Origin: Candidatus Omnitrophota bacterium
Lineage (GTDB): Bacteria; Omnitrophota; Gorgyraeia; Gygaellales; Profunditerraquicolaceae
Assembly: GCA_030693145.1 (NCBI GenBank)
Contig: JAUYBI010000071.1
Span: forward strand, 10,354-74,353
Direction of reading: 5' to 3'
Length of the DNA: 64,000 nucleotides
In this document: positions 1-64,000 of the stretch, in pieces
How the letters are laid out: each line of letters opens with the position of its first letter
Numbering within the stretch: position 1 is the stretch's first letter
Translations under genes and position numbers: made by a program
Notes under the pieces: generated by a model
What the model was told of the DNA's origin: nothing
The model's input: only the letters and a program-made list of their open reading frames with translations
Database searches by the model: none

Positions 1-291
1 GCCTTTGATGCCGCTATCCGCATTAATTCGAAGTACGCGGACGCTTATTTTTACCGTGGGGTTGTTTATGCGGATAGATACAAATTTGATGAGGCTCTTT
101 TGGATTATACCAAGGCAATAGAAATTGACCCAAATTTAAGTTATGTTTATGCCAATCGCGCGATGGTGTATTTTTTAATGAAGAAATATGATAAAAGTTG
201 GGAAGATACGCATAAGGCAGTGTCGTTAGGATATAAGGTGGATGAGAAATTTCTTGTGAGCCTTAAAAAAGCTTCTAACAGAGAAAATTAA
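1..291 (+). CDS. TPR-repeat protein, 5' end outside window (a TadD-like TPR component is one possibility)
   Basis: Frame continuous from nt 1 (AFDAAIRINSKYADAYFYRGVVYADRYKFDEALLDYTKAIEIDPNLSYVYANRAMVYF...). Shows 34-aa TPR periodicity with Y/A/N spacing. Stop TAA 289-291. Listed ORF 100-291 is the same frame. Confidence 0.6.
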   Translation, partial: AFDAAIRINSKYADAYFYRGVVYADRYKFDEALLDYTKAIEIDPNLSYVYANRAMVYFLMKKYDKSWEDTHKAVSLGYKVDEKFLVSLKKASNREN

Positions 292-633
292 ATGAAAATT
301 ATTAATCAGAGCAATAGCGCGGTTTTGGCGGATAGGGCAAGGGTGGCGGATACGTTTTATAAGCGGCTGGTGGGGTTACTTAACCGTAACTCTCTGGAAA
401 AAGGAGAAGCCTTGATTTTGAAGCCCTGCTCTAGCATTCATACCCTATTTATGCGTTTTCCAATAGATGTGCTGTTTCTGGACAAAAATGGCAAGGTTAT
501 TGGCTTACTTTCCGTATTTAGGCCTTTTCGCTTTAGCCCGGTTTATTTTGGCGCGTCTTTAGCCATTGAGCTTCTGGCAGGCACCATTCAACTTACTCAA
601 ACAAAACTAGGCAATATCATTAAAATCGAATAA
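292..633 (+). CDS. DUF192-family (COG1430-like) small protein
   Basis: ORF track 292-633. Motifs PCSSIHTLFMRFPIDVLFLD and GASLAIEL resemble the DUF192 fold. Start overlaps the previous stop (TAAATG). Confidence 0.5.
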   Translation: MKIINQSNSAVLADRARVADTFYKRLVGLLNRNSLEKGEALILKPCSSIHTLFMRFPIDVLFLDKNGKVIGLLSVFRPFRFSPVYFGASLAIELLAGTIQLTQTKLGNIIKIE

Positions 634-639
634 ATAAAT

Positions 640-690
640 GTCCAATTAGCCGATAAATGTCCAAAGCCAAATGTCCAATCTGCAAATAAA
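640..690. repeat. three direct copies of AAATGTCCAA (TGTCCA motif) spaced 13-20 nt
   Basis: Read directly: aaatgtccaattagccgataaatgtccaaagccaaatgtccaatctg. The same TTGTCCAnTC motif recurs at 7390 and three times at 8043-8105. Confidence 0.4.
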
Positions 691-743
691 GGGAAATAAT
701 GGGACCGTTTCTGTTTTTCAAGAATAAGGGTCACTTTCCCCTC

Positions 744-803
744 AGTAGGGTGGGTTTAAACCCACCCTACTGTTGAAAGTCGGGGTTTAAACCCACCCTA
801 CTG
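744..803. repeat. two adjacent copies (second truncated) of a 28-nt perfect palindrome AGTAGGGTGGGTTTAAACCCACCCTACT (family A, GGTTTAAACC core)
   Basis: Seen in sequence at 744-771 and 778-803. Related copies with compensatory stem changes lie at 8189-8216, 9203-9230 and 9797-9823. Confidence 0.55.
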
Positions 804-978
804 TTGAACGAATACGACCCTTATTCCTGCAAGTTTAAGCCGCTGGAAACGCTTTCTTTTCATGAGGGATATCTACTTGACAAGCACAACCCTGCGTGGT
901 AATCTTTAAATGTAAAATAAAAATGCGTTTCTCGACGGTAGTTAGAGGCGCTTGACGAATTATTTTAGGGGGTTTATA

Positions 979-1182
979 ATGGCTTTTAAAAAGGCCGATA
1001 AAAGCCATTTTGCGCGAAGAAAATTCTCTAATAGAAGAGCGCAATCAATATTTGAATACGTAATACTAACGGCCGTCGTAGTGGCGGCTGTCTTAATTTT
1101 TGCGGAATCAACATATTTTAAAGGCATCAAAGATTCTTGCGAGAAGGCTTTTAATGCCGCAGTTACGGAAATAGTAAAATGA
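979..1182 (+). CDS. Flp/Fap-family prepilin-like protein (paralog 1, 67 aa)
   Basis: ATG 979 preceded by AGGGGG (966-971). N-terminus ...RRAQSIFEYVILTAVVVAAV matches the Flp class III motif (G/A-x-x-x-x-E-Y plus hydrophobic helix). Stop TGA 1180-1182. Confidence 0.6.
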   Translation: MAFKKADKSHFARRKFSNRRAQSIFEYVILTAVVVAAVLIFAESTYFKGIKDSCEKAFNAAVTEIVK

Positions 1183-1322
1183 AAAACAAAGCGCAAAGCA
1201 CCATTGAATACGCATTATTAATTGCTATTGTCGCGGCAGCATTTATCGCGATGAATATGTATATGCAGCGTTCGGTGCAGGCAAATTTTAACATTATCGA
1301 GGAGCAGATAAATACGCCGTAA
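1179..1322 (+). CDS. Flp-family prepilin (paralog 2, 47 aa)
   Basis: ATGA overlap with the previous gene. Protein MKNKAQSTIEYALLIAIVAAAFIAMNMYMQRSVQANFNIIEEQINTP. Not in the ORF track because it is under 60 aa. Confidence 0.6.
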   Translation: MKNKAQSTIEYALLIAIVAAAFIAMNMYMQRSVQANFNIIEEQINTP

Positions 1323-1341
1323 TCAAAAGGAGGAGAGTAAG

Positions 1342-1509
1342 ATGCGCAAGAAAAAGGGCCAGAGTATCTTGGAGTATGTGATTGTATTAACGGTGATAAT
1401 TGTTGCGGTTGCCGTAGCGGCAAAGACCTTTATCGCCCAAGGAGTGAATAAGGGTTTAGAGGATGCAAAGAAGACGATTGAGTACGCCACAGGGCAATTA
1501 CCAAAGTAA
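1342..1509 (+). CDS. Flp-family prepilin (paralog 3, 55 aa)
   Basis: Strong SD AAAGGAGGAGAG (1326-1337). Protein MRKKKGQSILEYVIVLTVIIVAVAVAAKTF... with G-Q-S-x-x-E-Y motif. Confidence 0.65.
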   Translation: MRKKKGQSILEYVIVLTVIIVAVAVAAKTFIAQGVNKGLEDAKKTIEYATGQLPK

Positions 1510-1532
1510 ATTTTTTAGAGGAGGTGAAAAAG

Positions 1533-1889
1533 ATGTTGAACAGAAAGGGCCAGAATACAGCAGAATACGCGATTCTTATCGCGTTAATAATCGCCGCGGC
1601 AGTAGGAATGCAGACTTACGTTAAGAGGGGTTTACAGGGAAGGGTCAAAGAAGCAGTGAACCACACCGGTACAGCGCAAGATGTGGGTGGCGTTAATTTA
1701 ACCTTTACTGGTAATCAATATGAGCCGTATTACGCGGAATCCGATACAAAAGTAAGAAGCGAGAGAACTGCTAATGAAGAACTGGGGTATCGCGGCGCGA
1801 TTACTCGTAGTGACGTAAAAGAGGAAACCAAGGTTGATGCAGGCGGGGTTGAGACAGTCCTTAGCACAACCAGCGCTGAATCTAAATAA
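1533..1889 (+). CDS. Flp-like prepilin with C-terminal extension (118 aa)
   Basis: SD AGAGGAGGTGA then ATG 1533. Protein MLNRKGQNTAEYAILIALIIAAAVGMQTYVKRGLQGR..., same frame as ORF 1524-1889. Confidence 0.65.
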   Translation: MLNRKGQNTAEYAILIALIIAAAVGMQTYVKRGLQGRVKEAVNHTGTAQDVGGVNLTFTGNQYEPYYAESDTKVRSERTANEELGYRGAITRSDVKEETKVDAGGVETVLSTTSAESK

Positions 1890-1903
1890 GGAGGTGAACA
1901 AAG

Positions 1904-2251
1904 ATGTTTAACAAAAAGGGCCAGAGCACATTAGAATATGCATTGATAACCGCAGTGATAATTGCCGGGCTTTTGCTGATGCAGCATTATATGAAGCATG
2001 GTTATGCCGGAAGATTAAAGTCAGCTAGCGATGATATTGGCGAGCAATATGACCCTACTAAACATACCGGAAAATTCAAAACAACCAGTAAGAGTTATAC
2101 AGAACAGACTCTTAAAAACAAAGCTACAACTCAAAAGTATATTGATTTAGGCGGTGCTGAATCCGGCTCTGGCAGAGTGCAGAAAAAAGAGAGTCTCGCC
2201 GATGAAAAGATTGAGGCTTGGGGTAAGGATGAGAACCTGTATAGTAAATAG
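1904..2251 (+). CDS. Flp-like prepilin with C-terminal extension (115 aa)
   Basis: SD AAGGAGGTGA then ATG 1904. Protein MFNKKGQSTLEYALITAVIIAGLLLMQHYMKHG... ORF track 1904-2251. Confidence 0.65.
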   Translation: MFNKKGQSTLEYALITAVIIAGLLLMQHYMKHGYAGRLKSASDDIGEQYDPTKHTGKFKTTSKSYTEQTLKNKATTQKYIDLGGAESGSGRVQKKESLADEKIEAWGKDENLYSK

Positions 2252-2564
2252 AATATCGAGAATAAGCAGGGCGCAAAGCGTGGCTGAATATAGCATTTGT
2301 CTGGCATTAGTTTTAGCCGCGGTTTTGGGCATGCAGCTTTATGTAAAAAGGGGTTTGCAGGGAAGATACCGGGAATTGGTAGATCATGCAGCTAAACAGG
2401 CCGCAAGCCCTAAACAATATGAGCCATACTATGTCCGGGACAAATTTACAGTTAAGCAATTTAAAATAGTTAATGAGGATATGAAATATGAAGGTTTGAC
2501 AACCCGGGATTCTCTTGAAGATAGCACAGAAGTCAAAGGCACAGCCAAAAGGGATGTGCAATAA
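2229..2564 (+). CDS. Flp-like prepilin with C-terminal extension (about 111 aa); start uncertain (ATG 2202 or 2229)
   Basis: Frame of ORF 2154-2564. Protein ...RAQSVAEYSICLALVLAAVLGMQLYVKRGLQGR... Its 5' end overlaps the 3' end of the previous gene by 23-50 nt. Confidence 0.45.
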   Translation: MRTCIVNRISRISRAQSVAEYSICLALVLAAVLGMQLYVKRGLQGRYRELVDHAAKQAASPKQYEPYYVRDKFTVKQFKIVNEDMKYEGLTTRDSLEDSTEVKGTAKRDVQ

Positions 2565-2565
2565 A

Positions 2566-3681
2566 ATGAAAATGCGCAAAATCGGCCAGAGTATAAATGA
2601 ATATGTGTTGGTAATTGTCCTGGTTACTTTAGCCGGGATAGGTATGCAGAGTTATATTAAGCGGGGCATACAGGGTATAGTAAAAACCTCTGCCGATACA
2701 TTGGCCGGAGAGCAAACAGAGGGTAGAATCGAGGTGGATGAAGCAACCAGGGCGTGGCATCCGCTGGCAACAGCATATAAGGATAAATTGATCGCCGGAG
2801 AATTCTTTATTAGAGAGCGGGCAGGCAATAGTTTTTATTATAATGTTTATATCGAGGATCCCGATAATCCAACGAAAATAAAGAAAGACCGCGGCATTGG
2901 CATAGAAGATATTGCTACGGGTAATTTTACCAGTTTGGATATAGACGGTAATCCTCTGCCGGTGGTCTACGATAAAGATGGCAAGGTTTTGACAGGGGTT
3001 CAAGGAGCCGCCTATGTTCAACAAGGAGTAATTGAGTCTGGATTAGTTAAATTTGAATATAAAAATCCCAAAGATCCTAAAAATCCTTTAAAGTTTAAGT
3101 CAGACAAAAAAATCACCGTGGATACCCTTTCAAAGTATAGCGGCCCGAAAAGTTTAGCGTCAGCGGATTGGCATCCGGCAATGACAGCGTATAAAGAAAG
3201 AATGGAAAGAGATAAGATCAAGGGATTTATTCAAACAGAAATAAAAGGCAGCCGGGTTTATTACTACCAGTTTACCACCGACCCTAAAGACAGGACGCTT
3301 ATCGGCGGAGAGAATACCCGCACAGGTGATTTTACCGGATTTGACCCGGATGGGTTTCCTCTATCAACCGTAGACAGTAAACTCACAGTACTTAGGACCT
3401 ACTCCGGTTATGTGAAGGACCCGGAAACAGAAGAAATTGTGGGGGTAACCGGCAGCGATGGCAATATTTATGGGCAACATGAGATAGTAACAATAAGTCG
3501 TGTGCTTCCAAGCATCGGACCGGCAACGGTTGCCTCTCCGATGAGAACCAAGATCATAGATAAGGACACGGCTCAGACTACCGGCGCTTGGGAGGCAACT
3601 TATAAATTAGAGGGTGCAGGCACATTCGGCGCGCTGGAAAAGCAAAAAGGTAAGGCAACACCGCCCGGTGGCACTCCATAA
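2566..3681 (+). CDS. large Flp-like prepilin-domain protein (371 aa) with internally duplicated C-terminal domain
   Basis: ATG 2566 directly after the previous TAA. Protein MKMRKIGQSINEYVLVIVLVTLAGIGMQSYIKRGIQG... Internal repeat WHPLATAYKDK... / WHPAMTAYKER... and GNFTSLDIDGNPLP / GDFTGFDPDGFPL. Confidence 0.6.
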   Translation: MKMRKIGQSINEYVLVIVLVTLAGIGMQSYIKRGIQGIVKTSADTLAGEQTEGRIEVDEATRAWHPLATAYKDKLIAGEFFIRERAGNSFYYNVYIEDPDNPTKIKKDRGIGIEDIATGNFTSLDIDGNPLPVVYDKDGKVLTGVQGAAYVQQGVIESGLVKFEYKNPKDPKNPLKFKSDKKITVDTLSKYSGPKSLASADWHPAMTAYKERMERDKIKGFIQTEIKGSRVYYYQFTTDPKDRTLIGGENTRTGDFTGFDPDGFPLSTVDSKLTVLRTYSGYVKDPETEEIVGVTGSDGNIYGQHEIVTISRVLPSIGPATVASPMRTKIIDKDTAQTTGAWEATYKLEGAGTFGALEKQKGKATPPGGTP

Positions 3682-3691
3682 TAAAATAATT

Positions 3692-4078
3692 ATGATAATA
3701 CAAATTAAAAAATATGGCTCAGCTAAGGCAAGCGCGCAATCGACATTGGAATACGCCATGGTAGTTGCCTGCGTAGTGGCAGCGCTTTTAGGGATGCAGT
3801 TTTACCTCAGGCGGGGAGTGCAGGGTAAACTCAGGCAGGCAGGAGATGAGTTAGGCGAACAATATACACCGTTGAATGTGGAGTCAAAAATTATCACAGA
3901 AACAACTTCCACCACAGGGATAATACAATCTTTAGTTCCCTTGGACAAGGACGGCAAACCTTTGCTTGATCAATATGGTTTGCCTGTCTACGGAATGAAG
4001 ACAGAGGCAAGTATTGATGAGACTACCGAGAAAAGCGGAAAAGAAACATTAGGGGAATTTGAAGATGGTTTATTTTAA
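3692..4078 (+). CDS. Flp-like prepilin with C-terminal extension (128 aa)
   Basis: ATG 3692 in the frame of ORF 3614-4078. Protein MIIQIKKYGSAKASAQSTLEYAMVVACVVAALLGMQFYLRRGVQG... Confidence 0.55.
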   Translation: MIIQIKKYGSAKASAQSTLEYAMVVACVVAALLGMQFYLRRGVQGKLRQAGDELGEQYTPLNVESKIITETTSTTGIIQSLVPLDKDGKPLLDQYGLPVYGMKTEASIDETTEKSGKETLGEFEDGLF

Positions 4079-5084
4079 TAAAAAAGCGCAGACCCTGACG
4101 GAATTGGCAACCTTTGGTTCGATTCTTTTATTGGTTTTGTCTTTTTTGATCAGTTACGGAGTGCGCTATAATTACCAGCAGGATATGCAGATGGCTGCTT
4201 TTCGCCGGGCGTTATCTGAAGCACATGCTTCCGGCCGGCCGGATGCCTCAGCTTCGGTGGTGATGGTTGAAGACAAGCATATTCCTGATCCGCGCGATAT
4301 GTTTGGCGCGGGTAGTGTTGTTTCCATGCAAGCCGGCGCAGAGGTGGCCTGGGGTAATACTATGCAGGATCAATATGACATTAGCAATGAGTCACTTTTG
4401 CCCAGAGTAAAATACGTGTTTAACGATAAAGACGTGGCGAAGAGAGTAGAGCGCGAATACACGACTGCGGGCTATGGTTTTATTGCCAATGGCACTGAAT
4501 TTTACGCGATACTTCCCGGTAATAATGAACCAGAGTTGATAAGCTGGTCAAATGTGAAATGTTACCAGCCTACCCCGGATTCTCCTAAGCAGGCAATGGT
4601 ATTGCTGCCGGATAATGAGAAAGAGGTAATTACTGAGGTTTATTTGAAGCCGGCGGGCGCGGGTTCGGCGAAGAAGTTTATAAAATATCAGATTATTGGA
4701 GTGGAGACTATTCCGCCGGTTCCGCCGGATGGTTCTGACGGGAAGCCTATTGACTGGATAAGTTTATTAAGACCGGATTTTGGCGGGATTAATCCTAATT
4801 ATATGCAATTAAATAGTGATGTGGACAGGGACGGTATCCCGGATGTAACGCAGGATAATGTCCAGGGGGTATTGTTGGACTCAGAGCAGAAGATCAAGCG
4901 CAGAGGTACGCTGACCATAGAAGAAACTCCCGGGACAAGCGCAAGTACCGCCGCATACAGTTTTAAGGATAAAGCCGGAAATCCCACGACAATTATCCAT
5001 AAAATTAGGAGCAGCTCGGGGGTGGAAAATATAAGCTCTCCTTTTGAAAGGAATAGAGTATCGGAATGGAAAATTACCAAGTAA
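4065..5084 (+). CDS. TadE/TadG-like pseudopilin (340 aa)
   Basis: ATG 4065 after AGGGGA. N-terminus MVYFNKKAQTLTELATFGSILLLVLSFLISYGV...AAFRRAL resembles the TadE-like domain (hydrophobic segment then a Q..AA.R motif). ORF track 4059-5084. Confidence 0.55.
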   Translation: MVYFNKKAQTLTELATFGSILLLVLSFLISYGVRYNYQQDMQMAAFRRALSEAHASGRPDASASVVMVEDKHIPDPRDMFGAGSVVSMQAGAEVAWGNTMQDQYDISNESLLPRVKYVFNDKDVAKRVEREYTTAGYGFIANGTEFYAILPGNNEPELISWSNVKCYQPTPDSPKQAMVLLPDNEKEVITEVYLKPAGAGSAKKFIKYQIIGVETIPPVPPDGSDGKPIDWISLLRPDFGGINPNYMQLNSDVDRDGIPDVTQDNVQGVLLDSEQKIKRRGTLTIEETPGTSASTAAYSFKDKAGNPTTIIHKIRSSSGVENISSPFERNRVSEWKITK

Positions 5085-5317
5085 AAGCCCAGGTCGCGCT
5101 TGAATTTACCACTGCTTTCATTTGCCTGATCCTTTTTTTGGTGGCGACCACGCAAATATTTGTCTGGTTCGGGAATAATATTGTGCAACGGCATAAACAG
5201 TATGAAAGTACGCGCACGACCGTAGCGGCTGATGGCACCACCGCGCCTCCGAAGATAGATTTTTATACGCCTAAGAATTTAAACATATTCGGGAAACCGG
5301 AAGAGCTGCCGAAATAA
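5066..5317 (+). CDS. TadE-like pseudopilin, small (83 aa)
   Basis: Protein MENYQVKAQVALEFTTAFICLILFLVATTQIFVWFGNN... has the TadE-like N-terminal pattern. ORF track 5066-5317. Confidence 0.5.
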   Translation: MENYQVKAQVALEFTTAFICLILFLVATTQIFVWFGNNIVQRHKQYESTRTTVAADGTTAPPKIDFYTPKNLNIFGKPEELPK

Positions 5318-5322
5318 ATAAA

Positions 5323-5529
5323 ATGAGAAAAAAAGGGATGAGCGTGGTAGAATATAGTTTACTGATTGCGATTGTAATCGCCGGGCTTTTGGCAATGCAA
5401 GTTTATGTTAAACGGGCTGTAAGCGGCCGCTGGAAGGAAGCCGGAGATGTGTTTGGTTTTGGCAGGCAAACGTCCAGGACCCTTCTAAAACCGCAGCCAC
5501 CAGGCGGCGGCGGATTACCGGGAATGTAA
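5323..5529 (+). CDS. Flp-family prepilin (paralog, 68 aa)
   Basis: Protein MRKKGMSVVEYSLLIAIVIAGLLAMQVYVKRAVSGR... ORF track 5323-5529. Confidence 0.65.
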   Translation: MRKKGMSVVEYSLLIAIVIAGLLAMQVYVKRAVSGRWKEAGDVFGFGRQTSRTLLKPQPPGGGGLPGM

Positions 5530-5531
5530 AA

Positions 5532-6377
5532 ATGAGACTACTAATTATTTTGCTTATTTTTGGATCAATCGCTGGTTTGGCGTATGAATTGATTCCTCTA
5601 CTTTTAGGCCGCTATTCCCAGCTGCAGGGCAAGCGTATGGAAAATGCCTCCAAGGAATTGCATAAGATGTTTATTTATACTGAAAAGCGCCGTTTACTAT
5701 CTGTGTTTACGATTACGCCTTTGGTGCTGGGCACGCTGGGATTTATGATCTTAAATAATCCATTTGGTGTTTTAGTGGGCGTAGGCCTGGGTTTGTTATT
5801 GCCCCGGATATGGATTAAAAATATGGGCCGAAAAAGGCTGAATAATTTCGCCAAGCAGTTGGTAGATGCGCTGATGCTTCTTTCCAGCTCGCTTAAGGCG
5901 GGGATGAGTTTACCCCAGGCATTTGAGGTGCTTACCGAAGAAATGCCCGCGCCAATTAGCGATGAGTTTGCCCTGGTGATCAAAGAAAATAAAATGGGCG
6001 TAAGCTTAGAAGATTGCCTGGCGCATCTTAAGCAAAGAATACCTTTAGATGATTTGGAATTATTGACTACCGCTATCAGCATCTCCCGGGAAACCGGAGG
6101 TGACTTGACTGAAATTTTCGGGAATTTAGTGCATACCATTAGGGAAAAAAGAAAATTAGATGACCGTGTAAGGATACTCACTGTGCAGGGGCGGCTGCAG
6201 GGGGCGATTATGGGCCTTTTGCCGATTGCCTTTGGGGTTTTTATGTATTTCACTAACCCGGGCAATTTTGACATCATGCTTAAAGATAAAACCGGCCAGA
6301 TGCTGCTTGCCTGGGCGGTGATTTCCGAAATAATCGGGATAATTTTAATCCGGAAATTAAGCCGGGTGGAGATATAA
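5532..6377 (+). CDS. tadB: Tad pilus assembly inner-membrane platform protein, T2SS-F domain (TadB-like)
   Basis: Protein with an N-terminal TM, the T2SSF-type region LLSSSLKAGMSLPQAFEVLTEEMPAPISDEF...RETGGDLTEIF, and C-terminal TMs. ORF track 5532-6377. Confidence 0.7.
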   Translation: MRLLIILLIFGSIAGLAYELIPLLLGRYSQLQGKRMENASKELHKMFIYTEKRRLLSVFTITPLVLGTLGFMILNNPFGVLVGVGLGLLLPRIWIKNMGRKRLNNFAKQLVDALMLLSSSLKAGMSLPQAFEVLTEEMPAPISDEFALVIKENKMGVSLEDCLAHLKQRIPLDDLELLTTAISISRETGGDLTEIFGNLVHTIREKRKLDDRVRILTVQGRLQGAIMGLLPIAFGVFMYFTNPGNFDIMLKDKTGQMLLAWAVISEIIGIILIRKLSRVEI

Positions 6378-6379
6378 AT

Positions 6380-7261
6380 ATGGAACTCGCGCTGATTATT
6401 TTTTTGTTGTTTATCAGTATTGGATTTGCGGCCTATCATATTTCTAACCGTAAGCTGGTGGAAGAGGTGCATCTGCCTTCTGAGATTACCGGCCCGTCGG
6501 CCTCCGGGCTAAAAGCATTTAATTTTAAAAATATTTTAAGCGGGCCGGTCAGTTTTATCGAGCGCCTGTTCGGCAAATCTATGCTCTCTTTCACTTCGAG
6601 CGATTTGCATAAACGCTTAGCTTCCTCAAATAATAAAATGAGCGCCAGCCAGTTTATGATATTAAAATTGTTTATGGCCGGGGCAGTGCCGCTGGGTGCT
6701 TTTATTGCTGTTCACGCAGAACTCCTGATACTGATTATTTGCGCCGGCGTTGGTTTTATTTCACCGGACATCTGGCTGAATAACTTGATTAAGAAAAGGC
6801 GCGCCCTGATTGTGAAAGACCTGCCTTTGGTAATTGACCTTTTGAATATCTGCGTAGGGGCAGGCCTGGATTTTATGGTGGCGGTTAACCGGGTAATTCA
6901 GGAATTCAGGCCCTGCGCGCTGATTGAGGAAATGAAGATAATGGCCCACGAAATACAAATGGGCAGTGCCCGGCGTGATGCGTTAAAGAATATGTCCAAT
7001 CGCATCAATAATCCTGAGATCAGCTCGTTTGTGAGGACGCTTTTACAGGCAGACAGGATCGGCTCGCCTATTAGCGAGGCATTAAAGATGCAGTCAGAGG
7101 AAATCCGCCTGCGCTGGTTCCAAAGAGGCGAAGAGATGGCCTTAAAAGCTCCGATTAAGCTGTTATTTCCCCTGTTGGTATTTATCCTTCCAGTAGTTTT
7201 AATCATTGTTGCCGGCCCTATTTTGCTACAGTTTACCCAGGGCGGAATGATGAAATTCTAA
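6380..7261 (+). CDS. tadC: Tad pilus assembly inner-membrane platform protein, T2SS-F domain (TadC-like)
   Basis: Second T2SSF-domain protein immediately downstream. Region LPLVIDLLNICVGAGLDFMVAVNRV...ADRIGSPISEAL with terminal TMs. ORF track 6380-7261. Confidence 0.7.
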   Translation: MELALIIFLLFISIGFAAYHISNRKLVEEVHLPSEITGPSASGLKAFNFKNILSGPVSFIERLFGKSMLSFTSSDLHKRLASSNNKMSASQFMILKLFMAGAVPLGAFIAVHAELLILIICAGVGFISPDIWLNNLIKKRRALIVKDLPLVIDLLNICVGAGLDFMVAVNRVIQEFRPCALIEEMKIMAHEIQMGSARRDALKNMSNRINNPEISSFVRTLLQADRIGSPISEALKMQSEEIRLRWFQRGEEMALKAPIKLLFPLLVFILPVVLIIVAGPILLQFTQGGMMKF

Positions 7262-7321
7262 GCTAAATAGACTTTTTTAAATACACCTTTAAATTTTACT
7301 TGACTTTTTTAAATATCTACG

Positions 7322-7372
7322 AATACGACCCTGTTTCCCAGCCAATCGGGAAATAGGGTCGTATTTTTGTCG
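7322..7372 (+). terminator. intrinsic-terminator-like hairpin (repeat family D) after tadC
   Basis: aatacgaccctgtttccc-agccaatc-gggaaatagggtcgtatt forms an 18-bp stem, followed by TTTTTG. Half-copies occur at 811-830 and 8021-8047. Confidence 0.5.
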
Positions 7373-7456
7373 GTGCCCCTATTAAAATTGTCCAGTCTGT
7401 TTTTTAGTTAGATTTAATTGATTATTACGTCAATTATATTAGAAAGGAGAGCTTAA

Positions 7457-7969
7457 ATGAACGCAAAAGAGATTTCGGCAGAAGTAGTGGCAATGAAGAT
7501 TTTGTTGGTGAGGGGCAGAAAGGTGATGTTGGATAGGGATTTGGCAGAGATGTATGGTGTAAAGACTAAAGTTCTTTTGCAAAGTGTAAAGCGAAATGCA
7601 AAAAGGTTCCCGGAAGATTTTATGTATCAGCTTATAAAACAAGAGGTTGCCATCTTGAGGTCACAAAATGTGACCTCAAGATGGGGTGGTAGAAGATATT
7701 TACCGTATGTATTTACTGAGCAAGGCGTAGCAATGCTTTCTACAGTTTTGAATTCTGAACGCGCAATCCAGGTTAATATCGCTATTATGCGGGCATTCGT
7801 AAAGCTGCGCGAAGTCTTGTTAACGCATAAGGACTTAGCGCAGAAACTTGAGGAATTGGAACGGAAATACCAATTGCATGAGACAGATATCCAGGCAATA
7901 TTCGAGGCGATTAAGAGATTAATTGAACCGCCGGATGAGCCTCCCAAGCCACGGTTTGGGATGAATTGA
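7457..7969 (+). CDS. ORF6N-domain protein (KilA-N/ORF6N superfamily, phage/mobile-element-associated regulator-like)
   Basis: Protein MLDRDLAEMYGVKTKVLLQSVKRNAKRFPEDFMYQL...SRWGGRRYLPYVFTEQGVAMLSTVLNSERAIQVNIAIMRAFVKLR matches the ORF6N signature. SD AGGAGAG upstream. Confidence 0.65.
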   Translation: MNAKEISAEVVAMKILLVRGRKVMLDRDLAEMYGVKTKVLLQSVKRNAKRFPEDFMYQLIKQEVAILRSQNVTSRWGGRRYLPYVFTEQGVAMLSTVLNSERAIQVNIAIMRAFVKLREVLLTHKDLAQKLEELERKYQLHETDIQAIFEAIKRLIEPPDEPPKPRFGMN

Positions 7970-8042
7970 GATTGCCTACGGCCCCATTTTCCTATCAGGC
8001 TTGAAACAGTTTCTTAGCCAATCGGGAAATAGGGTCGTATTT

Positions 8043-8105
8043 TTTTGTCCAGTCTGTGAAATAAATTCTAATTATTGTCCATTCTAATTTGATATTTGTC
8101 CAATC
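8043..8105. repeat. three spaced copies of TTGTCCA(G/T/A)TC
   Basis: ttgtccagtctg ... ttgtccattctaa ... ttgtccaatcaga, read directly. Same motif as the 640-690 array. Confidence 0.4.
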
Positions 8106-8134
8106 AGATTTGTTTAAGCTGCCTAATGGCAGGT

Positions 8135-8170
8135 AATCTCTTAAAATGGCCATTTTGTCATTCTGAGGGA
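8135..8170. repeat. interspersed repeat family C (gtcattctgagggagcagggcgaccgaagaatag)
   Basis: Variant of the element at 9010-9075 (gtcattgcgaggagcggagcgacgaagcaatc). In coding context that element yields the familiar ...SLRGAERRSNL... peptide. Confidence 0.4.
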
Positions 8171-8188
8171 GCAGGGCGACCGAAGAAT

Positions 8189-8216
8189 AGTAGGGGAGGT
8201 TTAAACCTCCCCTACT
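8189..8216. repeat. family A palindrome AGTAGGGGAGGTTTAAACCTCCCCTACT
   Basis: Perfect 28-nt palindrome. Stem bases differ from the 744-771 copy by compensatory changes (GTGG/CCAC to GGAG/CTCC). Confidence 0.55.
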
Positions 8217-8225
8217 GAAAATAAT

Positions 8226-8273
8226 GGGACCGTTTCTATTTTTCGAAAAGTATCGAAAAATAGAAACGGTCCC
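8226..8273. repeat. family B hairpin element, perfect 21-bp inverted repeat (gggaccgtttctatttttcga / tcgaaaaatagaaacggtccc)
   Basis: Read directly. Related copies at 697-720 (half), 9566-9618 and 24954-25003. Confidence 0.55.
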
Positions 8274-8358
8274 TGATTTGCCCTGATTCGTTATTTTAAG
8301 GGTTTTTTGGGGGTAGGCTACAGAAAGAAAGCGCTACCAAAATTAGTGCAATTTCTAC

Positions 8359-8388
8359 TTGACAGCGTCTATCCGGGGTGTTATATTT
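8359..8388 (+). promoter_or_regulatory. candidate sigma70-type promoter (TTGACA - 16/18 nt - TTATAT/TATATT) upstream of the giant gene
   Basis: ttgacagcgtctatccggggtgttatatt read directly, about 280 nt upstream of ATG 8669. A weak hairpin plus T-run at 8505-8529 lies in the leader. Confidence 0.35.
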
Positions 8389-8668
8389 GAGTGTAAATAG
8401 AAAAGGTGCAAAAGGTAAACTTAGAGTAATCTAAGGACACAAAGCCACGGATCCTAAAATCAAGAAATAGTGTCAAGGACAGCCGGGTTGCCAGTACCGA
8501 CGAAAGTTGGAGCTGACAACTCATTTTTTATTTAAGAACTTAATAAAAAATTTTAAAAACGTTTTAGTAATCTGTAACCTTATGCAAAGAAGCTTCATTA
8601 AAAAAATGAAAAGTCTTGGGGTAAGGGGAAGTATTTATTTTTTATTTAATACTACAGGTAAGTAAAAA

Positions 8669-11600
8669 ATGAATATAAATCAGCAGCAGACAGAAAACAG
8701 TATTAAGCAACCCAAAGAAGAATTCAAGTCAAGTTTTAAGACTTGGATTCGCGCGGTTGCTTTTATTGTTATTGCGGTATTCCTACCAGAACAGGCAGCC
8801 CAGGCAATGGGCTATGACCCCACCACAATCTGGAATCACTCTTATTTCGTTAACCAGGGCAAAAACGGATTTTTAACTTATCTTGTAGCGGATAATGTCC
8901 AACGCTCCTTGAATTCACTTGCCTATAAACAATTAAATCAGGTTCAACTGGATAAAGATTTAGTAATTGAAACAATGTCCATTCATAACCCTGATGCCAT
9001 TGGAAGTGGACAGGGTGCTCCTGTGTCATCGCAAGGAACTTCCCCTGTGTCATTGCGAGGAGCGGAGCGACGAAGCAATCTTTATGATAAAATCAGCAAT
9101 ATCCTGCAAAGTGTCAGTGCGGGAATTCTTAATTTTGCGGTCAACGGCCTGAATAAAATCTCCTCACCTGGCGCTTATAGCCAGGGATTAATAGATTTCT
9201 TAAGTAGGGCAGGTTTAAACCTGCCCTACTCTGACTCAAACCAAGGAACCGCCTCCAGCCAAAAACCACCGCTCTATATTACCGGTTCAGTGGCAAAACA
9301 AATTAACCTGTGGCTTAAGGATCCCAAGACGCAGGTTGATAACAACTGTGGCATCAACGCGCTGAATGCATTATTTGTCCAATCTGGTATTAAAGTAACT
9401 CGTGAGGAATTGGCAACCCGGGCGATTATGGTTGATTTCCTCTCAGGCAATTTGAGGGAATTAAAAGGTGAACTCGCCTTATCCCTTTTTGCCCTGAATA
9501 AAACCGCCATCTCCTTTGGCCTTAAGACCGCTTTAGTCAAAATTCCCGCTTCGGCATTGAATCAAGGGGACGGTTCTGTTTTTCTAACACCAAACTCAGG
9601 AAAAACAGAACCGTCCCCTTTATTTCCATTCATTACCTATCTTTTATCCGAGCACTTTGTCTTAATAACCCGCATAACTGAAGACAAGGTTTATTACCAA
9701 GAAGACAAAGAAGAAGCCAATATGTCCAAAGAGATCTTCCTCAAAGGCTTTACCGGCAATTGCTTGATTCTTGCCTCATCCCTTTCCTCTCAAAATAGTA
9801 GGGGAGGTTTAAACCTCCCCTACAGTTCAGCGGAGGATTTAGTGGAGAATGGGATTGTCCCTCTTTCCGACCAAGAGGCATTACAAATCAGCGGAAAGGA
9901 AAACAATGATAGCCGCCTGCGTTCTTTAAAAACCGCGGTGGGTTTGGCAGTGGGATTGGTTACCAAGAATCCGGCGCTTGGGTCTACGTTAGCGAATACC
10001 AATTGGACGAGCACAGTATCATCTATTCGATCTACTGTGTCTAATGCCCGCAACATCTACAATTCCGCAGTGAATGTCCAGAACACAGTTAAACGAGCAA
10101 CCGGCTTATCCATAGGAAGCTTCACTTCTCCCTTGAGCAATATTAATATCCAGAGCATTAAATCCACTGCCGGCATAGCCACTGCCGTGCTTACCCGTAA
10201 TCCCCGGGCAGGAATGGCAGTAACTAATAGTAATTGGACCAAGACAATATCTAACGGCCTCTCCGGAATAAAAAATACTCTTTCTGAAAAAGCAACCTGG
10301 GCAATAGACCAGACCACCTTTAGTTCTAAACTGCGTAATGAAAAATACTGGAGCGCGAATAAAATAGCGGATGCTAAAGTGTTCCATTATCAATTTTATG
10401 ATGCGCAAAAGCAAACAGCAATGTTTGGAGGGAATGTCTATACCAAACAGCAATGGGATGCTAAATGGAATGAGAAGGCATCGTTTTTCAGTTCATCCAC
10501 TTTAACCCGTGGACAGGAGAATGACCAAGCGTTCAATGCCCTGGTAATCGCCAATCCCAATGGTGTGATTAGCGGGACAATTACCGGCGTCTTAGGTTAC
10601 GCGGGAACAGCCATAAAGTATTCGCGTTCTTTACCAGCAATTTCTCAATATCTACCAACCGGAGTTAAGGGCTTGATTAGCAACCCAACCGCGAGTGTTG
10701 GACTTAGCCGCGCGGGAGGGATAGCTAATTCTATCGGCTCAAAGGGTTATAATTTTGCCAAATGGACACTACAGATGGAGCGGGGCGGTGGAAGCTTAGC
10801 TAAAAATATTTGGCTGACATCATTAAAATATACCACAATAACCGGGCCTATCTATATTGGTATTCCTACGCAGGGCATCTCTTCTGTTTTATACGCTAAT
10901 GGTTATAACAAAGCCGGAGATATAGTATCTGGCCCAAACAGATTTGCAGAAAGGACAATAATTTCTGGCCATGATGTAGTGGGCGGTATCTTAGGTTGGT
11001 CGAATAGAAACATATTCCGCACCAGTATTGGAGATAATCTCTGGAATGAGCAGTATGGCAAACTCGGAAAACTGACTACTGCTTGGAATAAATTTGATAA
11101 AAATAATGAAATTTATTGGAGAGGAACTGTGGGAGACAAGAATTATGAATACCTTGTTAAACCCGTTACTCAAACCGCAGCTATAGCAATAGGAACTTTA
11201 GGAGCAGGCGCATTATACGGAGGTTCTGCTACGGTTCTTTCTCTAAGTTCAAATGCCTTGAGATGGCTTCCTATAGCTGTACCCGCTAATATAGGGCTAA
11301 ATACTGCATCTAAATATTCGTCAACAGGACAAGCTCCAACAATTCATGAAGGAGCCTCTTGGGGCATAGAAGGTGTAGGCGATGCATTTGTATTTGGCAC
11401 ATTACAGAGAGCATATACAGGAAGCAAAATAGCAGTTAATGCTTATCGGCTGGATAGAGTAATCTCTAAGCAGAAGTATTATACACCTATATACACGAGC
11501 TTCACAAATGGAAGAATAGTAACCGCCATAGATTTAGGTAAATTCGGATATAAAGACATCGCTAAGCTCTATCTGTTTAAAGCCGGCCAGTGGCTGCCAA

Positions 11601-14600
11601 AGACAATCAACAGTTTAACCCAGTCAATTTCTTCGCGCATACCAGAAGTGCCTTTGCCAAAATTCTTTAGAGATACCAATGCAAGTTTTAACCTTGGCCA
11701 CGCCGGCCGCGTTGGAGAAATAGCCAGCCGTATTTGGCATGGAATAAAAGGGGGAACAAAAGATGCTTTTGGGGCGCCTTTTAGACTGCATAGGGTAGTA
11801 AAGTTTGATTCAGCCGCAACTGCGCGATGGTCTCAAGCTTCTAACTTAGGTAAAGCTGGAATATTAGCTCGGACAGTAGCTTGGGATGGTCCGGTTTTTC
11901 TGGGAAAATCTCTGGCAATTGAAGTTGTGCCGAGAGCGGGATTTTACCTTGGTACAGCAGGGACAATTGATGCCCTTTTCATTTTTAATGAGAATGAATT
12001 AAAGAAAGAAAATGCTTTTCATCCTCTTAGCCTTGAGAATCCTTTGGGATTAAGGGCAACCGGTTTAAATATGGGGCTAAGACTTAAAGCCGGCGGCTAT
12101 GCTGTTTTAGGAAATTTAGATAAGGCCAAACATACCAATGATTTAGCTGATACAGTGTCGCAAGTTTCAGCAGGGGGCTATTCTGGAGCTATAGCTTATC
12201 AGCTTACCTACCCTGACTATAAACCATTTCTGGCAGAGTCTATATTAAGAACAGGCCTTGCTATTCCTTTTCAAATAATAGCAACTATCGAAGGATTTGC
12301 CGGTTTTCCTTATCGTGTTGCTTTTACCGCACCTTATTATACGAGAAGTGGATGGAATACAGGAGGAGTTATAGGAGGTGTAAAAGGATTTGTTCAGGGA
12401 GGAATAGCTTCACCTGCCTGGGGTATGTTCGGCTTTATTACTTCTATACCTGAATCAGGTGTAAATGTAGTTGATAGTATAGCTGGTAGCGCAGCTAATG
12501 CAGTGGGAATAAAAGAAAAAATTTGGGGTCAACGTACGCCGGGAAAATTAGTTAAAAGTGGCGCTATTTTAAACTACCTCGCATCTGGTATTGAAAAATA
12601 CGATTCTTTTAAGGGGTTTAAGAATTTTGTTGAACCGGAAGGTCATGCTCTCATTCGGGATACAGAAGGTCAATATCTAGGAGCAGATTACTTTTTTGCT
12701 AATGTTTGGATGATGGGAGGCCTTAGGCAGAGCATGGGTTTAAAACGCCCAGAGGCAAAAGGTGCCTCATCCAAAGCTCGCTTGCCCGATACTGCGATTA
12801 TAACCGCTTACCAGAGAATGACAGGTGCCGTGCTTTCTCCGATGCATATAGTTACAGGCCCTGTATTCGGGTTTAGGAATTTAATCGTAGATAAGACTCT
12901 AGGAAAATCAAGTTTTTTGGTTACAAAAGGATGGGTTTCGCCCGCGCAGGACATAAGTATTCCTTCCAGAATAGATGGGTATTTTAAACAAATAGGCGCA
13001 GGATTAACTGGATGGACTCTTATTCCCCTTGATTTATCAAAGATAGTAGGAGCTGAGAAAAAAGTTCTTCCGCTATACCTCAAAGCAGCCAATAACAAAT
13101 ATATTTCCTATATTTATCCCAAAGCCCAGCTTATCTCCATGGTTTATTTCTTCCCAGAAGCGGTTAAAGATTATTCACAATTAAGGAATTTAGGAGCAAG
13201 GCCCGACCAAATTTTAAGAATGCGAGATAAGAAGGTACTAGGAGGTAAAGTGCAGGGTATTGAAATATCTCCGCAAATAAAAATAATTGCAAGCTCTGAA
13301 GAAAGGTTAGCTGCTCGTTTGAAGATAGAAGCCAAAGACACCATAGGGAGCGATTGGAGGTCAGTCAAAACTTTTTCTGACGCAGTTCTTATTCAGGAAG
13401 CTTCGAGAAACTTAGGAAGTGGGGATGTTTTGTCTCAACTCGCTAAGTTAGGGATTGGGATGCGGTCTTTTACTAGAGGTAATTCTCAAATATTAAGAGA
13501 TTACTTCACAAATATAGATACTAATACGCCTTCTCTTTCTGAAAGAATTAAAGCCCGCTATGAAATGGGCTTACCTTCAGAAAAATCTTTAGTAAATGAA
13601 TATTTGGCTTTTAAAGAGCAGGCAACAGAACAGGATATACAACATAAGATAGATGCAGGAAAGATAAAACAGGAAGATGCTGGCTGGATTAAACAACAAA
13701 AAATGCTTTACGCAAAATCTTGGGTAGATTCAGTAACTCCCAAAGATATAATGAATTTTGAGGATGAACTTTATAATTATTATAGAAACGATTACAAAAG
13801 AATAGATAAGAAAGGAAAGGGGCTTAGCGATTCTTTGTCTAAAAGTTTAGCCAAGAATTTTGTGTTACCTACAAAAAATAACCGTGAACTGGTAAATTCT
13901 TATCATACTGATTTCTCAGAAATTATTGCAGCAGAAAATAAAGTTCTAAAAGATATCAGATGGGATTTTCACAATAACAAGTTTAAACCTAAAAATCTTA
14001 AAGCAAAAGGAATAGCAGATCAGTTAAATAGCAATAATGAATTCCTTTCCTTATTTGCAGAACACATTGGGAATATAAAAAGTGAGCAAGGAAAGAAGTT
14101 TAGTGCAGGTAAATTAGATGCCCAGATATACAAGTCTTTAGAAACTATTAAACAACCCAATAAACTATTGGGTGCACCTACAGGTGCCGGGAAAAGTACT
14201 GTAATAATACCTGTTCCTTTAATGCTTCTGGCTACAAGGTCTATAAATTCTTTAGCACTTCATCCCGATTCTGAAAAAACTTTAAATGCCTTTAATGATT
14301 TTGCTAAATATCACAAAGCTCCAATCAATGAGAATAAACAAGCCGGATTTAAGTGGTTTAAAATTGGTAATAAAAAAGTACTCCTTTTAGATTTAAATGG
14401 TCAAGGGCACTATGGTATCCGGTTAGATTACACCGGCATTCGAGAATTACAAAAATACATTAGGGATGCAAATATTGTCTATACAGATGTGCACACTATG
14501 CAGTCCATAAGAATGAACTCTTTATTAGAAGGCAGGTTTGCAAAAAAAGAAGCATTTTCTTACGAAAAAATATACAATTATCTTTCTAAAGATCGTTGGT

Positions 14601-17600
14601 TATTTGGAGATGAAATTCATCAGATTGCACAATCGCCACATTTAATAATGGGGATAAAAGGAGAACCGATAAAAGCTGATTTTTTAAATAGGATTGGAAC
14701 AGAGTTTGATGGGTTTTCCGGATGGTTAAAGAAAAAAGCAGCGCTCAGTGGCGAAGTCAAGGATTATAAAGATTTTGGTAATTGGTTGATAAAAGAGCAT
14801 TTCATTAGAAAAGTTGGCAATCAAGGATATTTAGAGCAAAAACTTGTAAAAGAATTTATAGAATATAAAGAGAACAAAATTGACATAAATAAATTCCGCG
14901 ATATTGAGAATAAAGAATATAAAGATTATCGGCTAATGCTTAATGCTTTTGCAGATGCCTGGGGAATGGTTAAAGAACAACAAGGAGGATATGGTTGGTC
15001 AGGAGATAAACCTTTGGAATTAGAATTCAGAGGCAAGCCAGTGCCTATTCATGAAGGTAAGCTAGCTGCACAGATGTATTGGAGTTTAGAAAACATTGTT
15101 ATTGCGCGTTGGATTGCTGCAGCACGAATGGAAGGATTTAAGGGGAGTGTAGATAAAATTATGTTCAATGAGAAGGGGGAATCTCGTATAAGTGCAAGCC
15201 CCGAGTCCCTAAGAGTTACACCTATGAGTATAGTAAAAGATTTTAATTATAAATCTTTCCTTTCTGCTACTCCCGAGTGGGCAGGGCCTATTTCTCGGTT
15301 TATGGGCGTAGGGGTAGAAAGAAGGAATACGCTTATGAGTGAAATAAAGAATTACTTAAAGAGAGAAACGCCGAAAGATCAATTTCAGTATCAATTTAAA
15401 CTAGAACATGTAGGATATTTTAAAGATTTTAAGAAAGGATTAGAACAATTTAGCTATGACGGTCCAATTGTTATTAAGCCCGCCTTTACATACCACAAAG
15501 ATAAAATAGCAGAGATGGTTGTTGGTTATGCAGAACGTACAAATAAAGTCCTGTTTGTTATGAAGGACGGTGGTTTTGAAGTATACCGTAATGGTATTCG
15601 TGACAGTATGATAGTTGACAAAGAAACAGTGAAAAAAAAATTATCCGAAGGAGAAAATATAGCGGTTTTATTCGACCGCCCTAATTTAGTAGGGTATAAC
15701 TTAGATTTTGGGAATAAAGGGGACATCCCTGCAAGTCGGCTTAGTAAAGATCCTAAATATATTACTGTCATTGATTCGGATACTACTGCTACTGAGTTTA
15801 GGCATACATTGGGAAGAAACCGTGGAAAATTCACAGAAAATGTTTGGGTTCTTGATAGGGAAGGGAAGATAAATGATGTAGATAAATTGATAAAACAACT
15901 TGAGAAAAATGAAAATAAGGCATTGGTCGATGCTTTTTATCAAGCATTTAATAATGTTGCTCATCAAGGGATGATTTCCCGGTTTGACTTGCTAAGGAAA
16001 TTCTCATTGAATGATTTAGATTACAATATAGTAAAAGATTTTCAAACAGAATTTCAAAGTAGGAACAAGATGGATGACGATATCAGCCCGCGTAGTGATA
16101 TGGATTTGGCTACCGCTATCGATCGTTCAGCAAAGAAAGAAGCCAAAGATTTTGTAGAAGTAGCTCAAAAGTTTAAAGGTAAGCTCAATCCTGCGCAAAA
16201 AAATTATGTAGAAAACTGGATAAAAGAAACCGAAAAGATAAGTAAACAAGGAATAGAATTTAAGGGTAACGATGTGAATAGAGACGGAGAGAGGTTAGCC
16301 AGAGAGATTGGCTGGGCAAGATTGGATTTTAGCGAAGCTACAAAAGTTTTTAGCGAAACTTATAAACGTAAGGAACTCGCAGAAAAAAGAATATCCCTTA
16401 TGTCTTCTTTAGCTATTCCGCGAGAAATTAATTGGGTAGGAATAGCTAAAGAAGGAATGACGAAAGATAATTTCCAAAAAGGCCTTACAGCAGAGATAGA
16501 GAAAACAGGCCTTTCACATAAATACTCTGAAGGTTATAGCAAAGATTTAGTTTCTTCAATGCCCCAAGACGTATTTAAAGGCAGGTTCACATATTTAAAG
16601 AGTCCAGCCATTACTGCTGGAGGAATTGGGTTCTTAAATATACTTACACAGCTTTCTTCTTCAAATGAGGATGAGATAGAAAAAATTAAAAATATACTCC
16701 TAAGTCTATTTGATTTTAACAAGGCACAGGAGTTTGCTCTTAATTTAAGAGGAATTTCTACTGATTCTGCACTTTATCCATTTTATTTGGGATTCTTGGT
16801 TTCTTCGTTAAACATTCATAGTAGAGAAGAATTAAGTAGTGTCATAAAGACGAGAGAAGCTTATCTTAAAAATGTATTCAATGGGCTCCCAGATAATGGA
16901 ATAAAAAAATATTTAAGTGACCGAAATTTGATACATTTTGGAATTCCAACTTTTGACGGTTATTCTTTTATCAATAATTTCCGCTATTCGCAAAATATTG
17001 TTCGGAACAGAGGGTTAGAAGAAGCAACAGTTATAAGAAATTTTGCGTTTCCCAAAGCAGCTATTCAACAAAATAAAGGGTTTCATGAAGACACAAGTTT
17101 TGAAATTGCAAAACTTCTTCATAAATATGATATTACTTTACCCCAACTTTACGGTGTCGCTAAGTCAAGTATGGCCTTAGTGGTGCAAAGAAAGGTTACT
17201 CAGCTCCCCAAGTTAAAAACAGTTAGCAGGATACGCGAAGGTTTAGATTTTATGAATTGGTTAAAACAAGAAGTTGTTCCTGATACAGAACTTCATTCTT
17301 GGCTGTCTAAAAAAACAGAAATACTTAGTAAGGCGAATAATAAATTAGAAGATAAATTGAATAAGGTGTATGGACGAAGCGGCGCAGCTAGGTATTTATT
17401 AAGAGGTATAGATAATTATCGCATTAGGAAAGAAATTTATAACTATAATAAATTAACCACATCTACCGATTTGGAAAAATTAGAAGAACTAATTGGAATT
17501 GATTCTAAGGCCTCCGTTAGTATTTTTAATCCCAAATTGTCTTTTAAGGAAATTGAAGATTCCGTAGCAACCATAAAAGGCTTATCCTTGTTGGGGAATA

Positions 17601-20600
17601 AAGTGCCTTTGGGTAAAGTTACTCTTTCTGAAATATATCAGAATTACGATATCGCTAAGCTTAATGGATTATCGACGATTAAAAATATTCCTCAGATTGG
17701 ACTTTTAGCTGATTATGACTTTGATAATTTACCTATGGATATTTCGGATACTTTAGCGAAATCTGCGCCGATTATTTTACCCAAAACAATCACTCAGGGG
17801 ATAATTAATAATCTTGGGTTATCTGAAAATGAAGCTAAGTTAGTCTTAGGGGGAAGCAGGCCATTAATCGTAGTAAAAAATCAGGATAAATTTACTATTT
17901 TTGAAGCAGGCGGCATCAAAAGAGAAAACATAGATAACGCCGATTTATTTGATCTTGTAAAACCTATTACAACGAATGAATTTCTCAGCCAAGGCATGGA
18001 AAAGAAATTTGTTCAAACCTATACCGATTTAATACCAGAGGTGGAGTATAGAGAAGATTTAGGATATACAGAAAAAATGGGTAAAAAGTTATTTGATAAA
18101 GCGATTAAAGATATGCATTTGTCTGATATTTACAAATTCTATGCAGATACAAAGGATATTTCTACCCTAAAGACAGAAGAAGTGATTTTTAAACAATTTG
18201 GAAGAGAAATAAGAAGAAATTTTGGTTTCAATCCTGATATTTGGACAATAAAAATGGCATTAGATAAAAAACAAACAGGTTGCGTTACCGATACGCAATT
18301 TGCGGCTTTATTGGCAAATACAGTTAATATGCCCGTAGAGTATCAGAGAATAGAGGGCTTATCCAGGCCGCATTTCGTACCCATTATAAAATTTGCTGAC
18401 GGCAACAAAAAAATAGTAGATTTTACACCTTATTTAGATGAAACAAAAGTTTCATTTATCAGCAAGCCCATAGATATAGAAAATGATTTTGAAAGATTAT
18501 CCGGCAGTTTTAATCAATACCGGCTCAAATTAGGAATAGATACGGCAGATAGCTACTTAGATGCCCAAAGAGAGTTAAGAAATTTGCCTAATACCGGCCT
18601 TACTGCCGCTATCTATGGAAATATGGGAATGCATGATGATAATTTAAAACATTTATTTAAAGCTCTTGAATACGACCCCCAGTATCATCAAATTAAAGAT
18701 AAATTAGAAAGAGAAGGATTTATTATTCCTGTTGAATATAATGGTAACCAATATCTAATCGACAAAGAAATCGCTTCTAATGAAGTATTAAAGAAACAAC
18801 TTGCGCAGATTCCTTTACCTGAACGCAACATAATCTTAGACAAAAATAGCCTGATAGGAAATAACGGTAATAGTATTACAGAGGGTGTGGTGCGTAAAGG
18901 TGGAGTTCTTTACCTTAATTCAAAGATTTTAACTGATGATAATAAAGAAATTTTATTTCAAGCTTTAGAGTATGGTCTTAACGGAATAAATCCTGAGAAG
19001 GGCGTTGTCCATATTCTTAAAGCAGCCAAAGTTACTAAGCTGAAAGATAATGGCATTGGTTCCGGTGTTCCTTCTTTAGAAAGAATGTTTACATACTTTA
19101 AAGATAACGGTCACGGTCTCTCTGAAGAAGTAATTAACGATGCGGCGATATTTATCGGAGAAAAGCTAAAATCCGAGGAAATAGAAGCAATAATTAATGC
19201 TTGGCCAACTGACGGCGGCAAAGGGGTGGTGGATAGAAGCAGAGTAGAAGAAGCAGCTAAGTTTTTAGCTGGCCGGATTGCAGACTATGGATTAGGATTA
19301 CTGGCGCAACGGGCTGTAGAGGAAGCAATGGCCGATGCGAAAAAATTATTATATTCTGAGAATGAGATAAAGGAAGCGTTAGAATATTTGAATGCTCAAA
19401 AGGAAGCGGTTGAGAATATGTTTGTCTTGAATAATAAGCTTCGGGAGGAGTTTAATACTCTCGATCTAAAAGATTACGCTAAATTATTAGAACAACATAA
19501 GCAGCTGCAAAGAGAAGTTAATCCGGGGATGGAAAATATCATAAAAATCAAGATCGAAGCCGCGATATTAGATGAAATAATGAAACTTCTGGCGGCCCCA
19601 ATTGAGCAGGTTGCATTGATAGCCGGTAAAGCAGAGAATTCTGTTTTTTACGCAGATGAGCTTATAAAAGTTAGTACAACGCAGGCAAGGAATACAGGTT
19701 ATTCAATTTCAGGAAAAGAAGAGGATGCGCTTATTTCGCGCATTGTTGATTTGCGGAATGAAGAAAGAAATTATATTTTATTACATAACCATCCATTTGG
19801 CGTAGATGTGGAAAATTCAGGTTCGGATAAAGAGCAGATAGAAAATTTCGCGGCATTTATAAGCGTTATAGGAAACAATAAAGCGCCTCTATCTTGGCTT
19901 GCGGCTCAACGTTTGGATAAGGAAGGCAATTGGGAATACATTCCGTTTACTATAACAGATAATGGTAGGCCAATGCCGCTTGAAGCAGTAGAAAAGCGGT
20001 TTGGTAAGGCAATTAGCTATTATCCCGGATTGATTGAACATTTCACTAGTCATATTGTGGCTGGTAAATTAAGCAAATTGATAATAGATAAAGCTAATCA
20101 GCCGGCAGAAACGGATTCTGGCGAGCCTGTACGTGGGCAATCTCCAGCGCTTCCTCCTATTACACCAAACATACCTATGTCACCGTCTTTACGAGATGGC
20201 GGGGCGCAGCGGGTTCCGTTTGGCTTATTTAATAATAAAATAACTACCATATTGCCACAATTGGCGGCTCGGATTGGTGAACTTCCTGGTATTACTTTGA
20301 GCAAATGTTATGGCAGCGTTAATCCCAGGGGCCCGCCTGCTGGTTCCACGACTGACTCTTTAGTTGTAAATGTAAGTAGTGTAGCAAGTGTAGTAAGAAA
20401 CGCAGTTGGTTTAGTTGGAAAACTGTCAGGTGCCCAGAGTGTTGACTCCAGAAATGGAGCAAGAGGGCAGGATGCAGAAGGTGCGTCCAACAGTAATATA
20501 GGTAAGAGAAGTGGAGTAAGTTCAATAGGAACCAATGGTGAGGCAAAAGGTGCCGAAACCCGAGGTTCTATTCGTGCGTATGGCTTCCGCAATAAGATTA

Positions 20601-23600
20601 TTAATGATTTAAAGAAGTTAATCCTCATTCCTCAGTTCAAAAATCCGACAATTCCTGAATTAAATCAATTTATTAGCGCAATATTAAGGGATGGCTCTTG
20701 GCCTTCTGCGAGAGCAGAAGTTCTGGCCCCCAAGAGCACCCTTAATACAAATAATTATTCGCAGGATGGGGGATTATTCAAAAATGGCGATATTCTTAAA
20801 GAAATTAATGAATTAGTTAAAGTAATGGCTAAAGATATTGGTATAGAACGAATGAAAAAGGGAATCAATACTATAGAAGATACTATAGAAGACAAGTATT
20901 CCGAGCAGAATGAGGATATACAAACGATACTAACAGGAAAAGCAGTGGCGAAAATTATCGCAGATAAAGGGATTTTGTCTGTGGAGAATATTAATAAAGA
21001 AGGTTTAGAGATTGATGATGAATTTTGGGCTAAGTTGGAAACATATAAGAGGATATTGTCTGGGTTAAGTGATTCAGGATTGGACGCGGAGAAGAAAAAG
21101 GCTAAAGCTGGTGATAAGTTGGCTGGAAAGTTGGTTAGAATTATTGAAGGCATAAGAGGATTAACATATGAAGAAAAGATAGAGATAATAAAGGGAATGA
21201 TAAAAGATACACCATGGAAAGAAAGAATAAGAAAATTGATAAGTCTCTTGCCGTTAGAATTAAAAGAAGTTTTGATAAGAGAAGTGCCGGGTGAGGACAT
21301 GTCGAAGGTCGAGAGGGTTTTAGAGGAGCGTCCGTATAATGGGAATACTGAGCAAATATATAAAATTCTTGAAGAACTCAGAGAAGGACAGAAAAAAATT
21401 GTAGCGAAAGTAGATAGAAACGAAGCTAGGCTTGATGAAACTGAAGAGGCACTAGAAGATGTAAAACAAGAAGCAGGAGCAGCAAAACAAGAAGCAGTAA
21501 GAGTTAAAGAAGCAACTACGTTATTAGGTGCAGAGGTAGCTAAAACTAAGGCAATGGCGCTCGATGCACGTAGACATGCAGTAGGAACAGGGGATGATTG
21601 TTTGGTTGGCGCGGTTAAAGATCCAAATGTCAGAAGAGAAGCAGATAGAAATCTTCGCATAGAGGCTGGTGTTGATGAATTTGTTCCCTATGTGGTTAAG
21701 TATTTATATACTGGTATGAAGATAATCAGGCAAGATTATGATAAGTTTATTGAAAAATATAGGACTGAAGGGAACTGGAAGAAGGTAGAAACTTTAAAAC
21801 AGGAAAAATTGACCGTAGTGAAAGTAAGAGAAGAAAATAAAGCGATTGAATTGCTTTCAAAATATTCTGGAAGAATAAGCATAATAGTTCAAAAGTCTCA
21901 AGATCTACTGCATGTTTATCAGGTAACAGGTTATAACTCTGAGACTAGAATGATTTCATACTCTGAGGATAATGGAGAAGGCCATAATGTTGGATATGGA
22001 GAGATTGCTTTGGATGAAATCACTAAGATCTACGGCGAATATGTGTTTGTTTTAGAGGAAGGGGTAGTTAATGAGGCAGGATTAAAAGCAAATGTATTAA
22101 CTGAGAAAGAGCAGAAAGCAATTAAGAACGTTGGTGGAGCTGGTGTGGATGCCAACAACAATAACGGTAGCGTCACAAGCAACAGTGCAAGCAATAGCGT
22201 AAATAACAATACTGGTAATACAAATAGTAATAACAGCGATACTAATAGCAATGATAATACTAATAATGGCAATAGCAACAATGGCAACGGCAATACTGGC
22301 AATACAAATAACGGTAATGGTAACACTGGTAATACAAATAATGGCAAAGGTGGTAATGGCGCAGCAGGCAATGGGGTAGCTGGGGTTGCGGCGTCGCCTG
22401 CGGCTCCTCGCGGAGCAACCGGAACAGTAATAATAGGGAATGTGGAAGGTCTTTCTTCTGTTCTCAAAATAAGTAATGGCCTTAGCCCTCCGGAAGCTAT
22501 ATTCGTCGAACTTGCCAATACCTTCCGCAGTTTAGCTAACCAGTTAGAATCAAGATTGCTTCGCCCCTTCGGGGCTCGCAATGACACCCATAATACTAAT
22601 GACACTGCCGATCTTCGTAATGCAATAGATGTCCTTAATAATTCCGCCAGCGCCTCAGAGAATTTGTTTGGTTTGATGGATAAAGCAGTCCGCCGCGATG
22701 AGGACGATGTTATCACAGCTCTCCTTAAGAAACTCATGGGGGCGATTAAAACCCGCGGCCTCAAGGACCTGAATGGACGTTATTTCCGCGCCGCCCGCTT
22801 AATCGCGCACAGATACGGGCTTCCTTATTCTTCAATGGTCGAGCTTGCCGCCGCCTTTATGTTACTTAATGAAACAGATGATTTTATCCGAGCGCTAAAA
22901 GATGAGGCTGATGTGAGAGCTGAAGTATTAAAGGCTAAAGAAGGCGAGATTGCTTCGCTCACTGCGTTCGCTCGCAATGACGGGTTAGTGGTGACGAATA
23001 ATGCAGCAGCTTATGATTTATTGAATAATGTATTAGATATCTTGAATAATTCTGCAGCTAGATACGCATCAGACGGAGGGTTAGCAATAAATGCGATAAG
23101 GATTTGGCTTGAGGAGGTTCGGGCGGGCATAAGAAGCATAGTTGATATGGCGGCAAGCGTATTTAGGGTGATTAGCGGGTTCTTATTGCGAGTTGCGCAG
23201 CGTAGAGGTAATGACGCCTTACCGGATTCTAAGAGTTTGCCGGGCGAAAATAATAATGAAAACGCTTTCTTGCCGGCTCAAGATGGTAACTTAAAAAATA
23301 CTTTAGTTGAATTGGCAAGCCGCCTATTTGGTTCAGGCCGCGGATTAATCGCGGATTTACAAGGCGCAAAAGATGTTGATTCACAGAGAGTTGTGGATAC
23401 AAATAAACTTGTTTCAGCGATAATGGTTATAATCGGCACATCTTTGGTTATTATATCCCAGGCTCCTCCATTGGTTATGATTGCGTATTTAGTAATTGCA
23501 ATTAACCAATTAGCCACGGGAGGAGAAAATGTTAACGATTATAAAAATTCAAGAGATGAGAGAACAGATGGCGGAATTAGAAAACCAGTACCGCATTCGG

Positions 23601-26600
23601 CGTTTACAGGAATTCCGGCAGGCGGCAGCTTTGGAGATGCTGAATTTGAGAAGTATTTTAACAGAAAATCCGAACAATTAAGCCGTCTTTATATAGAATC
23701 AAATAATCCGGCCAAGCTTGGCGCACGCCTAGTGCGCGGCCAGTCTGCGCAGCTTGCAAATGCCCATCAAACCGACGGCGGCGCAAGAGAGCCTTTAGCA
23801 GGATTGGTAGAGGTTTTGAGAGTAAAAGATTTATTGGCTACAATTAAAGCCCGCGCGCAGAATGGAAAGAATCTTAATGGGCGTGTTTATGTTGGCGGTG
23901 TTTGTCGAGATAATATAGAACAAAGGCCACTACCGAAATTAAGATTACTGTTAAAGCAGCTAACAAAGTTCCTGACATTTTATCAATCTCCTTCCTTATC
24001 AGAATCTGGACGAATAAGCAAGCCCATTATTAACGAACCTAATAAACCTATAACAATTAAAACTTTAATTAGAATTGTAAGCTTAATAAAATCCGCTGCT
24101 ACTAATGCAGCAAGCAGAACTTTGGAAAAATCAAGTAAAGTTTGGGAAAGGGCTTTAAGTTTACTTTTAGAAAGAAACATCATCACAATCTTTCTATCAT
24201 ATATTAATAATTCTGTCAATACTATAAATTTTGGCACTAAAAAGAGACAGGGCCAGGAAACGGTTAAATACCAAGCCTGCGACGGCGGCGCATTTAGCAG
24301 GATGGGTTCATTCCCTGTAGGTTTACCATTTACAAGGTCCACAACGCTTCCCGTAGAACTACCTATTTCTTTACCGGTTTCTCAGGATGGTGGGAATAAT
24401 GTTAATTTAACTAAATTGGCAGCACAGGCATTCAGTTTAGATCATCGCGGTTTCATTGTTTCTGTAAGAAGAGTCTTAGGCGGTATTTCCAAATCTGAAG
24501 TAAAAGATGCTCAATCGCTACCGATAGCCCAGACAAACATTAAGAAGTCAATTTTCTCATTAGCTCCTCCGGTTAATGGCTTGATTTCGCGTTTGGTAAG
24601 CGTAATTAACCAATTAGCCACGGGAGGACAAAATGATAAGCATAGACAGAATTCAGGAGATGAGAGAGCAGATGGCAGAGCTGGAAAATCAGTACCGAAT
24701 CCGAAGATTGCAGGAATTCAGGACGGCGGCAGCAGTGGAAATGTTGAATTTAAGGAGTATTTTAACAGAAAACCCGAACAATTAACCAGCCGTCTTTATA
24801 TAGAATTAAAAAATCTAGCTAATCTTGACGCATACTCTGGGCTTAGTCCGCCTGCGCAGCTTGTAATTGCCTTAATAGCTGCAGTGGTATTTGGCCTTTC
24901 CGCTTTAACCCATCAAACCGTAATAAATTCCATATATTCCACTTTAAAATCCAGGGGACGGTTCTGTTTTTTACCATTAAGTTCAGAAAACAGAACCGTC
25001 CCCGTGTTTTTGATATTAACTTTAACCACTACTTCACAAAAAGGAGGTGAATCATGTCACCCATTAAGCTCGAAGGCATCAGGATCCACCACATCATTGA
25101 CTCCACAAAAGATTATTCAACTTTTGCTGCAGCTCGTGAACACGGTAGTAACAAGATTAGGATCTTCCTGGTTAAAGATTCAGGCTCTGTCTATGCGCAT
25201 ACTGGACAGGAAGACACATGGAAGGAGATTGTCGGATCGGTCGCCGCCTACATCAGGTATTCCATCAGCCAAGCCCGACAATATGTTCCCGTCTACAAAG
25301 TCAATACAGCCTACGCTACAAACTAAAGCCGGTTTCTACGCTGCAACAAAGAATATTGTGATTTCTATTATCGCGTTGTTCTTTGTTGCGGCGCAGCCGG
25401 CAGCTGCGGCGGAAGGCTCGAAATTATCAGAGATGGTTCTTTTTGGAGGGGCTATATTTTTAATAGCAGCAATAATATTCGGTTTATTCCTCGCGTTTTC
25501 GATAAAGATGGGTATTCAAAAAGCAGAAAAAGCTATTGAAGAATATGGGAATAATACCCGGAGGATCGAAGATAGTGTTATAGCTAACCAAGTGATTGAA
25601 GCTTCAGCGATACATATAGAATCTACAGCAACGTTAAAATCTCCTCCGAATGCGTTATGGGTTTTAGAAAAGCTAACTTATCTTGGATCCGGAATTATTA
25701 CTCTATATTTTCCGATCTTTGGATTCATTAGGTTATCCTCTTGGATGATTGGTATCGGATATGTTTTCCTTATAGTGGGCGGTATAATAATTATACATCA
25801 TCTTGGTATGATGAAGAATAAAGCTAAAGGCATGAAAGTAGCGGGAGAAAGAACTCCTGCACAGATAGTTACAAATAATGGCCTTTATAGATGGATTCGC
25901 CATCCGCTTTATTTAGGGCAAATGATATCAGTAATTGGGTTTGTTTTAGCCTACACTAATTTATTTGCTTTACCTTTAAATATAATTTGGTTCTATTTAG
26001 TGAATAAATTGGCTTCTGCGGAAGAGGATTATTTGGTTAGCGTGGCTCCTGGTTATGCGGGTTATAAGCAACGGACAGGTAAATATATATATATACCAGG
26101 GTTTTTAGCAAAAAATAACGATAGTGAAAAAGAAGCAGTAAATAGTGATAATCTGTTTGATGGAGGGACTCTTATCGCTTTGGAAGCGGTATTAAGCGTT
26201 ATAATAATAGATCAACTTCTAAAATATATTGCCACCAAACGTTTACTTCCGCATTCTGAATATATTGATAAGGGTTTGAACTCTGATGGTTCATATCGCA
26301 GTAGAGGAACGACCGAAATTTATTATAATGAAGAGGCAAAAATTAAACTAATTGGACGGCTTGCACTTGTTAATGTAAGGCATAGTTCTGGCTCAAAAAC
26401 AGATAATATCGCCGTTGTTAAAATTGGTATTCTTGCTTCTTTGTTTGTGTTGTACGGCGCCTATTTTTCTGGTAACACTGCCTTGACTGTAATTTTTGTT
26501 TTAGCTGCTGGGGGATTCTTCGCTACCATCGTTGATATAATTAAATCAAAGTTTAGAGGAGCAATAGATCCGTTTATGTATGGAGGTACCTTTAATAATG

Positions 26601-29600
26601 AGCGGAGATTCGTTTTCTTCAATTTCGCAGATATATGTGTACTTACAGGATTGTTTCGCGCAGATTCCGGGGACGCATTACTTAATTTAAAAGTTGGCTC
26701 ACGGCGCGACGGCGGCAGGGTTCAGGGGGTGTTTGCGGTTTTAGGTGTTGGCGCATTAGGTGTGTTTTTCTTAATTTCCAGCTTGAAAGATTTAATTCTG
26801 ACAGTTTCTGGCGTAAACGGCATTAGCTTGGTATGGGTGGCATTAAAGCTGTTAATGGGCAGCAGCCTTATTTTCTCCAGCTATTCGTTAAATTATCTTA
26901 GGTTAGAGGCGGCAAAAGTAAATGGGCTTGTAACAAAGGGGCCATACAGTTTCTCAAGAACTCCTGTTTACTTGGGGTATATTTTAGCCGGTACTGGTTT
27001 TGCGTTTAGTTTAATTCTCTCCGGGGAGTTATATTCAGTATATTTTGCGGCTAATTCCGCGGCTATAATATATTTATATTTGGGAGTTTATAATGAAGAG
27101 AAAACGCTCGCGAAACAATTTGGAGAAGAGTATAGAAATTATCAAAATTCCGTTCCGAGATGGTTTGCGTTTAAGTTATTTTGGAAGGTGATAGTAAAAA
27201 AAGCTGATATTGACAGCCACCGGTTAACACAAAAAGACGGCGGCGCAGGGGCGTCGATAATTGAAAAGTTGTTAAATGCAATTAAACCCCGCGCGGAGAA
27301 TCTTTATTTGATTGCTTCGAGGTGGGATAATCTTAAATCTATTTCTTCTACTTTCCGCTCTACTTTTATCAATCTTAAATCTATTTCTTCTACTTTCCGC
27401 TCTACTTTTATCAAGCGTAAACCTATTTCAGCAACTTTCTCCCACGTTCTGGCTATGGTAGTTTCAATTCCGTCAATTCTTCTATTAATTGATTTTAGCT
27501 CTTCGCCAAATACCCTAAACTGGCTTCTTAGATCTTCAATGAGCACCGCCACTTCTCCCGCGGTCATTGTGGTTTTATTTTTAGCATTCTTATCCATAGC
27601 AGTAATTATAAGCGACAGAGTGAATTCTGTCAAGAATAATAATTTTACCCTTGAAATTAAGCGCTCTTATGCGATTAATCCAGCCCGCGACGGCGGCACA
27701 GGGACGATGTTACAGAATAAAATTGCAGCTACAAATATGGAACCAGAGGTTAAGCTTATGTTAACACGCAGGGGTTTCTTGGAAATTGGCGCTGGTATTG
27801 TTGGCTTGGGATTAAATCCGGGAATAGGGGGCATTAAAGAATTAGCAAATAAGTTTGCTGGTTTATTGAAAGGCGAAGAAATAGTTGATTTAAATAATCT
27901 TTCTGTTGACAGAGAGGCGTTAAAGCAACACGTAACAAAATTGGCTAATATCGGTACAAGAGCAGCCTATTTTAGAAATACAACTAATATTAACAAGGCT
28001 AAAGATTATATTGTTGGTTGTTTAGAGAAACTGGGATTACAAAGAATACATAATCCAATAGGGAAAGGATATATTTTACAGCAGTTTACAATGCAAGAGA
28101 TTTATGTTTATCCTAGAGACGATTATCCTTATTTAGACTATGAGTTAAAGTCATTAAGAAATCAAGAAAACATATCGTCTGAACAAACATCAGATCAATT
28201 GCTTTCCGTAAAGATAATGTCGTCACTGAAAACATTGCTATCGTTTTTACAAATCCGAAAAGAGGATAAATCACTTTTTGAGCTAAATATGACCATGCTG
28301 AAAGAGGCTGGTATCAAAGTTCCTGGACCATATGGTCCGGTAAAAGTACTTAAGAATGATTTAATCGTTGAGGGCACAAATATTATTGTTAGAATACCCG
28401 GAAGTAAGAATCCTGATAAGAAAGTTATTCTGGGTGCTCATTATGATTGTTTCAAAGGTGTTGGCGCTAATGATAATGCAACCGGGGTTGCTTGTCTTTT
28501 GGAGGCAGCAAGGATTATTTCGAAGTTTAATTTTGACGATACAATAGAGATTATTTTCTTTACCGCAGAAGAGGACGATAGTTTAGGGAGCAGTTTTTAT
28601 TTAAAAGAATTATTTGAAGAAGAAAAGGCCAATATAAAAGGGGTATTTATTGTTGATATGATTGGTAATAATAAAGGAAAAGATGAGCCTGAAGGGGAGG
28701 AAGATCTTAATTTACTGTATGATAGATATAATCCGGAAATATCTAAAAAGCTAATTGAAGAGACTGTAGAAGCTATACAGAAACACGTTTCGGATTTTTC
28801 AGTAACGGCTAATGAAGATGAGGGTTATGATAGTGACGATGACCCATTCCAAAGTGAAAGAATACCTACGATATTGTTTAGCGAAGATACCGGTGAAGAG
28901 CTTACAACTCAGAATGAGTTTTTTAACGGGGCGCAAGACACAATAGAGCATATAGATTTTGAAGGGTTTTTCCCCAAAGCAGTAAAAGCGGTTATAGTTT
29001 CCGTTATCGTACAAAGTAACTCTAATAAAGACGGCGGCGTAATTGGTTCTGCTATTATATTACTGGTTCCTGGCATTTGGAACTCAATGTATATGCAGTT
29101 GATAGGGGTGAATAGGCCTGGCATAGACCGCATCCTGTATGAAACCGGCCCGCCGGAAATTAAGATTGGAGTTATCAAATATTTATTTAATAGATTTAGC
29201 CCTGGCTCAACCAGTGTTTCTCAGCCTACCGTGGCAGGTATTTCCTTTAAAGCCCGCGCGGAGAATCTTTATTTGATTGCTTCGAGGTGGGTTAGCCGTT
29301 TACTGAAATCTTCTTTGATAATTCGTACGTCTTCTTCTATCTTAGCAAGTTTACCGTTCATTCTGGTTAAATCGTCTTTTATCCCCGCTGTCCTTATATT
29401 TAGCGTAGTAATATCTTCCCTGCTCTTTGCCACCATACCCATTGTGCTGTCTAATTTGTCTCTAAGCGCATCTTGGCCTTCACCGAGAAGCTCAATCCCT
29501 GAATGGACCTTTTCGAGGATTACCGCAAATTCCCGATCTTTATCAAATTCTTTGAGTTTCTTTGTCTCTTTCTTCATGCTAAGCAATTCCGGGAACACAT

Positions 29601-32600
29601 TACTTAATTCCCAGCGCGGCGGCGGCGCAGTTTTTATTCTTTTCGGTGTTTATGATGCGTTAGACGGTCAATACAAAACCAAACACCAAAAATCAGCACA
29701 ATTAATAATAGGGTTACTACCGCAGTCATTTCTATTATTTAGTATGATGAGAGTGAAGATGGCGGGGAATCGTGAAAATCCCGATAAGAATAATAAAAAT
29801 CAAACCACCAATCAACATAAACAGCAAACCGTTCATAATTATTCAACTCCTTTATTAAGCATAGTGGCAATGATAAAGGCTGCCATAAAAAACATCAAAC
29901 CTACCATAAATACACTAAGACGAAATTCAATTCCTGAGACGAATTGTCCGATTACTAACGCCGCAAATACTAATTTACCTATATCGTACAAAGATTTAGA
30001 CAATTCCTTTCAATTCTTTCTTATAAAAGATTCTGGGATAAGCAGATCTATTAACAAAGCCAAGAAAGATTCAATGGCGGATAGGGTGATGTTTGCGGGG
30101 GGTAGTAAAGAAGATACCCAAAAGCGCAATAATTATTATTATCAGGAACGTGAAAATCAAGATCATTTATCCTCCGAATTTTTCAATAGCGTTAGAGCCC
30201 AAAACACCAATATCACAGTAACACCCATCCCTAATATGATAGTTAATAATTTAATAAAGAGTTTTTCCCCTGAGAATATGGGATTTAGTATTACAACAGC
30301 AATTAGTAATTTACTTACATCAAATAGAGTTTTTGCTAATTCTTTGGATTGGTTCTCATTTAGCCGCATAGTTAAATATATACTACTAGAAGAGATTGTT
30401 GTCAAGCCAAATTATTTTATAGTAGCAAACGATGGATCTGCGACCGACGGCGGCATACTTAGTTCTGCTATTGTATTAGCGGCTCCGGGTGTTTGGAACT
30501 CAATTTATATGCATTCGATAGAAGGGATCAGGACTGGCGTAGACCTTTTATTATATGAAACCAGTCCGCCGTATACTGTTATTCTTCCTGATGTTTTCCT
30601 CCCAATAGTTTTCGTCTTATTATTATCCGTAATAACAAATTCTAAACTAAATTCAGCAAGATTTAGCCCTGGCTCAACCAGTGTTTCTCAGCCTACCGTG
30701 GCAGGTTGGTTTGTGTTGGCCGGGGCTATTTTATTTGTTACCCAGCCGCTGCTTACCTTAGGGATACTTACCGTGGCAGGTATCTCCTTAATTGGTGCGG
30801 CTATTGTTGTATATGGGGGCTTCGCAGGCATTATTCCTGCCGGGGCCCCCATTGCAACAAGAAAGGGCAGCGTTCCCGCGGTTGCGGATGGGGGAAGAAA
30901 AGTAAATATTGATAAAGTTACGATGACAGGCGATTGGCGGAGCTCAATAGCTAGAGTAGAAGAAATACTTAAATTGGTGGAAGATGCTTGTTATCGCGTA
31001 ATTATGGTAAAACAAGGGAAAGTCGATGCTGATACGATAATAAAGATAAGAGAGAATTACAAGGGAAGAAAACGGGATACAGCTATAGATATGAAGCTGG
31101 GTAAGATAATAATAAATGATAATAGAGAAACATTGCGTATATATAATATTCTGAGTAAACAGCAAAAATTTGTGGATATTTTTAATATTTCTATTAAAGA
31201 AGATGTCCGCGGAGCGGCAGCTCAAACATTTGGAAACCTGGCAAAGGAATTAAATATTCCACTTGAAAAGATCTCAGAAGGGTTGATGGAAAAAGGTGTA
31301 AAATCAGGAGAGTTTGAAACAGCCTTTGTTTTGTTAGAAGAGGCAAAAGACAAAATATTTATCGCGGTACAGGAGATATTAAATATCGATATCAATGAAG
31401 AAGGAGTATATAGCATTGGAAATGAAGGTGATTTTATAGATGCCCAAGGCAGACGCATAGATTTATCTGACTATAAAGTTGTAAGCCATATTCATTATCA
31501 TCCCGGAAGAAAAGACGGATATCCTGTTCCGTCAGCGTTTGATTTGGGTTTATATACGCAGCTATTGTTTAGTAATAATGAATTTATAGGCATTGTTTTT
31601 GGCAACGATACTCAAGATAAGCTTATATCCAAGGCGTTTGTCTTAAAAGACGGCAGAGACCTGGGAAAGTTAAAGCTCGACATAGAGAATTTGCTAGAGG
31701 AGAGGCAACTCTTGGAAGAAAAAGGCGTAACGGAAGCTAACCGTAAAATATTTATTGGTATGTTTGAAATTTTTATCAATGAATATTTCCGCATAATTCA
31801 AACCGAAGATTTTAAGATAAACGAAAATTGCGGAAAAGAAGCCGACGGTGGAGAAATAATAGACCCAGGCACTTATGAAACGGCTCGGAAGATAAACTGG
31901 AATGAATGGTTTTTAAAATATGACGCGGTATTTTTCCTTAATATAGTGACGTTGTTTACCCCTAGGGATGCTAAGGCAATAAGCAAGACTATAGAAAAAC
32001 TTAAGGAATTAAGAAAAATTAATCCCGGTAAGTTTAAAACAGCGTTAGAAGAAAACAAAGATTATATAAGGGGTAAGATTCTTAACAATATGAGGAGTGT
32101 TGCCAAACAGGTAACACATACAGAAGAATGGCTTTTTGGTGACGTGGACGCATTATCATACGATAAATTGGATATGTTAATGGAAGTCTTTCCAGAAGCA
32201 TTTATAGAAGCAACAGAAGAAAGAACCAATAGCGAATTAGTTGGAAACTTTAAACTTGCGACTAAAGGTAAAGAGCTTATGCATAAGGCAACAAATTCTA
32301 TGGGGCAAAGACTATTGGAGCAAGAAAATAAAAATGTAAGATATTTATTGGCTACCTTATTCACAGAGGGCATGGATAAAAAAGAAGAGCTAGATAACAT
32401 TAGAGAAACAATAGCCGCTCTTAGTAGAGCGGATATAGAGGACAATATTTTTGTCTACTTATCTTTATTAATAAATACAAATGTAAATAAAGAGTTAGCC
32501 CCGAAGGTCGCCAGAGCAATAGAAGGTTTCTTAGCCGAGAGGGGGATAAAAGGTAATATTAATCCGGATAGTTTAGTAGCAGAATATAGCAAAATAATAG

Positions 32601-35600
32601 AAAATGGCCGAAGGATAAAGCATATCGCCATTAATTTAGAAGCTGTATTTGGGAAGGATGTTTTAATAATATGGGATAGTTTATATAATTCTTTACAGGG
32701 CAAGAGGCAGTTTCAGATAAGCCGGATAGTGGAAAGTATCAAATCGGGTGTGGGGAGCCTGAGCAAGAAAGGCGCGGTGAATGTTCTGGTTGCTTCCGGT
32801 GATATGTTAGGAGAACAAGGCCACAAACAGATTATCGAACCATTTAACAGGGCATATAATAGCGGCATAGATCTGGATAGTAGAATAAAAGAAGATTTTG
32901 GAGTAACGGAAATAAAAGGTGACAAGGTTATTATAATCCGCGCTGAAGAGAAGAATGTGTTGAATGGGGCGCCCGCCGTAGTGAATATAATAACAGACGG
33001 AGAAATGCCTGTTGGGATTATAGACGCGGTAGTAACCGGCCTGTACGAGCAAGGGGAAAAGAGTTTTATCAAAGGGTTTATGAATCTGTATGAAAACGGA
33101 GCAGAATTAGTATTGGGTTACAAAGTACTTGATATAAATGGCGTAAGGGTAAAATTGAAATACGATAACGAAGAGAAAAAAGAATACCCCGTAATTTACA
33201 TTACTATAAGTATGTACGACGTCGCTAAGATGTTAGAAACAATAGCCGGAAAAAACTGCGCTTTGGACGGCGGTAAGGATTCGCAAGATACGGGTTATCT
33301 ATTGAGTAAAAATGAGGTTCGCGCGGCTACTTTGGCTGGGGTGGGGTTAGTTGTTTTATCCTTTATTCTTTCAGCGTATGGTTTTGAAGATTTAGCAATT
33401 GCCAGCGGAGCGATTGGGTTTATGTTAACTGCTGTCGTAGCGATAACCTGGTTAGCCATTAAAATTAATCCTCAGATTAAAGAGGTTTATTTAGAGGCGC
33501 TGGAAAACGCTAATGAGCCGGTGGCCATATCAACCGTTTCCGGGGAGGAAGAAATTTCTAATACAGTTTTACCAATGGAAACAGAAATGAGAATAGAAGG
33601 GGATATTATTCATCACAATTTCTCTCCCAGCCGGATCGGTGAAAATAAAGCAAACGGGTTAATCACTAAAACAGTTGCAGCAATTGATAAGGTTAACAGC
33701 GCCGCAGGCGTTAATTCTGCATATATGAGCCGCTTAGATATGTTAGCCGGATTATGCCTTTCTAACGGAATTATCGGAGTTTGGTATTTTATTAAATATT
33801 GGAATGCGTATGGAATGGACCCGACCAAGACCTGCGAACAGTTGCTTTTGGGTAAGCAGGTATATGGTTATCCTCACCCGCGGCAAGTCGATATCTGGCT
33901 GGCTTGGAAAGATAACGCGCCCCTGGGTTATGCCGTAGCGTTAGGGCCAGATAAATACCGCCATATAGCTTATGTAGCGGTTGTTCCTGCAATGAGAAAG
34001 CAGGGAGTTGGGCTTAATTTAATGAAAGAGTTTTTTGAATATGCCAGGAGCCAGGGAATCGCAGAGTCATCTTTACATGTTAACGCAGATAATCTAGGGG
34101 CCTTGGGATTATATAGGAAAGCAGGTAGGTTTGCGGATAAAGTAGTAGAAATGGTAAAGGAAACCCCGTCCGGCATTGCTCAAATAAGAATGGAATTTTC
34201 TATTAATCGCGGGAAGGGAGACAACAAGCAGGCTGACGGCGGTTTGCTTAGGGCTGGGCCGGTGTTTAGTGAACGTGCTTGTGGCGATATTGATCGATCC
34301 CCAGCCAAACTAGGATTACGAGAATTATGGCGCTTAGGGTTAAAAGGGCGGTCATATCAATCTTCCTCCAAATTTCCTTTTGGGCAGACAAAAATTGCTC
34401 CTACCACTGAAAGAATCGTTGTTAATATAAAAGCAGTTTTCCACGGCATCGCTGCTTTAAGGAAGGCTTCTGAAATAAATAAAGCAATTACTAATGCCTG
34501 GAATAAATTTATTAAAGCTTTTGCAATTAACCGTCTGCGCGAATCTGTCCAAAATACATCTTCTTTCATTGAAAAAATACTACCATATCTTATTAGAGTT
34601 GTCAATAGCAATAACTTTAGAGATTCTTCGTCGCTGACGCTCTTCAGAATGACGAGGAGAGTAATTGAATTTGACGGCGGCAGAACGATAGTAGATTTTC
34701 TAAAGAAAGTTCCGTTAAAAGTTTGGCTTTTGATTCTCGCGGCTGTTTCACTTTTATTATTCAACGTACCTACGGTAACCGGTGCTTTGGCTGTTCCGGT
34801 TCTGGTGGTGGTGGGGATAACAATTTCCGGGACAACAATCGCGATTTTGGTACTTATAGTAATTATAGGAGTGTTGGCTGTTAAGAAATCTTGGCCTGTC
34901 ATAGCTCACCTTGCGGGTTTTGCTGGGGTATTGTTTGGCGTTTCGAAGTTACCGTTAATATACGCAGCAGCAAGTAATTTTGGTATGTTAGGCGCGTTAG
35001 GGTCATTTGTTGTTTCTACAGGAATAATCGTTGGCGCGATGTTCTTCTTCTTCGCGCTTATTGTAGATTATAAGAAATACGGGAAAGCAGAATTACATTA
35101 TACAGGTAAAGGCATTACTTCTTCCTTAGAAGACTATCAGATGCTTGCTTTGCAGGATATCGCGAAAGAGTATTCAAAAGAGTACTCAAAAAATAGTTTC
35201 AGCACAAAGAAGCTTTATTCGTTATATAAAAATAATCCCCGTTATCTAATAGCTGCGTTTGCGGCTGGTTTTATTATCGCGGCTGGTTTTATATTATTTA
35301 TTCCTACAGTTTTTATTGCAGCTACTATCTTAGAATCGTTGGCGTTAGGCGTATTGTTCCCTTATCTTGCGCATGTATTTCTGGATTTCTTTGGTAAATA
35401 TTCATTCGAGAATTTACATAATGTTGAAAATTTACAAAAGATTAAAGATTCTAAGGAGTTTGAAGAACGAGCTAAAAAATATAAAGGCGAGCTTGAGCGG
35501 GTGCGCAATCCCGAGACAAGGGAAAAAGAAGGAACTACGGATTATAGTGTGTTTATCTACGAATCAAGGATTATTCGCGCTAAGTTAGCCTTTCGCTTCC

Positions 35601-38600
35601 CGCTGGAATTCGGAATTGCCCAATTTTTTACACAGAGGCTCGTTTTCGCAATCGGTTCATTCGTTCTCTCAAGGGCGATAGTGCCTTTGATTATCTCCAA
35701 AGAGACGGCAATGGGCGCGTCTTTAACCACAAGCCTCGCTAATTTACCTTGGGGGATTGGAGCTACTTTAACTGGCTTAGGATTTGCTTTAAGTATAGAA
35801 GGAATTTTAGGTATCCTGATTCTTGCTTTTTTCCTGGGCACATTACGTATTCCTGAAGAGGCAAAGAGCTTGGTTAAAACTTTTCAGAATAAAGGAGGGA
35901 AGATGGGCGAGATTTTTATTACAGCCTGGAGCCCATTAAGCAGGAATGATTTATTCGATAAAAAAACAGACTCTGCAGATTATACGGATTTCAAAATTAA
36001 GATATACACAGTTGTTTTCTTAAGCAAGTTTTTGGCTTTCCTGCCGTTAGCGGTATTTACCGTGTCATTATTTACCGCGCCCTATCTGGCTTTAGTTATT
36101 GGCGTAATTTTGGGGGTCATTCTTTTAAGCAAAAAGATGAAATTAATAAACAATTTTTGGTTAGGTTTTTATTCCTCTCAACTTGAAAATTTACTCCGGA
36201 GCAGCGGAGGCTTATTTATTGTGGCCGGAGAAATTGGGATGGTCGTTGCTTATGGCCAATATATTCCGGTGGTAAGCTTAATTGTCCAAGCATTTGAAGT
36301 GGATGCGTTAAAGTGGGGCAATCAAGTAGTTGAGAATGTTGAGTATCAATCGGGAGTTTCTTTCTCCGGGGAAGTTTATCATACCTTAGGCGGAAAAGAA
36401 GATTTGAACGTTTGGTGGAATGATGTTTATAAAGAAAGAGAACTGCAGGAGAGTAAAGTCTTAAAATCCTCCGAAAGATTATCTCCGATCGCTGCGGTAA
36501 AATTGGAAGCTATGAATAAACAAATAGCCAGTGTTCCAGAAGCTTATTATTTCCAAAAGATAGGCGATGGCAGCCAGGCGGTTAGGGTTTATCCTCCGTT
36601 AAATGATGGGGAAATAATGAACGCAAAAGTTGTGGATGTGAATGGATCGGTTGTTTTTGAGAAAAATTATACGCGCGGGCCGCCGGTGATCTTAACTGTT
36701 GAGCAGCTTGGTTTAGGCAACAAGACTATTCTTGTAAACAATCAGAGTTACAACATCAATTTTACCTCTTTCCCTTCCCCCTTACCTAAAGGATATGAAG
36801 CAGCGGTGGGCTTAGAAGACAAAGACGGCTCATATGTTTGGTTTAATGCTACCGATTATTTCTTCAAAGATGAGTTTCTACCCGACGCAAATACGAATAA
36901 CGCAAAACTGGATAAACTGGTTTTTGATAACGGGCTGAGATTACCCGATAACAGCAGTGTAAAGGGCGTTATAGATATAAATATACCTGATAATAATCAG
37001 ACACTTCGTTATAACTTCGCAAGCGCAAATATAAACGGAAAGCCTGCGAACTCCTCCTACTATATGCCAGGCGAAGCAAATGCCTCTAACAGCCCGCTTG
37101 ATAAATCGAGAATTTATCTAAATGCGGAAGAGTTTGCAAAATTACATTCAAATGAAACCACGGCCAGCGTGAATATGAGCGAAAAAGACATTAGTGCTCA
37201 AGTTGCGAATTTACTTAAGTCAGGGTTTGATAATTTTACGATAGCCGCTGTTACAGAGAAGAACGTAAAGGTGATAGATACGATTATAGAAGAATTGAAC
37301 AAGCCGAGTGCAACGGTTAATGTAGTTAAAACGCCGTCCGGAAGTGAAATTAATAAGTCGATGCCTACTGCAAATGAAACTGAAGTAATTGTAAACGAAA
37401 CCGGCTTAAAGACATTTGTGTCAGATAAGAATACTGTTCGTTATTATCCGGAAATTATTAAGGTTACCGTAAGCTCAACTAATAAAACTGCAGGCGTATA
37501 CGCTAAGGATATAGATAGTTATAAAGGTAAAGATTGGGGATTCTGGTCATTTATCGGGAGATATCTTGACTGGAATGATATAGCAGTTACTTATACTGAT
37601 GCGCTTGGCAATCTAAGGCAGGGCTATGTAAGCGAAGACGCGGACATTAATTATTCTTATGAGGAAGTAGCCGAGTTGCTAACAAAAGAAGAGACGGCTA
37701 AAAACATTACGAACCCGAATGTTACAATTCCTCCAGTCACTGTGCCTAAAGAGTACAATCGAACGAAGATTATACCTGATTTTCCTCGTGAGGGCACAGG
37801 CGGCGGAGGAGGAGGAAACGAACAATTTCAGCCAACGATAGGGTTATCAATTCCGGAATGGTATTTTTATTTCCCCACTACACACAGCGGGTTTGAGCGA
37901 TTTGATTGGACAAACAGCACAAACCTTACCGGCTATCCAAGTGCTAAGGTAGCTTTTTATACGTTATATGTTAGAAACGCAACTACAGGAAGGGATGATT
38001 TGATTTTAAACACCGGGAATAATATTTCAACTATGGATATTTTCCCGGGCATTATATCTGACGGCACGTATGATGTTTCCGTGAGGGCATTGTCCGGGCA
38101 ATGGGCAGCTTCCGGGACAGTGGTAAGTGAAAAGAGCGCTTCTGTAAGAGTAAACGTAACTACTGTTCCCGATCCGGCGCTTAATTTAAATGCCAGTATG
38201 TCAGGCATAAATCTTACTTTCAATGAAATTTTTCCTCCTATGGAAACGTTTATACTTCTTACAAGGTCAGACGGCGTAATTGAGATGATAAATGTTACTG
38301 GCGAGAATCATCATGTATTCTACAATCTGCCTGAGGCCATGCATAATGCTAAGATAGTGGCTATAAACGGGGTTACCAGCCGCGGCAATATCACTGATAA
38401 CAACTTTAATTTTATTTACTCTAATCTGACATGGCCCGATATGCCGGCGAGTAATTCCACCGATGTAAACGGCAGGGCAGTTATTGAATTCCAGAACGGC
38501 ACAAGATTACTTCCCGCAAATATTAAAGAATTATGGGTAAAGGTAACCGGAAGTGAACCCCCGTTCCGAAATATTGGAACCGGCGCATTATCTAATAATG

Positions 38601-41600
38601 GAACGAACGTTACTTTTACTTTTGGGAAGTCTGATAATAATAGAAACGTTACCTTAGAATTTTATGCGCTGAATATGTCAGACGACAGGCAAATCCGTCT
38701 GAGCTCTCCAATAGTGATACCTGATGTAGATTCAGACCCATCGCCATATACTATCCCTGCCATTAGTAATTATTTCCAGAATGGTGGTGGAGATGTTACT
38801 ATCAGGTTAAATCAACTGCTGCCTATTAATATTACAGGCATGGGGATGAATGTTTCCTCTTTAAATAACACCGCTGTAAGTAATTTCTGGACGCTGAATT
38901 TAACCGATGTATATAATGACAGCACAAACAACATTACTCTCAAGCTGGGTGAGAATCCGCAGGTAGCAGGAAGAGAGATAACCTTTGCCTTAACTGGATT
39001 CGATAATATAGGAAAGAAAACTGCGGATAGCGGCGCAGTGCATTTTGATATGATTAATCCTAAGGTAAATATTAGCTTACCGGCAATAACTGGAACTGAT
39101 AAGAGCCAGATAGATTTGGGAGTAGGCCAGAACGCTACGATCAACTTTACCATTACCAACCCGGGAAATTACGCCTCAGTAAGTGATTTGCTTGCCCAGA
39201 ATAATACCTTAGCCTGGGAAAGCCTCACCGGCGCAAACCAGAGCCTGGCTCAGGAAATTGTCAGAACCGGAACCGCCACCATCTGGTATCAAGCAAATAA
39301 AACCGGGAGTACCGAGCATTATACTAACCTGACCTTTAGCGGCATAGATAGCTCAAACTCCATAGCTTTTACGCCAGGGTTTAATGTTACTTATGCTGTG
39401 TATTCAGATGAGGGTTTAACCCGGTTCAGCAGCTTTAATGAGCCAACAACATTCAATATTGCTCTTGGCGGCAACCACACTGTAACCGGCAGCGTGGTTA
39501 ACTTAGCCAATCTCTCGAAAGTCAACGCAATCGACGCTGACCTGTATTATCTGAATAACACCTTAAAACAAGAGAATGCCAGGATCTTCAATACCACTCA
39601 AGCCCAGGCAGGGTTGAATAACGGCCAGTTAACCTTTAGCTATGACGCCAATAACTCCGGCAGCGGCCTGATCTTCGCTAACCTGCGTTCAGTAGATGCC
39701 AACAACACCCGTTCCCCAGTCAGCGCCAACAACTTAACCATCACCTATCCGGAAAGTATTGACCCCGGTTTAACCCGCTTTAGCAGCTTTAACGCCCCGA
39801 CTACTTTTAGCATTAACCTCGGCGCTAACCACACGGTTACCGGCACCGTGGTTAACCCCGCGAATATCTCCAGAGTCCAGGGCATTGACGCGGACTTATA
39901 TTACTTAAACAATACCTTAAAACAGGAAAATGCCCGCATCTTTAACGCCACGCAAGCCCAGGCGGGTTTAGCCTCAAGCAGCCTGACCTTTAGCTATGAT
40001 GCCAACAACAGCGGTCTGATCTTTGCTAACCTGCGTTCTGTCGACGCCAACAACACCCGCTCGCCAGTCAGCGCGAACAACTTAACCATTACTTATCTGG
40101 AAAGTATCGACCCCGGTTTAACCCGCTTCGCCAGCTTTAACGCCCCCACGGCTTTTAGCATTAACCTCGGCGCCAACCACACGGTTACCGGCACAGTAGT
40201 CAACCCTGCGAATATCTCTAAAGTCAACGGCATCGACGCGGACTTATATTATTTAAACAATACCTTAAAACAGGAAAACGCCAGAATCTTTAACGCTACG
40301 CAAGCCCAGGCTGGTTTAGCCGCTAGCAGGCTGACCTTTAGCTATGACGCCAATAACTCCGGCAGCGGTTTGATCTTTGCCAACCTGCGTTCTGTCGACG
40401 CCAACAACACCCGCTCCCCAGTCAGCGCCAACAACTTAACCATCACCTATCCGGAAAGTACTGACCCCGGTTTAACCCGCTTTAGCAGCTTTAACGCCCC
40501 GACTACTTTTAGCATTAACCTCGGCGCTAACCACACGGTCATTGGCACCGTAGCCAACCCCGCGAATATCTCTAAAGTTAACGGCATTGACGCGGACTTA
40601 TATTATTTAAACAATACCTTAAAACAGGAAAACGCCCGCATCTTTAACGCCAGCCAGGCCCAGGCCGGTTTAGCCTCAAGCCGCCTGACCTTTAGCTATG
40701 ATGCCAACAACAGCGGTCTGATCTTCGCCAACCTGCGTTCAGTAGATGCCAACAACACCCGCTCCCCAGTCAGCGCCAACAACTTAACCATCACCTATCC
40801 GGCTACCAATGTTTCAGATACACTCTCTGATACCGTCCTTATGCCTAATATTACTCCTCCTAGCAGTATTACTACTTATGACGGCACTTGGAGATTTAAT
40901 TTCAGTTCTCCGGTGAATGTCTCCGGCACCAAAGAGATTCGTTTTGAAAATGTCACGGTTAACGGCACAGCTGAACCTTATATTTGGATGATGGCCAATG
41001 ATTCAGCAAATGTCAGCCTTATGCTTGGCAAAGGCACAGGCGAATACATTAATGGTACGCTGAACAAAACCTTATACAATAACAAAATCATCCGCGGCCA
41101 ATTCAGGTTTGTGGATCTTAGCGGCCGGTTCACCAATTTAAGCGAATTAGTAGAGATTATCGACCCGGATCCGGTTAATATTACTATTGAGACAAACAGT
41201 TCAACTCAGGTAGCGAATACATCAGCCGCCTCTAACATAACAGAAACAAGCAATAGCTCAATTACCGTTACTACTGCGATGGGTATAGAACAGATGACTA
41301 CAAATACTACTGGCATTATTAAAAGCACAATTATAGATGCTAAGGGCGCGGTTAAAGCAAGTATTGAGAATAATTTAGATGAAGAGACAACTATGGTGCG
41401 TGATAGTAATGGAGTTCTTTTGTATATCGGCGGCGGCTTTGGCGCGCGCACCGTAGCGGCAATCGATAGCGAAAATTCAACCGCTTATTTAACGCGGAAG
41501 GATTTAGTGCGTAATGTTATGTATTTTGAGAAATTTTCTATTGATAAAAACGGAAAGCTTGCTTCTATTCCTGAAGCGAAGATTAATCTTGATGGCACTC

Positions 41601-44600
41601 CTTACAATTTTGATGGTCAAGGGCTGCATTATTTCAAGAAAATCAACCGTTCCGCGGTAACCTCAACATTGGATGGCTGGGCAATTTATCAGCAGGCTAA
41701 CGGCGATAAAACAGTAATCTCAAATCCTGACGGCACACCATTCAGCAATATCAACAGCCGTGTCAATTACAGCGCATATTTGAACGATACAGTCAGGCTG
41801 ATGAACGATACCGCGGCAGTAAAGTTATTTAGCGGGGATATTATTAGGGTTAAATATTTTGTATATTATAAAGGCATCGATGGTTATGACGAACGCTTAA
41901 ACGGGATCATTACCGATAATTACCGATTTATATCCGCTAATCAGATAGATAAGGGTATTTTGGTTAATGGGACAGAATATAATTTTGTCCTGCCCAGGAC
42001 AGTAAGCCCGCTTTGGTCCGAACGATTTATAGCGCCGAATCCTTCCGCGGAGTTTTTTAATATCAGCAATGTTACTAAAGATGCCGCGCGGGAGATGGAA
42101 GTTCCGGATGGAAAAGGTTATGTTTCCCTAGAGGATAGCGGTAATAGTTCTAATGTAGTTCATGATGTGGCAGTAATTCCGTTAGAAACTTCCGGCAACT
42201 GGCAGTTAGGTTCTGAGCAGACGATAGGCAACAGGCAGATAATTATCTGGGTAAATAACAGAATAAATGTTACCAAGGTAAGAGAGGTAGATTTAAATGC
42301 AAAAACCATAAACGTTTCATCCGCGGCTAACCCCAGCAGTTCACCGAGCGACGGAATAGGTTATCGGGACATCATTATCAATAAAAAAGGGAATGTTAGC
42401 ACGGAAGGAAAAATAATTAATCCTATACCTGAGCCAACCGGTAAGCTGACAGACACTATGCCCGCAAATGATATTGAGAAGGAAGCTGTTCTTGCCATAG
42501 CGCGAAATGCCAGCATAGAGCAGGCGTATCCCCATATAATCGAATGGTCATCATACAAGGTTATAAGGGGAGAAAGAGAAGGTACTCTTGTATACCAGAT
42601 GTATAGTTCAGCAGGAGATGCCTCAGGAGCGCTTGTATTTGAATGGAATCCCAAGCAAAATGCGGCAACGGTGTGGGGAGATGCCTCTCATCCGTACTGG
42701 ACAGTGGATACGCTGAGACAGCGCGGGGAGATCGTAGACTTCATATTAGGCGGAAGAAAGATTTCCGTAAACAATGTTATCAATGAATATGATATATCCA
42801 GAGTAGGCGGCCAATCTACGGTTGAGACAATGAATCTGCTGAAGAATGAAGTGGTTACCGACAAATATTCCGGCGCGATTGCTTCGTCTTCTACCGTTCA
42901 AGAGATAAAGAGTTATTTCGCCCAGAATGGCCTTATATATGCGGCAGATAAAACCGGAAAGATAATGCAGTTAATTATTCCGGCAAATTACAATTCTAAA
43001 GATGGAAGCCGCCAGGTCATTGCCGTAGATTTAAATGATAATAAGTATCGCATAGAACTGCGCACCTACAGTCAAGAAGGCAATCGTCTGTCAACCGTTT
43101 ACAGTACGCACAGCGTAGAACATACTTACAGCCCGGATTTCTTCCCTGGATATCCGGTGGAAACAAAAGTTATTCCTCGTGAGTTGACCGGAGAAATAAA
43201 TTTCACGGAGAAAGAAATTTTAATAAACCACTACAATAAAACTTTAGCTGTTAGTGCTTCCACCTGGATGCGGGCTGATGAGCTTTTCACGGATGGGGAA
43301 ATCGCCAGGATGGGATTACAACGGGATACGCATTTATACGCGTTCCTGTATATTAATATTAAGGAAGGCAAAACCTCTATCCGCTATAAAGATGAATCAG
43401 GGACGGTTGAAGCTGAAAAAATTGGGGATAAGCTTATTATCAGAGGCCCGAATTACCTGATGAGCGTTGATGACGTGAACACCTACGACGCCGCCCTTCA
43501 GGCTTATAAAGCTGCTATGAACGGAGAAACAAAGAAGGCCAGGAGCATTATTAACACTTACATGAAACTTCATAATCCGGAGCAGGGTATTTTATCGGTG
43601 CGTTACGATACCAAAGGCCGGACAATGAAAGAAAAATCCTTCAAAACCGGAGAAATTCTGTGGATGGCTATGGCCAGCAACAAAGTTTCGCAAAACCCGG
43701 GAGATATTTACGATACCTTCTCTAAGACATTATTGGAAGAAATTTACCAACAGCGTAATTCGACGAATTCGCCGAACGGGCTTATTGTTGATACGGGGGT
43801 AAATGGCGTGAGTTCAGAACAGATGCTGGATGCTTATTCAACGGCTGTCAAAAATAATGATATTGCCAAGGCTAATGCCACACTGCAGTGGTTGATTAAT
43901 AACACGTTCACCAAAGAAGGTAACAATCTGGTGTGGATTAACCGAGGTTACAATGATCGGCTCTGGGCAACAGACGTTGCAACCTGGTCAATTCTCAGCA
44001 TCAGCCCGGAAACACTCGCTGGAAATAATATCGAGCCTTATCAGGTTTATCAGTTAATCGTCAAAAACAGCGAAGTAACCGTTTCTTGGAATAACAGAAC
44101 GATCACCGGCCTGGATACAAATGATCAAAATGAAAGAAATGCTATAGGCAGAGATGGTGAGATTAATACTGAATGGACTGAAGGCGGTATAATCGCGTTC
44201 TATAAAATCGCGAAGTATTATATCAATAAGGCCGATGACGCGGACAAAGCCGGGAAACCGGAATTAGCCAAACAGTATCGCGGCTGGGCCAAAGAAATAA
44301 TCGCGAAAGCGGATTTGTATAATGACGCGATGGATAAGCTTACCTTCGGCGGTGGAGTCCTGGGCACAACTATGGATGGAGCGTTAACTTTTACCAAAGA
44401 GCACAGCGGCTGGAATTTGATTCAGGAACCGTCTGTTGCCGCTACAACCTGGAAAAGCTTCATACAGAGAAACGACGACACACGCAGCTGGTACAATCCG
44501 TTTAGAGATGAATATGAAGCCCTGAAATTCAATTCCACGACCAATGCCTCTAATATTCTGTCAATCAACGAAACAGATTTTAGGGAAACCATGAACAAAG

Positions 44601-47600
44601 AAAATTTAGCCTGGTTGAATAAAGACACTAATGCCGTAACCGGCTTGCGGTCGTCTTTCTCCTACGAATATCTGAAGCTGCCCACCAGGGGCGTAAGGCC
44701 GTTTGATAAGAATAACTTTACCGGCGAATATACTCTTCCTGCTTTCTCCGCAGAAGGAATTTACGGGGATGAACTGAGAGCAAAATACGGCTTCACTGAC
44801 CTGCAGATGAAGTTTATCAATGTGGCTAATGAAACCTTCTTGGACGGCGCCGGCGCGTTTAATCCTAAAACAGGATTGTACGAGACTTCTTATTACGAGA
44901 GTCCGGCCGGCAATCCGAAATTAGTGAAGTGGTTTAATCCTGAAACCGACACCTGGCAGTTGACGCTTAACCGGCTGGATTATGATGGTGAGATTCTGGC
45001 CAGTATTGCTACCGCTTATACTCCGGATATGAACAAGCTGGATAATGTTGTTTTCACTTACGAAAGAAATAGGGATTTGGACAGGTATCAATTGGCTGAG
45101 GCCTTAAGGGCAAAAGGGTTATTCATGACCGCGGAAGATATTACCGGGGGCGACATAAGGGCTGTTCTTGATAACGGCCAGTCTTGGCTGGATAACAACA
45201 AACCGAATATTGACGCCTGGCAATCAATTTTCAAGTATTCCCTGGAAACCGGGGAGTCCGTGGAATTAGTTAAGATTAGCGATAATAAGGCTACAGTGGC
45301 TTTGTTGGATGATAATAAAAAAGAAACCGGCGGAGTAACTTATGAATATGGCCGCGATAATTCCTCCGGTAGGATTGTGTTGGGAGAAGTATTGGGCAAA
45401 ACATTCGTTGTCAAAGAAACGAATACTACTAAAGATATTCTTAATATTGACTTTAAGCGGCAGCTCATGTGGATTGAAACGAAGAGCAAGGCTGACGGCG
45501 CGATAATCAGGAGATTCGACGGCGAATATATTAATGGCATACTTAACGAAGAGATAATCAATGATCCGGCGGTATTGTCCGATTTTGTCCGCCAAACCCG
45601 TGCCGAATTAAATTATAGCGGATTCGATAATTATACTTTATCGCATCTGCGTTTATTGAACATAGTCAATGAAACTAAAACCAATGCAACGATTAGCAAA
45701 GATGTTATAAGTTTATCCCATCTTACTAATCTTGATGTGAATGATAAAGGTTATTTAAGAGTTGTCTCTTTAAGGCAGGATACAGTATTTCCTGAAAATA
45801 TAACCAGATATACTGCAGAAGTGAAAGATGTTAAAGGATGGCTGCGAGAGAAGCATTATGGCGATTATATTAACGGAAACTTTACATCCGATATGAAGGC
45901 GTATTTGTTCTATAAGAACGGAGTAGGCAGATACGGCATACCATCAGAAGGCATTGTAACCTTGATAAAGGGGGGCAACGAAAGTATTTTTGCAAGATCG
46001 AATCATTTAGCGCCCTTACTTCCTAACGGAGATTTAATCTATGCCGCGGCGCAAGGCTCTGCTTATATTCCAAATACAGACCTAAAGTCCGGCGAATCTA
46101 ATTACGATAAACTACAACAGGCCCTTTTAAACCATGAGATTAAATTTGATTGGATAAGACGCTCTTGGGAGGAGATAAAGAATAATAAAGGCAATCTCAA
46201 AGTGATTAATGACTATAACCAGATTAATTCTTCAACCGGTTTTCCGGAAGAAAACGTAGACCCTATTTATATAACTTTTCTTGAATATGGAAATCCTCTT
46301 TCTCTTCCGGGGGCGAGCCAGCGTAATATGGGGGCATCTAAAGACAGTTACACTTATGACTATAAGGACAATGATACAGCTTCGTATACTGAAAGTTCCA
46401 ACATAAATCAGACAACCGGCGAAACAGAATATAAATGGAAGCCCGGCTGGCAGGCAAAAGTAGACAATTTAAGGTTTATTGAAGAGGGAAAATCCGGGTA
46501 TATGCTTTATGATCAGGCAGATAACCGCCAGAATCGCGCTGGAAAATACCAAATGGCTTTGCGTTTAGACGGCAGGTCTTATTACGAGATACTTAAGAAT
46601 CAGGTGGATGTTTTCGGAAACCGTTATTATAGATGGGGGGTGGATGATATAGTCCGGGTTGTTTATGATGAGCGCGAACTGCCTTTGGTAACCTATAAAA
46701 TAGCTGATAAAAATTTTGGCTCGCTGGAAAAAGAAGAGCCGCTGTACAATCATTTTGTAGTATTTATAGATAATGAGTATGGCCATATGTTCGTCTGGGA
46801 TAGGGATGTCAACAATAGCGGCTTAAGCGGCTATCGGTATGGCTGGGATGAGTTTGTAAATGGCAATCAGGTTTCACGTTCAACGCGCAACGTTCAGCTT
46901 TTATCTAATGATAGTGAAGCTGAGCAGTTAGGCCAGAGAGACGGAAAATACTTTGAGAACGGCGAATTATTTTATGAAATTACCGATAGATTTACTCCTA
47001 TGGATTGGCGGTACTTTAAAGCAAAAGGGGCTGATGTTCCTCGGGAATACTTTAAGGTGTTAGCTACTAAATCATACCGAAACGACTGGATCTATAATCT
47101 TTATCTGGAGCCTTTTAAAAGAGGGACATTACTGCCACTGGCAGTTGTTTCCTTAATAGTCAGTATATTAACTCCTGCATTGCTTCCCGCTCTTATAATT
47201 ATCTTAACCATAATTATTTCATTGTCCCTGCGCAAGACACCTTTAGCCGGGTTATTAAAAGCCGCCTACAATAAATTGGTTTATCATAGAATAGACGGCG
47301 TGTTTGGCAATAACGGGAAAGCTCCTTTTGTTGCGCATGATGGGCCAGAGAAAGATGAAAAGAAAATTAATCCCGCCATAGAAAAGAGAATAAAAGAAAT
47401 TGCCCCGGATCTCTGGCTGTTTGATCCTTTCGTCAAGTATCTTTGCATCCTTTATGAATCAAATATGAAGATATTGCTGAATAGATTCTATGAGGATAAT
47501 AAAGGGCCAAAAGATGTTGAGAAAGCCATTCTTTCCCTGCAAAGAAAAATAATAGAAGAAAAGATTAAAAATATCGATCCGGATAATGAAGAAAAAATGC

Positions 47601-50600
47601 TGGAAATTAAGGAAGAATTTTTCATCAGGCCAATCGCCTATTTTTTCATTAAAGTTTTTGAAGCTATGCATAAAGATTTGGAAGACCGCGGCGCGGGAAG
47701 AAAAACAATGGAAGGCAAAGGCCGGATTATTATTACGGATAAAGAATTAGGGATGTTTATTGATTGGTGCATAAACGAAAAATCCATAGATCCCATAGTT
47801 AAAATTGGGGCTGTCCGGTATTTGAATGATTTATTCACAATATCGGCGCAAGACCTCGGCACGCTAATTAACAAAAAATTTGATGAAATTGAGAAAGTTG
47901 TAATAGAAATATGCAAAGAAAAGAATCTCGAACCTTCGGTATTTCCTATTACTGTTAGCCGGGGTGTTAAGGTTATTGTGGCGGGGGCGCTTGTTGGTCT
48001 CATGCTAGTATTGCTATGGGCTTCTTTAGGAATTATTCCTTTATGGGCGGAATTACTATTGCTATTGGCTTACGGCTTAGCTGCCCGGGATATATGGAAT
48101 ACTTTGCCTTATTTTAAACTCAGTTTTTATTATTTACCTAAGATTATAAAGACCATACGTGAAACATCTTTTACGGGCGAAAGGACTAAATCCTCTATTA
48201 AGATCAAAGAAAGGTTCTTTAAGGTTTATTTTGGTTGGTTTGGCGTTACCAATATTATTCTTTTCTTGGCTTTTCTATATTTCAGTTGGGGAGTTATGCC
48301 ATGGATTGGCTGGCTATTTGCCCTAATAATATTTGCGCTTAATCTCCGGGAGGCTTTGCGCGCCTGGTGGTATTTATCTTTGGAAGCCGGCACGCTCGCG
48401 GTGGAAGATGAAGAGAAACTTAACGTGTTTAACCAGTATAAGGATATCAGTAAATATAAAATAGACGGCGATTATATTCTTGAATGGGTGCGTAGGGATA
48501 GTTTCTTGAAAGATGCTTATGAGCATATTCTGGTGGAAGGGACATTGCGCGAGTTCTCCATGGTTACTAAGGAAGAAGCCGAACAATTAATGCGGGCGCT
48601 GTTGTCCACAAGCGGCGTTTTGCCTGCGCTGGACAACTGGCGCGCGAGAAAACTTACCGTGCAGTTCTTTAATAAGGTTGTGGTGTATAAGGCGCAAAAC
48701 CTTTCTCCGGAAGCGGTCGACCTTAATACTCTTAAGCGGTTATACTTTTTGATGACCGGAGTCAGTGAGTTGGTCCTTCCCAGCGCGAAATCTTTAGACG
48801 CGGTGAAGATAAAGGATATTTTTACCGGAAAGATTGTCCCGGTGATTAAGACTACTTTCAGGCTGCTTATGGACAGATTCAGTGAGGAGTGGAAGATATA
48901 CCTTGATGAGGATTTGCTGGGCGGTATCAATAACAGCGAAAAACAAGAGCTAATTAAAGAACTTCTTAAGCCGGGGGTAACTTTTAAAGCCAGCGTTGAA
49001 AAAATAGCCGAATTTACCGGTAAAGATAAAAAAGAAATTGAAGCCAGAATTCTTAAGGAGTGGGTAGCTTTCCGCACCACCAACTTTTATAAGACAATAA
49101 AATCCCAATATTATTCCGCTATTTTAGCCTATAAATTGTTGTTTAAACATAAGTTCCCCGGGCTTTCTGATGAGGGCGTAGAAAAGAAGGTAGAGGAATA
49201 TTTAAGGTTCATATTTACTTATCATTTTTATCCTGATTCGGGCAGCCTTAATGATGAAACCCGCGTTATTTTTGAAGAATTCTATAATAATCAGGCGGAG
49301 AAATGGGAATTAAATAAATCCGGCCCGCGCGTCATCGCTAATTTTACCCATCCGCTGGGGACTACCGGCGCTACGGTAAAGACTCAACGTTGGTCGTATG
49401 CCTGCCGGTTCATTGATGAAGACAGCCGTAGGGTTGCGGTATATGGAGAAGATTGGGATCATTTAGCTTTCCCCGTGGATTTCTTTTTACTTCCTTTTGA
49501 TATCGCGGAAACCTCGGTTAATAAAAATATCGGGGTTATTGTGCCGGAATTAAAAGTGGGCGATGAAGATATTACGCCGGTTAATACTAATTTGAGCATT
49601 TCCGAAAATAATTTTAACACGCGGGTGCTTTTGGCGGAAAACGTGTTCGGCGCCCATTCTGAATACGGCCCGACTATCTGGGACTATTCCGTTCTGCGTA
49701 AATGCGCGGTGTATCTTAGCTATATCGAAGACAGCTCCCAGGGAGATGAGGCTTTAATGCGGGGATATGAAATACTGCGAAGCCGCAGGACGATTTTAAG
49801 AAGAGGCAGGGAAAAAGTTTACCTCTATATGTTCGCTTTTGTTAACAGGTTTGGCGGCCTCGTAACTAACGCGCTATTCAGTTTGCGGTTTCAATTGCTT
49901 ATGAGGAGCAAGAAGCTTCATAAAACCGAAAAATACGCTCTTTTGCAGAATTTTGACTACTATATTAATAAAGTTATTATACCCCGGTACAATTTTATTA
50001 TATTCTTTTTTGGTTTCTTCTTATTATTCACCCCGTTTAGCCATTTTGCTCCCCCTGTCATTTTTATAGGTTTTCAGAATATCTTAACCCAGGCAATTAC
50101 CGCCGGCGGTATCAGGACATTTATTAACGACCATCGGGAGGAGAAACATCGATGGAATAGAGGCTATTGGGGATATGTAATTAGATTACCGAGCTTGGTC
50201 TTTAATTACCTGGCGTTTATTCCTCTGCATGACTCAAAAGTTCAGAAGGCGCTGGGGGGCGCAAGCGGTTTATTTACCCGCGGCCAGAAACTTACCAACT
50301 ATCCTCGGATATCTTTCACAGCAATATTTGATATTTTTGCTCCCGCTATTTATTGGGGGATTGTGCTTTTGATTGTTCTTCATTTTGCCCCGGCCCATCC
50401 TTACGGCGTGGCAGGGCAGTTATTCTTCTATATTTTCCCAATAGCCTTTATCTGGGGGGCGTTTACGAGTAATGGTTCTTTGCTTAAGGGTATAGCGTAT
50501 GGATTCCTAGCTATCCCTTACGCGCTCTTTGTATATCCTTTTGTGAAGTTGTTTAAATTAGATATTGATAATGTGGATGAGAGCCCGAAAGAGCCGGATA

Positions 50601-53600
50601 GCGAAGAAAGCAAAAAGGAAAGCGCTGAAAAGAAAGGTATTTTAGGCGGGCTCAAGGCGGAATTACAAGATTTAACTAAAAAACAAATCCGCCAGCCATA
50701 TAAGCTTAATCAAGAAAATAAGGTGAGCGCTGAATTTGAAAAGGCAAGAAAAGAATTTCAGGAAAAATATTTCCCCGGCATCAAAAATCCCGTGGTTGTC
50801 TTTGGCGGGGCAATCAGAGATTGGTTCTTAAATAGTGGAAAACTGCATCCGCAGGCAGATATAGATGTGCTTATCTCAGTTGAGTTGACCAAGACCGAAA
50901 AACTGGCGATTTCCTGCGCTGTTTTTGAATCTATACTCTACGGCAAGGACGCTTTGATTACCTACGACGAATTAAGCAAATTATTCTATCCACAATTAGT
51001 AGCGAGAGAAGCTTTGCTTAAGAAAGATACTAACGAAATAATTTTGGCCGGTAAAAAGGACAAGGAGATAGAGCCAGGCAACCGGCCTTGGGATAATTTC
51101 GTGAACAAAGCAAAGAAATCTGAAGAGGAAAGTTTAGCCTTTGGCGGAGAAATATTCAGCGTGGAAGGGCTGATGGAGGCTAATTTAGAGAATAATTATA
51201 AATCCTTATATTATTTCCTCTACTGGAATCTTAGAAAAGATGTTCTTAAAGGAAAGGTTCAGGCTAATGCTAAAGATGATAAGGCCTACGAAAAATTAGT
51301 TAACGCGGATAAGAAAAATACGGTTGAAAAAAATGGTAAACATATCCATGTTTTAGGTATGATAGACAATGAAGGTTTTGTGTATATGAAACCGGAAGCG
51401 GAAGAATTATTTAAGAAAAATCTGCATTATCTTTCTGTTGAGAGAGCGGGGATTAATCTTGCGACCGGCGCGGCTTGGGCGGATGAGGGAAGTATTGAAG
51501 ATTTAGAGAATAAGCAGTTGGCTATTCGCAATCCTGATAAGGCGAAGGATAAAGAGATTGATTTTGCCCAGTTGTTTAGGTTAGTAAGGTTTAATTTTCA
51601 GTACCCGCATCCACAAGCCGCTATTGACGAAAATGTGATATCTCTTATCAAAAGTTTCTTCGAAGATTTCGGGAAGGAAAATTCAGAATTTACGGCCATC
51701 AAGAAATGGAAGGCAAGAAAAGCCGAATTAGAGAAAGAATTAAGAGAAAGCGCTGCTAAAGAGGAAGCAGAAGCCGCGGAAGAGATCCCTGCATCTGGAG
51801 GAAAAGGTAAATACGGTAAGAGTACCAAGAAGCAGGAGGCAGCTAGTGCTAAAGGAAAGTATGGTAAGAGTGCGAAGAAACAGGAAGCAGCTGCCGGTGC
51901 CAAAGGAAAGTATGGTAAGAGTGCGAAGAAGCAGGAAGCATCTTCCGGCGCCAAAGGTAAATACGGTAAAAGTACCAAAAAACAGGAATCTGGCAGTGGC
52001 AAAGAAACTAAGAAGAAAGAAACAACTGCTAAAAAAGGCTACGGTAAAGGAGATAAGAAACAGGAAGCAGCAGAAGCTACGGGAGCTGAAGCCGAAGCTT
52101 TGTCTCCCGGACAAATTGCCGAGAAAGTCAAAAAGATCTTAAATGAAGAATTCGAGATTGAACAGATGGTGGATGTTATATTCAGATATGCTTCCAATCC
52201 ACAGGCTGCGCTGAAATCTTTAACGGAGGCAGGCGGCGCAGAGCCGTTCTTAAAGGAAAATGGCATTGATCGCGTTGCTTTAGATAAGAAAGCAGAAGAA
52301 AAACAGATTATCCCTTCGGATAAAGTTTTATTTGAGAGAATGGCCGGCTTAAAAGTTTTAATGCGTTTTGTCAATGCCGGCATCATTGAGCTCAAAGATA
52401 AATCAGGCGCTAAGGAGAAAAAATCAGATTTAAAGGAGAAGGTTAGAGAAGAAGCGGATAAAGATTTGACTGAGTATCTCTTGGGCAAAAAAGAGGAAAA
52501 ATCTCTGAATGATTTACTGGATAAGCTTGGGCTGGCGAAGGAAGTGACAGATAAGAAGAAAGAGACAGCTAAGAAGGAAGAGGCAGTTAAGTTTGAAGTA
52601 GCTAAAGATATTACAGATTTGATTGATGCTCTGTTGAAAGAACAAAATATCACTGATGTTGAAGAAAAAACGGAAATAGCAGAGTTTATTGAAGAAGTTA
52701 TTAACTGGAAGCCGTTAAGCGCTAATAATAAATCTTTACGCGAGATGATTACCAGCGAAGCTCAACTGAAGAATGTTATGTTAAGGACTCTGGAATTAGC
52801 GCTTGAAGAGAAAAAAGGCGAAGAATTTAAGAAAGCGTTGAAGAAAAAAGAAGCCGAGGAAATTTCCAAGGCGGAAATTAAGATTAATCCTTCAGAGAAT
52901 AAGGAAGAAGTATCTCTTCCCGCGATTGTGTTTGTTTTGGGCGATGTTAACGCAACTATCCCGGCTTTAAATGAAGCGCTAGCTATTCTGGCTAATAATC
53001 CGCATACCACTGTTTACCTTGTTCCGGCAAAACGCTTGCATTTAGCTAAAGAACCCAGGATTTCCGAAGAGGGATTAAAACGTTTATTAGCGAGGCCCGA
53101 ATTTATCAGATTGATACCTTTTATCAATTCTAAACGGCTGATGATTGTTGAAAAAGGGCTGGTAACCGAGACGGTGGAAATAGGGAAATACAGTGAATCA
53201 GCAACCGCAAAAGATACCGGCGCAGTGCTTAATTATCTGCCTTTGGTAGGCAGGAACCCGGAAATCATTTCCGAAGAATCAAGAGAAAAGAAGGTAAAAG
53301 AATATATTAAAAACAAGAAGCCTTTTACCATTGCCTTTGTTGATTTTGATGAATTGACTAAATATCATGACGCTTATGGCAGGAATTTGAAACTTGCCGG
53401 CAAGGTCAGGATAATCATCCAGGATATAATTAATCGGCTGGAAGATGAATATGCCGGAGCGGAGATAAATCAGATACAGGGAAGAGGCGATGAATCGGTT
53501 ATTTTAATCAGGGGCACGGATAGAGATACAGCTTACGAGATTCTGGAAAAGATACGCAAGGGAGTGATTAAGGATAGCATTGGCCGTTTGTTTATCGCCG

Positions 53601-56600
53601 AGATAGAAAACCTTAACCTCAGACAAAACCGTTTCTTCTCAGAGATAAGCCGGCAGATTGGCTCTGAGTTGATAGCAACTGACGAAGGCAAATATTATTT
53701 CATGCTTGATGTCCGTCATCCGTTTACAAAAGAAGAGTCATTGAGAAAGGTCCTTATGACTATTAATTCTGTGCTCTTAAAGAAATATGGTTTTGAGTTA
53801 AGGGCTCGCGTTGAGCAGGATATCCGGGCATTCAGTATTTCCCTTGCCGCGCAATATTATGATGAGAGGGGGGTAAATAGCCAAGAAGGATACAACCGGA
53901 TTATGGAAGAATTAAGCGGACTTATTAAAAACAGTAAAGCCAGAGGCGGTAATACATTGACATTCAAGGGCGTAACAAAAATTAAAGCCAAGGATGCGGC
54001 TAAACCGGTTTCTCCTGAAAAGCCCAATTATCAAGCAGGAGCTTTCCCGAAAGATATGAAAGAAGTATTAGAAAAATTAGGAATAGAGTTTACTGATGAG
54101 ATGTTGGTTGCTCTTCTAGCCCTTAAAGGCGGAGAGTGGGGAGGGCTGGATTATGAAGTCAGGAAAATTCTGTTTAAGATGTTGGAGAATGATTATGAGA
54201 TATTGATCGGCAGGAGGAAGAATTTAACTGCTCAAGAAGTGCTTATTGTATGGGGTAAGACCGGCATATTAGATAGATTGAATCGTCTGAAGAAATATGT
54301 GGAAGACGACAAAGAGGCGGTAAAAAAGATTGAACAAGCAATTGCTTATGTGGATGTGAATGTGAATAAGTTGAAAGGAAAAGATTTTGAAGATTGGCTT
54401 GGAAAAGCAAAAGAAGAATTGAAAGAATTCGTTGAGCGGAAAGATAGGGGGCAACTTAGAGAGAATGAGAAGTGTGCTTTCAATAATGTCCATTTTGCCG
54501 CGCTTAATTTCCTCTGGGGTTACTTAAAGGATGACATCCAACTCCTTATATTAAAGAGAAAGCCCGGTATTTCAAGAATACAAACGTTGGAAAGATTTAG
54601 GATCACAGAGGCGGAAGTTAAGGATTTGTTGAAAGCTAAAGCCGGAAAAGCTAAAACCGCTATTATTGTGGACAAGATAGATGATTTAACCGAGCAGGAT
54701 TTCCTTAATATTATTGTCGGAGAAGCCCAGACGCTCTCTAAGCCCACTACATTAAGAGGTGAAATCGGTTATCAGCTTCTCTATGGCCATCTCAGCAAGA
54801 CCGTAAAAGAGGCCAGGGGGTTAAACTCTGTTCCTTCCCGCGCAATCTATGCCGGCGCTAATGCCGTCCATTGCCCGTGGCAGGATGAATTAGCTAGAGA
54901 AGAAAAAGTTTGGAATAGCGAAATCAAAAGCATGCTATCCGAGACATTTAAGCCGTATAATCCCCTTGCTCCTCCTGAAGGAGAAAAAATTACAGATATT
55001 GAAGAAGCATATCAGCCAACTCTTAAGGGAAATAAAGAATTCTCTACCCCTGATACAATAATTGAGAAGTTAACTGGCGCGCTTAATGATTTTGAAAAAC
55101 AACCCAATCTTACTCCGCATCAAAAATACCTCTTAGAAATAAGAACCTATGCTTTTATTAAAGCTATAAAAGAAGCTTACGCAGGAGCGGACAAGGACAA
55201 ATACACCTACTTCCATGCGCTTGTAGCGATTAACGCGTTTCTCGTCTTCATCGCCCGATACCTGAAAAATAAATCTAATGATTACCTGAATATTTATATC
55301 GCTAGGGACGCAGCCAACTATTATACGGCAGGATATATTCTCGCCGAAGACAAAGAAACATTTACAAAAAATAATAAAATATTCTATCTTTCCCGGGCTA
55401 AATTAGGCCACGCGCATCAAGTAATGATTGCCCTGTTAAGGGAATCATTACAGGAAGCTGATAAGAATGATTTCTGGAAAATCCTTTCCGCCAAATTCGC
55501 GAAGGCAATGCAGGAAGATAAGGAATTTAAACTTATCGCGGATGAACTTTATGCGGAGATTGAGCTTTTAACCAAAGATTCAGAGAAAAATAAAACCCGG
55601 ATTATTGAAAGTATGGCGCAGGGCGTGATTACCGCTTTTGTCAAAGCTCTGATCATTAACAAGGAAAACTTAACAAAGACAGAAGAGTATGAATCCATTG
55701 AAGAATTTATCGCCGCTCCGAAATACAGCGAAGAAGTAAAGGAATTAGAGATAAAGGCAAGGAAAATTGATACTCTTGAGATGTTTGAGTTATTCAAGGA
55801 TGAGGTGGGTAAATGGTTGGGCAGATACGGCCTCAAGTTTACTGGCAAGATAGTAACTTTGGAGGAGAAGAATAAGGAAGATATGTGGAATGCCGCTAAG
55901 ATTCTCTTGGATGTCCTGCAAGCTCAGGCGTATCATCTTTTCTATCCTTTCTCCGAAGTTAATTTAGGCCATCCGATAGAATACAGGGAGGGCAAGATTG
56001 TAGAACCTTCCGCGGTTAAACAACTCGGTTTCTTACTGCGCGAAATCCTCTTGGTTAATGCCGCTATAGATATAAAAGAAGAGGATAAAAATAAGGACTT
56101 TAAGCCCACAGCGGAAAATATAGCGGAAGACTTCAATCCTAATAGTTTCCTGCCTGAAGAATATGAGCTTAATGAAGAAGGCAAGGAACTCTTTAACTTT
56201 ATTGTCATTAAACATCATGAAGTTTTCGCGACCGCCTCTGACCAATCACAGGAAGGCTTGCTTATCCGCCTTGCCGGATGGATAAAGCTGATGGAAATCC
56301 ACGGCTGCGATATAAAAGAGGTAACAGAAGGTATCAAATCCGGCCATAACGATTCGAAGTATTTTTACCAATTCGAGCGCTTCCTCTTTGAATTCCGCCA
56401 GTTTGAATCCGAGGATGATTACTATTCCACATTTATCTGGTTTGCCGGCAGGAAGGGCTGGACCATTGGCAATGTTGACGAAGCAATGGACAGCGCTAAC
56501 GCGCTTAAAGCCTTAAGGGAGAAAGTCGCGGTTGAAAAACGTCCTCGCGCTGACCGTTTAAAGATAACCGACATTTACGGCGAAGAAAAGATGGCGGGTG

Positions 56601-59600
56601 CGGCAGGAACTAATCCCGCCGCTGTCTTGGTAAGGAAGCTGGAAGCCAAGCCGGTATCGGCTGAGGTAGTAGAAGCAAAGGATGCGTTCAGGGGGTTATT
56701 AAAAGATATAGAAGATTTATCGGTAGCGGGTAGCAAAGGATTGGATAAAATTACTGAAGAGTTTAGCAGATTAAAGACAACATATAATGAACAGCTCAAA
56801 AAAGATAATAAAAATGATGAGTTATTGCTGATAGTAAAAGAAGTAGAGATGAGAGTGGCGAAAATAAAAGTTGGTATACTTAATTCAAAAGCAGAGGAAT
56901 CTCAAATTACCGATGGCGAAGGGATATTGGTTAAGTTGAAAAATAATTCAGAAAATTTGAGCAAAGGAGTTGAAGATTCTAAAGCACAATATAAGGATAC
57001 GTCTGCGATAGTTAGCGAGGTAAAGGAAACAGTAAGAACAAAAGAAGCGCAATTCAGGCTTGCATATTTATTCGAGAAGATAAAGAATATGTCCCCGTTG
57101 TCAAATGAGCAAATACAGCAAGTAAATAATCTTATATCGGAATTAAGGGTATTTAAGTTTCAATACCGCGGTTTGCTTAGAAATGGAGATATAGCTAAGA
57201 TTGCGGAGAAAGAGGTTGAGCTATTTTTAATAAAGGTGCAAGCTTTAGTTCAACTTAAAGATGACAAGAAACAGCAGGCGCGTTTCAGTAAAGAGTTGAG
57301 AGAGATTGTCAGTGAATTCAGGGTTTTGAAACATGAGTACAGAGATTTCTTGGATAATGAAAAACTTCATCAGCAGATTGATCTTATTAATCCGAACCTC
57401 ACAGAATGTGTTGAGGAAGAATTTTCCCTTTTCACAAAAAAGGTTAGAACTTTATCTAGACTCACAGGACTTGGGCGTTTAGTTGGAAAATTGAGAGAAA
57501 TCGCCGGTTGGTTCCTTAAAGATACAAGAATTCGTCAGCAGATCAATGGTATTAAGAACAGGTTTATTGAATATTTCAAAGTAGAGTTTTCGTTCTTGTC
57601 GAGCAAGGTTGAAACCCTATCTATACTTAAAGATAAGAAACGTTTCAGCAAGGAGCTAAAACAGATTGTTGGTGAGTTCAGGGTTTTGAAACATGAGTAC
57701 AGAGATTTCATGGATAATGAAAAACTTCATCAGCAAGTTGGTCTTATTAATCCGAACCTCACAGAATGTGTTAAGGAAGAGCTTACTCTTTTCTCAAAAA
57801 AGGTTAAAACTTTATCTAAACTCACAGTTGGTAAGCGTTTAGTTAGAAAATTGAGAAAAATCGCGGGTTGGTTCCTTGGAAATAAAAAGCAGCAGGTATA
57901 TTTCAGCAAAGAGTTAAGAGAGGTTATCAGTGAGTTCGGGTTTTTGAAAGATGAGTATAGAGATTTCTTGGATAACGGAGAACTTCATCAGCAGGTTGAT
58001 ATTATTAATCAGAACCTCATAGAATATCTTAAGAAAAAATTCTCATTTTTCTCAAATAAGGTCGAAGCCTTATCTAAACTCAAGGACAAAAAGCATTTTA
58101 GTAAAGAGCTAAAAGAACTTATCAATGAGTTCAGAGGGTTAAGGTATGAATACAGAGATTTCTTGGATGATAAGGTTATCCGCCCGCAGGTAGAAGGAAT
58201 TAATCAAGAGCTTGTTAAACAGCTTAAGAAAAAATTTTCATTTTTCTCAAACAAGGTTGAAACTTTATTTAATGGGCGGTTTGAACGCTTCGGTAAAGAA
58301 CTAAGAAAGATTGCGTCCGGCTTCTTAAAAGATAAAAAGATTCCTCAGCAAATTATGAGTATTAGAAATAAGTTTGGTGAGTATTTTAAGGCAGAACTTT
58401 TGTTCTTGTCGAAAAATAAACTTGAACATTCCAGCAAGAAGCTAAAAGAGATGTTTGATGAGTTTAGGGTATTAAAATTTGAATACAGAGATTTCTTGAA
58501 TGATGAAAAACTTCGTCAGCAGGTCGAAAATATTAATACAAGGCTTATTGAGCATAAGGAAGATATAGAATGTCTATTAACAAAAATTAAAGTGTCTTCT
58601 GTGCAGAAAGATGCTGTTCAGCAGTTAAACAGCTCAAATCGTGATGGCGGCAAATTTTCTACTTTTCGAGAATATAATAAAGTATTTTCTTCTTTGCCGT
58701 TAATGTTTCTGTCCTCTGGGCTATCTGGTATTATGGGGGATTTGGTAGCCTCAGTTGTTATTGCCATTATTATTATGGTTATTGTGGTTATTCTCAAAAT
58801 TATTGAAGATATTAAAAATTCAAATTTATTATCATTGAGTTATTGGGTAGACGAATCTATTTATTATTATTTAGAAGTTAGAGAATCTCTAGCTAAATCT
58901 ATAGTTAAATATTTAGGGCGGTATAAAACTAATTGGGTATTTGCGTTTCTTACGAAAGAGTTGAATGATACAAATGCAGGGGTCCGTAATGCTGCAGTAG
59001 AAGCCCTTGGAAGACTTGGAAATCAAAGAGCAGTTGAGCCGCTAATCGCAGCGTTGGGTGATAATGATAGATATGTCCGCTCCTCTGCCGCCAAAGCCTT
59101 AGGCAATCTTGGCGACAAACACGCTATCGAACCTTTGATTAAGATATTGGGTGATAATATTATTTTTGTCCGCGAAGCCTTAGTGAAAATCGGCCAACCA
59201 GCAGTAGAACCTTTGACTAAGGCATTAGGTGATAAAAGTTCCCATGTCCGCTCCGAAGCCGCTAAGGCTTTAGAGAAATTAGGCGCCTTAACCACTGAGC
59301 TTAAAATTAGGAAATATATTAATGATTTAAGTGATAATGCTAGTTTTGTCCGCTACTTTGCCGCCGAAAACTTGGGTAATCTTGGTGACAAGCGTGCAGT
59401 TGAGCCTCTAATTAAGCTATTAAGTGATAGTAATTGCGATGTCCGTTCCTATGCTGCCAATGCCTTAGTAAAAATCGGCCAACCAGCAGTCGAGCTTTTG
59501 ATTAAGGCGTTAGGTGATAACAATAACGGTGTCCGCAAATCTGCCGCCGAAGTCTTAGAGAAATTAGCCGTTTTAACTCCCGAGCTTAAAGTTACGAGGT

Positions 59601-62600
59601 ATATTAAAGACTTAGATGATAATGATAACGATGTTCGTGCATCTGCCGTCAAAACCCTAGGAAGTCTTGGTGACAAACGCGCCATCGAGCCTTTGATTAA
59701 AGCATTATTAGCTGATAGCGGTGGCTCTGTCTGTAAATCCATAGCTATAGCCTTAGGCGAAATCAAAGACCCAAGAGCAGTTGCACCGTTGATCGTAGCA
59801 CTGGGGGACAAAAATAATAATGTTCGCTACTACTCTGCAATAGCTCTTCTTAAGATATCTCAAGATTCTGGAATTATTGCAAAAGCAAATAAGGTAATAG
59901 AGGATATAGATCGAGAATTGGAAGCAGAAAGTTCTTATTCAAGCGATGATTCTGATGATAGATCTTCATCAGATGACGGTGATTACGAATTTGAATGTCC
60001 TGAAGATGTAGAAGCACACGAAGAAAATCGAAGGTGGATGCGAGACAGAGATACATTTGGTAAATTAATAGGCCTTGCAAGAGATTGCGGATTAGAAGAC
60101 CCCGAAGCCAGAGGAAGCCGAAGCTCGGGGAGAAACGTAAGGTCCAAGAGCGATTATGATATTTCTTTGTCAGGTTCTAGAACCGTGTTACGAAGTGAGC
60201 TTATGGAAGAAGATTCTCGCGTAAGGGAATTCGTAAAGCGTGCTTCTGAAATAACTGGTAAAAAGGTTGATGTATATCGTGAGCATAGAGAAAAATCTAG
60301 TGATACAGATCATGAATCCGATTATACCTATGATGATTGTGGTTTGGGTATTTATACTGCCGAGGGCAAAGTTGATGATGATGCACAGGAGAAAACAGCC
60401 GCGGAAATTAAAGACGCGCAAGAAAATGAACGGCTGAAAAAATTCAGCGAGCTGGATAAGAAAACGCAGGAGGAATATGAAAACAAAGGAGTTAAAACCC
60501 TGCTTTCAAAAGACAATCTGTTTATTGTTTTGCCCGGAGAGGAAGACAATAACGCGCCTTTCCTTTGGTATGAGAATGAAGATAGATTCACAGTTGCCGC
60601 AACATCGGACGGGAACATTTATATTCCTCAATCATTGATTGACGCCTTACTTGCTATCGGACAGATTGGCTTGCTGGAGAAAATAATTAACCATGAAGAA
60701 AATGACTTAAAGAGCGGAGAGAATAAAAAGGAAGCCGAACAAATAGCCCAGTTGATTAAGAAAGAATTATTCCAGAAAGATTTCTTTGTCGGGATTTCTC
60801 CGACTTTTGTCAAAGACGGCAGGAATTATTCATATCAGGAATTAATTAAAGAATTAGACCATAATAAGGCAAAAGAATACCTGACTAAATGGCAGGAATT
60901 GGTGAGCGGGAAATTTGAGCTGGCAGGGATTATAAAAACAGCTCTGATTGACGGAAAATTTTATGAATTAAAGGGAGAAAGGGGCTCGATGCTTTTCTTT
61001 GTGGTTAGAGAAGAGCAGGAACTGGTGGAATATAAGATTATCGAGATCGTTGACGCGGTTACAAAGGCATTTGAAAAAGACGGCTTTAAGGCCGAGAATT
61101 TCTTAAGCTATTTTGAAATCTCGCTGGATAGCATGGACAGCAATGATATTTTTCTGATGTGGCAGGCATATTATACGGCGGAGTTGAAGGCAACCTTTAC
61201 CACTGCTTCGGGAAATCAGATAGCTAAGACAAGTTTTGGTGAGATTGCCCAAGCGAATAAGCGGTCAAAGGAAGAGCCTGTTTATTTGGAGAAGCGCGAG
61301 AAATCTTATGAGAAAGCGTTAGATTATAAGGTAACAAATTTAGCTGATACAAGGCTTATTGGGTTAAAGACAGCGGAGAAAGAGAGCAAAAATGAAATAG
61401 TCGCCTCAATTACCGCCAGAGAAAAAGAGTCACCTGCCGATGAGGCGCTGAACGTTGATGATTATCTGGTGTATTTCAGATGGGCGGTCAGGCATAATAT
61501 TGGAACAGGCACGGTTTTGGCGCATGAAGTTTTGGATTTATACAGTATCGAAATCGATGACTTAATCCGGTTGACACGAGAAGCTGCAGGATATTTGGGA
61601 AGCGAGTCTGAGGCAGTCAGGTATCTTAGAGAAGCGTTAGAATATAAATTTGCTGAGGGATTGGGTATAAAAGAAAATGTGCAGAAAACATTAGCTCAAA
61701 TGTGGACAGTTTTACTGGAAGGTTTGATTACGCCGGCGTTCTTCGAGACGGCAGTTAAATCAGTTAAGGTAGGAAAAATTGAAGGCGTAGAAGATAAAGA
61801 ATACGAAGCAATCCTCAATTTCATTTTAGGCAATAAAGATGAGATTAGCAATATAAGCGGTATGCCAATACAGGATATTTTAGGTTTAGTGGCTTCACGC
61901 ATAATCAATATTGTCGGGCAGGTAAGGTCAGGAAAGAGTACTTTGGCCAAAAAGTTATATAAATTATTCTTTGATCAGTGCAAAGATGTTGTGCTGGTGG
62001 ATATTGGTTTGATTTATCGCGCCTACGCGTTGTTTATTAAAGAGCTAGTGGATAATGGAGACGCCAGCGTATTGGCTTCGGAAGAAAATATTATCTGGGT
62101 TTTAAGAAAAGCGAATGTGGAAGTCCGGGGAAAGAATGTTTACTTAAACGGAAGCGGCTTATCCGATACCCGGTTGCACGATGCTAGCGTGGAGGATGTC
62201 CTCACTAAGATTACTACTGATAAGCCGAAGGTCAAGGCTTTTCTGCAGGAAAAAGACCGGGAAATCGTCAATCGTATTCCTAAGACAACCTGGGTAATCA
62301 TTTCCAGCCGCGGTTTCTATCCGCAGGCAGGCATGAATATTTATTTGGCCGCGGACATTGAAGAAAGAACTAAGAGGGCATTTATCGCTAAAGGCAAGAA
62401 AGCAGAAAAAATTAACCAAGAGTTTATTAATAGTAAGGAGTTTAATGACGAGAAGGGAAAAATCGAAGATAGAGATTTCAAGGATAGAAGCGATGAAAAC
62501 CTGCGTAAATATCCGGGAATCTTTACCTTAATTGATACTACTGGCAAAGATTCTGATAGAGTTTTAAGCGAAGTCACAAAAATGCTTAAGAAATATGATG

Positions 62601-64000: not shown

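Follow-up and report, generated by a model that had tools for sequence, protein, structure and literature searches.

Results

The giant open reading frame

The window, as we call the whole 64,000-nt stretch of DNA analysed here, carries a giant open reading frame (ORF), within which all of the small genes described below are located.

8669-64000, forward strand: giant ORF (host frame), first ATG at 8669, open from 8666 and continuing past the window end

The giant frame (1-based positions 2 mod 3) contains no stop over 8666-64000, which corresponds to 18,445 codons. Near its N-terminus we found a Peptidase_C39 domain (residues 263-371, E = 3e-6, above the Pfam cutoff), followed in order by Pfam matches to PEMT/ICMT, Peptidase_A8, Peptidase_M28, HEAT repeats (HEAT_2, E = 5e-53) and cytidylate kinase. 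On its 5' side lie two T2SSF genes and, at 1339-1964, three small repeated starts that we read as pilin-like. Archaeovorin-type genes have been described as giant genes with an N-terminal C39 peptidase domain, HEAT repeats, peptidase and methyltransferase modules, transmembrane segments and a type II/IV secretion-like locus upstream (West-Roberts et al. 2023, bioRxiv 10.1101/2023.11.21.568195). The host ORF shares the size, the C39 and HEAT domains, the enzyme modules, the transmembrane segments and the upstream secretion-like locus with them, and is an Archaeovorin-type giant gene of more than 55 kb, probably from an Omnitrophota bacterium. The window has no marker gene; among named genomes, the small-gene cassette described below matched two, both Candidatus Omnitrophota/Omnitrophica MAGs.

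Two paralogous ORFs in the +1 frame

Two similar ORFs, P1 and P2, lie inside the giant ORF in its +1 frame, each behind its own Shine-Dalgarno (SD) sequence and within a direct repeat.

23462-23764, forward strand: repeat copy 1, covering the anti-SD and hairpin, P1 and the initial ~85 nt of spacer, and not followed by a Q (local alignment; repeat families D8 and D12)
23518-23524, forward strand: P1 SD sequence GGGAGGA, encoding Gly-Gly in the giant frame; 4-nt gap to the ATG
23529-23681, forward strand: P1, 50 aa, giant+1 frame, ATG to TAA
24563-24871, forward strand: repeat copy 2, covering the anti-SD and hairpin, P2 and the beginning of the spacer (local alignment)
24622-24628, forward strand: P2 SD sequence GGGAGGA, encoding Gly-Gly in the giant frame; 4-nt gap to the ATG
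24633-24785, forward strand: P2, 50 aa, giant+1 frame, ATG to TAA

Both ORFs are present as 50 codons where the original prediction had placed them, but the gap from GGGAGGA to the ATG is 4 nt rather than 7, and the repeats are ~290 nt long rather than ~200 bp. The repeats align without gaps from 23478-23681 to 24582-24785 with 81% identity, and the alignment resumes past a 3-nt indel with 75% identity (23681-23764 and 24788-24871). In the shared core of 44 codons (23547-23678), 20 codons differ by 23 nucleotide differences, 16 of which fall on P codon position 3. Read in the P frame, 18 of the differing codons are synonymous and 2 are non-synonymous, leaving 42 of 44 residues identical, while the giant frame has 0 synonymous and 19 non-synonymous changes, with 24 of 43 residues identical. 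The predicted 18:2 ratio is reproduced on a codon alignment of the core. The claimed 48/50 identity is reduced to 44/50 over the whole ORF because the first six codons differ, and the whole ORF has 31 substitutions over 153 nt instead of ~20 over 150 nt. When core substitutions were simulated with the numbers of transitions and transversions matched to those observed, none of 50,000 simulations gave two or fewer residue changes (mean 14.9, minimum 7).

P is conserved as a protein across relatives

The homolog search that had been proposed as a check recovered P in 11 further loci, so that the comparison covers 14 copies in 12 loci, the 11 additional ones coming from Omnitrophota MAGs and metagenome contigs. 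This is a small set, all of it metagenome-derived, in which several contigs have scaffold gaps and one locus, L007, is probably chimeric. All 14 copies have the ATG, the TAA, a GGAGGA-type SD sequence 3-6 nt upstream and the giant+1 frame, and their protein identities range from 50 to 100%. In every pair the P-frame identity is at least as high as the giant-frame identity, and it is higher wherever the DNA differs, which bears out the earlier view that the P frame is the constrained one. The differences among the copies are concentrated at P codon position 3; P1 and its counterpart in locus L002, for example, differ at 27 nucleotides, 21 of them at position 3, with only 2 residue changes. The residues directly after the ATG vary among copies in both sequence and length. 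AlphaFold models P with confidence as a single helix (pLDDT 88). Neither P nor Q, the second nested ORF described below, matched any known family, and a PHROGs scan gave no match below E = 0.03, the weak matches being to families of unknown function. Judged from these alignments, P is a real protein family.

The P unit has been duplicated locally both in the window and in L002, where the two P copies are identical in DNA.

The identity of the L002 copies fits gene conversion or a recent duplication, and the region contains conserved RNA hairpins, so one could ask whether the position-3 pattern reflects RNA structure or a mutational artefact, such as conversion between repeats, instead of selection on P. 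However, conversion homogenises and does not place the leftover differences at sites that are synonymous in one frame, and the hairpin lies over the SD region, away from the body of P. Moreover, P is kept at 50-70% identity, along with its start, stop and length, across lineages with saturated synonymous sites. We see only the slimmest chance that such an artefact explains the pattern.

A second nested ORF, Q, follows P in the +2 frame

Downstream of P2, a spacer coded in the giant frame leads to the second nested ORF, Q, in the remaining frame.

24786-25053, forward strand: P-Q spacer, giant-frame coding, with hydrophobic segments
24954-25014, forward strand: perfect 17-bp hairpin GGGGACGGTTCTGTTTT / AAAACAGAACCGTCCCC, then GTGTTTTTGAT (MFE fold), inside the giant ORF
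25043-25049, forward strand: Q SD sequence GGAGGTG; Gly-Gly in the giant frame
25054-25326, forward strand: Q, 90 aa, giant+2 frame, the only Q in the window (tblastn)

The picture of nested coding given by the original prediction was incomplete in that it missed this partner gene as well as the anti-SD hairpin described below. Q follows P in 12/12 loci with a length of 84-93 aa, and its SD sequence, GGAGGTG (GGAGGA in L010), is located 4 nt before the ATG in all of them. Between the window and L002, 24 of the 26 nucleotide differences in Q are at Q codon position 3, and the identity across Q is 97% in the Q frame and 70% in the giant frame; the Q frame is favoured over the giant frame, in the same pattern as for P, in all 36 pairs. 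AlphaFold models Q, likewise with confidence, as a small beta-rich domain (pLDDT 83). Comparison of the substitution patterns among loci shows that P and Q are both under purifying selection at the amino-acid level.

From the P start to the Q start there are 370-433 nt, a distance equal to 1 mod 3 in every case but one, which crosses a 100-N scaffold gap. The spacer has no stop in the giant frame versus 14 and 4 in the other two, and the giant-frame motifs VRAPP and SQITLTLP are kept in the spacers of the other loci while their codons vary. In the MFE fold, the hairpin at 24954-25014 resembles a terminator or a site of RNA processing. At the equivalent place the other loci have a different hairpin of 14 pairs, 3 of them with compensatory double changes.

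We considered whether P, with or without Q, might be a mobile or selfish cassette. Such a cassette would enter giant genes in frame and, somewhat like an intein or an in-frame insertion element, would be obliged to leave the host frame open. The local duplication of the P unit in the window and L002, the structured hairpins flanking the ORFs and the different module content of the region in close relatives would fit such a cassette, but the giant-frame neighbours are the same in all loci (..SIFSLAPP.. upstream, and the two spacer motifs), which points to vertical inheritance at one position. Moreover, each 20-kb locus has only one full cassette, and no recombinase, transposase or target-site duplication was seen. 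We consider a mobile origin highly improbable.

The giant frame is kept open across P and Q

Given the P protein and the genomic codon usage, only 0.05-0.6% of synonymous recodings leave the giant frame stop-free across P, and the chance of a stop-free giant frame across Q is 0.3-1%. Nevertheless, all copies of P and Q have zero giant-frame stops, against 4-10 in the third frame. Both frames are therefore constrained, the P frame for its sequence and the giant frame for its readability. The earlier remark that the giant frame remains open holds throughout, although it was an understatement, as the openness itself is selected. Directly 5' of the cassette, the differences at giant-frame codon positions 1/2/3 are 5/3/12, which is normal purifying selection, and a substitution map against L002 shows the constraint passing from the giant frame to P and to Q exactly at the ORF borders. 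Over P and Q the giant-frame peptide is only 21-70% identical among loci. This comparison shows that the giant frame across P and Q is selected only for openness and register; it encodes a hydrophilic linker there, while the flanks and the spacer are ordinary giant-frame coding. A stretch of ~800 bases would be read in all three frames.

The poor conservation of the giant-frame peptide could alternatively mean that the giant frame is untranslated here, P and Q being ordinary operon genes between two large genes and the openness being due to chance or another cause. Gene callers on related contigs do report P and Q and omit the long frame, and a terminator-like hairpin separates the two. However, chance openness has a probability below 1% per copy for P and for Q and yet all copies are open, the spacer length changes are all multiples of 3, and on both flanks as well as in the spacer this frame shows normal purifying selection. 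The apparent frame breaks of the relatives are all at N runs or at the likely chimeric junction. We therefore consider an untranslated giant frame improbable.

A conserved anti-SD sequence is predicted to mask the P ribosome-binding site

Upstream of each P in the window, an RNA hairpin is predicted to pair the ribosome-binding site with an anti-SD sequence.

23463-23525, forward strand: predicted P1 hairpin, its basal helix formed by the anti-SD CUCCUCC (23464-23470) and the P1 ribosome-binding site
24565-24628, forward strand: predicted P2 hairpin sequestering the P2 ribosome-binding site, with the anti-SD GCUCCUCC at 24563-24570

The CUCCUCC of P1 lies within GCUCCUCC at 23462-23469. Both hairpins have an MFE of -25.9 kcal/mol (z = -4.9 for P1 and -3.35 for P2), and for each of them 0/200 shuffles were as stable. 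The GCUCCUCC element is located 56-68 nt 5' of P and provides the Ala-Pro-Pro codons of the giant frame. Its GCT CCT CC is unchanged, synonymous positions included, in 10 of the 11 P copies readable there, whereas codon usage predicts a retention of ~10% per lineage. Wherever a copy has the anti-SD, its MFE fold contains the CUCCUCC-GGAGGAG pairing, and the inner stems differ in sequence between loci while complementarity is kept. The hairpin has z values of -3.3 to -6.4 in 6 of the 10 copies tested; it was not significantly more stable than shuffles in L005, L009 and L011, and the anti-SD is absent from L006. The pairing of the invariant GCUCCUCC with the P ribosome-binding site points to a dependence of P initiation on translation of the giant frame.

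The frameshift site of RF2 (prfB) has an SD-like element just upstream inside the translated frame, and P would share with it the +1 shift and such an element in the upstream frame. By a +1 frameshift at GGAGGA, ribosomes would leave the giant frame and add a P-encoded C-terminal tail, up to the P TAA, to a shortened giant protein. The +1 frame of P, the SD-like element just 5' of it within the translated frame and the presence of a hairpin agree with this. On the other hand, the ATG stands at canonical SD spacing in all 14 P copies and the residues after it vary as those of a true N-terminus do, and the site lacks a zero-frame stop; by these three observations we rejected a programmed shift of the prfB type. 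In addition, there is no obvious slippery or hungry codon, the hairpin is upstream of the site and contains the SD sequence instead of lying downstream, and the same layout of SD and ATG recurs at Q, though in the +2 frame. A frameshift origin of the P product is thus very doubtful.

Discussion

We conclude that P1 and P2 are, in all likelihood, paralogous small protein genes nested in the +1 frame of a translated giant gene, as part of a P-Q cassette. Both proteins would be translated from the giant mRNA by ribosomes that initiate internally, each at its own strong SD sequence and ATG. According to the predicted folds, the P SD sequence would normally be locked by the hairpin with the upstream anti-SD inside the giant reading frame, and a ribosome on the giant frame would melt this hairpin and briefly free the SD sequence, so that P synthesis would be coupled in time and amount to the passage of such ribosomes. 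The weakest step of this model concerns their role: the probable target of P and Q is the giant protein or its mRNA at the membrane-spanning junction, for example in assembly or processing.

A bolder and rather unlikely extension is that the P-Q cassette is a control and processing node of Archaeovorin giant genes, at which RNA and protein events are interlocked. The P and Q ribosome-binding sites (GGAGGA and GGAGGTG) always encode Gly-Gly in the giant frame, with hydrophobic residues at -4 and -7. This resembles the double-glycine cleavage sites of C39 peptidases, and the giant protein has an N-terminal C39 peptidase, so the same bases could mark a polyprotein cut and P/Q initiation. The hairpin between P and Q, with its U-rich tract, might then provide ribosome-dependent attenuation or a site for RNase III, in which case the distal part of at least 40 kb would be transcribed or intact only during giant-frame translation, and the attenuation or processing step would draw on P and Q as locally synthesised factors.

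Small genes nested out of frame, and genes controlled by upstream translation, are known from other systems. Rz1 of phage lambda lies inside Rz in the +1 frame, and the lysis gene of MS2 overlaps the coat and replicase genes; in MS2, translation of overlapping or downstream genes depends on upstream ribosomes opening RNA structure. Like P and Q, Rz1 and the lysis gene are complete out-of-frame ORFs within or across another gene, but they are viral, whereas the host gene of P and Q is cellular and nothing points to a lysis function. Coupling of the MS2 type is paralleled by the predicted anti-SD/SD pairing and by the position of the masking arm inside the upstream translated frame, although the coupling we propose for P works by hairpin melting inside a continuing ORF and not by termination and reinitiation. 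ComS, a protein of 46 aa, binds MecA. Its gene, comS, is wholly inside srfAB, a very large multi-module ORF of the Bacillus subtilis surfactin synthetase operon, on the same strand and in another frame, and is expressed from the transcript of the host gene (PMC12915044). This is the closest analogue, since P1, P2 and Q are likewise complete same-strand ORFs in other frames of a very large ORF, with no sequence relation to comS/srfAB. As in nesting of this type, we found an own start and stop inside a longer ORF, selection in the nested frame and a host frame that is kept open. In contrast to comS/srfAB, the window has two nested genes that use both alternative frames, a giant host gene (at least 55 kb) in place of an NRPS gene, and a conserved SD-sequestering hairpin; the comS arrangement occurs within one genus, while the P-Q arrangement is kept across deeply diverged lineages.

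To our knowledge, few out-of-frame nested genes in bacteria are well supported, and a single genome underlies most proposals, whereas the case of P and Q rests on a comparison of 12 loci. Within ~800 bases it separates three constraints, namely those on two alternative-frame proteins, on the readability of the host frame and on RNA structure at a ribosome-binding site. Standard gene callers miss either P and Q or else the giant ORF, so genome surveys undercount one or the other.

For the giant protein of LiM, an alignment of 381 de novo peptide fragments has been published (West-Roberts et al. 2023), and the giant ORF has been regarded as one product, possibly cleaved after translation (West-Roberts et al. 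2023; 2026 complete-genome preprint). A term search of these two preprints turned up neither out-of-frame nested genes nor ribosome-binding sites within the ORF nor a riboswitch. The P-Q cassette touches the question of whether each giant gene of Omnitrophota acts as a single transcript and a single protein or is divided: as predicted from its sequence and folds, this giant gene would contain sites of internal initiation together with a masked ribosome-binding site and, ~16 kb into the ORF, a terminator- or processing-like hairpin.

P is conserved in the +1 frame of the giant ORF

The giant frame of the host Omnitrophota gene runs through 18,445 codons of the window (40% G+C) without a stop. 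Both copies of the 50-aa nested gene P lie one base downstream of it (the +1 frame), and each spans 50 codons from ATG to TAA within a direct repeat.

8666–64000, plus strand: giant ORF, stop-free to the window end
23529–23681, plus strand: P1
24633–24785, plus strand: P2
23478–23681 and 24582–24785: direct repeat holding P1 and P2, ungapped, 81% identity
23681–23764 and 24788–24871: continuation of the repeat past a 3-nt indel, 75% identity

P peptides from the window include EQMAELENQYR and QAAALEMLNLR. In the 44-codon core shared by P1 and P2, 23 nucleotides differ, and 16 of these changes fall at the third position of P codons. The changed codons are 18 synonymous and 2 non-synonymous when read in the P frame, versus 0 and 19, respectively, in the giant frame. 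When the differences were placed at random, with the numbers of transitions and transversions matched to those observed, none of 50,000 placements gave two or fewer residue changes (mean 14.9, minimum 7). This confirms, for the core, the 18:2 synonymous excess of the original prediction. Specific results contradict the alternative that RNA structure or a mutational artefact produced the pattern. Other details had to be revised: the two proteins share 44 rather than 48 of 50 residues over the full ORF; GGGAGGA does precede each ATG, at 4 nt and not 7; and the direct repeats are real, with a length nearer 290 nt than 200 bp. P1 is a partial duplicate: it has the hairpin, P and the beginning of the spacer, and is not followed by Q, the partner gene.

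Word-indexed searches of 5.8 billion proteins returned four small P proteins (49–51 aa), and exhaustive scanning of 1.84 billion cluster representatives with HMMER gave only six (48–51 aa). Three more loci came from scanning metagenome and genome collections with back-translated patterns, two of them labelled as Candidatus Omnitrophota/Omnitrophica MAGs. Within the window, tblastn, blastn and HMM searches over six-frame pieces found P1 and P2 only. The resulting set has 14 copies at 12 loci (two in the window, two in its close relative L002, and L003 to L012), establishing a P family that is nested in +1 each time. All 14 copies start with ATG, end with TAA, carry a GGAGGA-type Shine-Dalgarno sequence (SD) 3–6 nt upstream and lie at +1 relative to a long frame without stops, which in L009 and L012 is open over all 20 kb fetched. 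A prfB-like +1 frameshift as the route into P is contradicted by specific results of this kind. Pairwise identity is 50–100% in the P frame versus 21–100% in the giant frame; the P frame is never lower, and it is higher in every pair with differing DNA. The differences among copies cluster at P codon position 3, as between P1 and an L002 copy (27 differences, 21 at position 3, two residue changes). AlphaFold predicts P to be one continuous helix (residues 2–46, pLDDT 88).

A second gene, Q, occupies the third frame

On related contigs, an ORF of ~90 aa had been called some 220–270 nt 3' of P; it corresponds to the following ORF in the window.

25054–25326, plus strand: Q, giant+2 frame, SD GGAGGTG, 4 nt, ATG

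Q (peptides IFLVK and DSGSVYAHTGQEDTWK) follows P at all 12 loci, and 14 additional homologues were called on short contigs. Between the window and L002, 24 of the 26 nucleotide differences in Q fall at Q codon position 3, with 97% identity in the Q frame versus 70% in the giant frame, and Q-frame identity is the higher in 36 of 36 pairs. In the substitution map of this pair, the favoured third position moves from the giant frame to P to Q exactly at the ORFs. Q is predicted by AlphaFold to have six strands and a helix (pLDDT 83, pTM 0.75). Neither P nor Q had a significant match among the Pfam, NCBIfam, PADLOC, PHROGs and PDB sequence profiles.

A scan of the giant ORF for ORFs in other frames, 35 aa or longer and preceded by a strong SD, returned P1, P2 and Q together with three that look spurious (22030–22716, antisense and of low complexity; 37957–38223, minus strand; 51846–52142, inside the KGKYGKS repeat). 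The minus-strand ORFs 20308–20628 and 23983–24342, and the minus-strand genes called in L002, resemble antisense shadows cast by the giant frame. A six-frame codon-usage log-likelihood scan was uninformative as a frame test because stop codons dominate the score, and the giant frame always wins.

The giant frame is itself under selection

We recoded each P and Q protein synonymously with codons drawn from genome usage. The giant frame remained free of stops in 0.05–0.6% of P recodings and 0.3–1% of Q recodings; the actual copies have no giant-frame stops at all and 4–10 stops in the remaining frame. That the host giant frame is untranslated is contradicted by specific results, including this one. 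The distances from P start to Q start (370, 385, 388, 400, 403, 409, 412, 421 and 433 nt) are all 1 mod 3, with the sole exception of L002, where the measurement crosses a 100-N scaffold gap. Apparent counter-examples were rejected: the giant-frame breaks in L002, L006 and L011 coincide with N-run scaffold gaps, and in L007 the stop is followed by a GC-rich segment that is probably chimeric.

Directly 5' of the cassette (P, spacer and Q), the window and L002 differ at giant codon positions 1/2/3 by 5/3/12, and the residues ..GKSIFSLAPP.. are kept; the giant frame behaves there as a normal coding frame. The P–Q spacer encodes conserved hydrophobic segments in the giant frame (..VRAPPAQ.. and ..SQITLTLP..) with codons that differ between loci. 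The alternative of a mobile in-frame cassette is likewise contradicted by specific results. The giant frame is thus selected alongside P and Q, and three kinds of constraint act on the stretch: on the amino-acid sequences of P and Q, on plain readability of the giant frame across its overlaps with P and Q, and on normal coding of the giant frame elsewhere.

Separately, the differences between the window and L002 at 20368–20518, a Gly/Ser/Ala/Asn-rich linker in the giant frame, are heaped on giant codon position 2 (5/14/6), which could mean that selection is relaxed there or that a further constraint acts from an alternative or antisense frame.

Predicted RNA hairpins at P and between P and Q

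The giant frame encodes Ala-Pro-Pro 56–68 nt 5' of the SD of P, spelled GCT CCT CC in 10 of 11 readable copies (the L006 copy lacks it), a spelling expected at ~10% per lineage from codon usage. A second Ala-Pro-Pro, 3' of P, varies at third positions, and therefore the first is constrained at the nucleotide level. The anti-SD stretch (GCUCCUCC) contains CUCCUCC, the complement of the SD GGAGGAG, and the minimum-free-energy fold of every motif-bearing copy pairs the two as the basal helix of a hairpin. The inner helices differ in sequence between loci and keep their complementarity.

Inner helices of the anti-SD hairpin
P2: GGUUAAUGG/CCAAUUAGCC
L007: GUUAAAGG/CCUUUUAAU
L012: GUUUGUGC/GCACAAAC

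Of the ten hairpins tested, six had z-scores between −3.3 and −6.4, none of the 200 shuffles reaching the same stability, and three were weak. The hairpin was judged on per-sequence folds and carries no formal covariation count because MAFFT misaligned the 3' arm, and the MAFFT/RNAalifold alignment was rejected.

At every locus the giant ORF also contains, between P and Q, a conserved hairpin followed by a U-rich tract. Across eight loci (L003 and L005–L011) it has 14 consensus pairs, of which three show compensatory double changes; in the same place, the stem of the window is unlike those of the other loci.

24954–25003 (element to 25014), plus strand: P–Q hairpin, perfect 17-bp stem, then GUGUUUUUG

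From its predicted fold, the element resembles an intrinsic terminator or a site for RNase III. Rfam at gathering thresholds found no known RNA within the cassette, and a tRNA search found none. A sigma-70 promoter scan of 19–36 kb gave 49 hits versus 47 expected, which is background, and therefore we claim no internal promoter.

Gly-Gly and Asp-Gly-Gly sites

The SDs of the nested genes read as Gly-Gly in the giant frame at every locus.

23519–23524: SD of P1
24623–24628: SD of P2
25043–25048: SD of Q

Most loci have hydrophobic residues at −4 and −7 of these sites, as in double-glycine leader peptides, and the host protein bears a C39 (double-glycine) peptidase domain. We also observed a 9-mer, GACGGCGGC, with ten occurrences on the plus strand and none on the minus strand, each in frame as Asp-Gly-Gly (DGG).

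19211, 23774, 24281, 24722, 26708, 27236, 27689, 29030, 30446 and 34673, plus strand: GACGGCGGC

A back-of-envelope estimate from base composition expects it ~0.05 times in 64 kb, and codon usage gives this spelling of DGG at 2.5%. Most of them separate recognisable enzyme modules, and the sites could serve for double-glycine cleavage by C39, as recombination joints, or in both ways.

The host giant gene

Near its N-terminus the host ORF has a Peptidase_C39 domain, followed by PEMT/ICMT, Peptidase_A8, Peptidase_M28, HEAT repeats and a cytidylate kinase domain, an architecture that matches the giant genes described in Omnitrophota as ‘Archaeovorin’ genes (bioRxiv 10.1101/2023.11.21.568195). The same study proposed cleavage of the giant-gene product by the C39 domain, posed the question of one transcript or product versus a split one, and reported a conserved secretion/pilus locus upstream, which the upstream genes here appear to match.

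1339–1964, plus strand: three repeated small gene starts, Flp/pilin-like by eye (KKGQSxLEY...)
within 5532–7261, plus strand: two T2SSF-family genes
8405–8496, plus strand: c-di-GMP-I-GGC riboswitch RF03167, 61 bits, above the gathering score

The riboswitch lies ~170 nt 5' of the first ATG of the giant ORF (8669), which suggests that c-di-GMP controls the giant gene; a term search of that study and of a 2026 complete-genome preprint (bioRxiv 10.64898/2026.06.07.730766) found no mention of a riboswitch. The preprint comprises 229 Omnitrophota genomes, 176 complete and 53 of high quality.

Several observations concern the modules. Between 25300 and 29030 the giant ORF embeds enzymes that normally exist as separate membrane or secreted proteins (a PEMT/ICMT-like enzyme, Peptidase_A8, which is signal peptidase II, and an M28 peptidase), each between DGG sites; by eye, the M28 peptidase is preceded by its own apparent signal sequence, MLTRRGFLEIGAG. 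L002 lacks the segments 25349–30649, which holds the ICMT/PEMT, Peptidase_A8 and M28 modules, and 34242–34672, both ends of which are at DGG sites, and shared blocks have 79–94% identity; therefore module content varies between close relatives. Perfect or near-perfect 42–48-nt repeats also lie inside the giant ORF where its translation looks non-protein-like, and one of them is an L002 junction sequence as well.

Repeats in the giant ORF
29192–29239 and 30659–30706; 27282–27329 and 29247–29294; 27329–27412: 42–48-nt DNA repeats
39278–40800: in-frame tandem repeat, four units of ~350 nt
51782–52071: in-frame tandem repeat, five KGKYGKSxKKQEA units of ~50 nt
57279–58537: in-frame tandem repeat, five helical units of ~200–360 nt

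Discussion

The analysis shows nested coding in three frames with dual selection, and we consider it highly probable that P and Q are real genes nested within a translated giant frame. A term search of the two Omnitrophota preprints (bioRxiv 10.1101/2023.11.21.568195 and 10.64898/2026.06.07.730766) found no mention of nested genes or internal ribosome-binding sites. Among known cases, comS within srfAB (PMC12915044) is the closest, with phage Rz1/Rz and the MS2 lysis gene as further analogues. Unlike these, the window has two nested genes that use both alternative frames, their conservation extends across deeply diverged lineages, P has a conserved predicted hairpin masking its SD, and the host is a giant gene.

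Most likely, P and Q would be produced by internal initiation on the giant mRNA. The anti-SD hairpin would mask the ribosome-binding site of P, and its 5' arm lies within the translated giant frame, so a passing giant-frame ribosome would transiently unmask the site. Translational coupling by unmasking is classical in MS2 and in some ribosomal-protein operons. We tentatively suggest, from the predicted fold, that initiation at P may be coupled in this way to the passage of ribosomes along the giant frame.

Follow-up and report, generated by a model that had tools for sequence, protein, structure and literature searches.

Complete small ORFs that carry their own ribosome-binding site (RBS) and lie in another frame within a longer ORF are exemplified by comS within srfA-B of Bacillus subtilis and GndA within gnd of E. 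coli. The host of comS is a very large multi-module gene, as is the host considered here. The old, constrained protein in both cases is that of the host frame; the nested ORFs are short, at 36-46 aa, and have a narrow distribution. Nested homologs keep the Shine-Dalgarno sequence (SD), the start and the stop across species (PMC11230408).

Palindromes that occur in many copies, mostly just past genes, and that bear terminator-like tracts include the REP elements and the pneumococcal SPRITE (rho-independent terminator-like element). Hairpin-bounded stable mRNA segments are known from the REP sequence after malE and from the puf and pap operons, and in phage MS2 an RBS is unmasked by upstream translation. 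The Rickettsia palindromic elements (RPEs; approx. 150 bp) are occasionally inserted in frame in coding sequences (PMC10969869). As for the giant genes of Omnitrophota, a 2023 paper poses explicitly the question of whether each is made as a single transcript and a single protein (West-Roberts et al. 2023, bioRxiv 10.1101/2023.11.21.568195).

The window analyzed in this study (the whole stretch of 64,000 nucleotides) contains one such gene. Its ORF occupies positions 8669..64000 of the + strand, with a probable ATG start at 8669, comprises at least 18,445 codons and runs past the window end. No stop codon interrupts frame 1 (the giant frame) from 8666 to 64000, and the other two frames of this strand contain more than 1,600 stops each. 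A hydrophobic segment is visible at the N-terminus of the translation, and a Pfam search placed Peptidase_C39 close to it (E 6.6e-9; 36.1 bits versus a cut-off of 22); ICMT/PEMT, Peptidase_A8, M28 and GNAT were matched in this frame as well. A Walker-A-like motif (GAPTGAGKST) is visible at approx. 14.1 kb, and a Pfam search of 13901-16399 for a SecA DEAD-like helicase gave no match at E <= 1e-3. Two genes of type II secretion system (T2SS) F proteins (5532-7258) are neighbors of the giant ORF. Its length (more than 10,000 codons), together with a transmembrane segment at the N-terminus and a C39 peptidase, places it among the Omnitrophota giant genes: the available parts of the 2023 report and of a 2026 preprint (10.64898/2026.06.07.730766) describe the same N-terminal type, and the likeness extends to many transmembrane segments, a patchwork of enzymes (signal peptidase II, methyltransferase, GNAT) and adjoining T2SS genes.

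Only two kinds of alternative-frame ORFs on the + strand of the giant ORF combine a strong SD with a protein-like sequence. These are ORF90, which is found once, and ORF50, of which there are two copies.

ORF90 (25054..25326, + strand; frame 0, i.e. giant -1) extends from an ATG to a TAA and encodes 90 aa. Its SD, AGGAGGTG (25042..25049), is read as Gly-Gly in the giant frame and is part of AAAGGAGGTGA (25040-25050), which begins 36 nt past the stem of an upstream hairpin and is followed by ATC and the ATG at 25054. The first-pass annotation had reported a 90-aa ORF of globular-like composition with a strong SD in another frame, approx. 35 nt below the hairpin, all of which we confirmed; only the proposed 5-nt gap between SD and ATG has to be corrected, to 3 nt. 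AlphaFold2 predicted a globular alpha/beta protein (pLDDT 83, pTM 0.75). There are 14 close homologs of nearly the same size (86-91 aa), and a profile search extended the relatives to approx. 80 representative clusters (50% identity) of 77-109 aa. No family, fold or functional match was obtained for ORF90, and an exact-sequence look-up returned no record. All 11 genome loci with ORF90 come from Omnitrophota metagenome-assembled genomes (MAGs) or from MAGs of that kind.

In each of 22 ORF90 loci, GGAGG(T) is followed after 4-6 nt by ATG, and the TAA stop is equally invariant (22/22). Diversity at the three codon positions (0.285/0.197/0.541) reveals that changes are concentrated at third positions of the ORF90 frame. 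Amino-acid identity over the region is 60% in this frame, whereas the giant frame reaches 37% and the third one 35%, and the substitution phase between the window and its relative L003 shifts to giant codon position 2 within ORF90. Because same-length homologs, the SD, ATG and TAA of all 22 loci, the third-position pattern, the frame identities and a confident predicted fold all agree, these comparisons show that ORF90 is a genuine protein-coding gene, under purifying selection in its own frame. By position, by possession of its own RBS, start and stop, and by this selection, it can be classed as a same-strand, nested, out-of-frame gene. The conserved start, stop and SD, the third-position substitutions and the fold also lend strong support to the earlier suggestion that the ORF is an internal translation unit.

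ORF50 (24633..24785, + strand; giant +1, i.e. the third frame) is preceded by the SD GGGAGGA (24622..24628); a GGAGG-type motif lies 4-5 nt ahead of the ATG in 10/10 copies examined. It encodes 50 aa, predicted to be helical, and has a paralogous copy in the window (23529-23681). An ORF50 with an ATG start and a TAA stop is kept at eight other loci (L001, L003-L007, L010 and L011). The codon-position diversity (0.34/0.23/0.54), the amino-acid identity (57% in its own frame versus 33% in the giant frame) and the concordant substitution phase between the window and L003 show that ORF50, too, is a genuine protein-coding gene under purifying selection in its own frame. This second nested gene had gone unreported in the first reading of the sequence.

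Between ORF50 and the hairpin (24786..24953, + strand), the giant frame encodes a weakly conserved transmembrane-like sequence (..SPPAQL..FGLSAL..); the motifs VRAPPAQ, FGL and ITLTLP are common to several loci, and the codon-position signal is weak (0.38/0.40/0.48). Three ideas concerning glycine motifs of the giant frame were abandoned. Selection for Gly-Gly within ORF50 is contradicted by its variation across loci, and a conserved cleavage site at the SDs read as Gly-Gly by its absence from ORF50 in L005 and L007, so that we treat these residues as a by-product. As for 'DGG' as a cleavage motif of general use, its enrichment is confined to the window (22 observed versus 4.8 expected) and L003 (8 versus 1.6) and is absent from other relatives; it is lineage-specific, and cleavage at DGG is conjecture.

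The upstream hairpin (24954..25003, + strand) consists of two arms separated by a 16-nt loop, within an extended palindrome (24946-25011). The left arm (24954-24970) is GGGGACGGTTCTGTTTT and the right arm (24987-25003) is its exact reverse complement. The inverted arms and T-run described previously are therefore present, with 17 perfect base pairs instead of the 18 claimed; RNAfold adds wobble and inner pairs beyond these. The stem is stable and G+C-rich, with the base GGGGACGG/CCGTCCCC, as in a terminator. Folding of 24940-25060 gave -39.3 kcal/mol (z = -5.4), a stability reached by 0/200 shuffled sequences. Immediately downstream lies GTGTTTTTG (25004-25012), in which 5 T follow a GTG spacer. 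As noted at first reading, the giant frame, stop-free from 8666 to the window end, runs straight through the hairpin, where it reads ...KSRGRFCFLPLSSENRTVPVF....

A second copy of this palindrome, overlooked at first, is located at 9566..9618 (+ strand), within the coding region (and the Pfam match) of the C39 peptidase. Its arms are identical to those of the upstream hairpin and it is read in another frame (GDGSVFLTPNSGKTEPSP); its folding energy is -39.3 kcal/mol (z = -8.7). A PDB sequence search of the C39 region, undertaken to show this copy as an insertion, gave no usable match. The 17-mer arm thus occurs four times in the window, in two hairpins, versus 0.06 expected, and the 64 kb contain two full copies and one degenerate copy of the palindrome.

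In metagenomes, at least 120 contigs carry the arm, some with as many as 4 copies per 9-12 kb; a contig with four copies (L097) encodes a RecA 95% identical to that of Omnitrophota. Among the paired copies, 46/48 are intergenic, at a median distance of 17 nt from gene 3' ends versus 70 nt from 5' ends. Many copies lie 2-8 nt past stop codons, with A and T tracts on their flanks. About half of the sites have only one recognisable arm. When pairs and single arms are taken together (140 sites), 16% fall within open frames 600 nt or more in length, versus 62% of random positions. A search of Rfam with the hairpin region yielded nothing real, only sub-threshold miRNA-precursor models. These results show that the upstream hairpin belongs to a dispersed family of Omnitrophota palindromic repeats, whose copies normally lie just past stop codons.

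There is an alternative to a role of the hairpin in ORF90 expression: it may be a selfish or neutral mobile repeat inserted as RPEs are, tolerated because it is stop-free in the giant frame, and without any function for ORF90. Membership in a dispersed family and the copy interrupting the C39 coding region are both in line with such an event. Among the ORF90 loci, only the window and L003 carry this palindrome, and a close relative (L143), which has no hairpin upstream of ORF90, resembles the window minus the insertion; the hairpin is therefore not indispensable. Against this stand three observations. First, the orthologous copy of L003 differs from the window arms by two C-to-T changes, both of which keep the RNA paired (as G-U). 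Second, the same place, ahead of the ORF90 SD, is occupied by another strong hairpin in 15 of the 17 folded loci outside the window/L003 pair. Third, a conserved hairpin also follows ORF90. On balance, we regard a purely neutral insertion as possible, although somewhat unlikely.

The second of these observations rests on RNAfold predictions for the upstream region of 20 of the 22 ORF90 loci, in which the position of the hairpin is conserved across lineages and its sequence is not. Covariation was tested in two groups of loci (A and B), the tests drawing on only 3-7 related sequences. In group A, 94.7% of cells are paired, compared with 38-68% after sliding of the partners, and both sides have changed in 4 pairs; in group B, this is true of 5 pairs. 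We conclude that in most other lineages the spot ahead of the ORF90 SD holds unrelated hairpins which, judged by this comparison, show covariation.

The hairpin behind ORF90 (25328..25401, + strand) begins 2 nt past the stop codon and has no T tract; folding of 25320-25420 gave -47.2 kcal/mol (z = -5.5). Here the giant frame encodes a signal-peptide-like helix. In the homologous hairpins of L002 and L006, 4 pairs have changed on both sides and 4 one-sided changes are compatible with wobble pairing; the compensatory changes also alter giant-frame residues. Other hairpins occupy this position in L001, L008, L009 and L012. Comparison of the loci thus shows a conserved second hairpin just past the ORF90 stop, a structure to which the first-pass annotation had made no reference.

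A weak local helix, UACUUC/GAGGUG (25030..25049, + strand), can mask the ORF90 SD in the minimum-free-energy structures. For the mean probability that the SD is unpaired, the window has 0.30, and the loci span 0.00-0.65. Group A loci share an invariant ACCUU that pairs with GGAGGU; since neither side varies, covariation is uninformative.

The possibility raised earlier, that the hairpin and T-run form an efficient intrinsic terminator, ending transcription before ORF90 so that the giant mRNA would need dedicated antitermination, has some points in its favor. The repeat family resembles terminators in its tracts and in its position past stop codons; the group A hairpin is followed by UAUUUU(U), as the window copy is by its own T-run. 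However, the loop is longer than 8 nt, for which reason a simple terminator scan made no call, and the T run comprises only 5 T after a 3-nt spacer. The hairpin lies 169 nt past the ORF50 stop, inside a stop-free ORF and not at the end of a transcription unit. An identical copy is situated 900 nt into the same giant ORF, and downstream of 24954-25003 the giant frame remains stop-free for at least 39 kb, with recognisable domains. Moreover, the group B hairpin has no U tract and L143 has no hairpin at all. A giant-frame ribosome trailing the polymerase would, as established for attenuation, keep the hairpin from forming. An obligatory block is thus unsupported, and we consider this explanation improbable. 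Partial or conditional termination is possible, because the family is terminator-like in its tracts and in its median distance of 17 nt from gene 3' ends.

Access to ORF90 by programmed -1 frameshifting, which would cut the giant protein short and give it the ORF90 domain as its end, is suggested by the -1 frame of ORF90 and by the internal SD-like sequence with hairpins nearby, which are the kinds of stimulators known from dnaX and prfB. We judge it highly improbable: in the window, a TGA of the ORF90 frame precedes the ATG by 3 nt, leaving two codons, the ATG and its optimal distance from the SD do not vary among the 22 loci, no slippery heptamer is conserved, and the hairpin is upstream, not downstream, of any possible shift site. 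The locus does not qualify as a programmed frameshift site, which would combine a slippery sequence with a downstream stimulator and have no independent start. The sequence CUUUAAC, around which frameshift signals were considered, was set aside, as its UAA belongs to the frame of ORF50 and is remote from every junction that would matter.

Across ORF90, the giant frame (+1 to ORF90) contains no stop codon in 21 of the 22 loci, all of them Omnitrophota where named, at protein identities down to approx. 30-45%. Synonymous resampling gave a chance of P = 0.0002-0.012 per locus for such a frame. The +2 frame contains 4-14 stops over the same region, and in the ordinary genes of the window the +1 frame has approx. 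7 stops per 91 codons, with 0/103 windows stop-free. At most genome loci the giant frame is open over the whole 12-20 kb fetched; on short contigs the open +1 frame covers only 0.5-5 kb, too little to prove a giant gene. The single exception among the 22 loci is a TAA within ORF90 in L141, a locus of 2x coverage. We conclude that the giant frame over ORF50 and ORF90 is kept open by selection, because it crosses them without a stop in essentially every relative, far beyond chance.

That the giant frame is untranslated here, ORF50 and ORF90 being ordinary small genes between large ones and the open frame a product of chance or assembly, is strongly disfavored and very improbable: gene callers gave only small ORFs on several contigs, L141 has its stop and the open frame of L005 is only 5.5 kb, but the frame is stop-free in 21/22 independent assemblies at the per-locus probabilities given above, ordinary genes average 7 stops over this length, and the openness extends over the full distance fetched at most genome loci.

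The constraint on the host frame that true dual coding entails was not found across ORF90: the identity in the giant frame (37%) is close to that in the unused frame (35%). Because its amino-acid conservation is no better than that of an unused frame, the comparison shows that the giant frame bridges both nested genes without stops and does not serve there as a second layer of functional coding. The bridge peptide includes ESCHPLSSKASGSTTSLTPQK....

Openness under selection without amino-acid constraint had not been remarked upon previously. An antisense nested gene (29269-29577), considered as extra proof of such selection, proved uninformative, since even those of its homologs that stand free have just 0-1 stops in this antisense register.

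Taken together, these observations make it probable that ORF50 and ORF90 form a conserved two-gene cassette, on the same strand as a C39-type giant gene and out of frame with it, and that the hairpin-bracketed ORF90 is initiated independently. The giant mRNA would be transcribed through both hairpins, which giant-frame ribosomes would melt, and ORF90 would be translated from its own SD, where ribosomes would initiate independently, either on the giant mRNA or on a fragment processed from it. The hairpins on its two sides may serve for protection or processing at the 5' and 3' ends, and possibly also as a pause site or partial attenuator. They would delimit or stabilise an ORF90 sub-message and could thereby uncouple the expression level of the small gene from that of the giant protein, in which the bridge peptide of approx. 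100 residues would be a tolerated linker.

A bolder extension, which we offer tentatively and hold to be less likely true than false, is that ORF90 and ORF50 constitute an obligately nested family, found only inside Omnitrophota giant ORFs, and that the giant frame is a translated conduit and not a coding layer, giant genes being partly operon-like clusters welded by stop loss. Stops would be purged so that the ribosome travels the whole transcript of at least 55 kb, suppressing intragenic termination and decay; genes in other frames would retain start signals of their own and sub-messages bounded by hairpins, and the junk bridges might be trimmed by the N-terminal C39 protease.

The ORF90/ORF50 locus is a built-in test of whether giant genes yield one transcript and one protein, and it offers concrete targets, namely peptides of ORF90, of ORF50 and of the bridge, as well as RNA ends at 24954-25003 and 25328-25401. 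Selection for an open giant frame would imply that ribosomes really traverse giant frames. Current Omnitrophota genome annotations also miss a whole protein family.

Term searches of the two giant-gene reports (10.1101/2023.11.21.568195 and 10.64898/2026.06.07.730766) gave no mention of genes nested out of frame, of internal SDs, of hairpins or of bridge segments, and a literature search for overlapping or nested genes in Omnitrophota returned nothing relevant. A small gene nested out of frame and bracketed by hairpins, in a giant frame that is merely stop-free, is, as far as these searches reach, an arrangement not previously described.

When compared with known repeats, the Omnitrophota palindrome appears, by copy number and by position at gene 3' ends, to be an element of the REP/SPRITE/RPE kind, and like RPEs it can be inserted in a coding sequence. 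It is unrelated in sequence to all three, has no Rfam match and is shorter than RPEs (approx. 50 nt). By analogy with malE, puf and pap, strong stem-loops directly ahead of and behind a small cistron in a much longer transcript could mark a stable segment; unlike in those operons, both window hairpins lie inside a frame predicted to be translated. The resemblance to MS2 lies in a pyrimidine-rich upstream anti-SD which can pair with the SD, although the anti-SD helix is here without covariation.

The comparison with comS and GndA is the most instructive, since the usual picture of overlapping genes (an old, constrained host and a young nested ORF) is reversed. In this locus, known from sequence alone, it is the nested genes that are constrained and deeply conserved (90 aa, a predicted fold and approx. 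80 clusters in the case of ORF90) and the host that is merely stop-free. Furthermore, two nested genes lie side by side, one in each alternative frame of the giant ORF.

ORF90, the 90-aa reading frame nested in the −1 frame of the giant ORF, is a real gene. The first-pass annotation had described a hairpin with a T-run, a Shine-Dalgarno (SD) sequence and a 90-codon ORF, all inside the giant frame, and this observation was confirmed as a whole, apart from two small corrections. The hairpin arms form a perfect inverted repeat (24954-24970 / 24987-25003) of 17 nt, not 18, which encloses a 16-nt loop and is followed immediately 3′ of the stem by GTGTTTTTG. The SD sequence (AAAGGAGGTGA, 25040-25050) is separated by 3 nt, rather than 5, from the ATG at 25054, and the ORF ends with a TAA at 25326.

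A database search identified 14 homologous proteins (86-91 aa, 58-96% identical) that align with ORF90 end to end, and a profile search against 1.84 billion representative sequences gave 90 matches, approx. 80 of which are full-length proteins of 77-109 aa. No match was found in Pfam, NCBIfam, PDB or BFVD. The AlphaFold2 model built from the family alignment predicts a compact beta-sheet-plus-helix fold (pLDDT 83, pTM 0.75). We compared 22 loci (the window, L001-L013 and L141-L148), every one of which carries GGAGG(T) 4-6 nt upstream of the ATG and a TAA stop codon; the 11 genome loci all belong to Candidatus Omnitrophota MAGs, some labelled 'uncultured Planctomycetales'. Across 14 loci, nucleotide diversity at codon positions 1/2/3 of ORF90 was 0.285/0.197/0.541, and amino-acid identity reached 60% in its own frame, compared with 37% for the giant frame and 35% for the third one. 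When the window is compared with L003, its closest genome relative, the substitutions inside ORF90 hit position 2 of the giant codons, i.e. position 3 of those of ORF90. It is very probable that this nested gene is initiated independently.

The giant frame (frame 1, + strand) is free of stop codons from 8666 onwards, for at least 18,445 codons up to the edge of the window, and the remaining two + frames across it contain more than 1,600 stops each. The equivalent +1 frame relative to ORF90 is free of stops across the ORF in 21 of the 22 loci, including distant family members (profile-search E = 3e-5), and in most genome loci it is open over the whole 12-20 kb retrieved. This openness is not due to chance: when synonymous codons of each ORF90 protein were resampled with the codon usage of the window, the probability of a stop-free +1 frame was 0.0002-0.012 per locus, the +2 frame across ORF90 contains 4-14 stops, and the +1 frame of ordinary window genes contains approx. 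7 stops per 91 codons (0 of 103 windows stop-free). The sole exception, a single TAA (position 724) inside ORF90 in the 2x-coverage contig L141, may be a sequencing error or may mark a lineage with a broken giant frame. Selection keeps the giant frame open across ORF90, which implies translation through this stretch, and such translation is probable. The giant-frame sequence itself is unconstrained there. At ORF90 the giant frame is a stop-free bridge over a gene in another frame, not a case of classical dual coding.

A second nested gene, ORF50 (50 codons, 24633-24785, + strand), has its own SD (GGGAGGA), ATG and TAA, and occupies the remaining frame (giant +1); a paralog is present at 23529-23681 (+ strand). 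ORF50 precedes ORF90 by 230-450 nt in L001, L003-L007, L010 and L011, its codon-position diversity is 0.34/0.23/0.54, and its giant-frame identity is at noise level. In the spacer between the two genes, the giant frame encodes a weakly conserved, transmembrane-like sequence. A scan of the + strand of the giant ORF for protein-like ORFs in alternative frames with a strong SD revealed only three, i.e. the two copies of ORF50 and ORF90. Two canonical small genes occupy the two alternative frames of the giant ORF.

The hairpins 5′ and 3′ of ORF90 are conserved in position. The segment covering −110 to +25 with respect to the start codon of ORF90 was folded for 20 loci (the window, L001-L013 and L141-L146), and this revealed a strong hairpin, with its 3′ end 15-60 nt before the SD, in every locus but L143. 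Its sequence is clade-specific. The loci of group A (L001, L002, L004-L007 and L142, with L141 similar) share a GCCG...CGGC stem followed by UAUUUU, in which 94.7% of cells are paired, compared with 38-68% after sliding of the partners; four pairs are altered on both sides, and the covariation score is 0.271 versus 0.193 in shuffles (reached by 0 of 500). In group B (L009-L013) the stem is longer and lacks the U tract, and five pairs are altered on both sides. At the base of the group A hairpin, on its 5′ side, an ACCUU is able to pair with GGAGGU, and a weak UACUUC/GAGGUG helix gives the same SD pairing in the window; both are invariant, so covariation is uninformative.

The second hairpin (25328-25401, + strand) starts 2 nt 3′ of the ORF90 stop codon, and the region 25320-25420 folds with −47.2 kcal/mol (z = −5.5). 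Its homologs in L002 and L006, members of a different clade, show four pairs altered on both sides, and the same changes replace amino acids in the giant frame. Different hairpins are found at the same place in L001, L008, L009 and L012.

In the window and L003, the upstream hairpin (24954-25003; −39.3 kcal/mol, z = −5.4) is a copy of a dispersed palindrome; the L003 ortholog differs by two C-to-T changes that convert G-C pairs to G-U. An identical second hairpin of the 17-mer arm (9566-9618, + strand) lies inside the region coding for the C39 peptidase domain, where it is read as GDGSVFLTPNSGKTEPSP, in a frame different from that of the 24954 copy, and looks like an in-frame insertion of the type known from Rickettsia palindromic elements. 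A degenerate copy is present at approx. 701. A metagenome scan with GGGGACGRTTCTRTTTT matched at least 120 contigs. Among the matches listed, 140 sites comprised 59 inverted pairs, with 4-105 nt between the arms, and 81 single arms; 46 of 48 pairs were intergenic, at a median of 17 nt from the 3′ end of the adjacent gene (with a cluster at 2-8 nt), typically flanked by AAAA...TTT(A)TTT, and few were located between divergent genes. Since the copies are mostly intergenic, close to gene 3′ ends and flanked by A/T tracts, the palindrome resembles REP and SPRITE elements, and in its occasional in-frame copies within coding sequence it is like Rickettsia palindromic elements (PMC10969869). No Rfam family matched it. 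Contig L097, whose RecA is 95% identical to Omnitrophota RecA, carries four copies within 11.6 kb. In L016, L097, L102 and L118, a second palindrome (GGTGACAGTCAC...GTGACAGTCACC) is nested in the loop of some copies, which indicates that the repeats insert into one another. In L009, the hairpin 3′ of the ORF90 stop (approx. 10275-10305; CAGGGACGGUUCAGUCAGAGAGCCGUCCCU) has the GGGACGGUUC/CCGUCCC core of the palindrome.

We infer that transcription of the giant gene continues through the hairpins, because otherwise the 39 kb of domain-encoding frame downstream, and everything past 9618, would be lost. The ribosomes of the giant frame would melt these structures, and ORF90 would be initiated independently from its own SD. 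The bracketing hairpins might serve to protect or process an ORF90 sub-message, or act as sites of pausing or partial attenuation; in both cases the level of the small protein would be uncoupled from that of the giant protein. A specific stabiliser role is proposed tentatively, at somewhat less than even chances. For the upstream hairpin itself, a serious alternative is that the repeat inserted there in the lineage of the window as a neutral event.

The giant ORF also carries genes on the − strand. A coiled-coil gene of approx. 100 aa (27304-27633) has a perfect TTGACA-17-TATAAT promoter (27633..27605), and its mRNA may be leaderless, since the putative ATG (approx. 27597) lies close behind this promoter. 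Its paralog (29269-29577 or 29269-29598), also of approx. 100 aa, belongs to a family of approx. 102 aa and has 22 homologs that stand alone in ordinary surroundings (L134-L139). That the giant frame crosses these antisense genes does not in itself argue for selection, since even the free-standing homologs have almost no stops in that antisense register. Two small antisense ORFs with transmembrane-like sequence (23983-24342 and 29839-30003) could be further embedded genes.

The giant ORF likely starts at ATG 8669 and encodes a hydrophobic segment followed by a Pfam Peptidase_C39 domain. Approx. 170 nt upstream of the start there is a c-di-GMP-I-GGC riboswitch aptamer (8405-8496, + strand; RF03167, full-length match, 61.1 bits versus a gathering score of 59), with a small stem and ATTTTTTATTT on its 3′ side (approx. 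8504-8535). As these elements precede the giant gene, it may be controlled by c-di-GMP. Just 5′ of the riboswitch are two T2SS protein F genes and an ORF6N/Rha-like (phage antirepressor-type) gene (5532-7969, + strand).

Between 20 and 31 kb, the giant ORF is a cassette-like mosaic. L003 lacks the stretch 25330-30645 (approx. 5.3 kb directly 3′ of ORF90; counterpart 10265-10448), which in the window contains domain modules and antisense genes. Internal duplications pair 23478-23764 with 24582-24871, and 29030-29239 with 30446-30706, with a perfect repeat of 48 nt in the latter pair. In the giant frame of the window, the tripeptide DGG was counted 22 times versus 4.8 expected (19211-34673 and 58643), 20 times within 19.2-34.7 kb, with synonymously varying codons and often at module boundaries (LspA-like, ICMT-like, M28, GNAT). 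It is also enriched in L003 (8 versus 1.6 expected); enrichment was not found in the other relatives. These DGGs could be candidate double-glycine cleavage sites of the N-terminal C39 protease.

Giant genes with C39 domains are already known in Omnitrophota, and both papers describing them leave the processing of the giant proteins open (10.1101/2023.11.21.568195; 10.64898/2026.06.07.730766). Nested genes in giant ORFs were not found by term searches of these papers or in the wider literature searched. Nested out-of-frame genes are known from other systems: comS in srfA, GndA in gnd, and rpmH (PMC11230408). In contrast to these, the nested partners described here, ORF90 and ORF50, are the old, constrained ones, the host frame is merely stop-free, and RNA hairpins flank the nested ORF90.

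Follow-up and report, generated by a model that had tools for sequence, protein, structure and literature searches.

Four enzyme modules separated by Asp-Gly-Gly junctions in a giant open reading frame of Candidatus Omnitrophota, a possible polyprotein

Does a series of membrane and exported enzymes encoded in one frame yield a single very long protein, or is the chain cut into separate ones? This question is raised by a locus of a Candidatus Omnitrophota bacterium (contig JAUYBI010000071.1), in which we analyzed a stretch of 64,000 nucleotides (hereafter the window). An earlier note, made from the sequence alone, had described the serial fusion of four enzyme modules. Family searches confirmed this arrangement, and the frame is free of stop codons from 25331 to 29038, as follows.

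25331..26158, plus strand: ICMT/PEMT-like membrane methyltransferase module 1 (WIRHPLYLG 25892-25918; EE 26021-26026)
26159..26167, plus strand: Asp-Gly-Gly junction GATGGAGGG, between ICMT-like module 1 and the LspA-like module
26168..26707, plus strand: LspA-like (signal peptidase II-like) module (candidate catalytic Asp 26534-26536 and 26630-26632)
26708..26716, plus strand: Asp-Gly-Gly junction GACGGCGGC, between the LspA-like module and ICMT-like module 2
26717..27235, plus strand: ICMT/PEMT-like methyltransferase module 2 (SRTPVYLG 26951-26977; EE 27095-27100)
27236..27244, plus strand: Asp-Gly-Gly junction GACGGCGGC, between ICMT-like module 2 and a 148-aa segment
27245..27688, plus strand: Asp-Gly-Gly-bounded 148-aa segment (sense translation not protein-like; carries a minus-strand gene)
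27689..27697, plus strand: Asp-Gly-Gly junction GACGGCGGC, between the 148-aa segment and the M28 module
27698..29029, plus strand: M28 metallopeptidase module (Tat-like LTRRGFLEIG 27761-27790)
29030..29038, plus strand: Asp-Gly-Gly junction GACGGCGGC, after the M28 module

The M28 assignment was strongly supported by sequence comparison with Pfam (E = 5.1e-29; 101.8 bits, cut-off 21.3) and with aminopeptidases in the PDB (best E = 1e-14). Its metal ligands were located at H 28439, D 28472, EE 28568 and D 28655, and Asn occurs at 28925, where the fifth ligand, His, would be expected. A Tat HMM search did not match the Tat-like motif. The other three modules are putative assignments at or near the Pfam cut-offs. 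ICMT-like module 1 narrowly exceeded those of PEMT (25.4 vs 25) and ICMT (24.4 vs 24) and matched the ICMT structure 5VG9 (E = 2.3e-5); its top NCBIfam matches, LmtA and ICMT, were both below cut-off. The LspA-like module narrowly exceeded that of Peptidase_A8 (E = 1e-5; 26.2 vs 25), scored 20.8 against a cut-off of 73.95 for NCBIfam lspA and found no match in the PDB sequence search. The spacing of its GG-x6-D and FNxAD motifs aligned with that of E. coli LspA (E = 0.21). ICMT-like module 2 was below the Pfam cut-off (PEMT 22.3 vs 25), and it matched 5VG9 (E = 1.4e-4) and NCBIfam MddA (E = 3.2e-9) and ICMT (E = 8.4e-8), the latter two far below the equivalog cut-offs. The catalytic motifs of all four modules are present, as had been claimed (WIRHPLYLG and EE; GGFFATIVD and FNFAD; SRTPVYLG and EE; GAHYD, GANDN, TAEE and VDMIG). 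Because the methyltransferase and LspA-like modules score far below the equivalog cut-offs, the description of the four as protein-maturation enzymes is not established.

The modules do not form a stand-alone fusion of 1,233 aa, as had been supposed; they make up approximately 7% of a stop-free ORF that extends from 8669 to beyond 64000. The features of its beginning are as follows.

8359..8387, plus strand: promoter-like TTGACA-17 nt-TATATT, 5' of the riboswitch, read by eye
8405..8496, plus strand: c-di-GMP-I (GGC variant) riboswitch aptamer in the leader (Rfam RF03167)
8669..64000, plus strand: giant ORF, starting with ATG 8669 and running off the window end (at least 18,445 codons without a stop)
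8753..8806, plus strand: hydrophobic signal or anchor AVAFIVIAVFLPEQAAQA, N-terminal, after a basic n-region, read from the translation
9332..9784, plus strand: C39-like cysteine peptidase domain (QVDNNCG, Cys227 at 9347-9349; SEHFVL, His329 at 9653-9655)

The riboswitch match was full-length (61.1 bits, gathering score 59; E = 5.7e-12). AVAFIVIAVFLPEQAAQA probably acts as a signal peptide. The C39-like domain was matched by Pfam PF03412 at aa 262-370 (E = 4e-6; 27.1 bits vs 22), and direct reading showed that Cys and His are both retained. No SecA-like domain was found in the part of the giant ORF within the window. Tad/Flp pilus genes lie upstream of the ORF. The earlier description included neither the scale of the ORF, nor the C39 domain, nor an antisense gene described below.

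It is very unlikely that the ORF merely spans a row of former genes, as a frame that is decaying or open by accident, and is not expressed as such. Several segments have antisense genes and no coding signal in the sense frame, and many have no family match, as such a history would predict. However, 55,334 nt are open in a single frame, which cannot be chance, and the stop-codon map showed a stop every 10-30 codons in the other frames. Further, codon-usage log-odds favored the sense frame in 881 of 920 windows along the ORF, the catalytic motifs are intact, and the start lies downstream of a promoter-like site and a riboswitch. Other Omnitrophota have the same architecture, and peptides from such an ORF have been reported.

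The giant ORF matches the published Omnitrophota giant genes of the multi-enzyme ("Archaeovorin"-type) class (West-Roberts et al., 2023, bioRxiv 10.1101/2023.11.21.568195; Seymour et al., 2023, PMC10066038; Nielsen and Lui, 2026, bioRxiv 10.64898/2026.06.07.730766). Shared features are a stop-free ORF of tens of kb, C39 near an N-terminal signal, many hydrophobic helices, methyltransferase, peptidase, GNAT, HEAT and signal-peptidase-II content, and adjoining pilus or secretion genes. The closest fused homologues are proteins of Omnitrophota MAGs. The four modules are cassettes in the enzyme-rich part (aa ~2300-8700) of a giant gene of a known Omnitrophota kind. The junction features are undescribed: the papers searched on these giant genes report no cleavage points, junction motif, antisense genes or riboswitch.

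The recurrent sites that had been noticed between the modules all encode Asp-Gly-Gly (DGG), and they belong to a larger set.

15566..58651, plus strand: span of all 22 in-frame DGG junctions
First 11 starts, plus strand: 15566, 19211, 20195, 20765, 23072, 23567, 23774, 24281, 24386, 24722, 26159
Last 11 starts, plus strand: 26708, 27236, 27689, 29030, 30446, 30887, 31844, 33266, 34235, 34673, 58643

The 22 in-frame DGG compare with 4.8 expected in the window (Poisson p = 1e-8), and aa 2290-8680 contain 21 (1.9 expected; p = 1.5e-15). The exact GACGGCGGC occurs 10 times (0.22 expected; no shuffle reached this count), and every copy is a sense-strand, in-frame one. The sites delimit segments of approximately 130-520 aa, and no Pfam domain straddles one. 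D-G-G alone is fixed. The residues upstream are polar and linker-like, P4 is acidic in 0 of 66 sites, and the sites lack an amphipathic leader helix such as classical C39 substrates have.

In two further giant-protein fragments, P0010 and P0011, no tripeptide is more enriched than DGG (17-18 fold), and the counts are 19 (1.1 expected) in P0152 and the L082 frame and 26 (1.5 expected) in P0011; NCBI labels these proteins Candidatus Omnitrophota bacterium. DGG occurs only between domains, both in the window and in two giant-protein fragments of other Omnitrophota. The pattern was seen in two independent lineages only, and P0002, an Omnitrophota fragment whose M28 module is the closest, showed no DGG enrichment. 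The amino acids of DGG are under constraint: among the in-frame variants of GACGGCGGC in L082 that differ by one base, 12 are synonymous and 0 non-synonymous. The codons are also biased. Asp is encoded by GAC at 15 of 22 sites in the window and 16 of 19 in the second genome (backgrounds 0.23 and 0.165), and the first Gly by GGC at 15 of 22 and 15 of 19, respectively. This bias far exceeds the amino-acid requirement, and cleavage by a protease leaves it unexplained.

The codon preference in two genomes is what would be expected if GACGGCGG were a DNA or RNA signal and the encoded DGG secondary, for example a joint for in-frame insertion or shuffling of cassettes, or a site of RNA processing or pausing. 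Six junctions in succession, 26708 to 30446, share the identical 9-mer within a repeat-rich stretch, module content is wholly different among giant ORFs save M28, and cassettes may carry genes in either orientation. On the other hand, neither an extended nucleotide motif nor an inverted repeat was found beside the core, 8-9 bases are very short for a recombination site, all copies are in frame on the sense strand, and the L082 variants keep DGG despite base variation. We regard this reading as unlikely, and it can coexist with proteolysis. Separation during translation, by 2A-like ribosome skipping at DGG or by internal initiation at each cassette on one long mRNA, seems highly improbable. GGCGG/GGAGG resembles a Shine-Dalgarno sequence and an ATG lies 10 nt past the motif ahead of M28; however, a start codon is absent near most junctions, internal initiation does not account for selection of a stop-free frame, and DGG is not known as a skipping motif.

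ICMT-like module 2 does not adjoin M28 as had been described, since the 148-aa segment intervenes. This segment had no family match in the sense frame, and codon log-odds favored the minus strand at 27326-27626.

27304..27633, minus strand: antisense transcription unit inside the four-module region (stop 27304-27306)
27633-27605, minus strand: promoter TTGACA-17-TATAAT, 12/12 consensus match
27218-27202, minus strand: terminator-like hairpin downstream of the antisense ORF

The antisense ORF encodes 109 aa if it starts with TTG 27633, but ATG 27597 is the likelier start and gives 97 aa. It matched phrog_1863 (E = 5.7e-6), and a paralogue at 29269-29598 aligned in the minus frame (E = 4e-10) and not in the plus frame. 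Unexpectedly, some DGG-bounded segments carry real genes on the opposite strand, which makes their sense translation meaningless. The giant frame is open across five antisense ORFs; given their protein sequences, the joint chance of this is ~4e-5, which suggests selection for reading through the entire ORF.

The M28 module offers a further comparison. In the window and in P0010/P0011 it has the form DGG, TRRxFL, DGG, with TRRxFL directly after the first DGG in both lineages, and the neighboring modules differ; apart from M28, module content differs completely among giant ORFs. Its closest relatives are free-standing genes of ~400 aa with their own start and stop and without DGG (40-47% identity). 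Those of P0001, P0003 and P0005 (loci L083-L085) were 33-44% identical to the module in the subfamily alignment and 38-47% by HMMER, and have Asn in place of the fifth-ligand His, except P0005, which keeps His. Unlike the module, they have DGG at neither end and no TRRxFL.

The reading that best fits these data, to which we give slightly more than an even chance, is that the giant gene encodes a polyprotein that is cut after DGG, with the four modules among its cassettes. Transcription would start from the promoter-like site at ~8359 under the c-di-GMP riboswitch, and translation from ATG 8669 would give a single chain. A Gly-Gly-specific cysteine protease would cut after each DGG; the candidate is the chain's own N-terminal C39-like domain, or else another protease. 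The cassettes (ICMT-like, LspA-like, ICMT-like, M28, GNAT and others) would then become separate proteins that each insert into the membrane or are exported independently, and segments with antisense genes would be excised as junk peptides. The single open frame, the family assignments, the enrichment, placement and amino-acid conservation of DGG and the C39-like domain are observed, whereas both the cleavage at DGG and the enzyme responsible are inferred. C39 domains cleave after Gly-Gly. They have been found at the N-termini of such giant proteins, for which cleavage was suspected without cleavage points (West-Roberts et al., 2023, 10.1101/2023.11.21.568195). Here the C39-like domain comes after an N-terminus that resembles a signal peptide, and its predicted location is outside the cytoplasm, whereas the junctions around the ICMT-like and LspA-like modules and the Tat motif should be cytoplasmic; the domain in cis is therefore a poor fit for these sites.

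The earlier note had left open whether the chain is cut or is a membrane-threaded megaprotein. Hydropathy and family topology, assessed by hand, place the C-terminal end of ICMT-like module 1 in the cytoplasm, give the LspA-like module four helices with both ends inside and give ICMT-like module 2 an even number of helices. Every junction would thus be cytoplasmic and an uncut chain is also self-consistent, so that cutting is not forced; the topology check proposed in the note does not discriminate cut from uncut. An intact chain with dozens of membrane passes, in which DGG is a flexible interdomain hinge and not a cleavage site, would agree with surveys that treat such proteins as single polytopic chains of tens to hundreds of helices, and with the detection of V. 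archaeovorus peptides from a 39,678-aa ORF (PMC10066038). However, a hinge needs no invariant three-residue motif with 12:0 synonymous variants, and nonsense segments with antisense genes would stay in the protein permanently. Further, a Tat-type N-terminal motif is hard to use within an 18,000-aa chain, and orthologous M28 functions as a free-standing protein. We consider an uncut chain possible but rather improbable; the evidence favors cutting and does not prove it.

Cleavage after DGG has partial parallels. C39 peptidase domains of bacteriocin and competence-peptide ABC exporters (for example ComA, LagD, CvaB and PCAT1) share the papain-like Cys/His of PF03412 and cleave after Gly-Gly, as is proposed here. 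Each of their substrates is a short leader that carries an amphipathic helix and is cut once, in the cytoplasm, during export; in contrast, the present chain would have 20 or more internal sites with fixed D-G-G, no fused ABC transporter and a domain predicted to be non-cytoplasmic. Coronavirus PLpro (LXGG) and precursors of polyubiquitin and ubiquitin-like proteins also combine units in one chain, a papain-like protease and a short motif ending in Gly-Gly; they are viral or eukaryotic, have no sequence relationship to this protein and serve as analogy only. Our literature search found no described counterpart among cellular bacterial polyproteins of this size with membrane-enzyme cargo. With the DGG junction, there is a first concrete candidate for the points at which such giant proteins may be cut into working pieces.

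The earlier note had described four membrane enzymes fused in series at 25330-29030, and the stop-codon map, Pfam matches and motifs of the translation all placed four modules in one open frame there. The mechanical ORF list contained no separate ORF for this region, which lies inside a single long frame (hereafter, the giant ORF). Stop codons occurred every 10-30 codons in the other five frames of the window. Further, when windows of 180 nt were scored by codon-usage log-odds trained on well-supported genes, the giant frame was the preferred one in 881 of 920.

Features of the giant ORF
8669 (ATG) to window end, + strand: giant ORF, stop-free from 8666, at least 18,445 codons
aa 262-370, + strand: Peptidase_C39 (Pfam PF03412, 27.1 bits versus 22)
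~25757-26035, + strand: PEMT/ICMT (Pfam)
~26190-26655, + strand: Peptidase_A8 (Pfam)
~26910-27130, + strand: second PEMT/ICMT (Pfam)
~28380-28960, + strand: Peptidase_M28 (Pfam)
~33890-34130, + strand: GNAT domain (Pfam)
~58900-59900, + strand: HEAT repeats (Pfam)
~61900-62600, + strand: cytidylate kinase (Pfam)

The catalytic motifs named in the earlier note were found in the translation, and HMM support was strong for the M28 module. The two ICMT-like modules and the LspA-like module were distant superfamily members that scored near or below the cut-offs. Because all modules fell far below NCBIfam equivalog cut-offs, their description as protein-maturation enzymes was only a guess.

The M28 module matched Pfam with an E value of 5e-29 (101.8 bits versus 21.3) and PDB aminopeptidases with E values down to 1e-14; judged by sequence, this assignment is unambiguous. 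It kept the ligands H, D, EE and D, and Asn replaced the fifth ligand His. This Asn, at 28925-28927, occurs in most close relatives, fused or free-standing (FFNG/YFNT versus LLHT in the alignment of the M28 subfamily), and the subfamily may bind metal differently. A Tat-like LTRRGFLEIGAGIVGLGL started 20 residues past a DGG, and its TRRKFLE was conserved in two long fused proteins with a related M28 module, P0010 and P0011; a Tat-signal HMM search gave no match to this motif. The first ICMT-like module scored just above the Pfam thresholds (PEMT, 25.4 versus 25; ICMT, 24.4 versus 24), kept RHPLY and EE, and matched the Tribolium ICMT structure 5VG9 in a PDB sequence search (E 2e-5). The second scored 22.3, under the Pfam cut-off, with Thr replacing His in RTPVY, and matched NCBIfam MddA (E 3e-9), NCBIfam ICMT (E 8e-8) and 5VG9 (E 1.4e-4).

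The LspA-like module scored 26.2 versus 25 for Pfam Peptidase_A8 and 20.8 versus 73.95 for the NCBIfam lspA equivalog TIGR00077. It contained GGFFATIVD and FFNFAD, that is, GG-x6-D and FNxAD with two candidate catalytic Asp residues, spaced as in E. coli LspA (BLASTP E 0.21). Three strong hydropathy segments and one weak segment were present, and an NxGxAF-type motif was unrecognisable in the module. A PDB sequence search with this module gave no match, its single-sequence AlphaFold model was unusable (pLDDT 39), and word-indexed homologue searches with the module or with the whole four-module region gave no useful matches.

The recurrent junction sites reported between the modules were confirmed, and the boundaries encode Asp-Gly-Gly (DGG).

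Junctions around the four modules
26159, + strand: GATGGAGGG
26708, 27236, 27689 and 29030, + strand: exact GACGGCGGC

The window contained 22 DGG tripeptides (4.8 expected), 21 of which lay within aa 2290-8680, where 1.9 were expected (p 1.5e-15). The exact 9-mer occurred 10 times versus 0.22 expected, always in frame and on the sense strand. In neither the window nor L082, the contig behind P0010, did a Pfam domain extend across a DGG. Only D-G-G was fixed across 66 sites, with a polar upstream stretch and a P4 residue that was never acidic and often Lys. The in-frame single-base variants of GACGGCGGC in L082 comprised 12 synonymous and no non-synonymous changes; the amino acids of the junction are conserved while its bases vary. 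Codon choice at the junction was biased: GAC encoded the Asp at 15 of 22 window sites (background 0.23, p 9e-6) and 16 of 19 L082 sites (background 0.165, p 2e-10), and GGC encoded the first Gly at 15 of 22 and 15 of 19 sites, respectively. This bias is compatible with a further role of the junction at the level of DNA or RNA. No extended nucleotide motif was found around GACGGCGGC. With neither a tRNA gene nor another Rfam family detected inside the ORF, processing at the junctions through a ribozyme or a tRNA-like signal was unsupported. Hydrophobic N-termini after DGG were dropped as a general argument, being weakly enriched in the window (5 of 22, p 0.03) and unenriched in the other two proteins.

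Downstream of the M28 module, at 29030-31900 (+ strand), two segments resembled a diverged tandem duplication: 29030-29155 and 30446-30571 were 78% identical, and a 48-nt stretch at 29192 recurred with 100% identity at 30659. Rearrangement here is recent, and the exact copies of the 9-mer junction are concentrated in this part of the ORF.

With the M28 module as the query, HMMER was run exhaustively against 1.84 billion representatives and recovered the module from a number of long proteins. DGG was the top enriched tripeptide in two of them (P0010, 10 versus 0.5 expected; P0011, 26 versus 1.5 expected). Both proteins were split by DGG into segments of approximately 130-520 aa, with M28 arranged as DGG / ...TRRKFLE... 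/ DGG. Positions 1-15175 of L082 (GCA_022013145.1, JAKLQW010000034.1) formed one open frame with 19 DGG versus 1.1 expected. NCBI assigns P0010, P0011 and the further long fused proteins P0152 and P0002, all partial, to Candidatus Omnitrophota bacteria. M28 was the only module common to the giant ORFs. The closest relatives of the window M28, P0001 and P0003 (40-47% identity), were encoded by ordinary stand-alone genes, each having its own start and stop. Scans of genome contigs gave no close relative: one detected no relative, and the other was swamped by generic M28 genes. Scans of metagenome contigs ended in the same two ways, and their loci lacked both a giant ORF and DGG enrichment.

The database protein P0010 begins at an internal ATG of the L082 frame, and a DUF433 gene was called antisense to that frame at 3815-4057. 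The giants are therefore cut short and broken up by gene callers. P0002 (MBN3039876.1, aa 1736-4712) carried the closest fused M28 module, yet showed no DGG enrichment. Its top tripeptide was DQG (6 versus 0.9 expected, weak statistics), with DQG-I-DQG directly before M28; in this lineage, DQG may stand in for DGG at the junction.

The serial fusion held in part between the second ICMT-like module and M28: the two share a frame, yet they are separated by a 148-aa segment (27245-27688) that does not count among the modules of the giant protein. Codon statistics in this segment preferred the opposite strand.

Minus-strand features inside the giant ORF
27192-27633, - strand: antisense transcription unit with a promoter, an ORF (27304-27633) and a terminator-like hairpin (27218-27202)
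23986-24180, 30166-30369 and 34360-34569, - strand: three related small ORFs (~65-70 aa) inside DGG-bounded segments

The antisense promoter, TTGACA-17-TATAAT at 27633-27605, matched the consensus at 12 of 12 positions, with the ATG 8 nt beyond. The ORF encodes a coiled-coil protein of 97-109 aa that matched phrog_1863 (E 5.7e-6); an exact-sequence database look-up returned no record, and tblastn against phages gave no match. A paralogue of this ORF was detected at 29269-29598 on the minus strand (28% identity over 87 aa in the minus frame, E 4e-10). The giant-frame translations of the same two DNA segments had just seven residues in common; the conservation is in the minus frame and not in the giant frame. 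The products of the three small ORFs are membrane proteins of two helices and an acidic tail, and one of them matched DUF6722 weakly (E 5e-4). The minus-strand DUF433 gene of L082 likewise lay within a DGG-bounded nonsense segment. Given the antisense proteins and the local codon usage, the chance of the giant frame being open across the five window antisense ORFs was ~4e-5, so that read-through of this frame appears to be under selection. With DGG at both ends of such segments, the meaningless sense translation could be discarded.

The serial fusion had been taken to imply either post-translational cutting or a membrane-threaded megaprotein. This interpretation was supported in part: cutting of a polyprotein is favoured, and we infer that cleavage occurs at DGG. 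C39 peptidases cleave after Gly-Gly, and by analogy with this specificity a cut after DGG is proposed as the best-supported reading of our analysis. The test by topology was not decisive because an uncut chain was also self-consistent in a manual topology, so that cut and uncut chains were not discriminated.

At its N-terminus, the giant ORF itself has a basic n-region, then a hydrophobic stretch (aa 29-46) and an AQA motif, followed by the C39-like domain. By inspection, this domain keeps QVDNNCGINAL (Cys227) and SEHFVL (His329); the Pfam alignment begins C-terminal of Cys227. A word-indexed homologue search with the C39 region returned one 160-aa fragment, its single-sequence AlphaFold model was unusable (pLDDT 38), and a PDB sequence search with the N-terminal 600 aa of the giant ORF gave no match. 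Because a signal-like N-terminus precedes the domain, its predicted location is extracytoplasmic. In contrast, the junctions around the two ICMT-like modules and the LspA-like module, as well as the start of the Tat-type signal, should be cytoplasmic, judging from LspA and ICMT topologies, which weakens the case for cutting in cis by the C39-like domain. Further, classical C39 substrates carry an amphipathic leader helix, whereas the junction sites lacked one, which also counts against this domain as the cutter in cis.

A REP-like perfect hairpin, GTAGGG(G/C/T)(A/G)GGTTTAAACC..CCCTAC, was present in several copies, both intergenic (741-808 and 8186-8215) and within the ORF (9200-9229 and 9794-9823). 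Its stem was approximately -22 to -24 kcal/mol (z approximately -5 to -7), with compensatory changes between copies. The two copies within the ORF are in frame (translated as S-R-(A/G)-G-L-N-L-P-Y-S) and flank the C39-like domain, which is placed as if it were a mobile cassette between them. The stretch at 34682-58642 (+ strand) comprises ~8,000 aa without any DGG, and the N-terminus with which it opens (RTIVDFLKKVPLKVWLLILAAVSLLLF) resembles a signal anchor. Long tandem repeats occur at 39278-40800 (354-nt period) and 57279-58537, as well as a Lys/Gln/Glu-rich 48-51-nt repeat at 51782-52071; the stretch is probably the structural part of the product.

The giant ORF was preceded by pilus genes and a predicted regulatory leader.

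Features upstream of the giant ORF
952-5529, + strand: at least six Flp-type pilin-like genes in a row, with a GQSxxEY processing motif
5532-7261, + strand: two T2SSF (TadB/TadC-type) genes after the pilin-like run
7457-7969, + strand: ORF6N gene after the T2SSF genes
8359-8387, + strand: promoter-like TTGACA-17-TATATT, 5' of the riboswitch
8405-8496, + strand: c-di-GMP-I riboswitch (GGC variant; RF03167, 61.1 versus gathering score 59, full length)

The riboswitch match is part of the leader, 170 nt 5' of the ATG of the giant ORF, and the Tad/Flp pilus genes adjoin, which suggests that the giant gene is under c-di-GMP control.

Omnitrophota giants are known to carry C39 near N-terminal signal peptides, many helices, methyltransferases or peptidases, and secretion or pilus neighbours (10.1101/2023.11.21.568195; PMC10066038), and a published 147-kAA example has signal-peptidase-II and HEAT content, to which the LspA-like module and the HEAT repeats here would correspond. 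The window resembles them in ORF length (tens of thousands of codons; at least 18,445 here), in C39 near an N-terminal signal sequence, in many helices, in the combination of methyltransferase and peptidase, and in the adjoining pilus genes. By sequence, the locus is a giant multi-enzyme gene of this known, Omnitrophota-type class. A divergent SecA DEAD-like domain was not detected by Pfam within the window, and the ORF continues past 64000. Proteolytic processing of the giants has been suspected, and their unknown cleavage points prevented structure prediction per product (West-Roberts et al., 10.1101/2023.11.21.568195). In a literature search, the Omnitrophota giant-gene papers made no mention of the junction motif, the antisense genes or the riboswitch.

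Tentatively, with a confidence just short of even, we propose that some Omnitrophota giants are cellular polyproteins built of interchangeable cassettes, in which the DGG (GACGGCGG) joints are processing sites that also bracket promoter-driven antisense genes, the frame being kept stop-free for read-through. In the visible part of the giant ORF, a Kyte-Doolittle scan (window of 19, score at least 1.8) gave 38 hydropathy peaks, a crude count that includes some within antisense-gene segments. In published helix counts and domain catalogues of giants, some of the segments may in reality be antisense genes. Whether giants act whole or cut is an explicit open question, which an enriched, interdomain and cross-lineage three-residue junction makes testable. 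What makes this locus valuable is that DGG can be tested as a rule for cleavage or for cassettes, together with the nested antisense genes. If the proposal is true, DGG would be the missing rule for dividing giants into real products, and such a bacterial "gene", tens of kilobases long, would behave like an operon without stop codons and with antisense genes nested inside it.

Follow-up and report, generated by a model that had tools for sequence, protein, structure and literature searches.

An internal twin-arginine-like segment ahead of a complete M28 peptidase module in an Omnitrophota-type giant gene with DGG-joined modules

The window, by which we mean the whole 64,000-nt stretch of DNA analyzed here, carries a giant ORF with a double-glycine peptidase domain near its N-terminus and a metallopeptidase module embedded far downstream. 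Features of the locus are as follows, in window coordinates.

8666..64000, + strand: giant ORF, a stop-free frame with its first ATG at 8669; 18,445 codons lie within the window and the frame runs past the 3' end
9347..9778, + strand: peptidase C39 (double-glycine peptidase) domain, PF03412, near the N-terminus of the giant protein
19211..34681, + strand: DGG-rich modular region with 20 of the 22 DGG tripeptides, 35-769 aa apart, 10 encoded exactly by GACGGCGGC
27288..27326, + strand: left copy of a perfect 39-nt in-frame direct repeat (encoding RAENLYLIASRW) that brackets the M28 block
27689..27697, + strand: upstream DGG junction (GACGGCGGC) that borders the M28 module on its N-terminal side and aligns with the DGG preceding M28 in the relatives P0128 and P0129
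27746..27760, + strand: GAGG, 8-nt spacer and in-frame ATG (Met6365), judged incidental
27764..27784, + strand: twin-arginine-type motif TRRGFLE, kept as TRRKFLE or TRRKFLK in P0128/P0129
27776..27832, + strand: Gly-rich, weakly hydrophobic h-region FLEIGAGIVGLGLNPGIGG, 17 uncharged residues after the Glu
27902..29020, + strand: complete M28 metallopeptidase domain with an insert (Pfam core 28379-28960)
29030..29038, + strand: downstream DGG junction (GACGGCGGC), four residues past the last M28 helix and directly followed by the hydrophobic VIGSAIILLVPGIW
29253..29291, + strand: right copy of the 39-nt direct repeat, closing the bracket around the M28 block

Giant genes of Omnitrophota reach ~147,000 codons. 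With more than 18,000 codons, many TM segments and a multi-enzyme content (methyltransferase, GNAT, signal peptidase II, HEAT), the ORF resembles the Omnitrophota giant genes with an N-terminal C39 domain described by West-Roberts et al. (2023; bioRxiv 10.1101/2023.11.21.568195) and in a 2026 preprint (10.64898/2026.06.07.730766). The likeness extends to the position of C39 beside an N-terminal signal or anchor, to the T2SS-F genes upstream (two PF00482 genes directly 5' of the ORF, window 5532-7261) and to the nearest relatives: those of the C39 region were only three short partial Omnitrophota MAG proteins, and those of the M28 module include Omnitrophota MAG proteins. The ORF may differ from the described giants in the SecA-DEAD domain, as no SecA Pfam match was found in the 18,445 aa that lie within the window, beyond which the ORF extends. 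Pfam domains in the ORF are C39, two copies of PEMT/ICMT, LspA, M28, GNAT, HEAT and cytidylate kinase, and ~54 TM-like segments were called in the protein using KD19 >= 1.5 as the cut-off. A lipobox search of the ORF in the window, prompted by the LspA module, returned no convincing lipoprotein signal. The C39 domain matches PF03412 at E 2.9e-6 (aa 263-371, profile positions 34-130), and its catalytic-type motifs are intact, with QVDNNCG (Cys228), EHFVLI (His) and the oxyanion Gln (Q222-x5-C228-G) present and the QxxxxxCG...HF signature readable in the domain.

A first-pass annotation of this DNA had placed a complete M28 Zn-peptidase behind an export signal, and the peptidase is indeed complete. 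The module matches PF04389 over profile positions 1-179 of 193 (E 1.2e-29; 103.8 bits against a cutoff of 21.3), its AF2 model is of high confidence over module residues ~65-440 with pLDDT >90 in the core, and Foldseek gave TM values of 0.77-0.81 to the full-length M28 aminopeptidases of S. griseus and Aeromonas (1tf9, 1amp). Ligand positions H248, D259, E291/E292 and D320 are kept. At the last His ligand, where 23 of 35 sequences have His, the module and its close family have Asp (Asp381) and read DSDDD. The closest relatives of the module, at 37-47% identity, are encoded by stand-alone genes (290-421 aa) whose neighbourhoods are ordinary. Stand-alone aminopeptidases with DSDDD for SDH (P0001-P0005 and P0125-P0127, one cluster being from candidate division WOR-1) show this identity across both the catalytic domain and the N-terminal helical sub-domain, and they share the same C-terminal end; they differ in being independent genes without flanking DGG. 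The RR motif is absent from all stand-alone homologues examined. The comparison with stand-alone M28 homologs that the annotation had proposed found such genes, with a common C-terminal end and no twin arginine.

The C-terminus of the module falls within ~5 residues of the ends of its stand-alone relatives, with KDGG directly after. Were Met6365 the N-terminus, the pre-domain length would be 51 aa, compared with 36-44 aa in those relatives. Descent from an independent gene is plausible because stand-alone homologues exist, and the probable ancestor of the module is a stand-alone M28 gene with an exported product. The annotation's proposal of growth by in-frame gene capture holds to the extent that the module resembles a whole gene product in frame, with ends that match natural protein ends; the relic start that it invoked does not (see below). 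Among 253 retrieved M-initial proteins, almost all M28 homologues, 186 have hydrophobic N-termini, so an export signal ahead of M28 appears to be the usual architecture of the family. A 'fused operon' origin was also considered and rejected, as tblastn of the other giant-ORF modules against neighbours of stand-alone M28 genes (including a PEMT gene in L003) recovered M28 only. Among wider searches, a metagenome scan with the M28 alignment that used generic M28 motifs as patterns reported at least 80 loci, which are ordinary ~30%-identity M28 genes and uninformative here; a word-indexed protein search with an alignment of the N-terminal halves gave no scoring match, and a scan of viral contigs gave no relative.

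DGG tripeptides delimit the module on both sides, the one reported at 27689 being confirmed there. The giant ORF contains 22 DGG against 4.8 expected (z 7.8), enriched at module borders, and relatives are rich in them too: P0128 has 10 against 0.5 expected, P0129 has 26 against 1.5, and L088 has 19. Pfam domains fall inside the DGG-delimited modules, and most DGG sites flank modules needing cytoplasmic cofactors. Across 65 non-redundant sites nothing but D-G-G is invariant; K and R are frequent at position -4, where acidic residues never occur, and the upstream residues are polar (N/S/G). The codon bias GAC-GGC-GGN is common to two different genomes. The possibility that GACGGCGG is a Chi-like or strand-biased DNA motif was rejected, since all copies are in one reading frame and at module borders and the motif is absent elsewhere (~49 kb of the window). 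A literature search found no paper in which DGG is paired with Omnitrophota, and neither West-Roberts 2023 nor the 2026 preprint describes the recurring DGG junction (GACGGCGG) or the conserved RR signal within the protein, presented next.

Between the upstream DGG and the M28 domain lies TRRGFLE, which agrees with the consensus S/T-R-R-x-F-L-K at six of seven positions and has Glu in place of Lys. The pattern [ST]RR.F[LIVM] occurs once in the giant protein, compared with 0.057 expected from shuffles of it. A K/R-rich loop precedes the segment and IGAGIVGLGLNPGIGGI follows, a run of 17 uncharged residues that is within the length usual for moderately hydrophobic Tat h-regions (~12-20 residues) and reaches a KD19 maximum of 1.26, under the TM threshold of 1.5. 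In the AF2 model this h-region is a low-confidence coil outside the fold. The annotation's term, a 'textbook' Tat signal, is right about a non-random RRGFL motif and too strong about the rest: besides the Glu, the window copy has no AxA site from the h-region up to the M28 domain (P0128/P0129 carry VQA in the corresponding c-region), and neither TIGR01409 nor PF10518 matched the window segment or the P0128 segment even at E<=10. The twin arginine is at aa 6368-6369 of a frame of >18,445 aa and thus lacks, in the uncut protein, the N-terminal position of Tat signals; the segment would become N-terminal only after DGG cleavage 23 aa upstream or through internal initiation, both of which are hypothetical.

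Conservation of TRRxFLE extends over two independent lineages only (the window; L088, P0269 and P0129), the motif recurring ahead of M28 in a second, unlinked Omnitrophota giant ORF. The motif is found 22 aa after DGG in the window and 12 aa after DGG in P0128, P0129 and L088, always upstream of the M28 core, although the M28 modules of the window and of the TRRxFLE-bearing relatives share just 33% identity. KD19 of the h-region is <1.2 in L088, so that both lineages stay below the level of a TM helix. In L088, P0128 and P0129, GNGI precedes TRRKFLE and there is no Met at the equivalent place. Because TRRxFLE is kept at this low module identity without the Met, the motif appears to be under selection independent of initiation, and this speaks for an element with a function rather than a relic. 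RR is missing from two embedded homologues that are closer to the window's module, L006 and P0124 (47-48% identity); at the equivalent place L006 carries a Sec-like segment (MPRFSPLKIAAGIAVAAVALVGFAGITHA) and P0124 no clear one. The annotation had named loss of the Met or RR in orthologs as evidence against an internal gene start, and the relatives divide on it: the Met is absent and TRRKFLE kept in L088, P0128 and P0129, and L006 retains a Met (without an SD, and with single Arg residues only) in the absence of RR. In L088 the order is DGG, RR segment, M28, TM (KD 1.74), DGG, between cytoplasmic-type modules, an arrangement that can be read as a coherent out-and-back topology.

We lean towards the view that an M28 aminopeptidase module, within an Omnitrophota-type giant gene built of DGG-joined whole-protein modules, has its N-terminal targeting segment here, and that TRRGFLE together with its h-region is a functional Tat-like signal for export or anchoring. 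The signal would place the M28 domain on the outer face of the cytoplasmic membrane, and neighbouring modules (methyltransferases, GNAT, kinase-type) would remain cytoplasmic. It would act without a translation start at 27758, either as a start-transfer segment within the chain, in the manner of dual Sec/Tat membrane proteins, or after becoming N-terminal, 23 residues from the new end, following a cut past the upstream DGG. The C39 double-glycine peptidase that the same ORF encodes at its N-terminus is the candidate protease for such a cut. On this reading the M28 block would illustrate the in-frame assembly of complete enzymes together with targeting signals.

The first option has precedent in dual Sec-Tat polytopic membrane proteins, among them the actinobacterial Rieske protein Sco2149 (Keller 2012, PMC3471235; Tooke 2017, PMC5449189), whose Tat-dependent segments are reported to be weakly hydrophobic (Tooke 2017, PMC5449189). 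Shared with these is an internal twin-arginine motif in a cytoplasmic loop, after which come a weakly hydrophobic segment and a metal-containing globular domain that is extracytoplasmic, here by prediction. In those proteins the Tat-dependent helix is last and the cargo holds redox cofactors, whereas in the giant protein thousands of residues and more TM segments follow unless it is cut at DGG. Tat or twin-arginine is mentioned in neither 10.1101/2023.11.21.568195 nor 10.64898/2026.06.07.730766, and no statement on Tat in Omnitrophota was found in the literature. A testable handle is offered by this twin-arginine-like signal, internal and conserved, ahead of the only module that belongs to a normally exported family.

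It is tentatively hypothesized, as a possibility that we hold in some doubt, that the giant ORF is a true polyprotein whose GAC-GGC-GGN DGG junctions are cut by the cis-encoded C39, releasing dozens of ordinary-sized proteins with localisation signals of their own, the M28 twin-arginine signal being unmasked by the cut 23 residues upstream. Viral polyproteins and polyubiquitin are cut after Gly-Gly by papain-like proteases. The giant ORF is like these in having many units per ORF, short separators that end in GG and a cis-encoded protease; it differs in its bacterial chromosomal setting and in having integral membrane enzymes and a putatively exported peptidase as modules, and there is no sequence relationship. 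Cleavage of giants by C39 was proposed by West-Roberts 2023 (bioRxiv 10.1101/2023.11.21.568195); that paper and the 2026 preprint state that the cleavage points are not known. The C39 domain is like those of bacteriocin and peptide ABC exporters (PF03412), papain-like with a Gln/Cys/His signature, and the candidate sites likewise end in Gly-Gly. Unlike those exporters there is no fused ABC transporter, and the candidate sites are internal junctions of the same polypeptide and not short N-terminal leaders; the hydrophobic -4/-7/-12 pattern (amphipathic) of classical double-glycine substrates is absent from the DGG contexts, where cleavage is putative. An N-terminal anchor would, by the positive-inside rule, place C39 outside the cytoplasm; this and the cytoplasmic cofactor needs of the modules beside most DGG sites count against the favored reading. 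Nevertheless, given DGG junctions together with an N-terminal C39 peptidase, proteolysis would be a better route than internal initiation to any separate M28 product.

If the polyprotein hypothesis is true, the unmasked signal would carry a folded M28 peptidase across the membrane, the missing cleavage points of Omnitrophota giant proteins would be supplied, and this would be the first bacterial case of targeting signals activated through polyprotein processing. DGG junctions at whole-protein module borders combined with an intact double-glycine peptidase at the start of the ORF provide a second testable handle, and junctions and signal together predict specific neo-termini that would be detectable by proteomics.

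Among the alternatives to a Tat-like signal, the one that fares best, though we consider it rather unlikely, is an ordinary Sec- or YidC-inserted TM or signal-anchor helix, in which the Arg pair would be positive-inside residues and the likeness to Tat coincidental. The many TM-like segments of the giant protein, the K/R-rich loop, the Sec-like segment of L006 and the failure to reach the curated Tat HMMs are all consistent with such a helix. Against it, hydrophobicity stays under the TM threshold in both lineages, and a 6/7 match to S/T-R-R-x-F-L-K kept in two lineages is improbable for a generic flank.

The annotation had gone further in seeing the intact 5' end of a once-separate exported gene, or a start still in use. 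A GAGG does occupy 27746-27749; behind it come the 8-nt spacer TTAAGCTT and an in-frame ATG, which is at 27758-27760 (giant-frame aa 6365), 5 nt from the start of 27763 that had been claimed. The peptide reads as had been described, MLTRRGFLEIGAGIVGLGLNPGIGG; after the ATG come MLTRRGFLEIGAGIVGLGL and then the complete M28 fold. GGAG or GAGG occurs at -16..-5 of eight of the 257 in-frame ATGs, compared with 13.6 expected from a frame-wide background of 5.3%; the SD+ATG pair is no more frequent than chance. The interval -30..+33 around the ATG folds at -10.7 kcal/mol, which ranks at the 39th percentile among 256 in-frame ATGs, versus -3.4 and -3.7 kcal/mol for the same interval at the real starts 7457 and 8669. 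With 10 promoter-like sites, compared with 8.5 +/- 2.2 in shuffles, there is no excess of promoters. Because their frequency is at chance level, local structure is unremarkable and conservation is lacking, the GAGG and ATG are judged incidental. The sequence features that had been noted are thus real apart from the coordinate and the 'textbook' label, and what stands of their interpretation is a whole M28 gene product in frame, without an intact relic start or an active internal one.

A non-functional relic, that is, a fossil 5' end (GAGG, ATG and signal) of a captured exported M28 gene that has persisted only through recency, is accordingly improbable on these counts. Consistent with it are the stand-alone homologues in ordinary neighbourhoods, the natural ends of the module, the three Met codons within the 21 residues after the upstream DGG (as many occur in just 0.4% of such stretches) and the L006 Met, 8-9 residues ahead of its h-region. 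The perfect 39-nt repeat also favors it: the copies are spaced 1965 nt (655 codons) apart with dissimilar flanking sequences, and because a perfect direct repeat brackets the M28 block, recent recombination there is indicated. The bracketed block, however, ends at neither the ATG nor the DGG sites, the SD+ATG pair is at chance level, RR is found in no stand-alone homologue, and a neutral relic would be expected to decay, whereas RR is kept without the Met in a lineage at 33% M28 identity.

It is very improbable that the segment has no membrane role and is a flexible Gly-rich linker, with M28 cytoplasmic within a multi-enzyme giant protein. The weak h-region, its modeled coil and the lack of a hydrophobic N-terminus in some of the closest stand-alone homologues (P0002, P0005) would fit; against this are the conserved RR motif, the good TM that follows the L088 module before the next DGG and the mostly exported nature of M28 relatives. 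Least probable of all is active internal initiation at 27758: spacing is suitable, MLTRRGFL would be an N-terminus of ideal Tat-signal geometry and SD-like sequences are present at some window genes (7457, 6380), but SD-like sites before in-frame ATGs are rarer than background, structure is only average (real starts, ~-3.5 kcal/mol), promoters are not enriched, the giant gene's own start (8669) has no SD, and the Met is missing from RR-bearing relatives and the SD from L006.

Returning to the favored Tat-like signal, internal signal-peptide calls were suppressed as chunking artefacts in the 2026 preprint (10.64898/2026.06.07.730766), and the present locus suggests that such calls in giant proteins should not be dismissed as artefacts. 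A second segment, SRRGFLK at aa 297 of L006, passes TIGR01409 (20 bits against a cutoff of 16.7) and has no Met nearby, suggesting that further internal Tat-like signals occur in Omnitrophota giant ORFs.

One stop-free frame runs along the + strand from 8666 to the end of the window (18,445 codons; first ATG 8669), and amino acids are numbered along this giant ORF. A first-pass annotation had proposed a relic or active gene start within it, in front of an M28 peptidase, with the following elements:

27689-27697, + strand: DGG (Asp-Gly-Gly) upstream of the M28 module, read in the sequence
27746-27749, + strand: GAGG, followed by the 8-nt spacer TTAAGCTT
27758-27760, + strand: in-frame ATG (aa 6365), read in the sequence

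The DGG lies at 27689 as originally placed, and GAGG, spacer and in-frame ATG are all present, although the ATG is at 27758 and the coordinate first assigned to it, 27763, was 5 nt off. As a gene start, the SD and ATG pair is not beyond chance. GGAG or GAGG occurs at -16 to -5 of 8 of the 257 in-frame ATGs, against 13.6 expected from the frame-wide background of 5.3%. Predicted mRNA folding around 27758 is average (-10.7 kcal/mol, 39th percentile of 256 in-frame ATGs), compared with -3.4 and -3.7 kcal/mol at the real starts 7457 and 8669, and promoter-like sites on both strands show no excess (10 vs. 8.5 +/- 2.2 in shuffles). The claim of a relic or active start is therefore unsupported for this pair. 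The sole oddity around the ATG is the presence of three Met codons within 21 residues after the DGG, as many being found in just 0.4% of windows. About 125 nt before the ATG, a perfect sigma-70 consensus (TTGACA-17-TATAAT) lies on the minus strand at 27633..27605, antisense inside the giant ORF, where it overlaps a minus-strand hairpin and T-run (27632..27613); this may be a promoter for antisense transcription.

The peptide following ATG 27758 is MLTRRGFLEIGAGIVGLGLNPGIGG. The pattern [ST]RR.F[LIVM] occurs once in the giant protein, compared to 0.057 in shuffles; behind it come 17 uncharged, weakly hydrophobic residues (maximum KD19 hydrophobicity score 1.26; transmembrane (TM) threshold 1.5). 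The motif is above chance, but the segment is no textbook Tat signal: Glu replaces the consensus Lys, no AxA site follows, and neither curated Tat-signal model (TIGR01409, PF10518) matches even at E<=10. The segment falls within module residues 1-60, which are of low confidence and outside the fold in the AlphaFold2 model. Overall, the first observation was largely confirmed with respect to GAGG/ATG, peptide, DGG and complete M28, while membership of the signal in the Tat family is not established.

That a complete M28 peptidase follows was borne out by Pfam PF04389 (E 1.2e-29, profile positions 1-179/193), by PDB sequence matches to M28 aminopeptidases, and by an AlphaFold2 model (mean pLDDT 78.8; module residues ~65-135 and 225-440 modelled confidently), for which Foldseek gave target-normalised TM-scores of 0.77-0.81 against full-length enzymes from S. 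griseus and Aeromonas. The last M28 helix (424-440) stops four residues short of KDGG. The canonical residue is retained at five ligand or catalytic positions, and the last His is Asp381 in the window and its close family. DSDDD (28838-28852) is shared with the relatives L006, P0001-P0003, P0124 and P0126 where others have SDH, and P0128/P0129 have GSSEM. Asp in place of the last zinc-binding His may alter metal binding or activity in the DSDDD subfamily.

The closest proteins (P0001-P0005 and P0125-P0127; 37-50% identity) are 243-421 aa long and encoded by genes that stand alone. Ordinary gene neighborhoods with stops on either side surround P0001 and P0003, and one cluster was assigned to candidate division WOR-1. 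Homology to these proteins begins at about giant aa 6413, 49 residues past the Met, and their C-termini align within ~5 residues of the KDGG. None of the eight has the RR motif. Among 253 Met-initial retrieved proteins, nearly all M28 homologues, 186 have a hydrophobic N-terminus and nine are loosely RR-like; thus, an export signal is the norm for the M28 family and the Tat consensus is not.

Other M28 modules are embedded in long ORFs. L006 (CAYHAI010000052.1), another Omnitrophota giant ORF with 21 kb of uninterrupted frame, resembles the giant protein of the window in nothing but its M28 module (48% identity); this module is preceded by MPRFSPLKIAAGIAVAAVALVGFAGITHA, which is Sec-like with a Met, single Arg residues and no SD. 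P0124 (5,194 aa) is similar to L006, with no clear signal before M28. L006 also contains internal twin-arginine segments at aa 297 (nt ~890; SRRGFLKTVFATAVGVVLLETGC, SRRGFLK...; TIGR01409 20 bits vs. cutoff 16.7; ending in a lipobox-like LLETGC) and aa 568 (nt ~1703; SRRKFVKKTIGAIFFLSL, SRRKFVK...), neither with a Met nearby. Internal Tat-like signals in giant ORFs are thus not confined to the M28 module. Tat is mentioned in neither Omnitrophota giant-gene paper (10.1101/2023.11.21.568195; 10.64898/2026.06.07.730766), and the later of the two, a catalogue, set aside signal peptides predicted internally, treating them as artefacts (2026 preprint 10.64898/2026.06.07.730766).

A second lineage consists of Candidatus Omnitrophota MAG proteins (P0128, P0129, P0269 and L088, the last a 15 kb uninterrupted frame), whose M28 modules are 33% identical to that of the window. 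Their layout is ...ARIYQ-DGG-KSEKSVGYGNGI-TRRKFL(E/K)R-FTELTGLFVLGPKVFSLNWVASVQA-LESEK...-M28-TM-...NGF-DGG, and MAFFT aligned both DGG and TRRxFL of the P0128/P0129 lineage with those of the window. They have no Met at the RR segment, and the h-region is less hydrophobic still (KD19 below 1.2). Retention of TRRxFL at 33% identity without a start codon, in two independent lineages, indicates a functional element rather than a decaying relic, and one whose function cannot rest on translation starting there. The RR signal is thereby supported as a genuine Tat-like element under selection, albeit one that curated Tat-signal models do not reach.

Among the frequent tripeptides of the giant protein, DGG shows the strongest over-representation (22 vs. 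4.8 expected, z 7.8), with Asp preceding 22 of 96 GG dipeptides where 5 were expected. Of these 22, 20 fall within aa 3516-8670, spaced at protein sizes, and Pfam domains sit within DGG modules at near-full profile coverage (PEMT/ICMT twice, LspA, M28, GNAT). The LspA module (26168-26716) is a complete lipoprotein signal peptidase (PF01252, FNFAD motif) of 183 aa from DGG to DGG, flanked on both sides by PEMT/ICMT-type membrane methyltransferase modules; no lipobox-type signal was found in the window's giant ORF. DGG is likewise enriched in P0128 (10 vs. 0.5 expected) and P0129 (26 vs. 1.5), and 19 sites occur in the L088 frame; in these giants PfkB, two methyltransferases and M28 each fall within one module. 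Enrichment is absent from L006 (0 sites in 7,050 aa) and P0124 (2 sites, both within domains). In a set of 65 non-redundant sites, D-G-G alone is invariant; an acidic residue never occupies position -4, where K/R is frequent, and the upstream stretch is polar. A literature search turned up no publication that mentions DGG together with Omnitrophota. Codon usage at these sites is biased:

19211, 23774, 24281, 24722, 26708, 27236, 27689, 29030, 30446, 34673 (also 33266, 34235), + strand: DGG sites encoded GACGGCGG(N)

GACGGCGG encodes DGG at 12/22 window sites and 14/19 L088 sites, against a background in which GAC makes up 19-24% of Asp codons and GGC 32-38% of Gly codons. In both genomes all copies are on one strand (+) and in one frame, and none occurs elsewhere in the window. 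The bias indicates a codon- or nucleotide-level constraint, which may reflect either selection for decoding a critical motif accurately or a function at the nucleotide level.

At the N-terminus of the giant protein, a signal or anchor (aa 22-40) precedes a Peptidase_C39 domain (PF03412, E 2.9e-6; motifs QVDNNCG, with Cys228, and EHFVLI), which is most closely related to C39 proteins of Omnitrophota. The genes directly upstream (5532-7969) are two for T2SS-F (PF00482) and one with an ORF6N domain. The T2SS-F genes agree with reports that link giant genes of Omnitrophota to type II/IV secretion loci, and together with the anchor and C39 domain they resemble the published C39 group, for which self-cleavage was proposed and the cleavage points stated to be unknown (West-Roberts et al. 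2023, bioRxiv 10.1101/2023.11.21.568195).

Most likely, the region is a working targeting segment of the M28 module: the RR segment would display the peptidase at the outer side of the membrane, the neighboring modules being of cytoplasmic type. The order in L088 (DGG, RR segment, M28, TM, DGG) would be a clean out-and-back excursion. Two mechanisms of known type would account for this: the segment might act as an internal Tat-dependent element, as in dual Sec-Tat proteins, or cleavage after the upstream DGG might free the module, leaving RR 23 residues (window) or 12 (L088) from the new N-terminus. ATG and GAGG would be dispensable, since neither mechanism needs them. Caveats to this reading are the lack of a match to curated Tat models and the conservation of RR across two independent lineages only. 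Further caveats are that the positive-inside rule puts C39 outside the cytoplasm, whereas the modules next to most DGG sites are cytoplasmic and cofactor-dependent, and that DGG contexts lack the classical double-glycine leader pattern. With its DGG-delimited module and the C39 domain at its head, this Omnitrophota giant gene opens the cleavage question to direct testing.

The region around M28 is a mosaic produced by very recent recombination:

27288-27326 and 29253-29291: perfect 39-nt direct repeat, both copies in one reading frame and 1965 nt (655 codons) from each other, flanks unrelated
29198-29239 and 30665-30706: perfect 42-nt repeat inside 78%-identical DNA
27329-27412: perfect 42-nt tandem duplication in the module that directly precedes M28, giving two copies of NLKSISSTFRSTFI

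The 39-nt pair encloses the 655-codon block that carries the M28 module; the pair either records recent recombination or offers a substrate for deleting that block in frame. Because its ends match neither ATG 27758 nor DGG sites, the block is no mark of gene capture with a ribosome-binding site. Growth of the giant ORF by in-frame capture of whole genes, as first suggested, is nevertheless reasonable, given that the modules end where natural proteins do. The window copy is at about the same distance from embedded as from stand-alone M28s. Two consecutive modules, at 29030-29155 and 30446-30571, open alike (DGG followed by VIGSAIILLVPGIWNS or ILSSAIVLAAPGVWNS ... LYET(G/S)PP) and have the 42-nt repeat of 29198-29239 and 30665-30706 in common, constituting a conserved membrane module of unassigned function; the LYETSPP type also follows a DGG in P0129 (aa ~1610-1660).

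Follow-up and report, generated by a model that had tools for sequence, protein, structure and literature searches.

Gene content of the locus

The analysed stretch of 64,000 nucleotides (the window) is largely taken up by one giant open reading frame. No stop codon was found in the plus frame from 8666 to 64000, which gives an ORF spanning 18,445 codons or more, from the ATG at 8669 and past the 3' end of the window (Table 1). Since it runs off that end, it is missing from the program-made list of ORFs. A frame scan revealed that the 6 kb flagged by the first-pass annotation is an internal piece of this ORF rather than a separate gene. The adjacent T2SS-F gene shares 97% identity with two Candidatus Omnitrophota MAG contigs and 87% with a third, and approximately 6.5 kb of upstream DNA is 89% identical to the same contigs. 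The host of this >55-kb gene is an Omnitrophota nanobacterium.

By hydropathy scan only, about 40 membrane helices were counted in the giant ORF (38 segments at KD>=1.7 and 57 at KD>=1.4). A Kyte-Doolittle scan placed the N-terminal hydrophobic segment at residues 22-40, and a putative signal peptide cleavage site was positioned by the A-x-A rule. The peptidase C39 domain was picked up by a Pfam scan limited to the first 500 aa; an earlier scan had given no Pfam match at E<=0.01 in the first 5,000 aa.

The published layout of Omnitrophota giant genes (10.1101/2023.11.21.568195; 10.64898/2026.06.07.730766) is matched by the present locus. With the "Archaeovorin"-type giants (West-Roberts et al. 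2023) it shares its Omnitrophota origin, an ORF of tens of kb, a signal peptide and C39 peptidase at the N-terminus ahead of a long stretch in which no domain is known, dozens of transmembrane helices among which peptidase, GNAT and methyltransferase-like domains are embedded, HEAT repeats, a T2SS-F/Flp/Tad locus immediately upstream and extremely fast sequence divergence. Of the SecA_DEAD-like, glycosyltransferase, glycoside-hydrolase and NUDIX domains also counted among the features of this group, Pfam revealed none in the 18.4 kaa visible here, the gene running on beyond the window. The size criterion was >30,000 aa in the published set (10.1101/2023.11.21.568195) and >10 kaa in the 2026 survey (10.64898/2026.06.07.730766); the present ORF, the visible part of which ends with the window, is above 10 kaa. 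There is no mention in either paper of sequons, of N-glycosylation or of a loop dense in such sites.

Table 1. Features of the window in order of position (coordinates in nucleotides)
Feature	Position	Strand	Basis or remark
Tad/T2SS-like locus upstream of giant ORF	979..7261	+	Pfam
Flp/class-III-signal-like pilin ORFs (two)	979-1182, 1342-1509	+	Weak Pfam matches
Two further ORFs of the Tad/T2SS-like locus	within 979..7261	+	No family assignment
T2SS-F genes (two)	5532-6377, 6380-7261	+	Pfam
Giant ORF	8669..64000	+	Start ATG; no in-frame stop to window end; contains sequon-dense region
N-terminal signal peptide or signal anchor	8669..8806	+	K-rich n-region, hydrophobic WIRAVAFIVIAVFL, then AQA + MGYD
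N-terminal 4.85 kaa without membrane helices	8816..23365	+	Predicted exported; sequon-depleted
Peptidase C39 (double-glycine peptidase) domain	9452..9778	+	Pfam PF03412, E 2.6e-7, 31 bits vs cutoff 22
Block of ~30 membrane helices with embedded enzyme domains	23447..36295	+	Kyte-Doolittle scans, Pfam
ICMT/PEMT-like domain	25757-26035	+	Pfam
SPase II-like domain, borderline	26189-26656	+	Pfam
Peptidase M28 domain	28379-28960	+	Pfam
GNAT domain	33890-34126	+	Pfam
Weak helix TM42	36212-36295	+	Last helix of block, enters loop; KD 1.56
Loop of 3,609 aa without membrane helices	36296..47122	+	Predicted extracytoplasmic
Sequon-dense core of loop	36626..42415	+	108 N-x-S/T in 1,930 aa; median spacing 14 aa
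Degenerate fifth copy r0	about 39071-39412	+	hmmsearch with repeat profile, i-E 2.8e-6
Tandem modules (four)	39413..40816	+	r1 39413-39766, r2 39767-40114, r3 40115-40468, r4 40469-40816
Distal loop part, W/Y-rich, apparently globular	42416..47122	+	Mild sequon excess, 26 vs ~18
Hydrophobic stretch of 37 aa closing loop	47123..47233	+	Followed by K/E/Cys-rich, cytoplasmic-looking segment
HEAT repeats	58883-59863	+	Pfam; segment sequon content neutral
Cytidylate-kinase domain (Cmk)	61907-62590	+	Pfam; segment sequon content neutral

Sequon density and tandem modules

An exceptional density of N-x-S/T tripeptides (sequons) had been noted in the interval 36300-42400, and this was borne out: its 2,033 plus-frame codons encode 107 sequons (5.3 per 100 aa), and the string quoted as an example, NITIETNSSTQVANTSAASNITETSNSSITVTT, is present in the translation. 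The remainder of the giant ORF has 0.55 sequons per 100 aa, and the corresponding figure for 44 neighbouring Omnitrophota ORFs is 0.43 (55 observed vs 60.6 expected). The density also exceeds what Asn, Ser and Thr composition would give, composition-preserving shuffles of the interval yielding 39.8 +/- 5.5 sequons (z 12.2). The core, where sites occur at about one per 18 residues (5.6 per 100 aa over 1.9 kaa), was expected to hold approximately 40 from its composition (z ~12). With repeats 2-4 left out and shuffling confined to blocks of 30-100 aa, 86 sequons were counted against approximately 30 (z 11-13). The enrichment of the core over composition is thus 2.7-2.9-fold (2.85-fold with the repeats collapsed), and the whole loop has 134 sequons vs 55.9 expected.

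The excess is directional. Observed-to-expected ratios in the core are 3.5 for NxT and 2.2 for NxS but 1.1 for the reversed motif [ST]-x-N, and the control motifs N-xx-[ST], DxS/T and NxN gave 0.95, 1.06 and 0.38, respectively. N-P-[ST] was seen twice vs 1.8 expected, which is no depletion, at counts too small to inform. Sequons account for 48% of the Asn residues in the core, 20% in the distal loop and 5-12% in most of the remaining segments. The excess is present in each 500-aa window along the loop, including approximately 1,400 aa without detectable similarity to the repeats, whereas control sequences (other giant-protein fragments and N/S/T-rich secreted proteins) have sequons at expectation (z -1.2 to +0.5).

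The opposite signal was found in the N-terminal region (8816..23365), which has 17 sequons vs 43-45 expected (ratio 0.38, z -4.2 to -5.0) and the reversed motif at expectation. Its ortholog P0122, at 28-51% identity, is likewise depleted (ratio 0.48, z -3.4). The remaining segments of the ORF are sequon-neutral, including the cytoplasmic-looking GNAT, HEAT and Cmk regions (>5 kaa).

Tandem Repeats Finder (TRF) located 4.0 copies of a 354-nt period at 39413-40802. The four tandem units described in the first-pass annotation were recovered, with lengths of 118, 116, 118 and 116 aa (r1-r4) and seven conserved sequons in each (NHT, NxS, NNT, NxT/S, NNS, NNT and NLT); that count missed the degenerate copy upstream, which by alignment retains four of the seven sequon positions despite low overall similarity. 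Repeats 2-4 are 88-90% identical to one another at the nucleotide level, not >90% as first stated, and repeat 1 shares 77-80% identity with them. Synonymous divergence (dS) is 0.38-0.44 among repeats 2-4 and 1.2-1.6 between repeat 1 and the others, while dN/dS between copies is 0.06-0.14. The repeats are therefore old duplicates held by purifying selection, which contradicts the recent expansion or concerted evolution proposed earlier, and all seven sequons are kept in all four of them. A locus of copies 77-90% identical is also a weaker hazard for assembly collapse than had been claimed. No profile of described adhesin domains (Big, cadherin-like, FN3 and similar) matched the repeat; sub-threshold Pfam scores were obtained for DUF3857 (22 bits) and WIF (21 bits), and no stretch passes by itself. 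An AF2 model of the repeat was mostly beta, with sequons near strand ends, at a confidence too low for use (pLDDT 52.8).

Predicted topology of the loop

The loop has the lowest K+R content (9.1%) and the highest N+S+T content (26%) among the helix-free segments >500 aa, and not one Cys in its 3,609 aa, vs 7.4 expected. Across helices 8686-9154 the K/R counts alternate in agreement with the positive-inside rule, and K/E-rich flanks are located on both sides. Based on this alternation, the flank composition, the low K+R and the lack of Cys, the loop probably lies on the extracytoplasmic side, a placement by crude hydropathy scan which hinges on the weak TM42 and on reading the closing 37-aa stretch as a single pass. 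The surface-protein-like composition remarked on earlier agrees with this, as a loop between membrane segments that is free of Cys and rich in N/S/T is in keeping with a surface or extracytoplasmic part.

No homolog of the loop was found in the collections searched, giant-protein fragments included, and no archaeal protein was similar. For the distal part, Pfam, PDB and database searches gave no homolog and the AF2 model (pLDDT 37.6) was unusable. As to an STT3-family enzyme, the WWND motif encoded at nt 36413-36424 is similar to WWDYG but has no Pfam support.

Candidate N-glycosylation and its alternatives

Judged from the sequence, the sequon enrichment looks selected for sugar attachment. 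We give a probability of about one half to the reading that the region is a glycan-coated, extracytoplasmic loop part of a giant multi-pass Omnitrophota protein, modified by an extracytoplasmic oligosaccharyltransferase (OST). The flagged region would then be the two thirds closest to the membrane of an extracytoplasmic loop of 3.6 kaa, itself part of a multi-domain membrane protein of at least 18.4 kaa. The core may be built from beta-rich modules of about 115 aa, five of them recognisable and four nearly identical, whose Asn-x-Ser/Thr tripeptides would have been selected as N-linked acceptor sites. Once modified, the core could form a dense glycan coat acting as a protease-resistant, hydrophilic stalk or shield, and the stalk might project the globular, less sequon-rich distal loop outward from the membrane in the direction of prey or substrate. 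Such a system would bring protein N-glycosylation into a phylum from which there are so far no reports of it.

The enzyme would most likely be an extracytoplasmic OST, because selection on sequons is seen only in the two predicted-exported segments (enrichment in the loop, purge in the N-terminal 4.9 kaa) and the cytoplasmic-looking segments are neutral. It would have to be of relaxed specificity, accepting N-x-S/T without an acidic -2 residue, since D/E occupies that position in only 16 of the 108 core sites (15%); the extended D/E-x-N-x-S/T sequon of the Campylobacter type is not the pattern of the core. Bacterial OSTs of Desulfobacterota accept N-x-T whatever the -2 residue (PMC12229607), and it is this relaxed Desulfovibrio type which the core fits. 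As in PglB-type systems, the N-x-S/T sites are in exported segments and NxT is favoured; no PglB or pgl locus was found in the present window, and Omnitrophota are outside the known range of PglB (distribution in PMC4973528). More broadly, Pfam searches of the 64-kb window, also at permissive E-values, revealed no STT3/PglB/AglB, no GT41/NGT (HMW1C-type) and no other glycosyltransferase, and a literature search found no paper tying Omnitrophota to OSTs or protein glycosylation.

Both of these negative results agree with the leading alternative, in which N-x-S/T serves the beta-rich modules for structure or binding (for example as Asx-turn or beta-bulge caps, or through a polar Asn/Thr face that binds polysaccharide or another ligand) and is never glycosylated, in an organism without protein N-glycosylation. 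The low-confidence beta-rich model with sequons near strand ends and the undepleted N-P-[ST] also accord with it. We regard it as rather unlikely, however. One fold-specific motif would hardly extend into the approximately 1,400 aa which lack similarity to the repeats, as the excess does in all 500-aa windows of the loop. The bias runs strictly in one direction and favours T over S, like that of known glycosylation enzymes; N/S/T-rich secreted beta-protein controls have no excess; and the 2.6-fold purge of N-terminal sequons in two orthologs is left unexplained.

The sites could also be real acceptors for a soluble cytoplasmic enzyme of the HMW1C/NGT type (GT41), which would add hexoses before export as in HMW1 and might be encoded as a domain of the giant protein past the end of the window, where the continuing ORF leaves room for it in cis. 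Large adhesins are hyperglycosylated by NGTs, which use the same N-x-S/T motif (PMC3012730, PMC4550697, 10.1101/2020.09.10.281741), and published Omnitrophota giants commonly have glycosyltransferase and OGT-like TPR domains. The HMW1/HMW1C system of Haemophilus influenzae and other NGT-modified adhesins are likewise very large, with many N-x-S/T sites, and in HMW1-type adhesins these are used for N-linked glycosylation (PMC3012730, PMC4550697). HMW1 is, however, a two-partner-secretion (TPS) exoprotein with an adjoining glycosyltransferase gene, and here the sites are in a loop of a polytopic membrane protein; Pfam gave no match to Haemagg_act/TPS or GT41 in the giant ORF or the upstream genes, nor a GT41 or two-partner-secretion domain in the window. 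Moreover, the cytoplasmic-looking GNAT, HEAT and Cmk regions should then be purged like the N-terminal region but are neutral. How selection varies along the polypeptide is better accounted for by an extracytoplasmic enzyme, and we consider a cytoplasmic one improbable.

An artefact, be it collapsed or chimeric repeats, a pseudogene or non-coding low-complexity DNA with a biologically meaningless motif density, is effectively refuted: 354-nt tandem repeats may be assembled wrongly and giant genes end up in pieces in MAG assemblies (L001-L003 stop inside or ahead of the gene), but a 55-kb stop-free frame is impossible by chance, the copies differ mainly at synonymous sites, which requires translation in frame, and each copy is distinguishable.

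The proposed glycan-coated loop also resembles the AglB substrates of archaea (S-layer and surface glycoproteins) as well as the glycan shields of viruses and eukaryotes, with which it would share beta-rich extracellular modules that have much of their Asn in sequons. Omnitrophota such as V. archaeovorus are predators of archaea. The host here, unlike that of AglB substrates, is bacterial, and similarity searches revealed no sign of gene transfer from archaea in the present sequence. To our knowledge, the site density of the core is well above that of characterised PglB substrates; it is similar to that of HIV gp120, at approximately 5 sites per 100 aa.

Architecture of the giant reading frame

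A stop-free frame on the plus strand extends from nt 8666 to the end of the window (18,445 codons) and continues past it, and only 13 ORFs of at least 150 aa (table 11) were identified in the 64 kb. The region flagged by the first-pass annotation had no listed plus-strand ORF because its enclosing frame runs off the window end. Published giant genes of Omnitrophota carry a signal peptide and a C39 domain, a long domain-free N-terminus and many membrane helices, with a T2SS-like locus upstream (10.1101/2023.11.21.568195; 10.64898/2026.06.07.730766). The gene in the window matches this layout, and the class is already known. The giant proteins are almost entirely without annotation, their topology, processing and function being left open in both papers. 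New with respect to these papers, neither of which mentions them, are a loop saturated with N-x-S/T sequons, a reciprocal purge of sequons elsewhere in the protein, and the N-glycosylation in Omnitrophota that these would imply.

Features of the giant ORF and its surroundings
Feature	Position (nt)	Strand	Remarks
Two pilin-like ORFs and two T2SS-F genes	upstream of giant ORF		pilin-like ORFs with weak Pfam hits only
ORF6N/KilA-N-type (phage antirepressor-like) gene	7457-7969		between T2SS-F genes and giant gene
Aligned break with related contigs L001 and L002	8324-8657		L002 14182-15789 and L001 14182-14516
Start of giant ORF	ATG 8669	+	K-rich n-region, hydrophobic core, AQA motif
Peptidase_C39 domain	near N-terminus	+	after signal-like sequence; Pfam, E 2.6e-7
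N-terminal region, 4.85 kaa	8816-23365	+	predicted to be exported; no membrane helix and, past the C39 domain, no Pfam domain
Block of ~30 hydrophobic helices	after N-terminal region	+	with ICMT-like, SPase II-like (borderline), M28 and GNAT domains
Signal-peptidase-II-like membrane segment	26189-26656	+	borderline, 24.0 bits (cutoff 25)
GNAT acetyltransferase domain	33890-34126	+	housekeeping-type; E 2.8e-13
Helix-free segment (loop), 3.6 kaa	36296-47122	+	after helix block; harbours sequon core
Further helices, HEAT repeats, cytidylate-kinase domain	downstream of loop	+	domains by Pfam
Cytidylate kinase domain	61907-62590	+	housekeeping-type; E 2.8e-11

The tripeptide DGG was found 22 times in the giant ORF against 5.0 +/- 2.0 expected (z 8.3), with GG overall at expectation. 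The 22 sites are spread from nt 15566 to nt 58643, with one at 34673 just before the membrane block preceding the loop, and none falls within the 3.6-kaa loop. DGG was also in excess in other giant-protein fragments, namely P0122 from the related contig L003 (8 vs 1.8), P0010 (10 vs 0.5) and P0011 (26 vs 1.5). These could be sites at which the protein is processed by its N-terminal C39 (double-glycine) peptidase, the predicted catalytic residue of which is Cys 228. Cysteine is concentrated in the K/E-rich segments of the protein. A DGG-type motif is mentioned in neither giant-gene paper, and the cleavage points of the giant proteins are stated to be unknown in one of the two.

Sequon content of the loop and the N-terminal region

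The first-pass annotation had described the region 36300-42400 as dense in N-x-S/T, and 107 sequons were indeed counted in its 2,033 residues (5.3 per 100 aa), compared with 0.55 per 100 aa in the rest of the same frame and 0.43 in 44 ORFs from neighbouring Omnitrophota loci. The density also held up against residue composition, shuffles of the region giving 39.8 +/- 5.5 sites (z 12.2). When repeats 2-4 were left out, 86-87 sites were found in the core (36626-42415) where about 30 were expected (ratio 2.85, z 11-13), an expectation that was stable under global shuffling or shuffling in blocks of 30, 50 or 100 residues. Within the core NxT was 3.5x and NxS 2.2x over expectation, while the control motifs reversed [ST]-x-N (1.1x), N-xx-[ST] (0.95x) and D-x-[ST] (1.06x) were not; N-x-N was depleted, because 48% of all Asn sit in sequons. 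The count was above expectation in every 500-residue window of the loop. An exhaustive HMMER search with the M28 region yielded five fragments from other giant proteins and three secreted proteins rich in N/S/T; all were at the null (z -1.2 to +0.5), as were the neighbouring ORFs (55 sequons vs 60.6 expected). The sequon excess exceeds composition and is motif-specific. Asp or Glu occupied position -2 in only 15% of the sites, which rules out an extended sequon of the Campylobacter type as the target.

Four tandem copies within the core (r1-r4) had been reported, and Tandem Repeats Finder recovered them at 39413-40802 with a period of 354 and 4.0 copies, the units being 118, 116, 118 and 116 aa long. 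A fifth, degenerate copy was identified directly upstream of r1 (39071-39412; hmmsearch i-E 2.8e-6). The nucleotide identity of repeats 2-4 is 88-90%, not more than 90% as first stated, and that of repeat 1 to the others is 77-80%. Nor was the proposed recent expansion or concerted evolution supported, as r2-r4 differ from one another by a dS of 0.38-0.44 and from r1 by 1.2-1.6, dN/dS being 0.06-0.14. Most differences between copies are synonymous, and the copies are therefore old duplicates held by purifying selection on the protein; the same dN/dS values prove that the frame is translated. Each of r1-r4 contains seven sequons, and all seven positions are kept in the four copies, changes being confined to the x position or to T replaced by S. 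The degenerate copy retains four of the seven.

The opposite signal was observed in the N-terminal region, where 17 sequons were found against 43-45 expected (ratio 0.38, z -4.2 to -5.0), with the reversed motif exactly at expectation. The N-terminus of P0122 was likewise depleted (ratio 0.48, z -3.4). The remaining segments of the ORF, which are rich in K, E and Cys and carry the GNAT, HEAT and cytidylate kinase domains, were sequon-neutral (0.9-1.2x). One polypeptide thus shows three sequon regimes, enriched, purged and neutral, and the observed/expected ratio along the chain, a signature that is cheap to compute, appears to divide this giant protein into them. If general, it would serve as an independent read-out of exported segments and would also predict a glycan-coated stalk.

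Predicted topology and the case for N-glycosylation

The predicted topology was derived from a hydropathy scan. Starting from the GNAT-bearing segment, which was taken as cytoplasmic, the K/R counts beside successive helices alternate according to the positive-inside rule, and the long K/E-rich connectors between helices land on the inside. Based upon the K/R pattern the chain is inside after the helix at residues 9136-9154 (SKKMK), and a weak hydrophobic segment (9183-9210, KD 1.56) would lead it out into the loop, which is closed by a 37-aa hydrophobic stretch, after which comes a segment rich in K, E and Cys. Of all the long helix-free segments the loop is the poorest in K+R (9.1%) and the richest in N+S+T (26%), and no cysteine was found in its 3,609 residues where 7.4 were expected at the protein's own frequency. 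From these features we infer that the loop is extracytoplasmic.

The only non-neutral parts of the polypeptide are the two predicted to be non-cytoplasmic, as expected from an enzyme acting on N-x-S/T at the outer face of the membrane. The best explanation, to which we give a probability of about 0.5, is that the loop forms an extracytoplasmic stalk which is N-glycosylated, a modification deduced from sequence statistics. The enzyme would be an oligosaccharyltransferase (OST) of relaxed specificity, like the PglBs of Desulfobacterota, which take N-x-T whatever the residue at -2 (PMC12229607). More tentatively, an unrecognised extracytoplasmic N-glycosylation on plain N-x-S/T may have shaped the giant proteins of Omnitrophota nanobacteria in both directions, packing a glycan-shielded stalk of ~2,000 residues with sequons and purging an exported segment of nearly 5,000 residues of them. 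This would place N-glycosylation in a bacterial phylum without any known, would extend the OST type beyond Campylobacterota and Desulfobacterota, and would be the first time that a giant 'Archaeovorin'-like protein is partitioned by function.

It is rather unlikely that the sequons are purely a structural or ligand-binding motif, since the three-regime pattern is hard to obtain from a motif specific to one fold. Such a motif would agree with the lack of any detected glycosylation enzyme in the 64-kb window, with the view that lipid-linked N-glycosylation is confined to delta- and epsilon-proteobacteria (PMC4973528), and with a literature search in which no link between Omnitrophota and N-glycosylation was found. 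The supplementary files of both giant-gene papers held no searchable STT3/PglB entries. The main enzymatic alternative, modification by a cytoplasmic N-glycosyltransferase of the HMW1C type, would fit hyperglycosylated adhesins (PMC3012730, PMC4550697), but it leaves the lack of purging in the cytoplasmic-looking segments unexplained and is considered improbable. Given an open frame of 55 kb and the dN/dS values, an artefact of assembly or annotation can be ruled out.

The motif WWND is present at 36413-36424, about 40 residues past the last helix before the loop. In STT3/PglB the WWDYG motif sits after the last membrane helix. A built-in OST was rejected, as no STT3 or GT-C profile matched at E<=10 and the loops joining the helices upstream of the motif, rich in K and E, are cytoplasmic-looking, unlike the external loops of STT3; the resemblance is probably due to chance.

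Homology searches and neighbouring genomes

Neither the sequon core, nor the distal loop (42416-47122), nor the preceding membrane block with GNAT had a match in a collection of 5.8 billion proteins. The loop was not found in JGI metagenomes (two scans) or IMG/VR (one viral scan), and none of the giant-protein fragments recovered with the M28 query had a homologous loop. An exact 31-mer comparison with GTDB genomes and an exact-protein look-up of the T2SS-F gene gave no match, and nothing meaningful was obtained from eight loop segments against Pfam at E<=10 or from the distal domain against PDB sequences (phmmer). Judged by these searches, the loop is an orphan in the collections covered. AlphaFold was run on two repeats, the alignment consisting of the repeat copies (pLDDT 52.8, mainly strands), and on a putative helical distal domain from single sequence (pLDDT 37.6); both models were too poor, and fold matches would therefore be meaningless.

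GC skew is negative (-0.05, -0.11) nowhere in the window but at 38001-42000, where GC is also at its highest (0.44-0.45). The skew is probably a consequence of the Asn/Thr/Ser codon content of the core; with composition the probable cause and no donor homolog, a horizontal origin was rejected.

In comparisons with Candidatus Omnitrophota MAG contigs, the T2SS-F gene showed 97% identity to two (L001 and L002) and 87% to a third (L003), and DNA identity to these contigs was 89% over 6.5 kb. Similarity of L001 and L002 to the window ends 12 nt before the ATG of the giant gene, and in L002 a DDE transposase gene, read from the other strand, lies immediately downstream of the break and is accompanied by AAA/DUF4143 and Bro-N genes. 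These very close relatives therefore lack the giant gene or have it elsewhere. L003 ends before reaching the loop. Its ortholog of the giant protein, P0122, is 51% identical over the first 700 aa and 28-30% further in, with large gaps (L003 14221-20843), a rate sharply different from that of the T2SS-F protein (87%), and it appears to be without the ICMT/SPase II/M28 block. The ORF6N/KilA-N-type gene is present in two copies in this 87%-related genome (L003 11789-12354 and 13101-13818).
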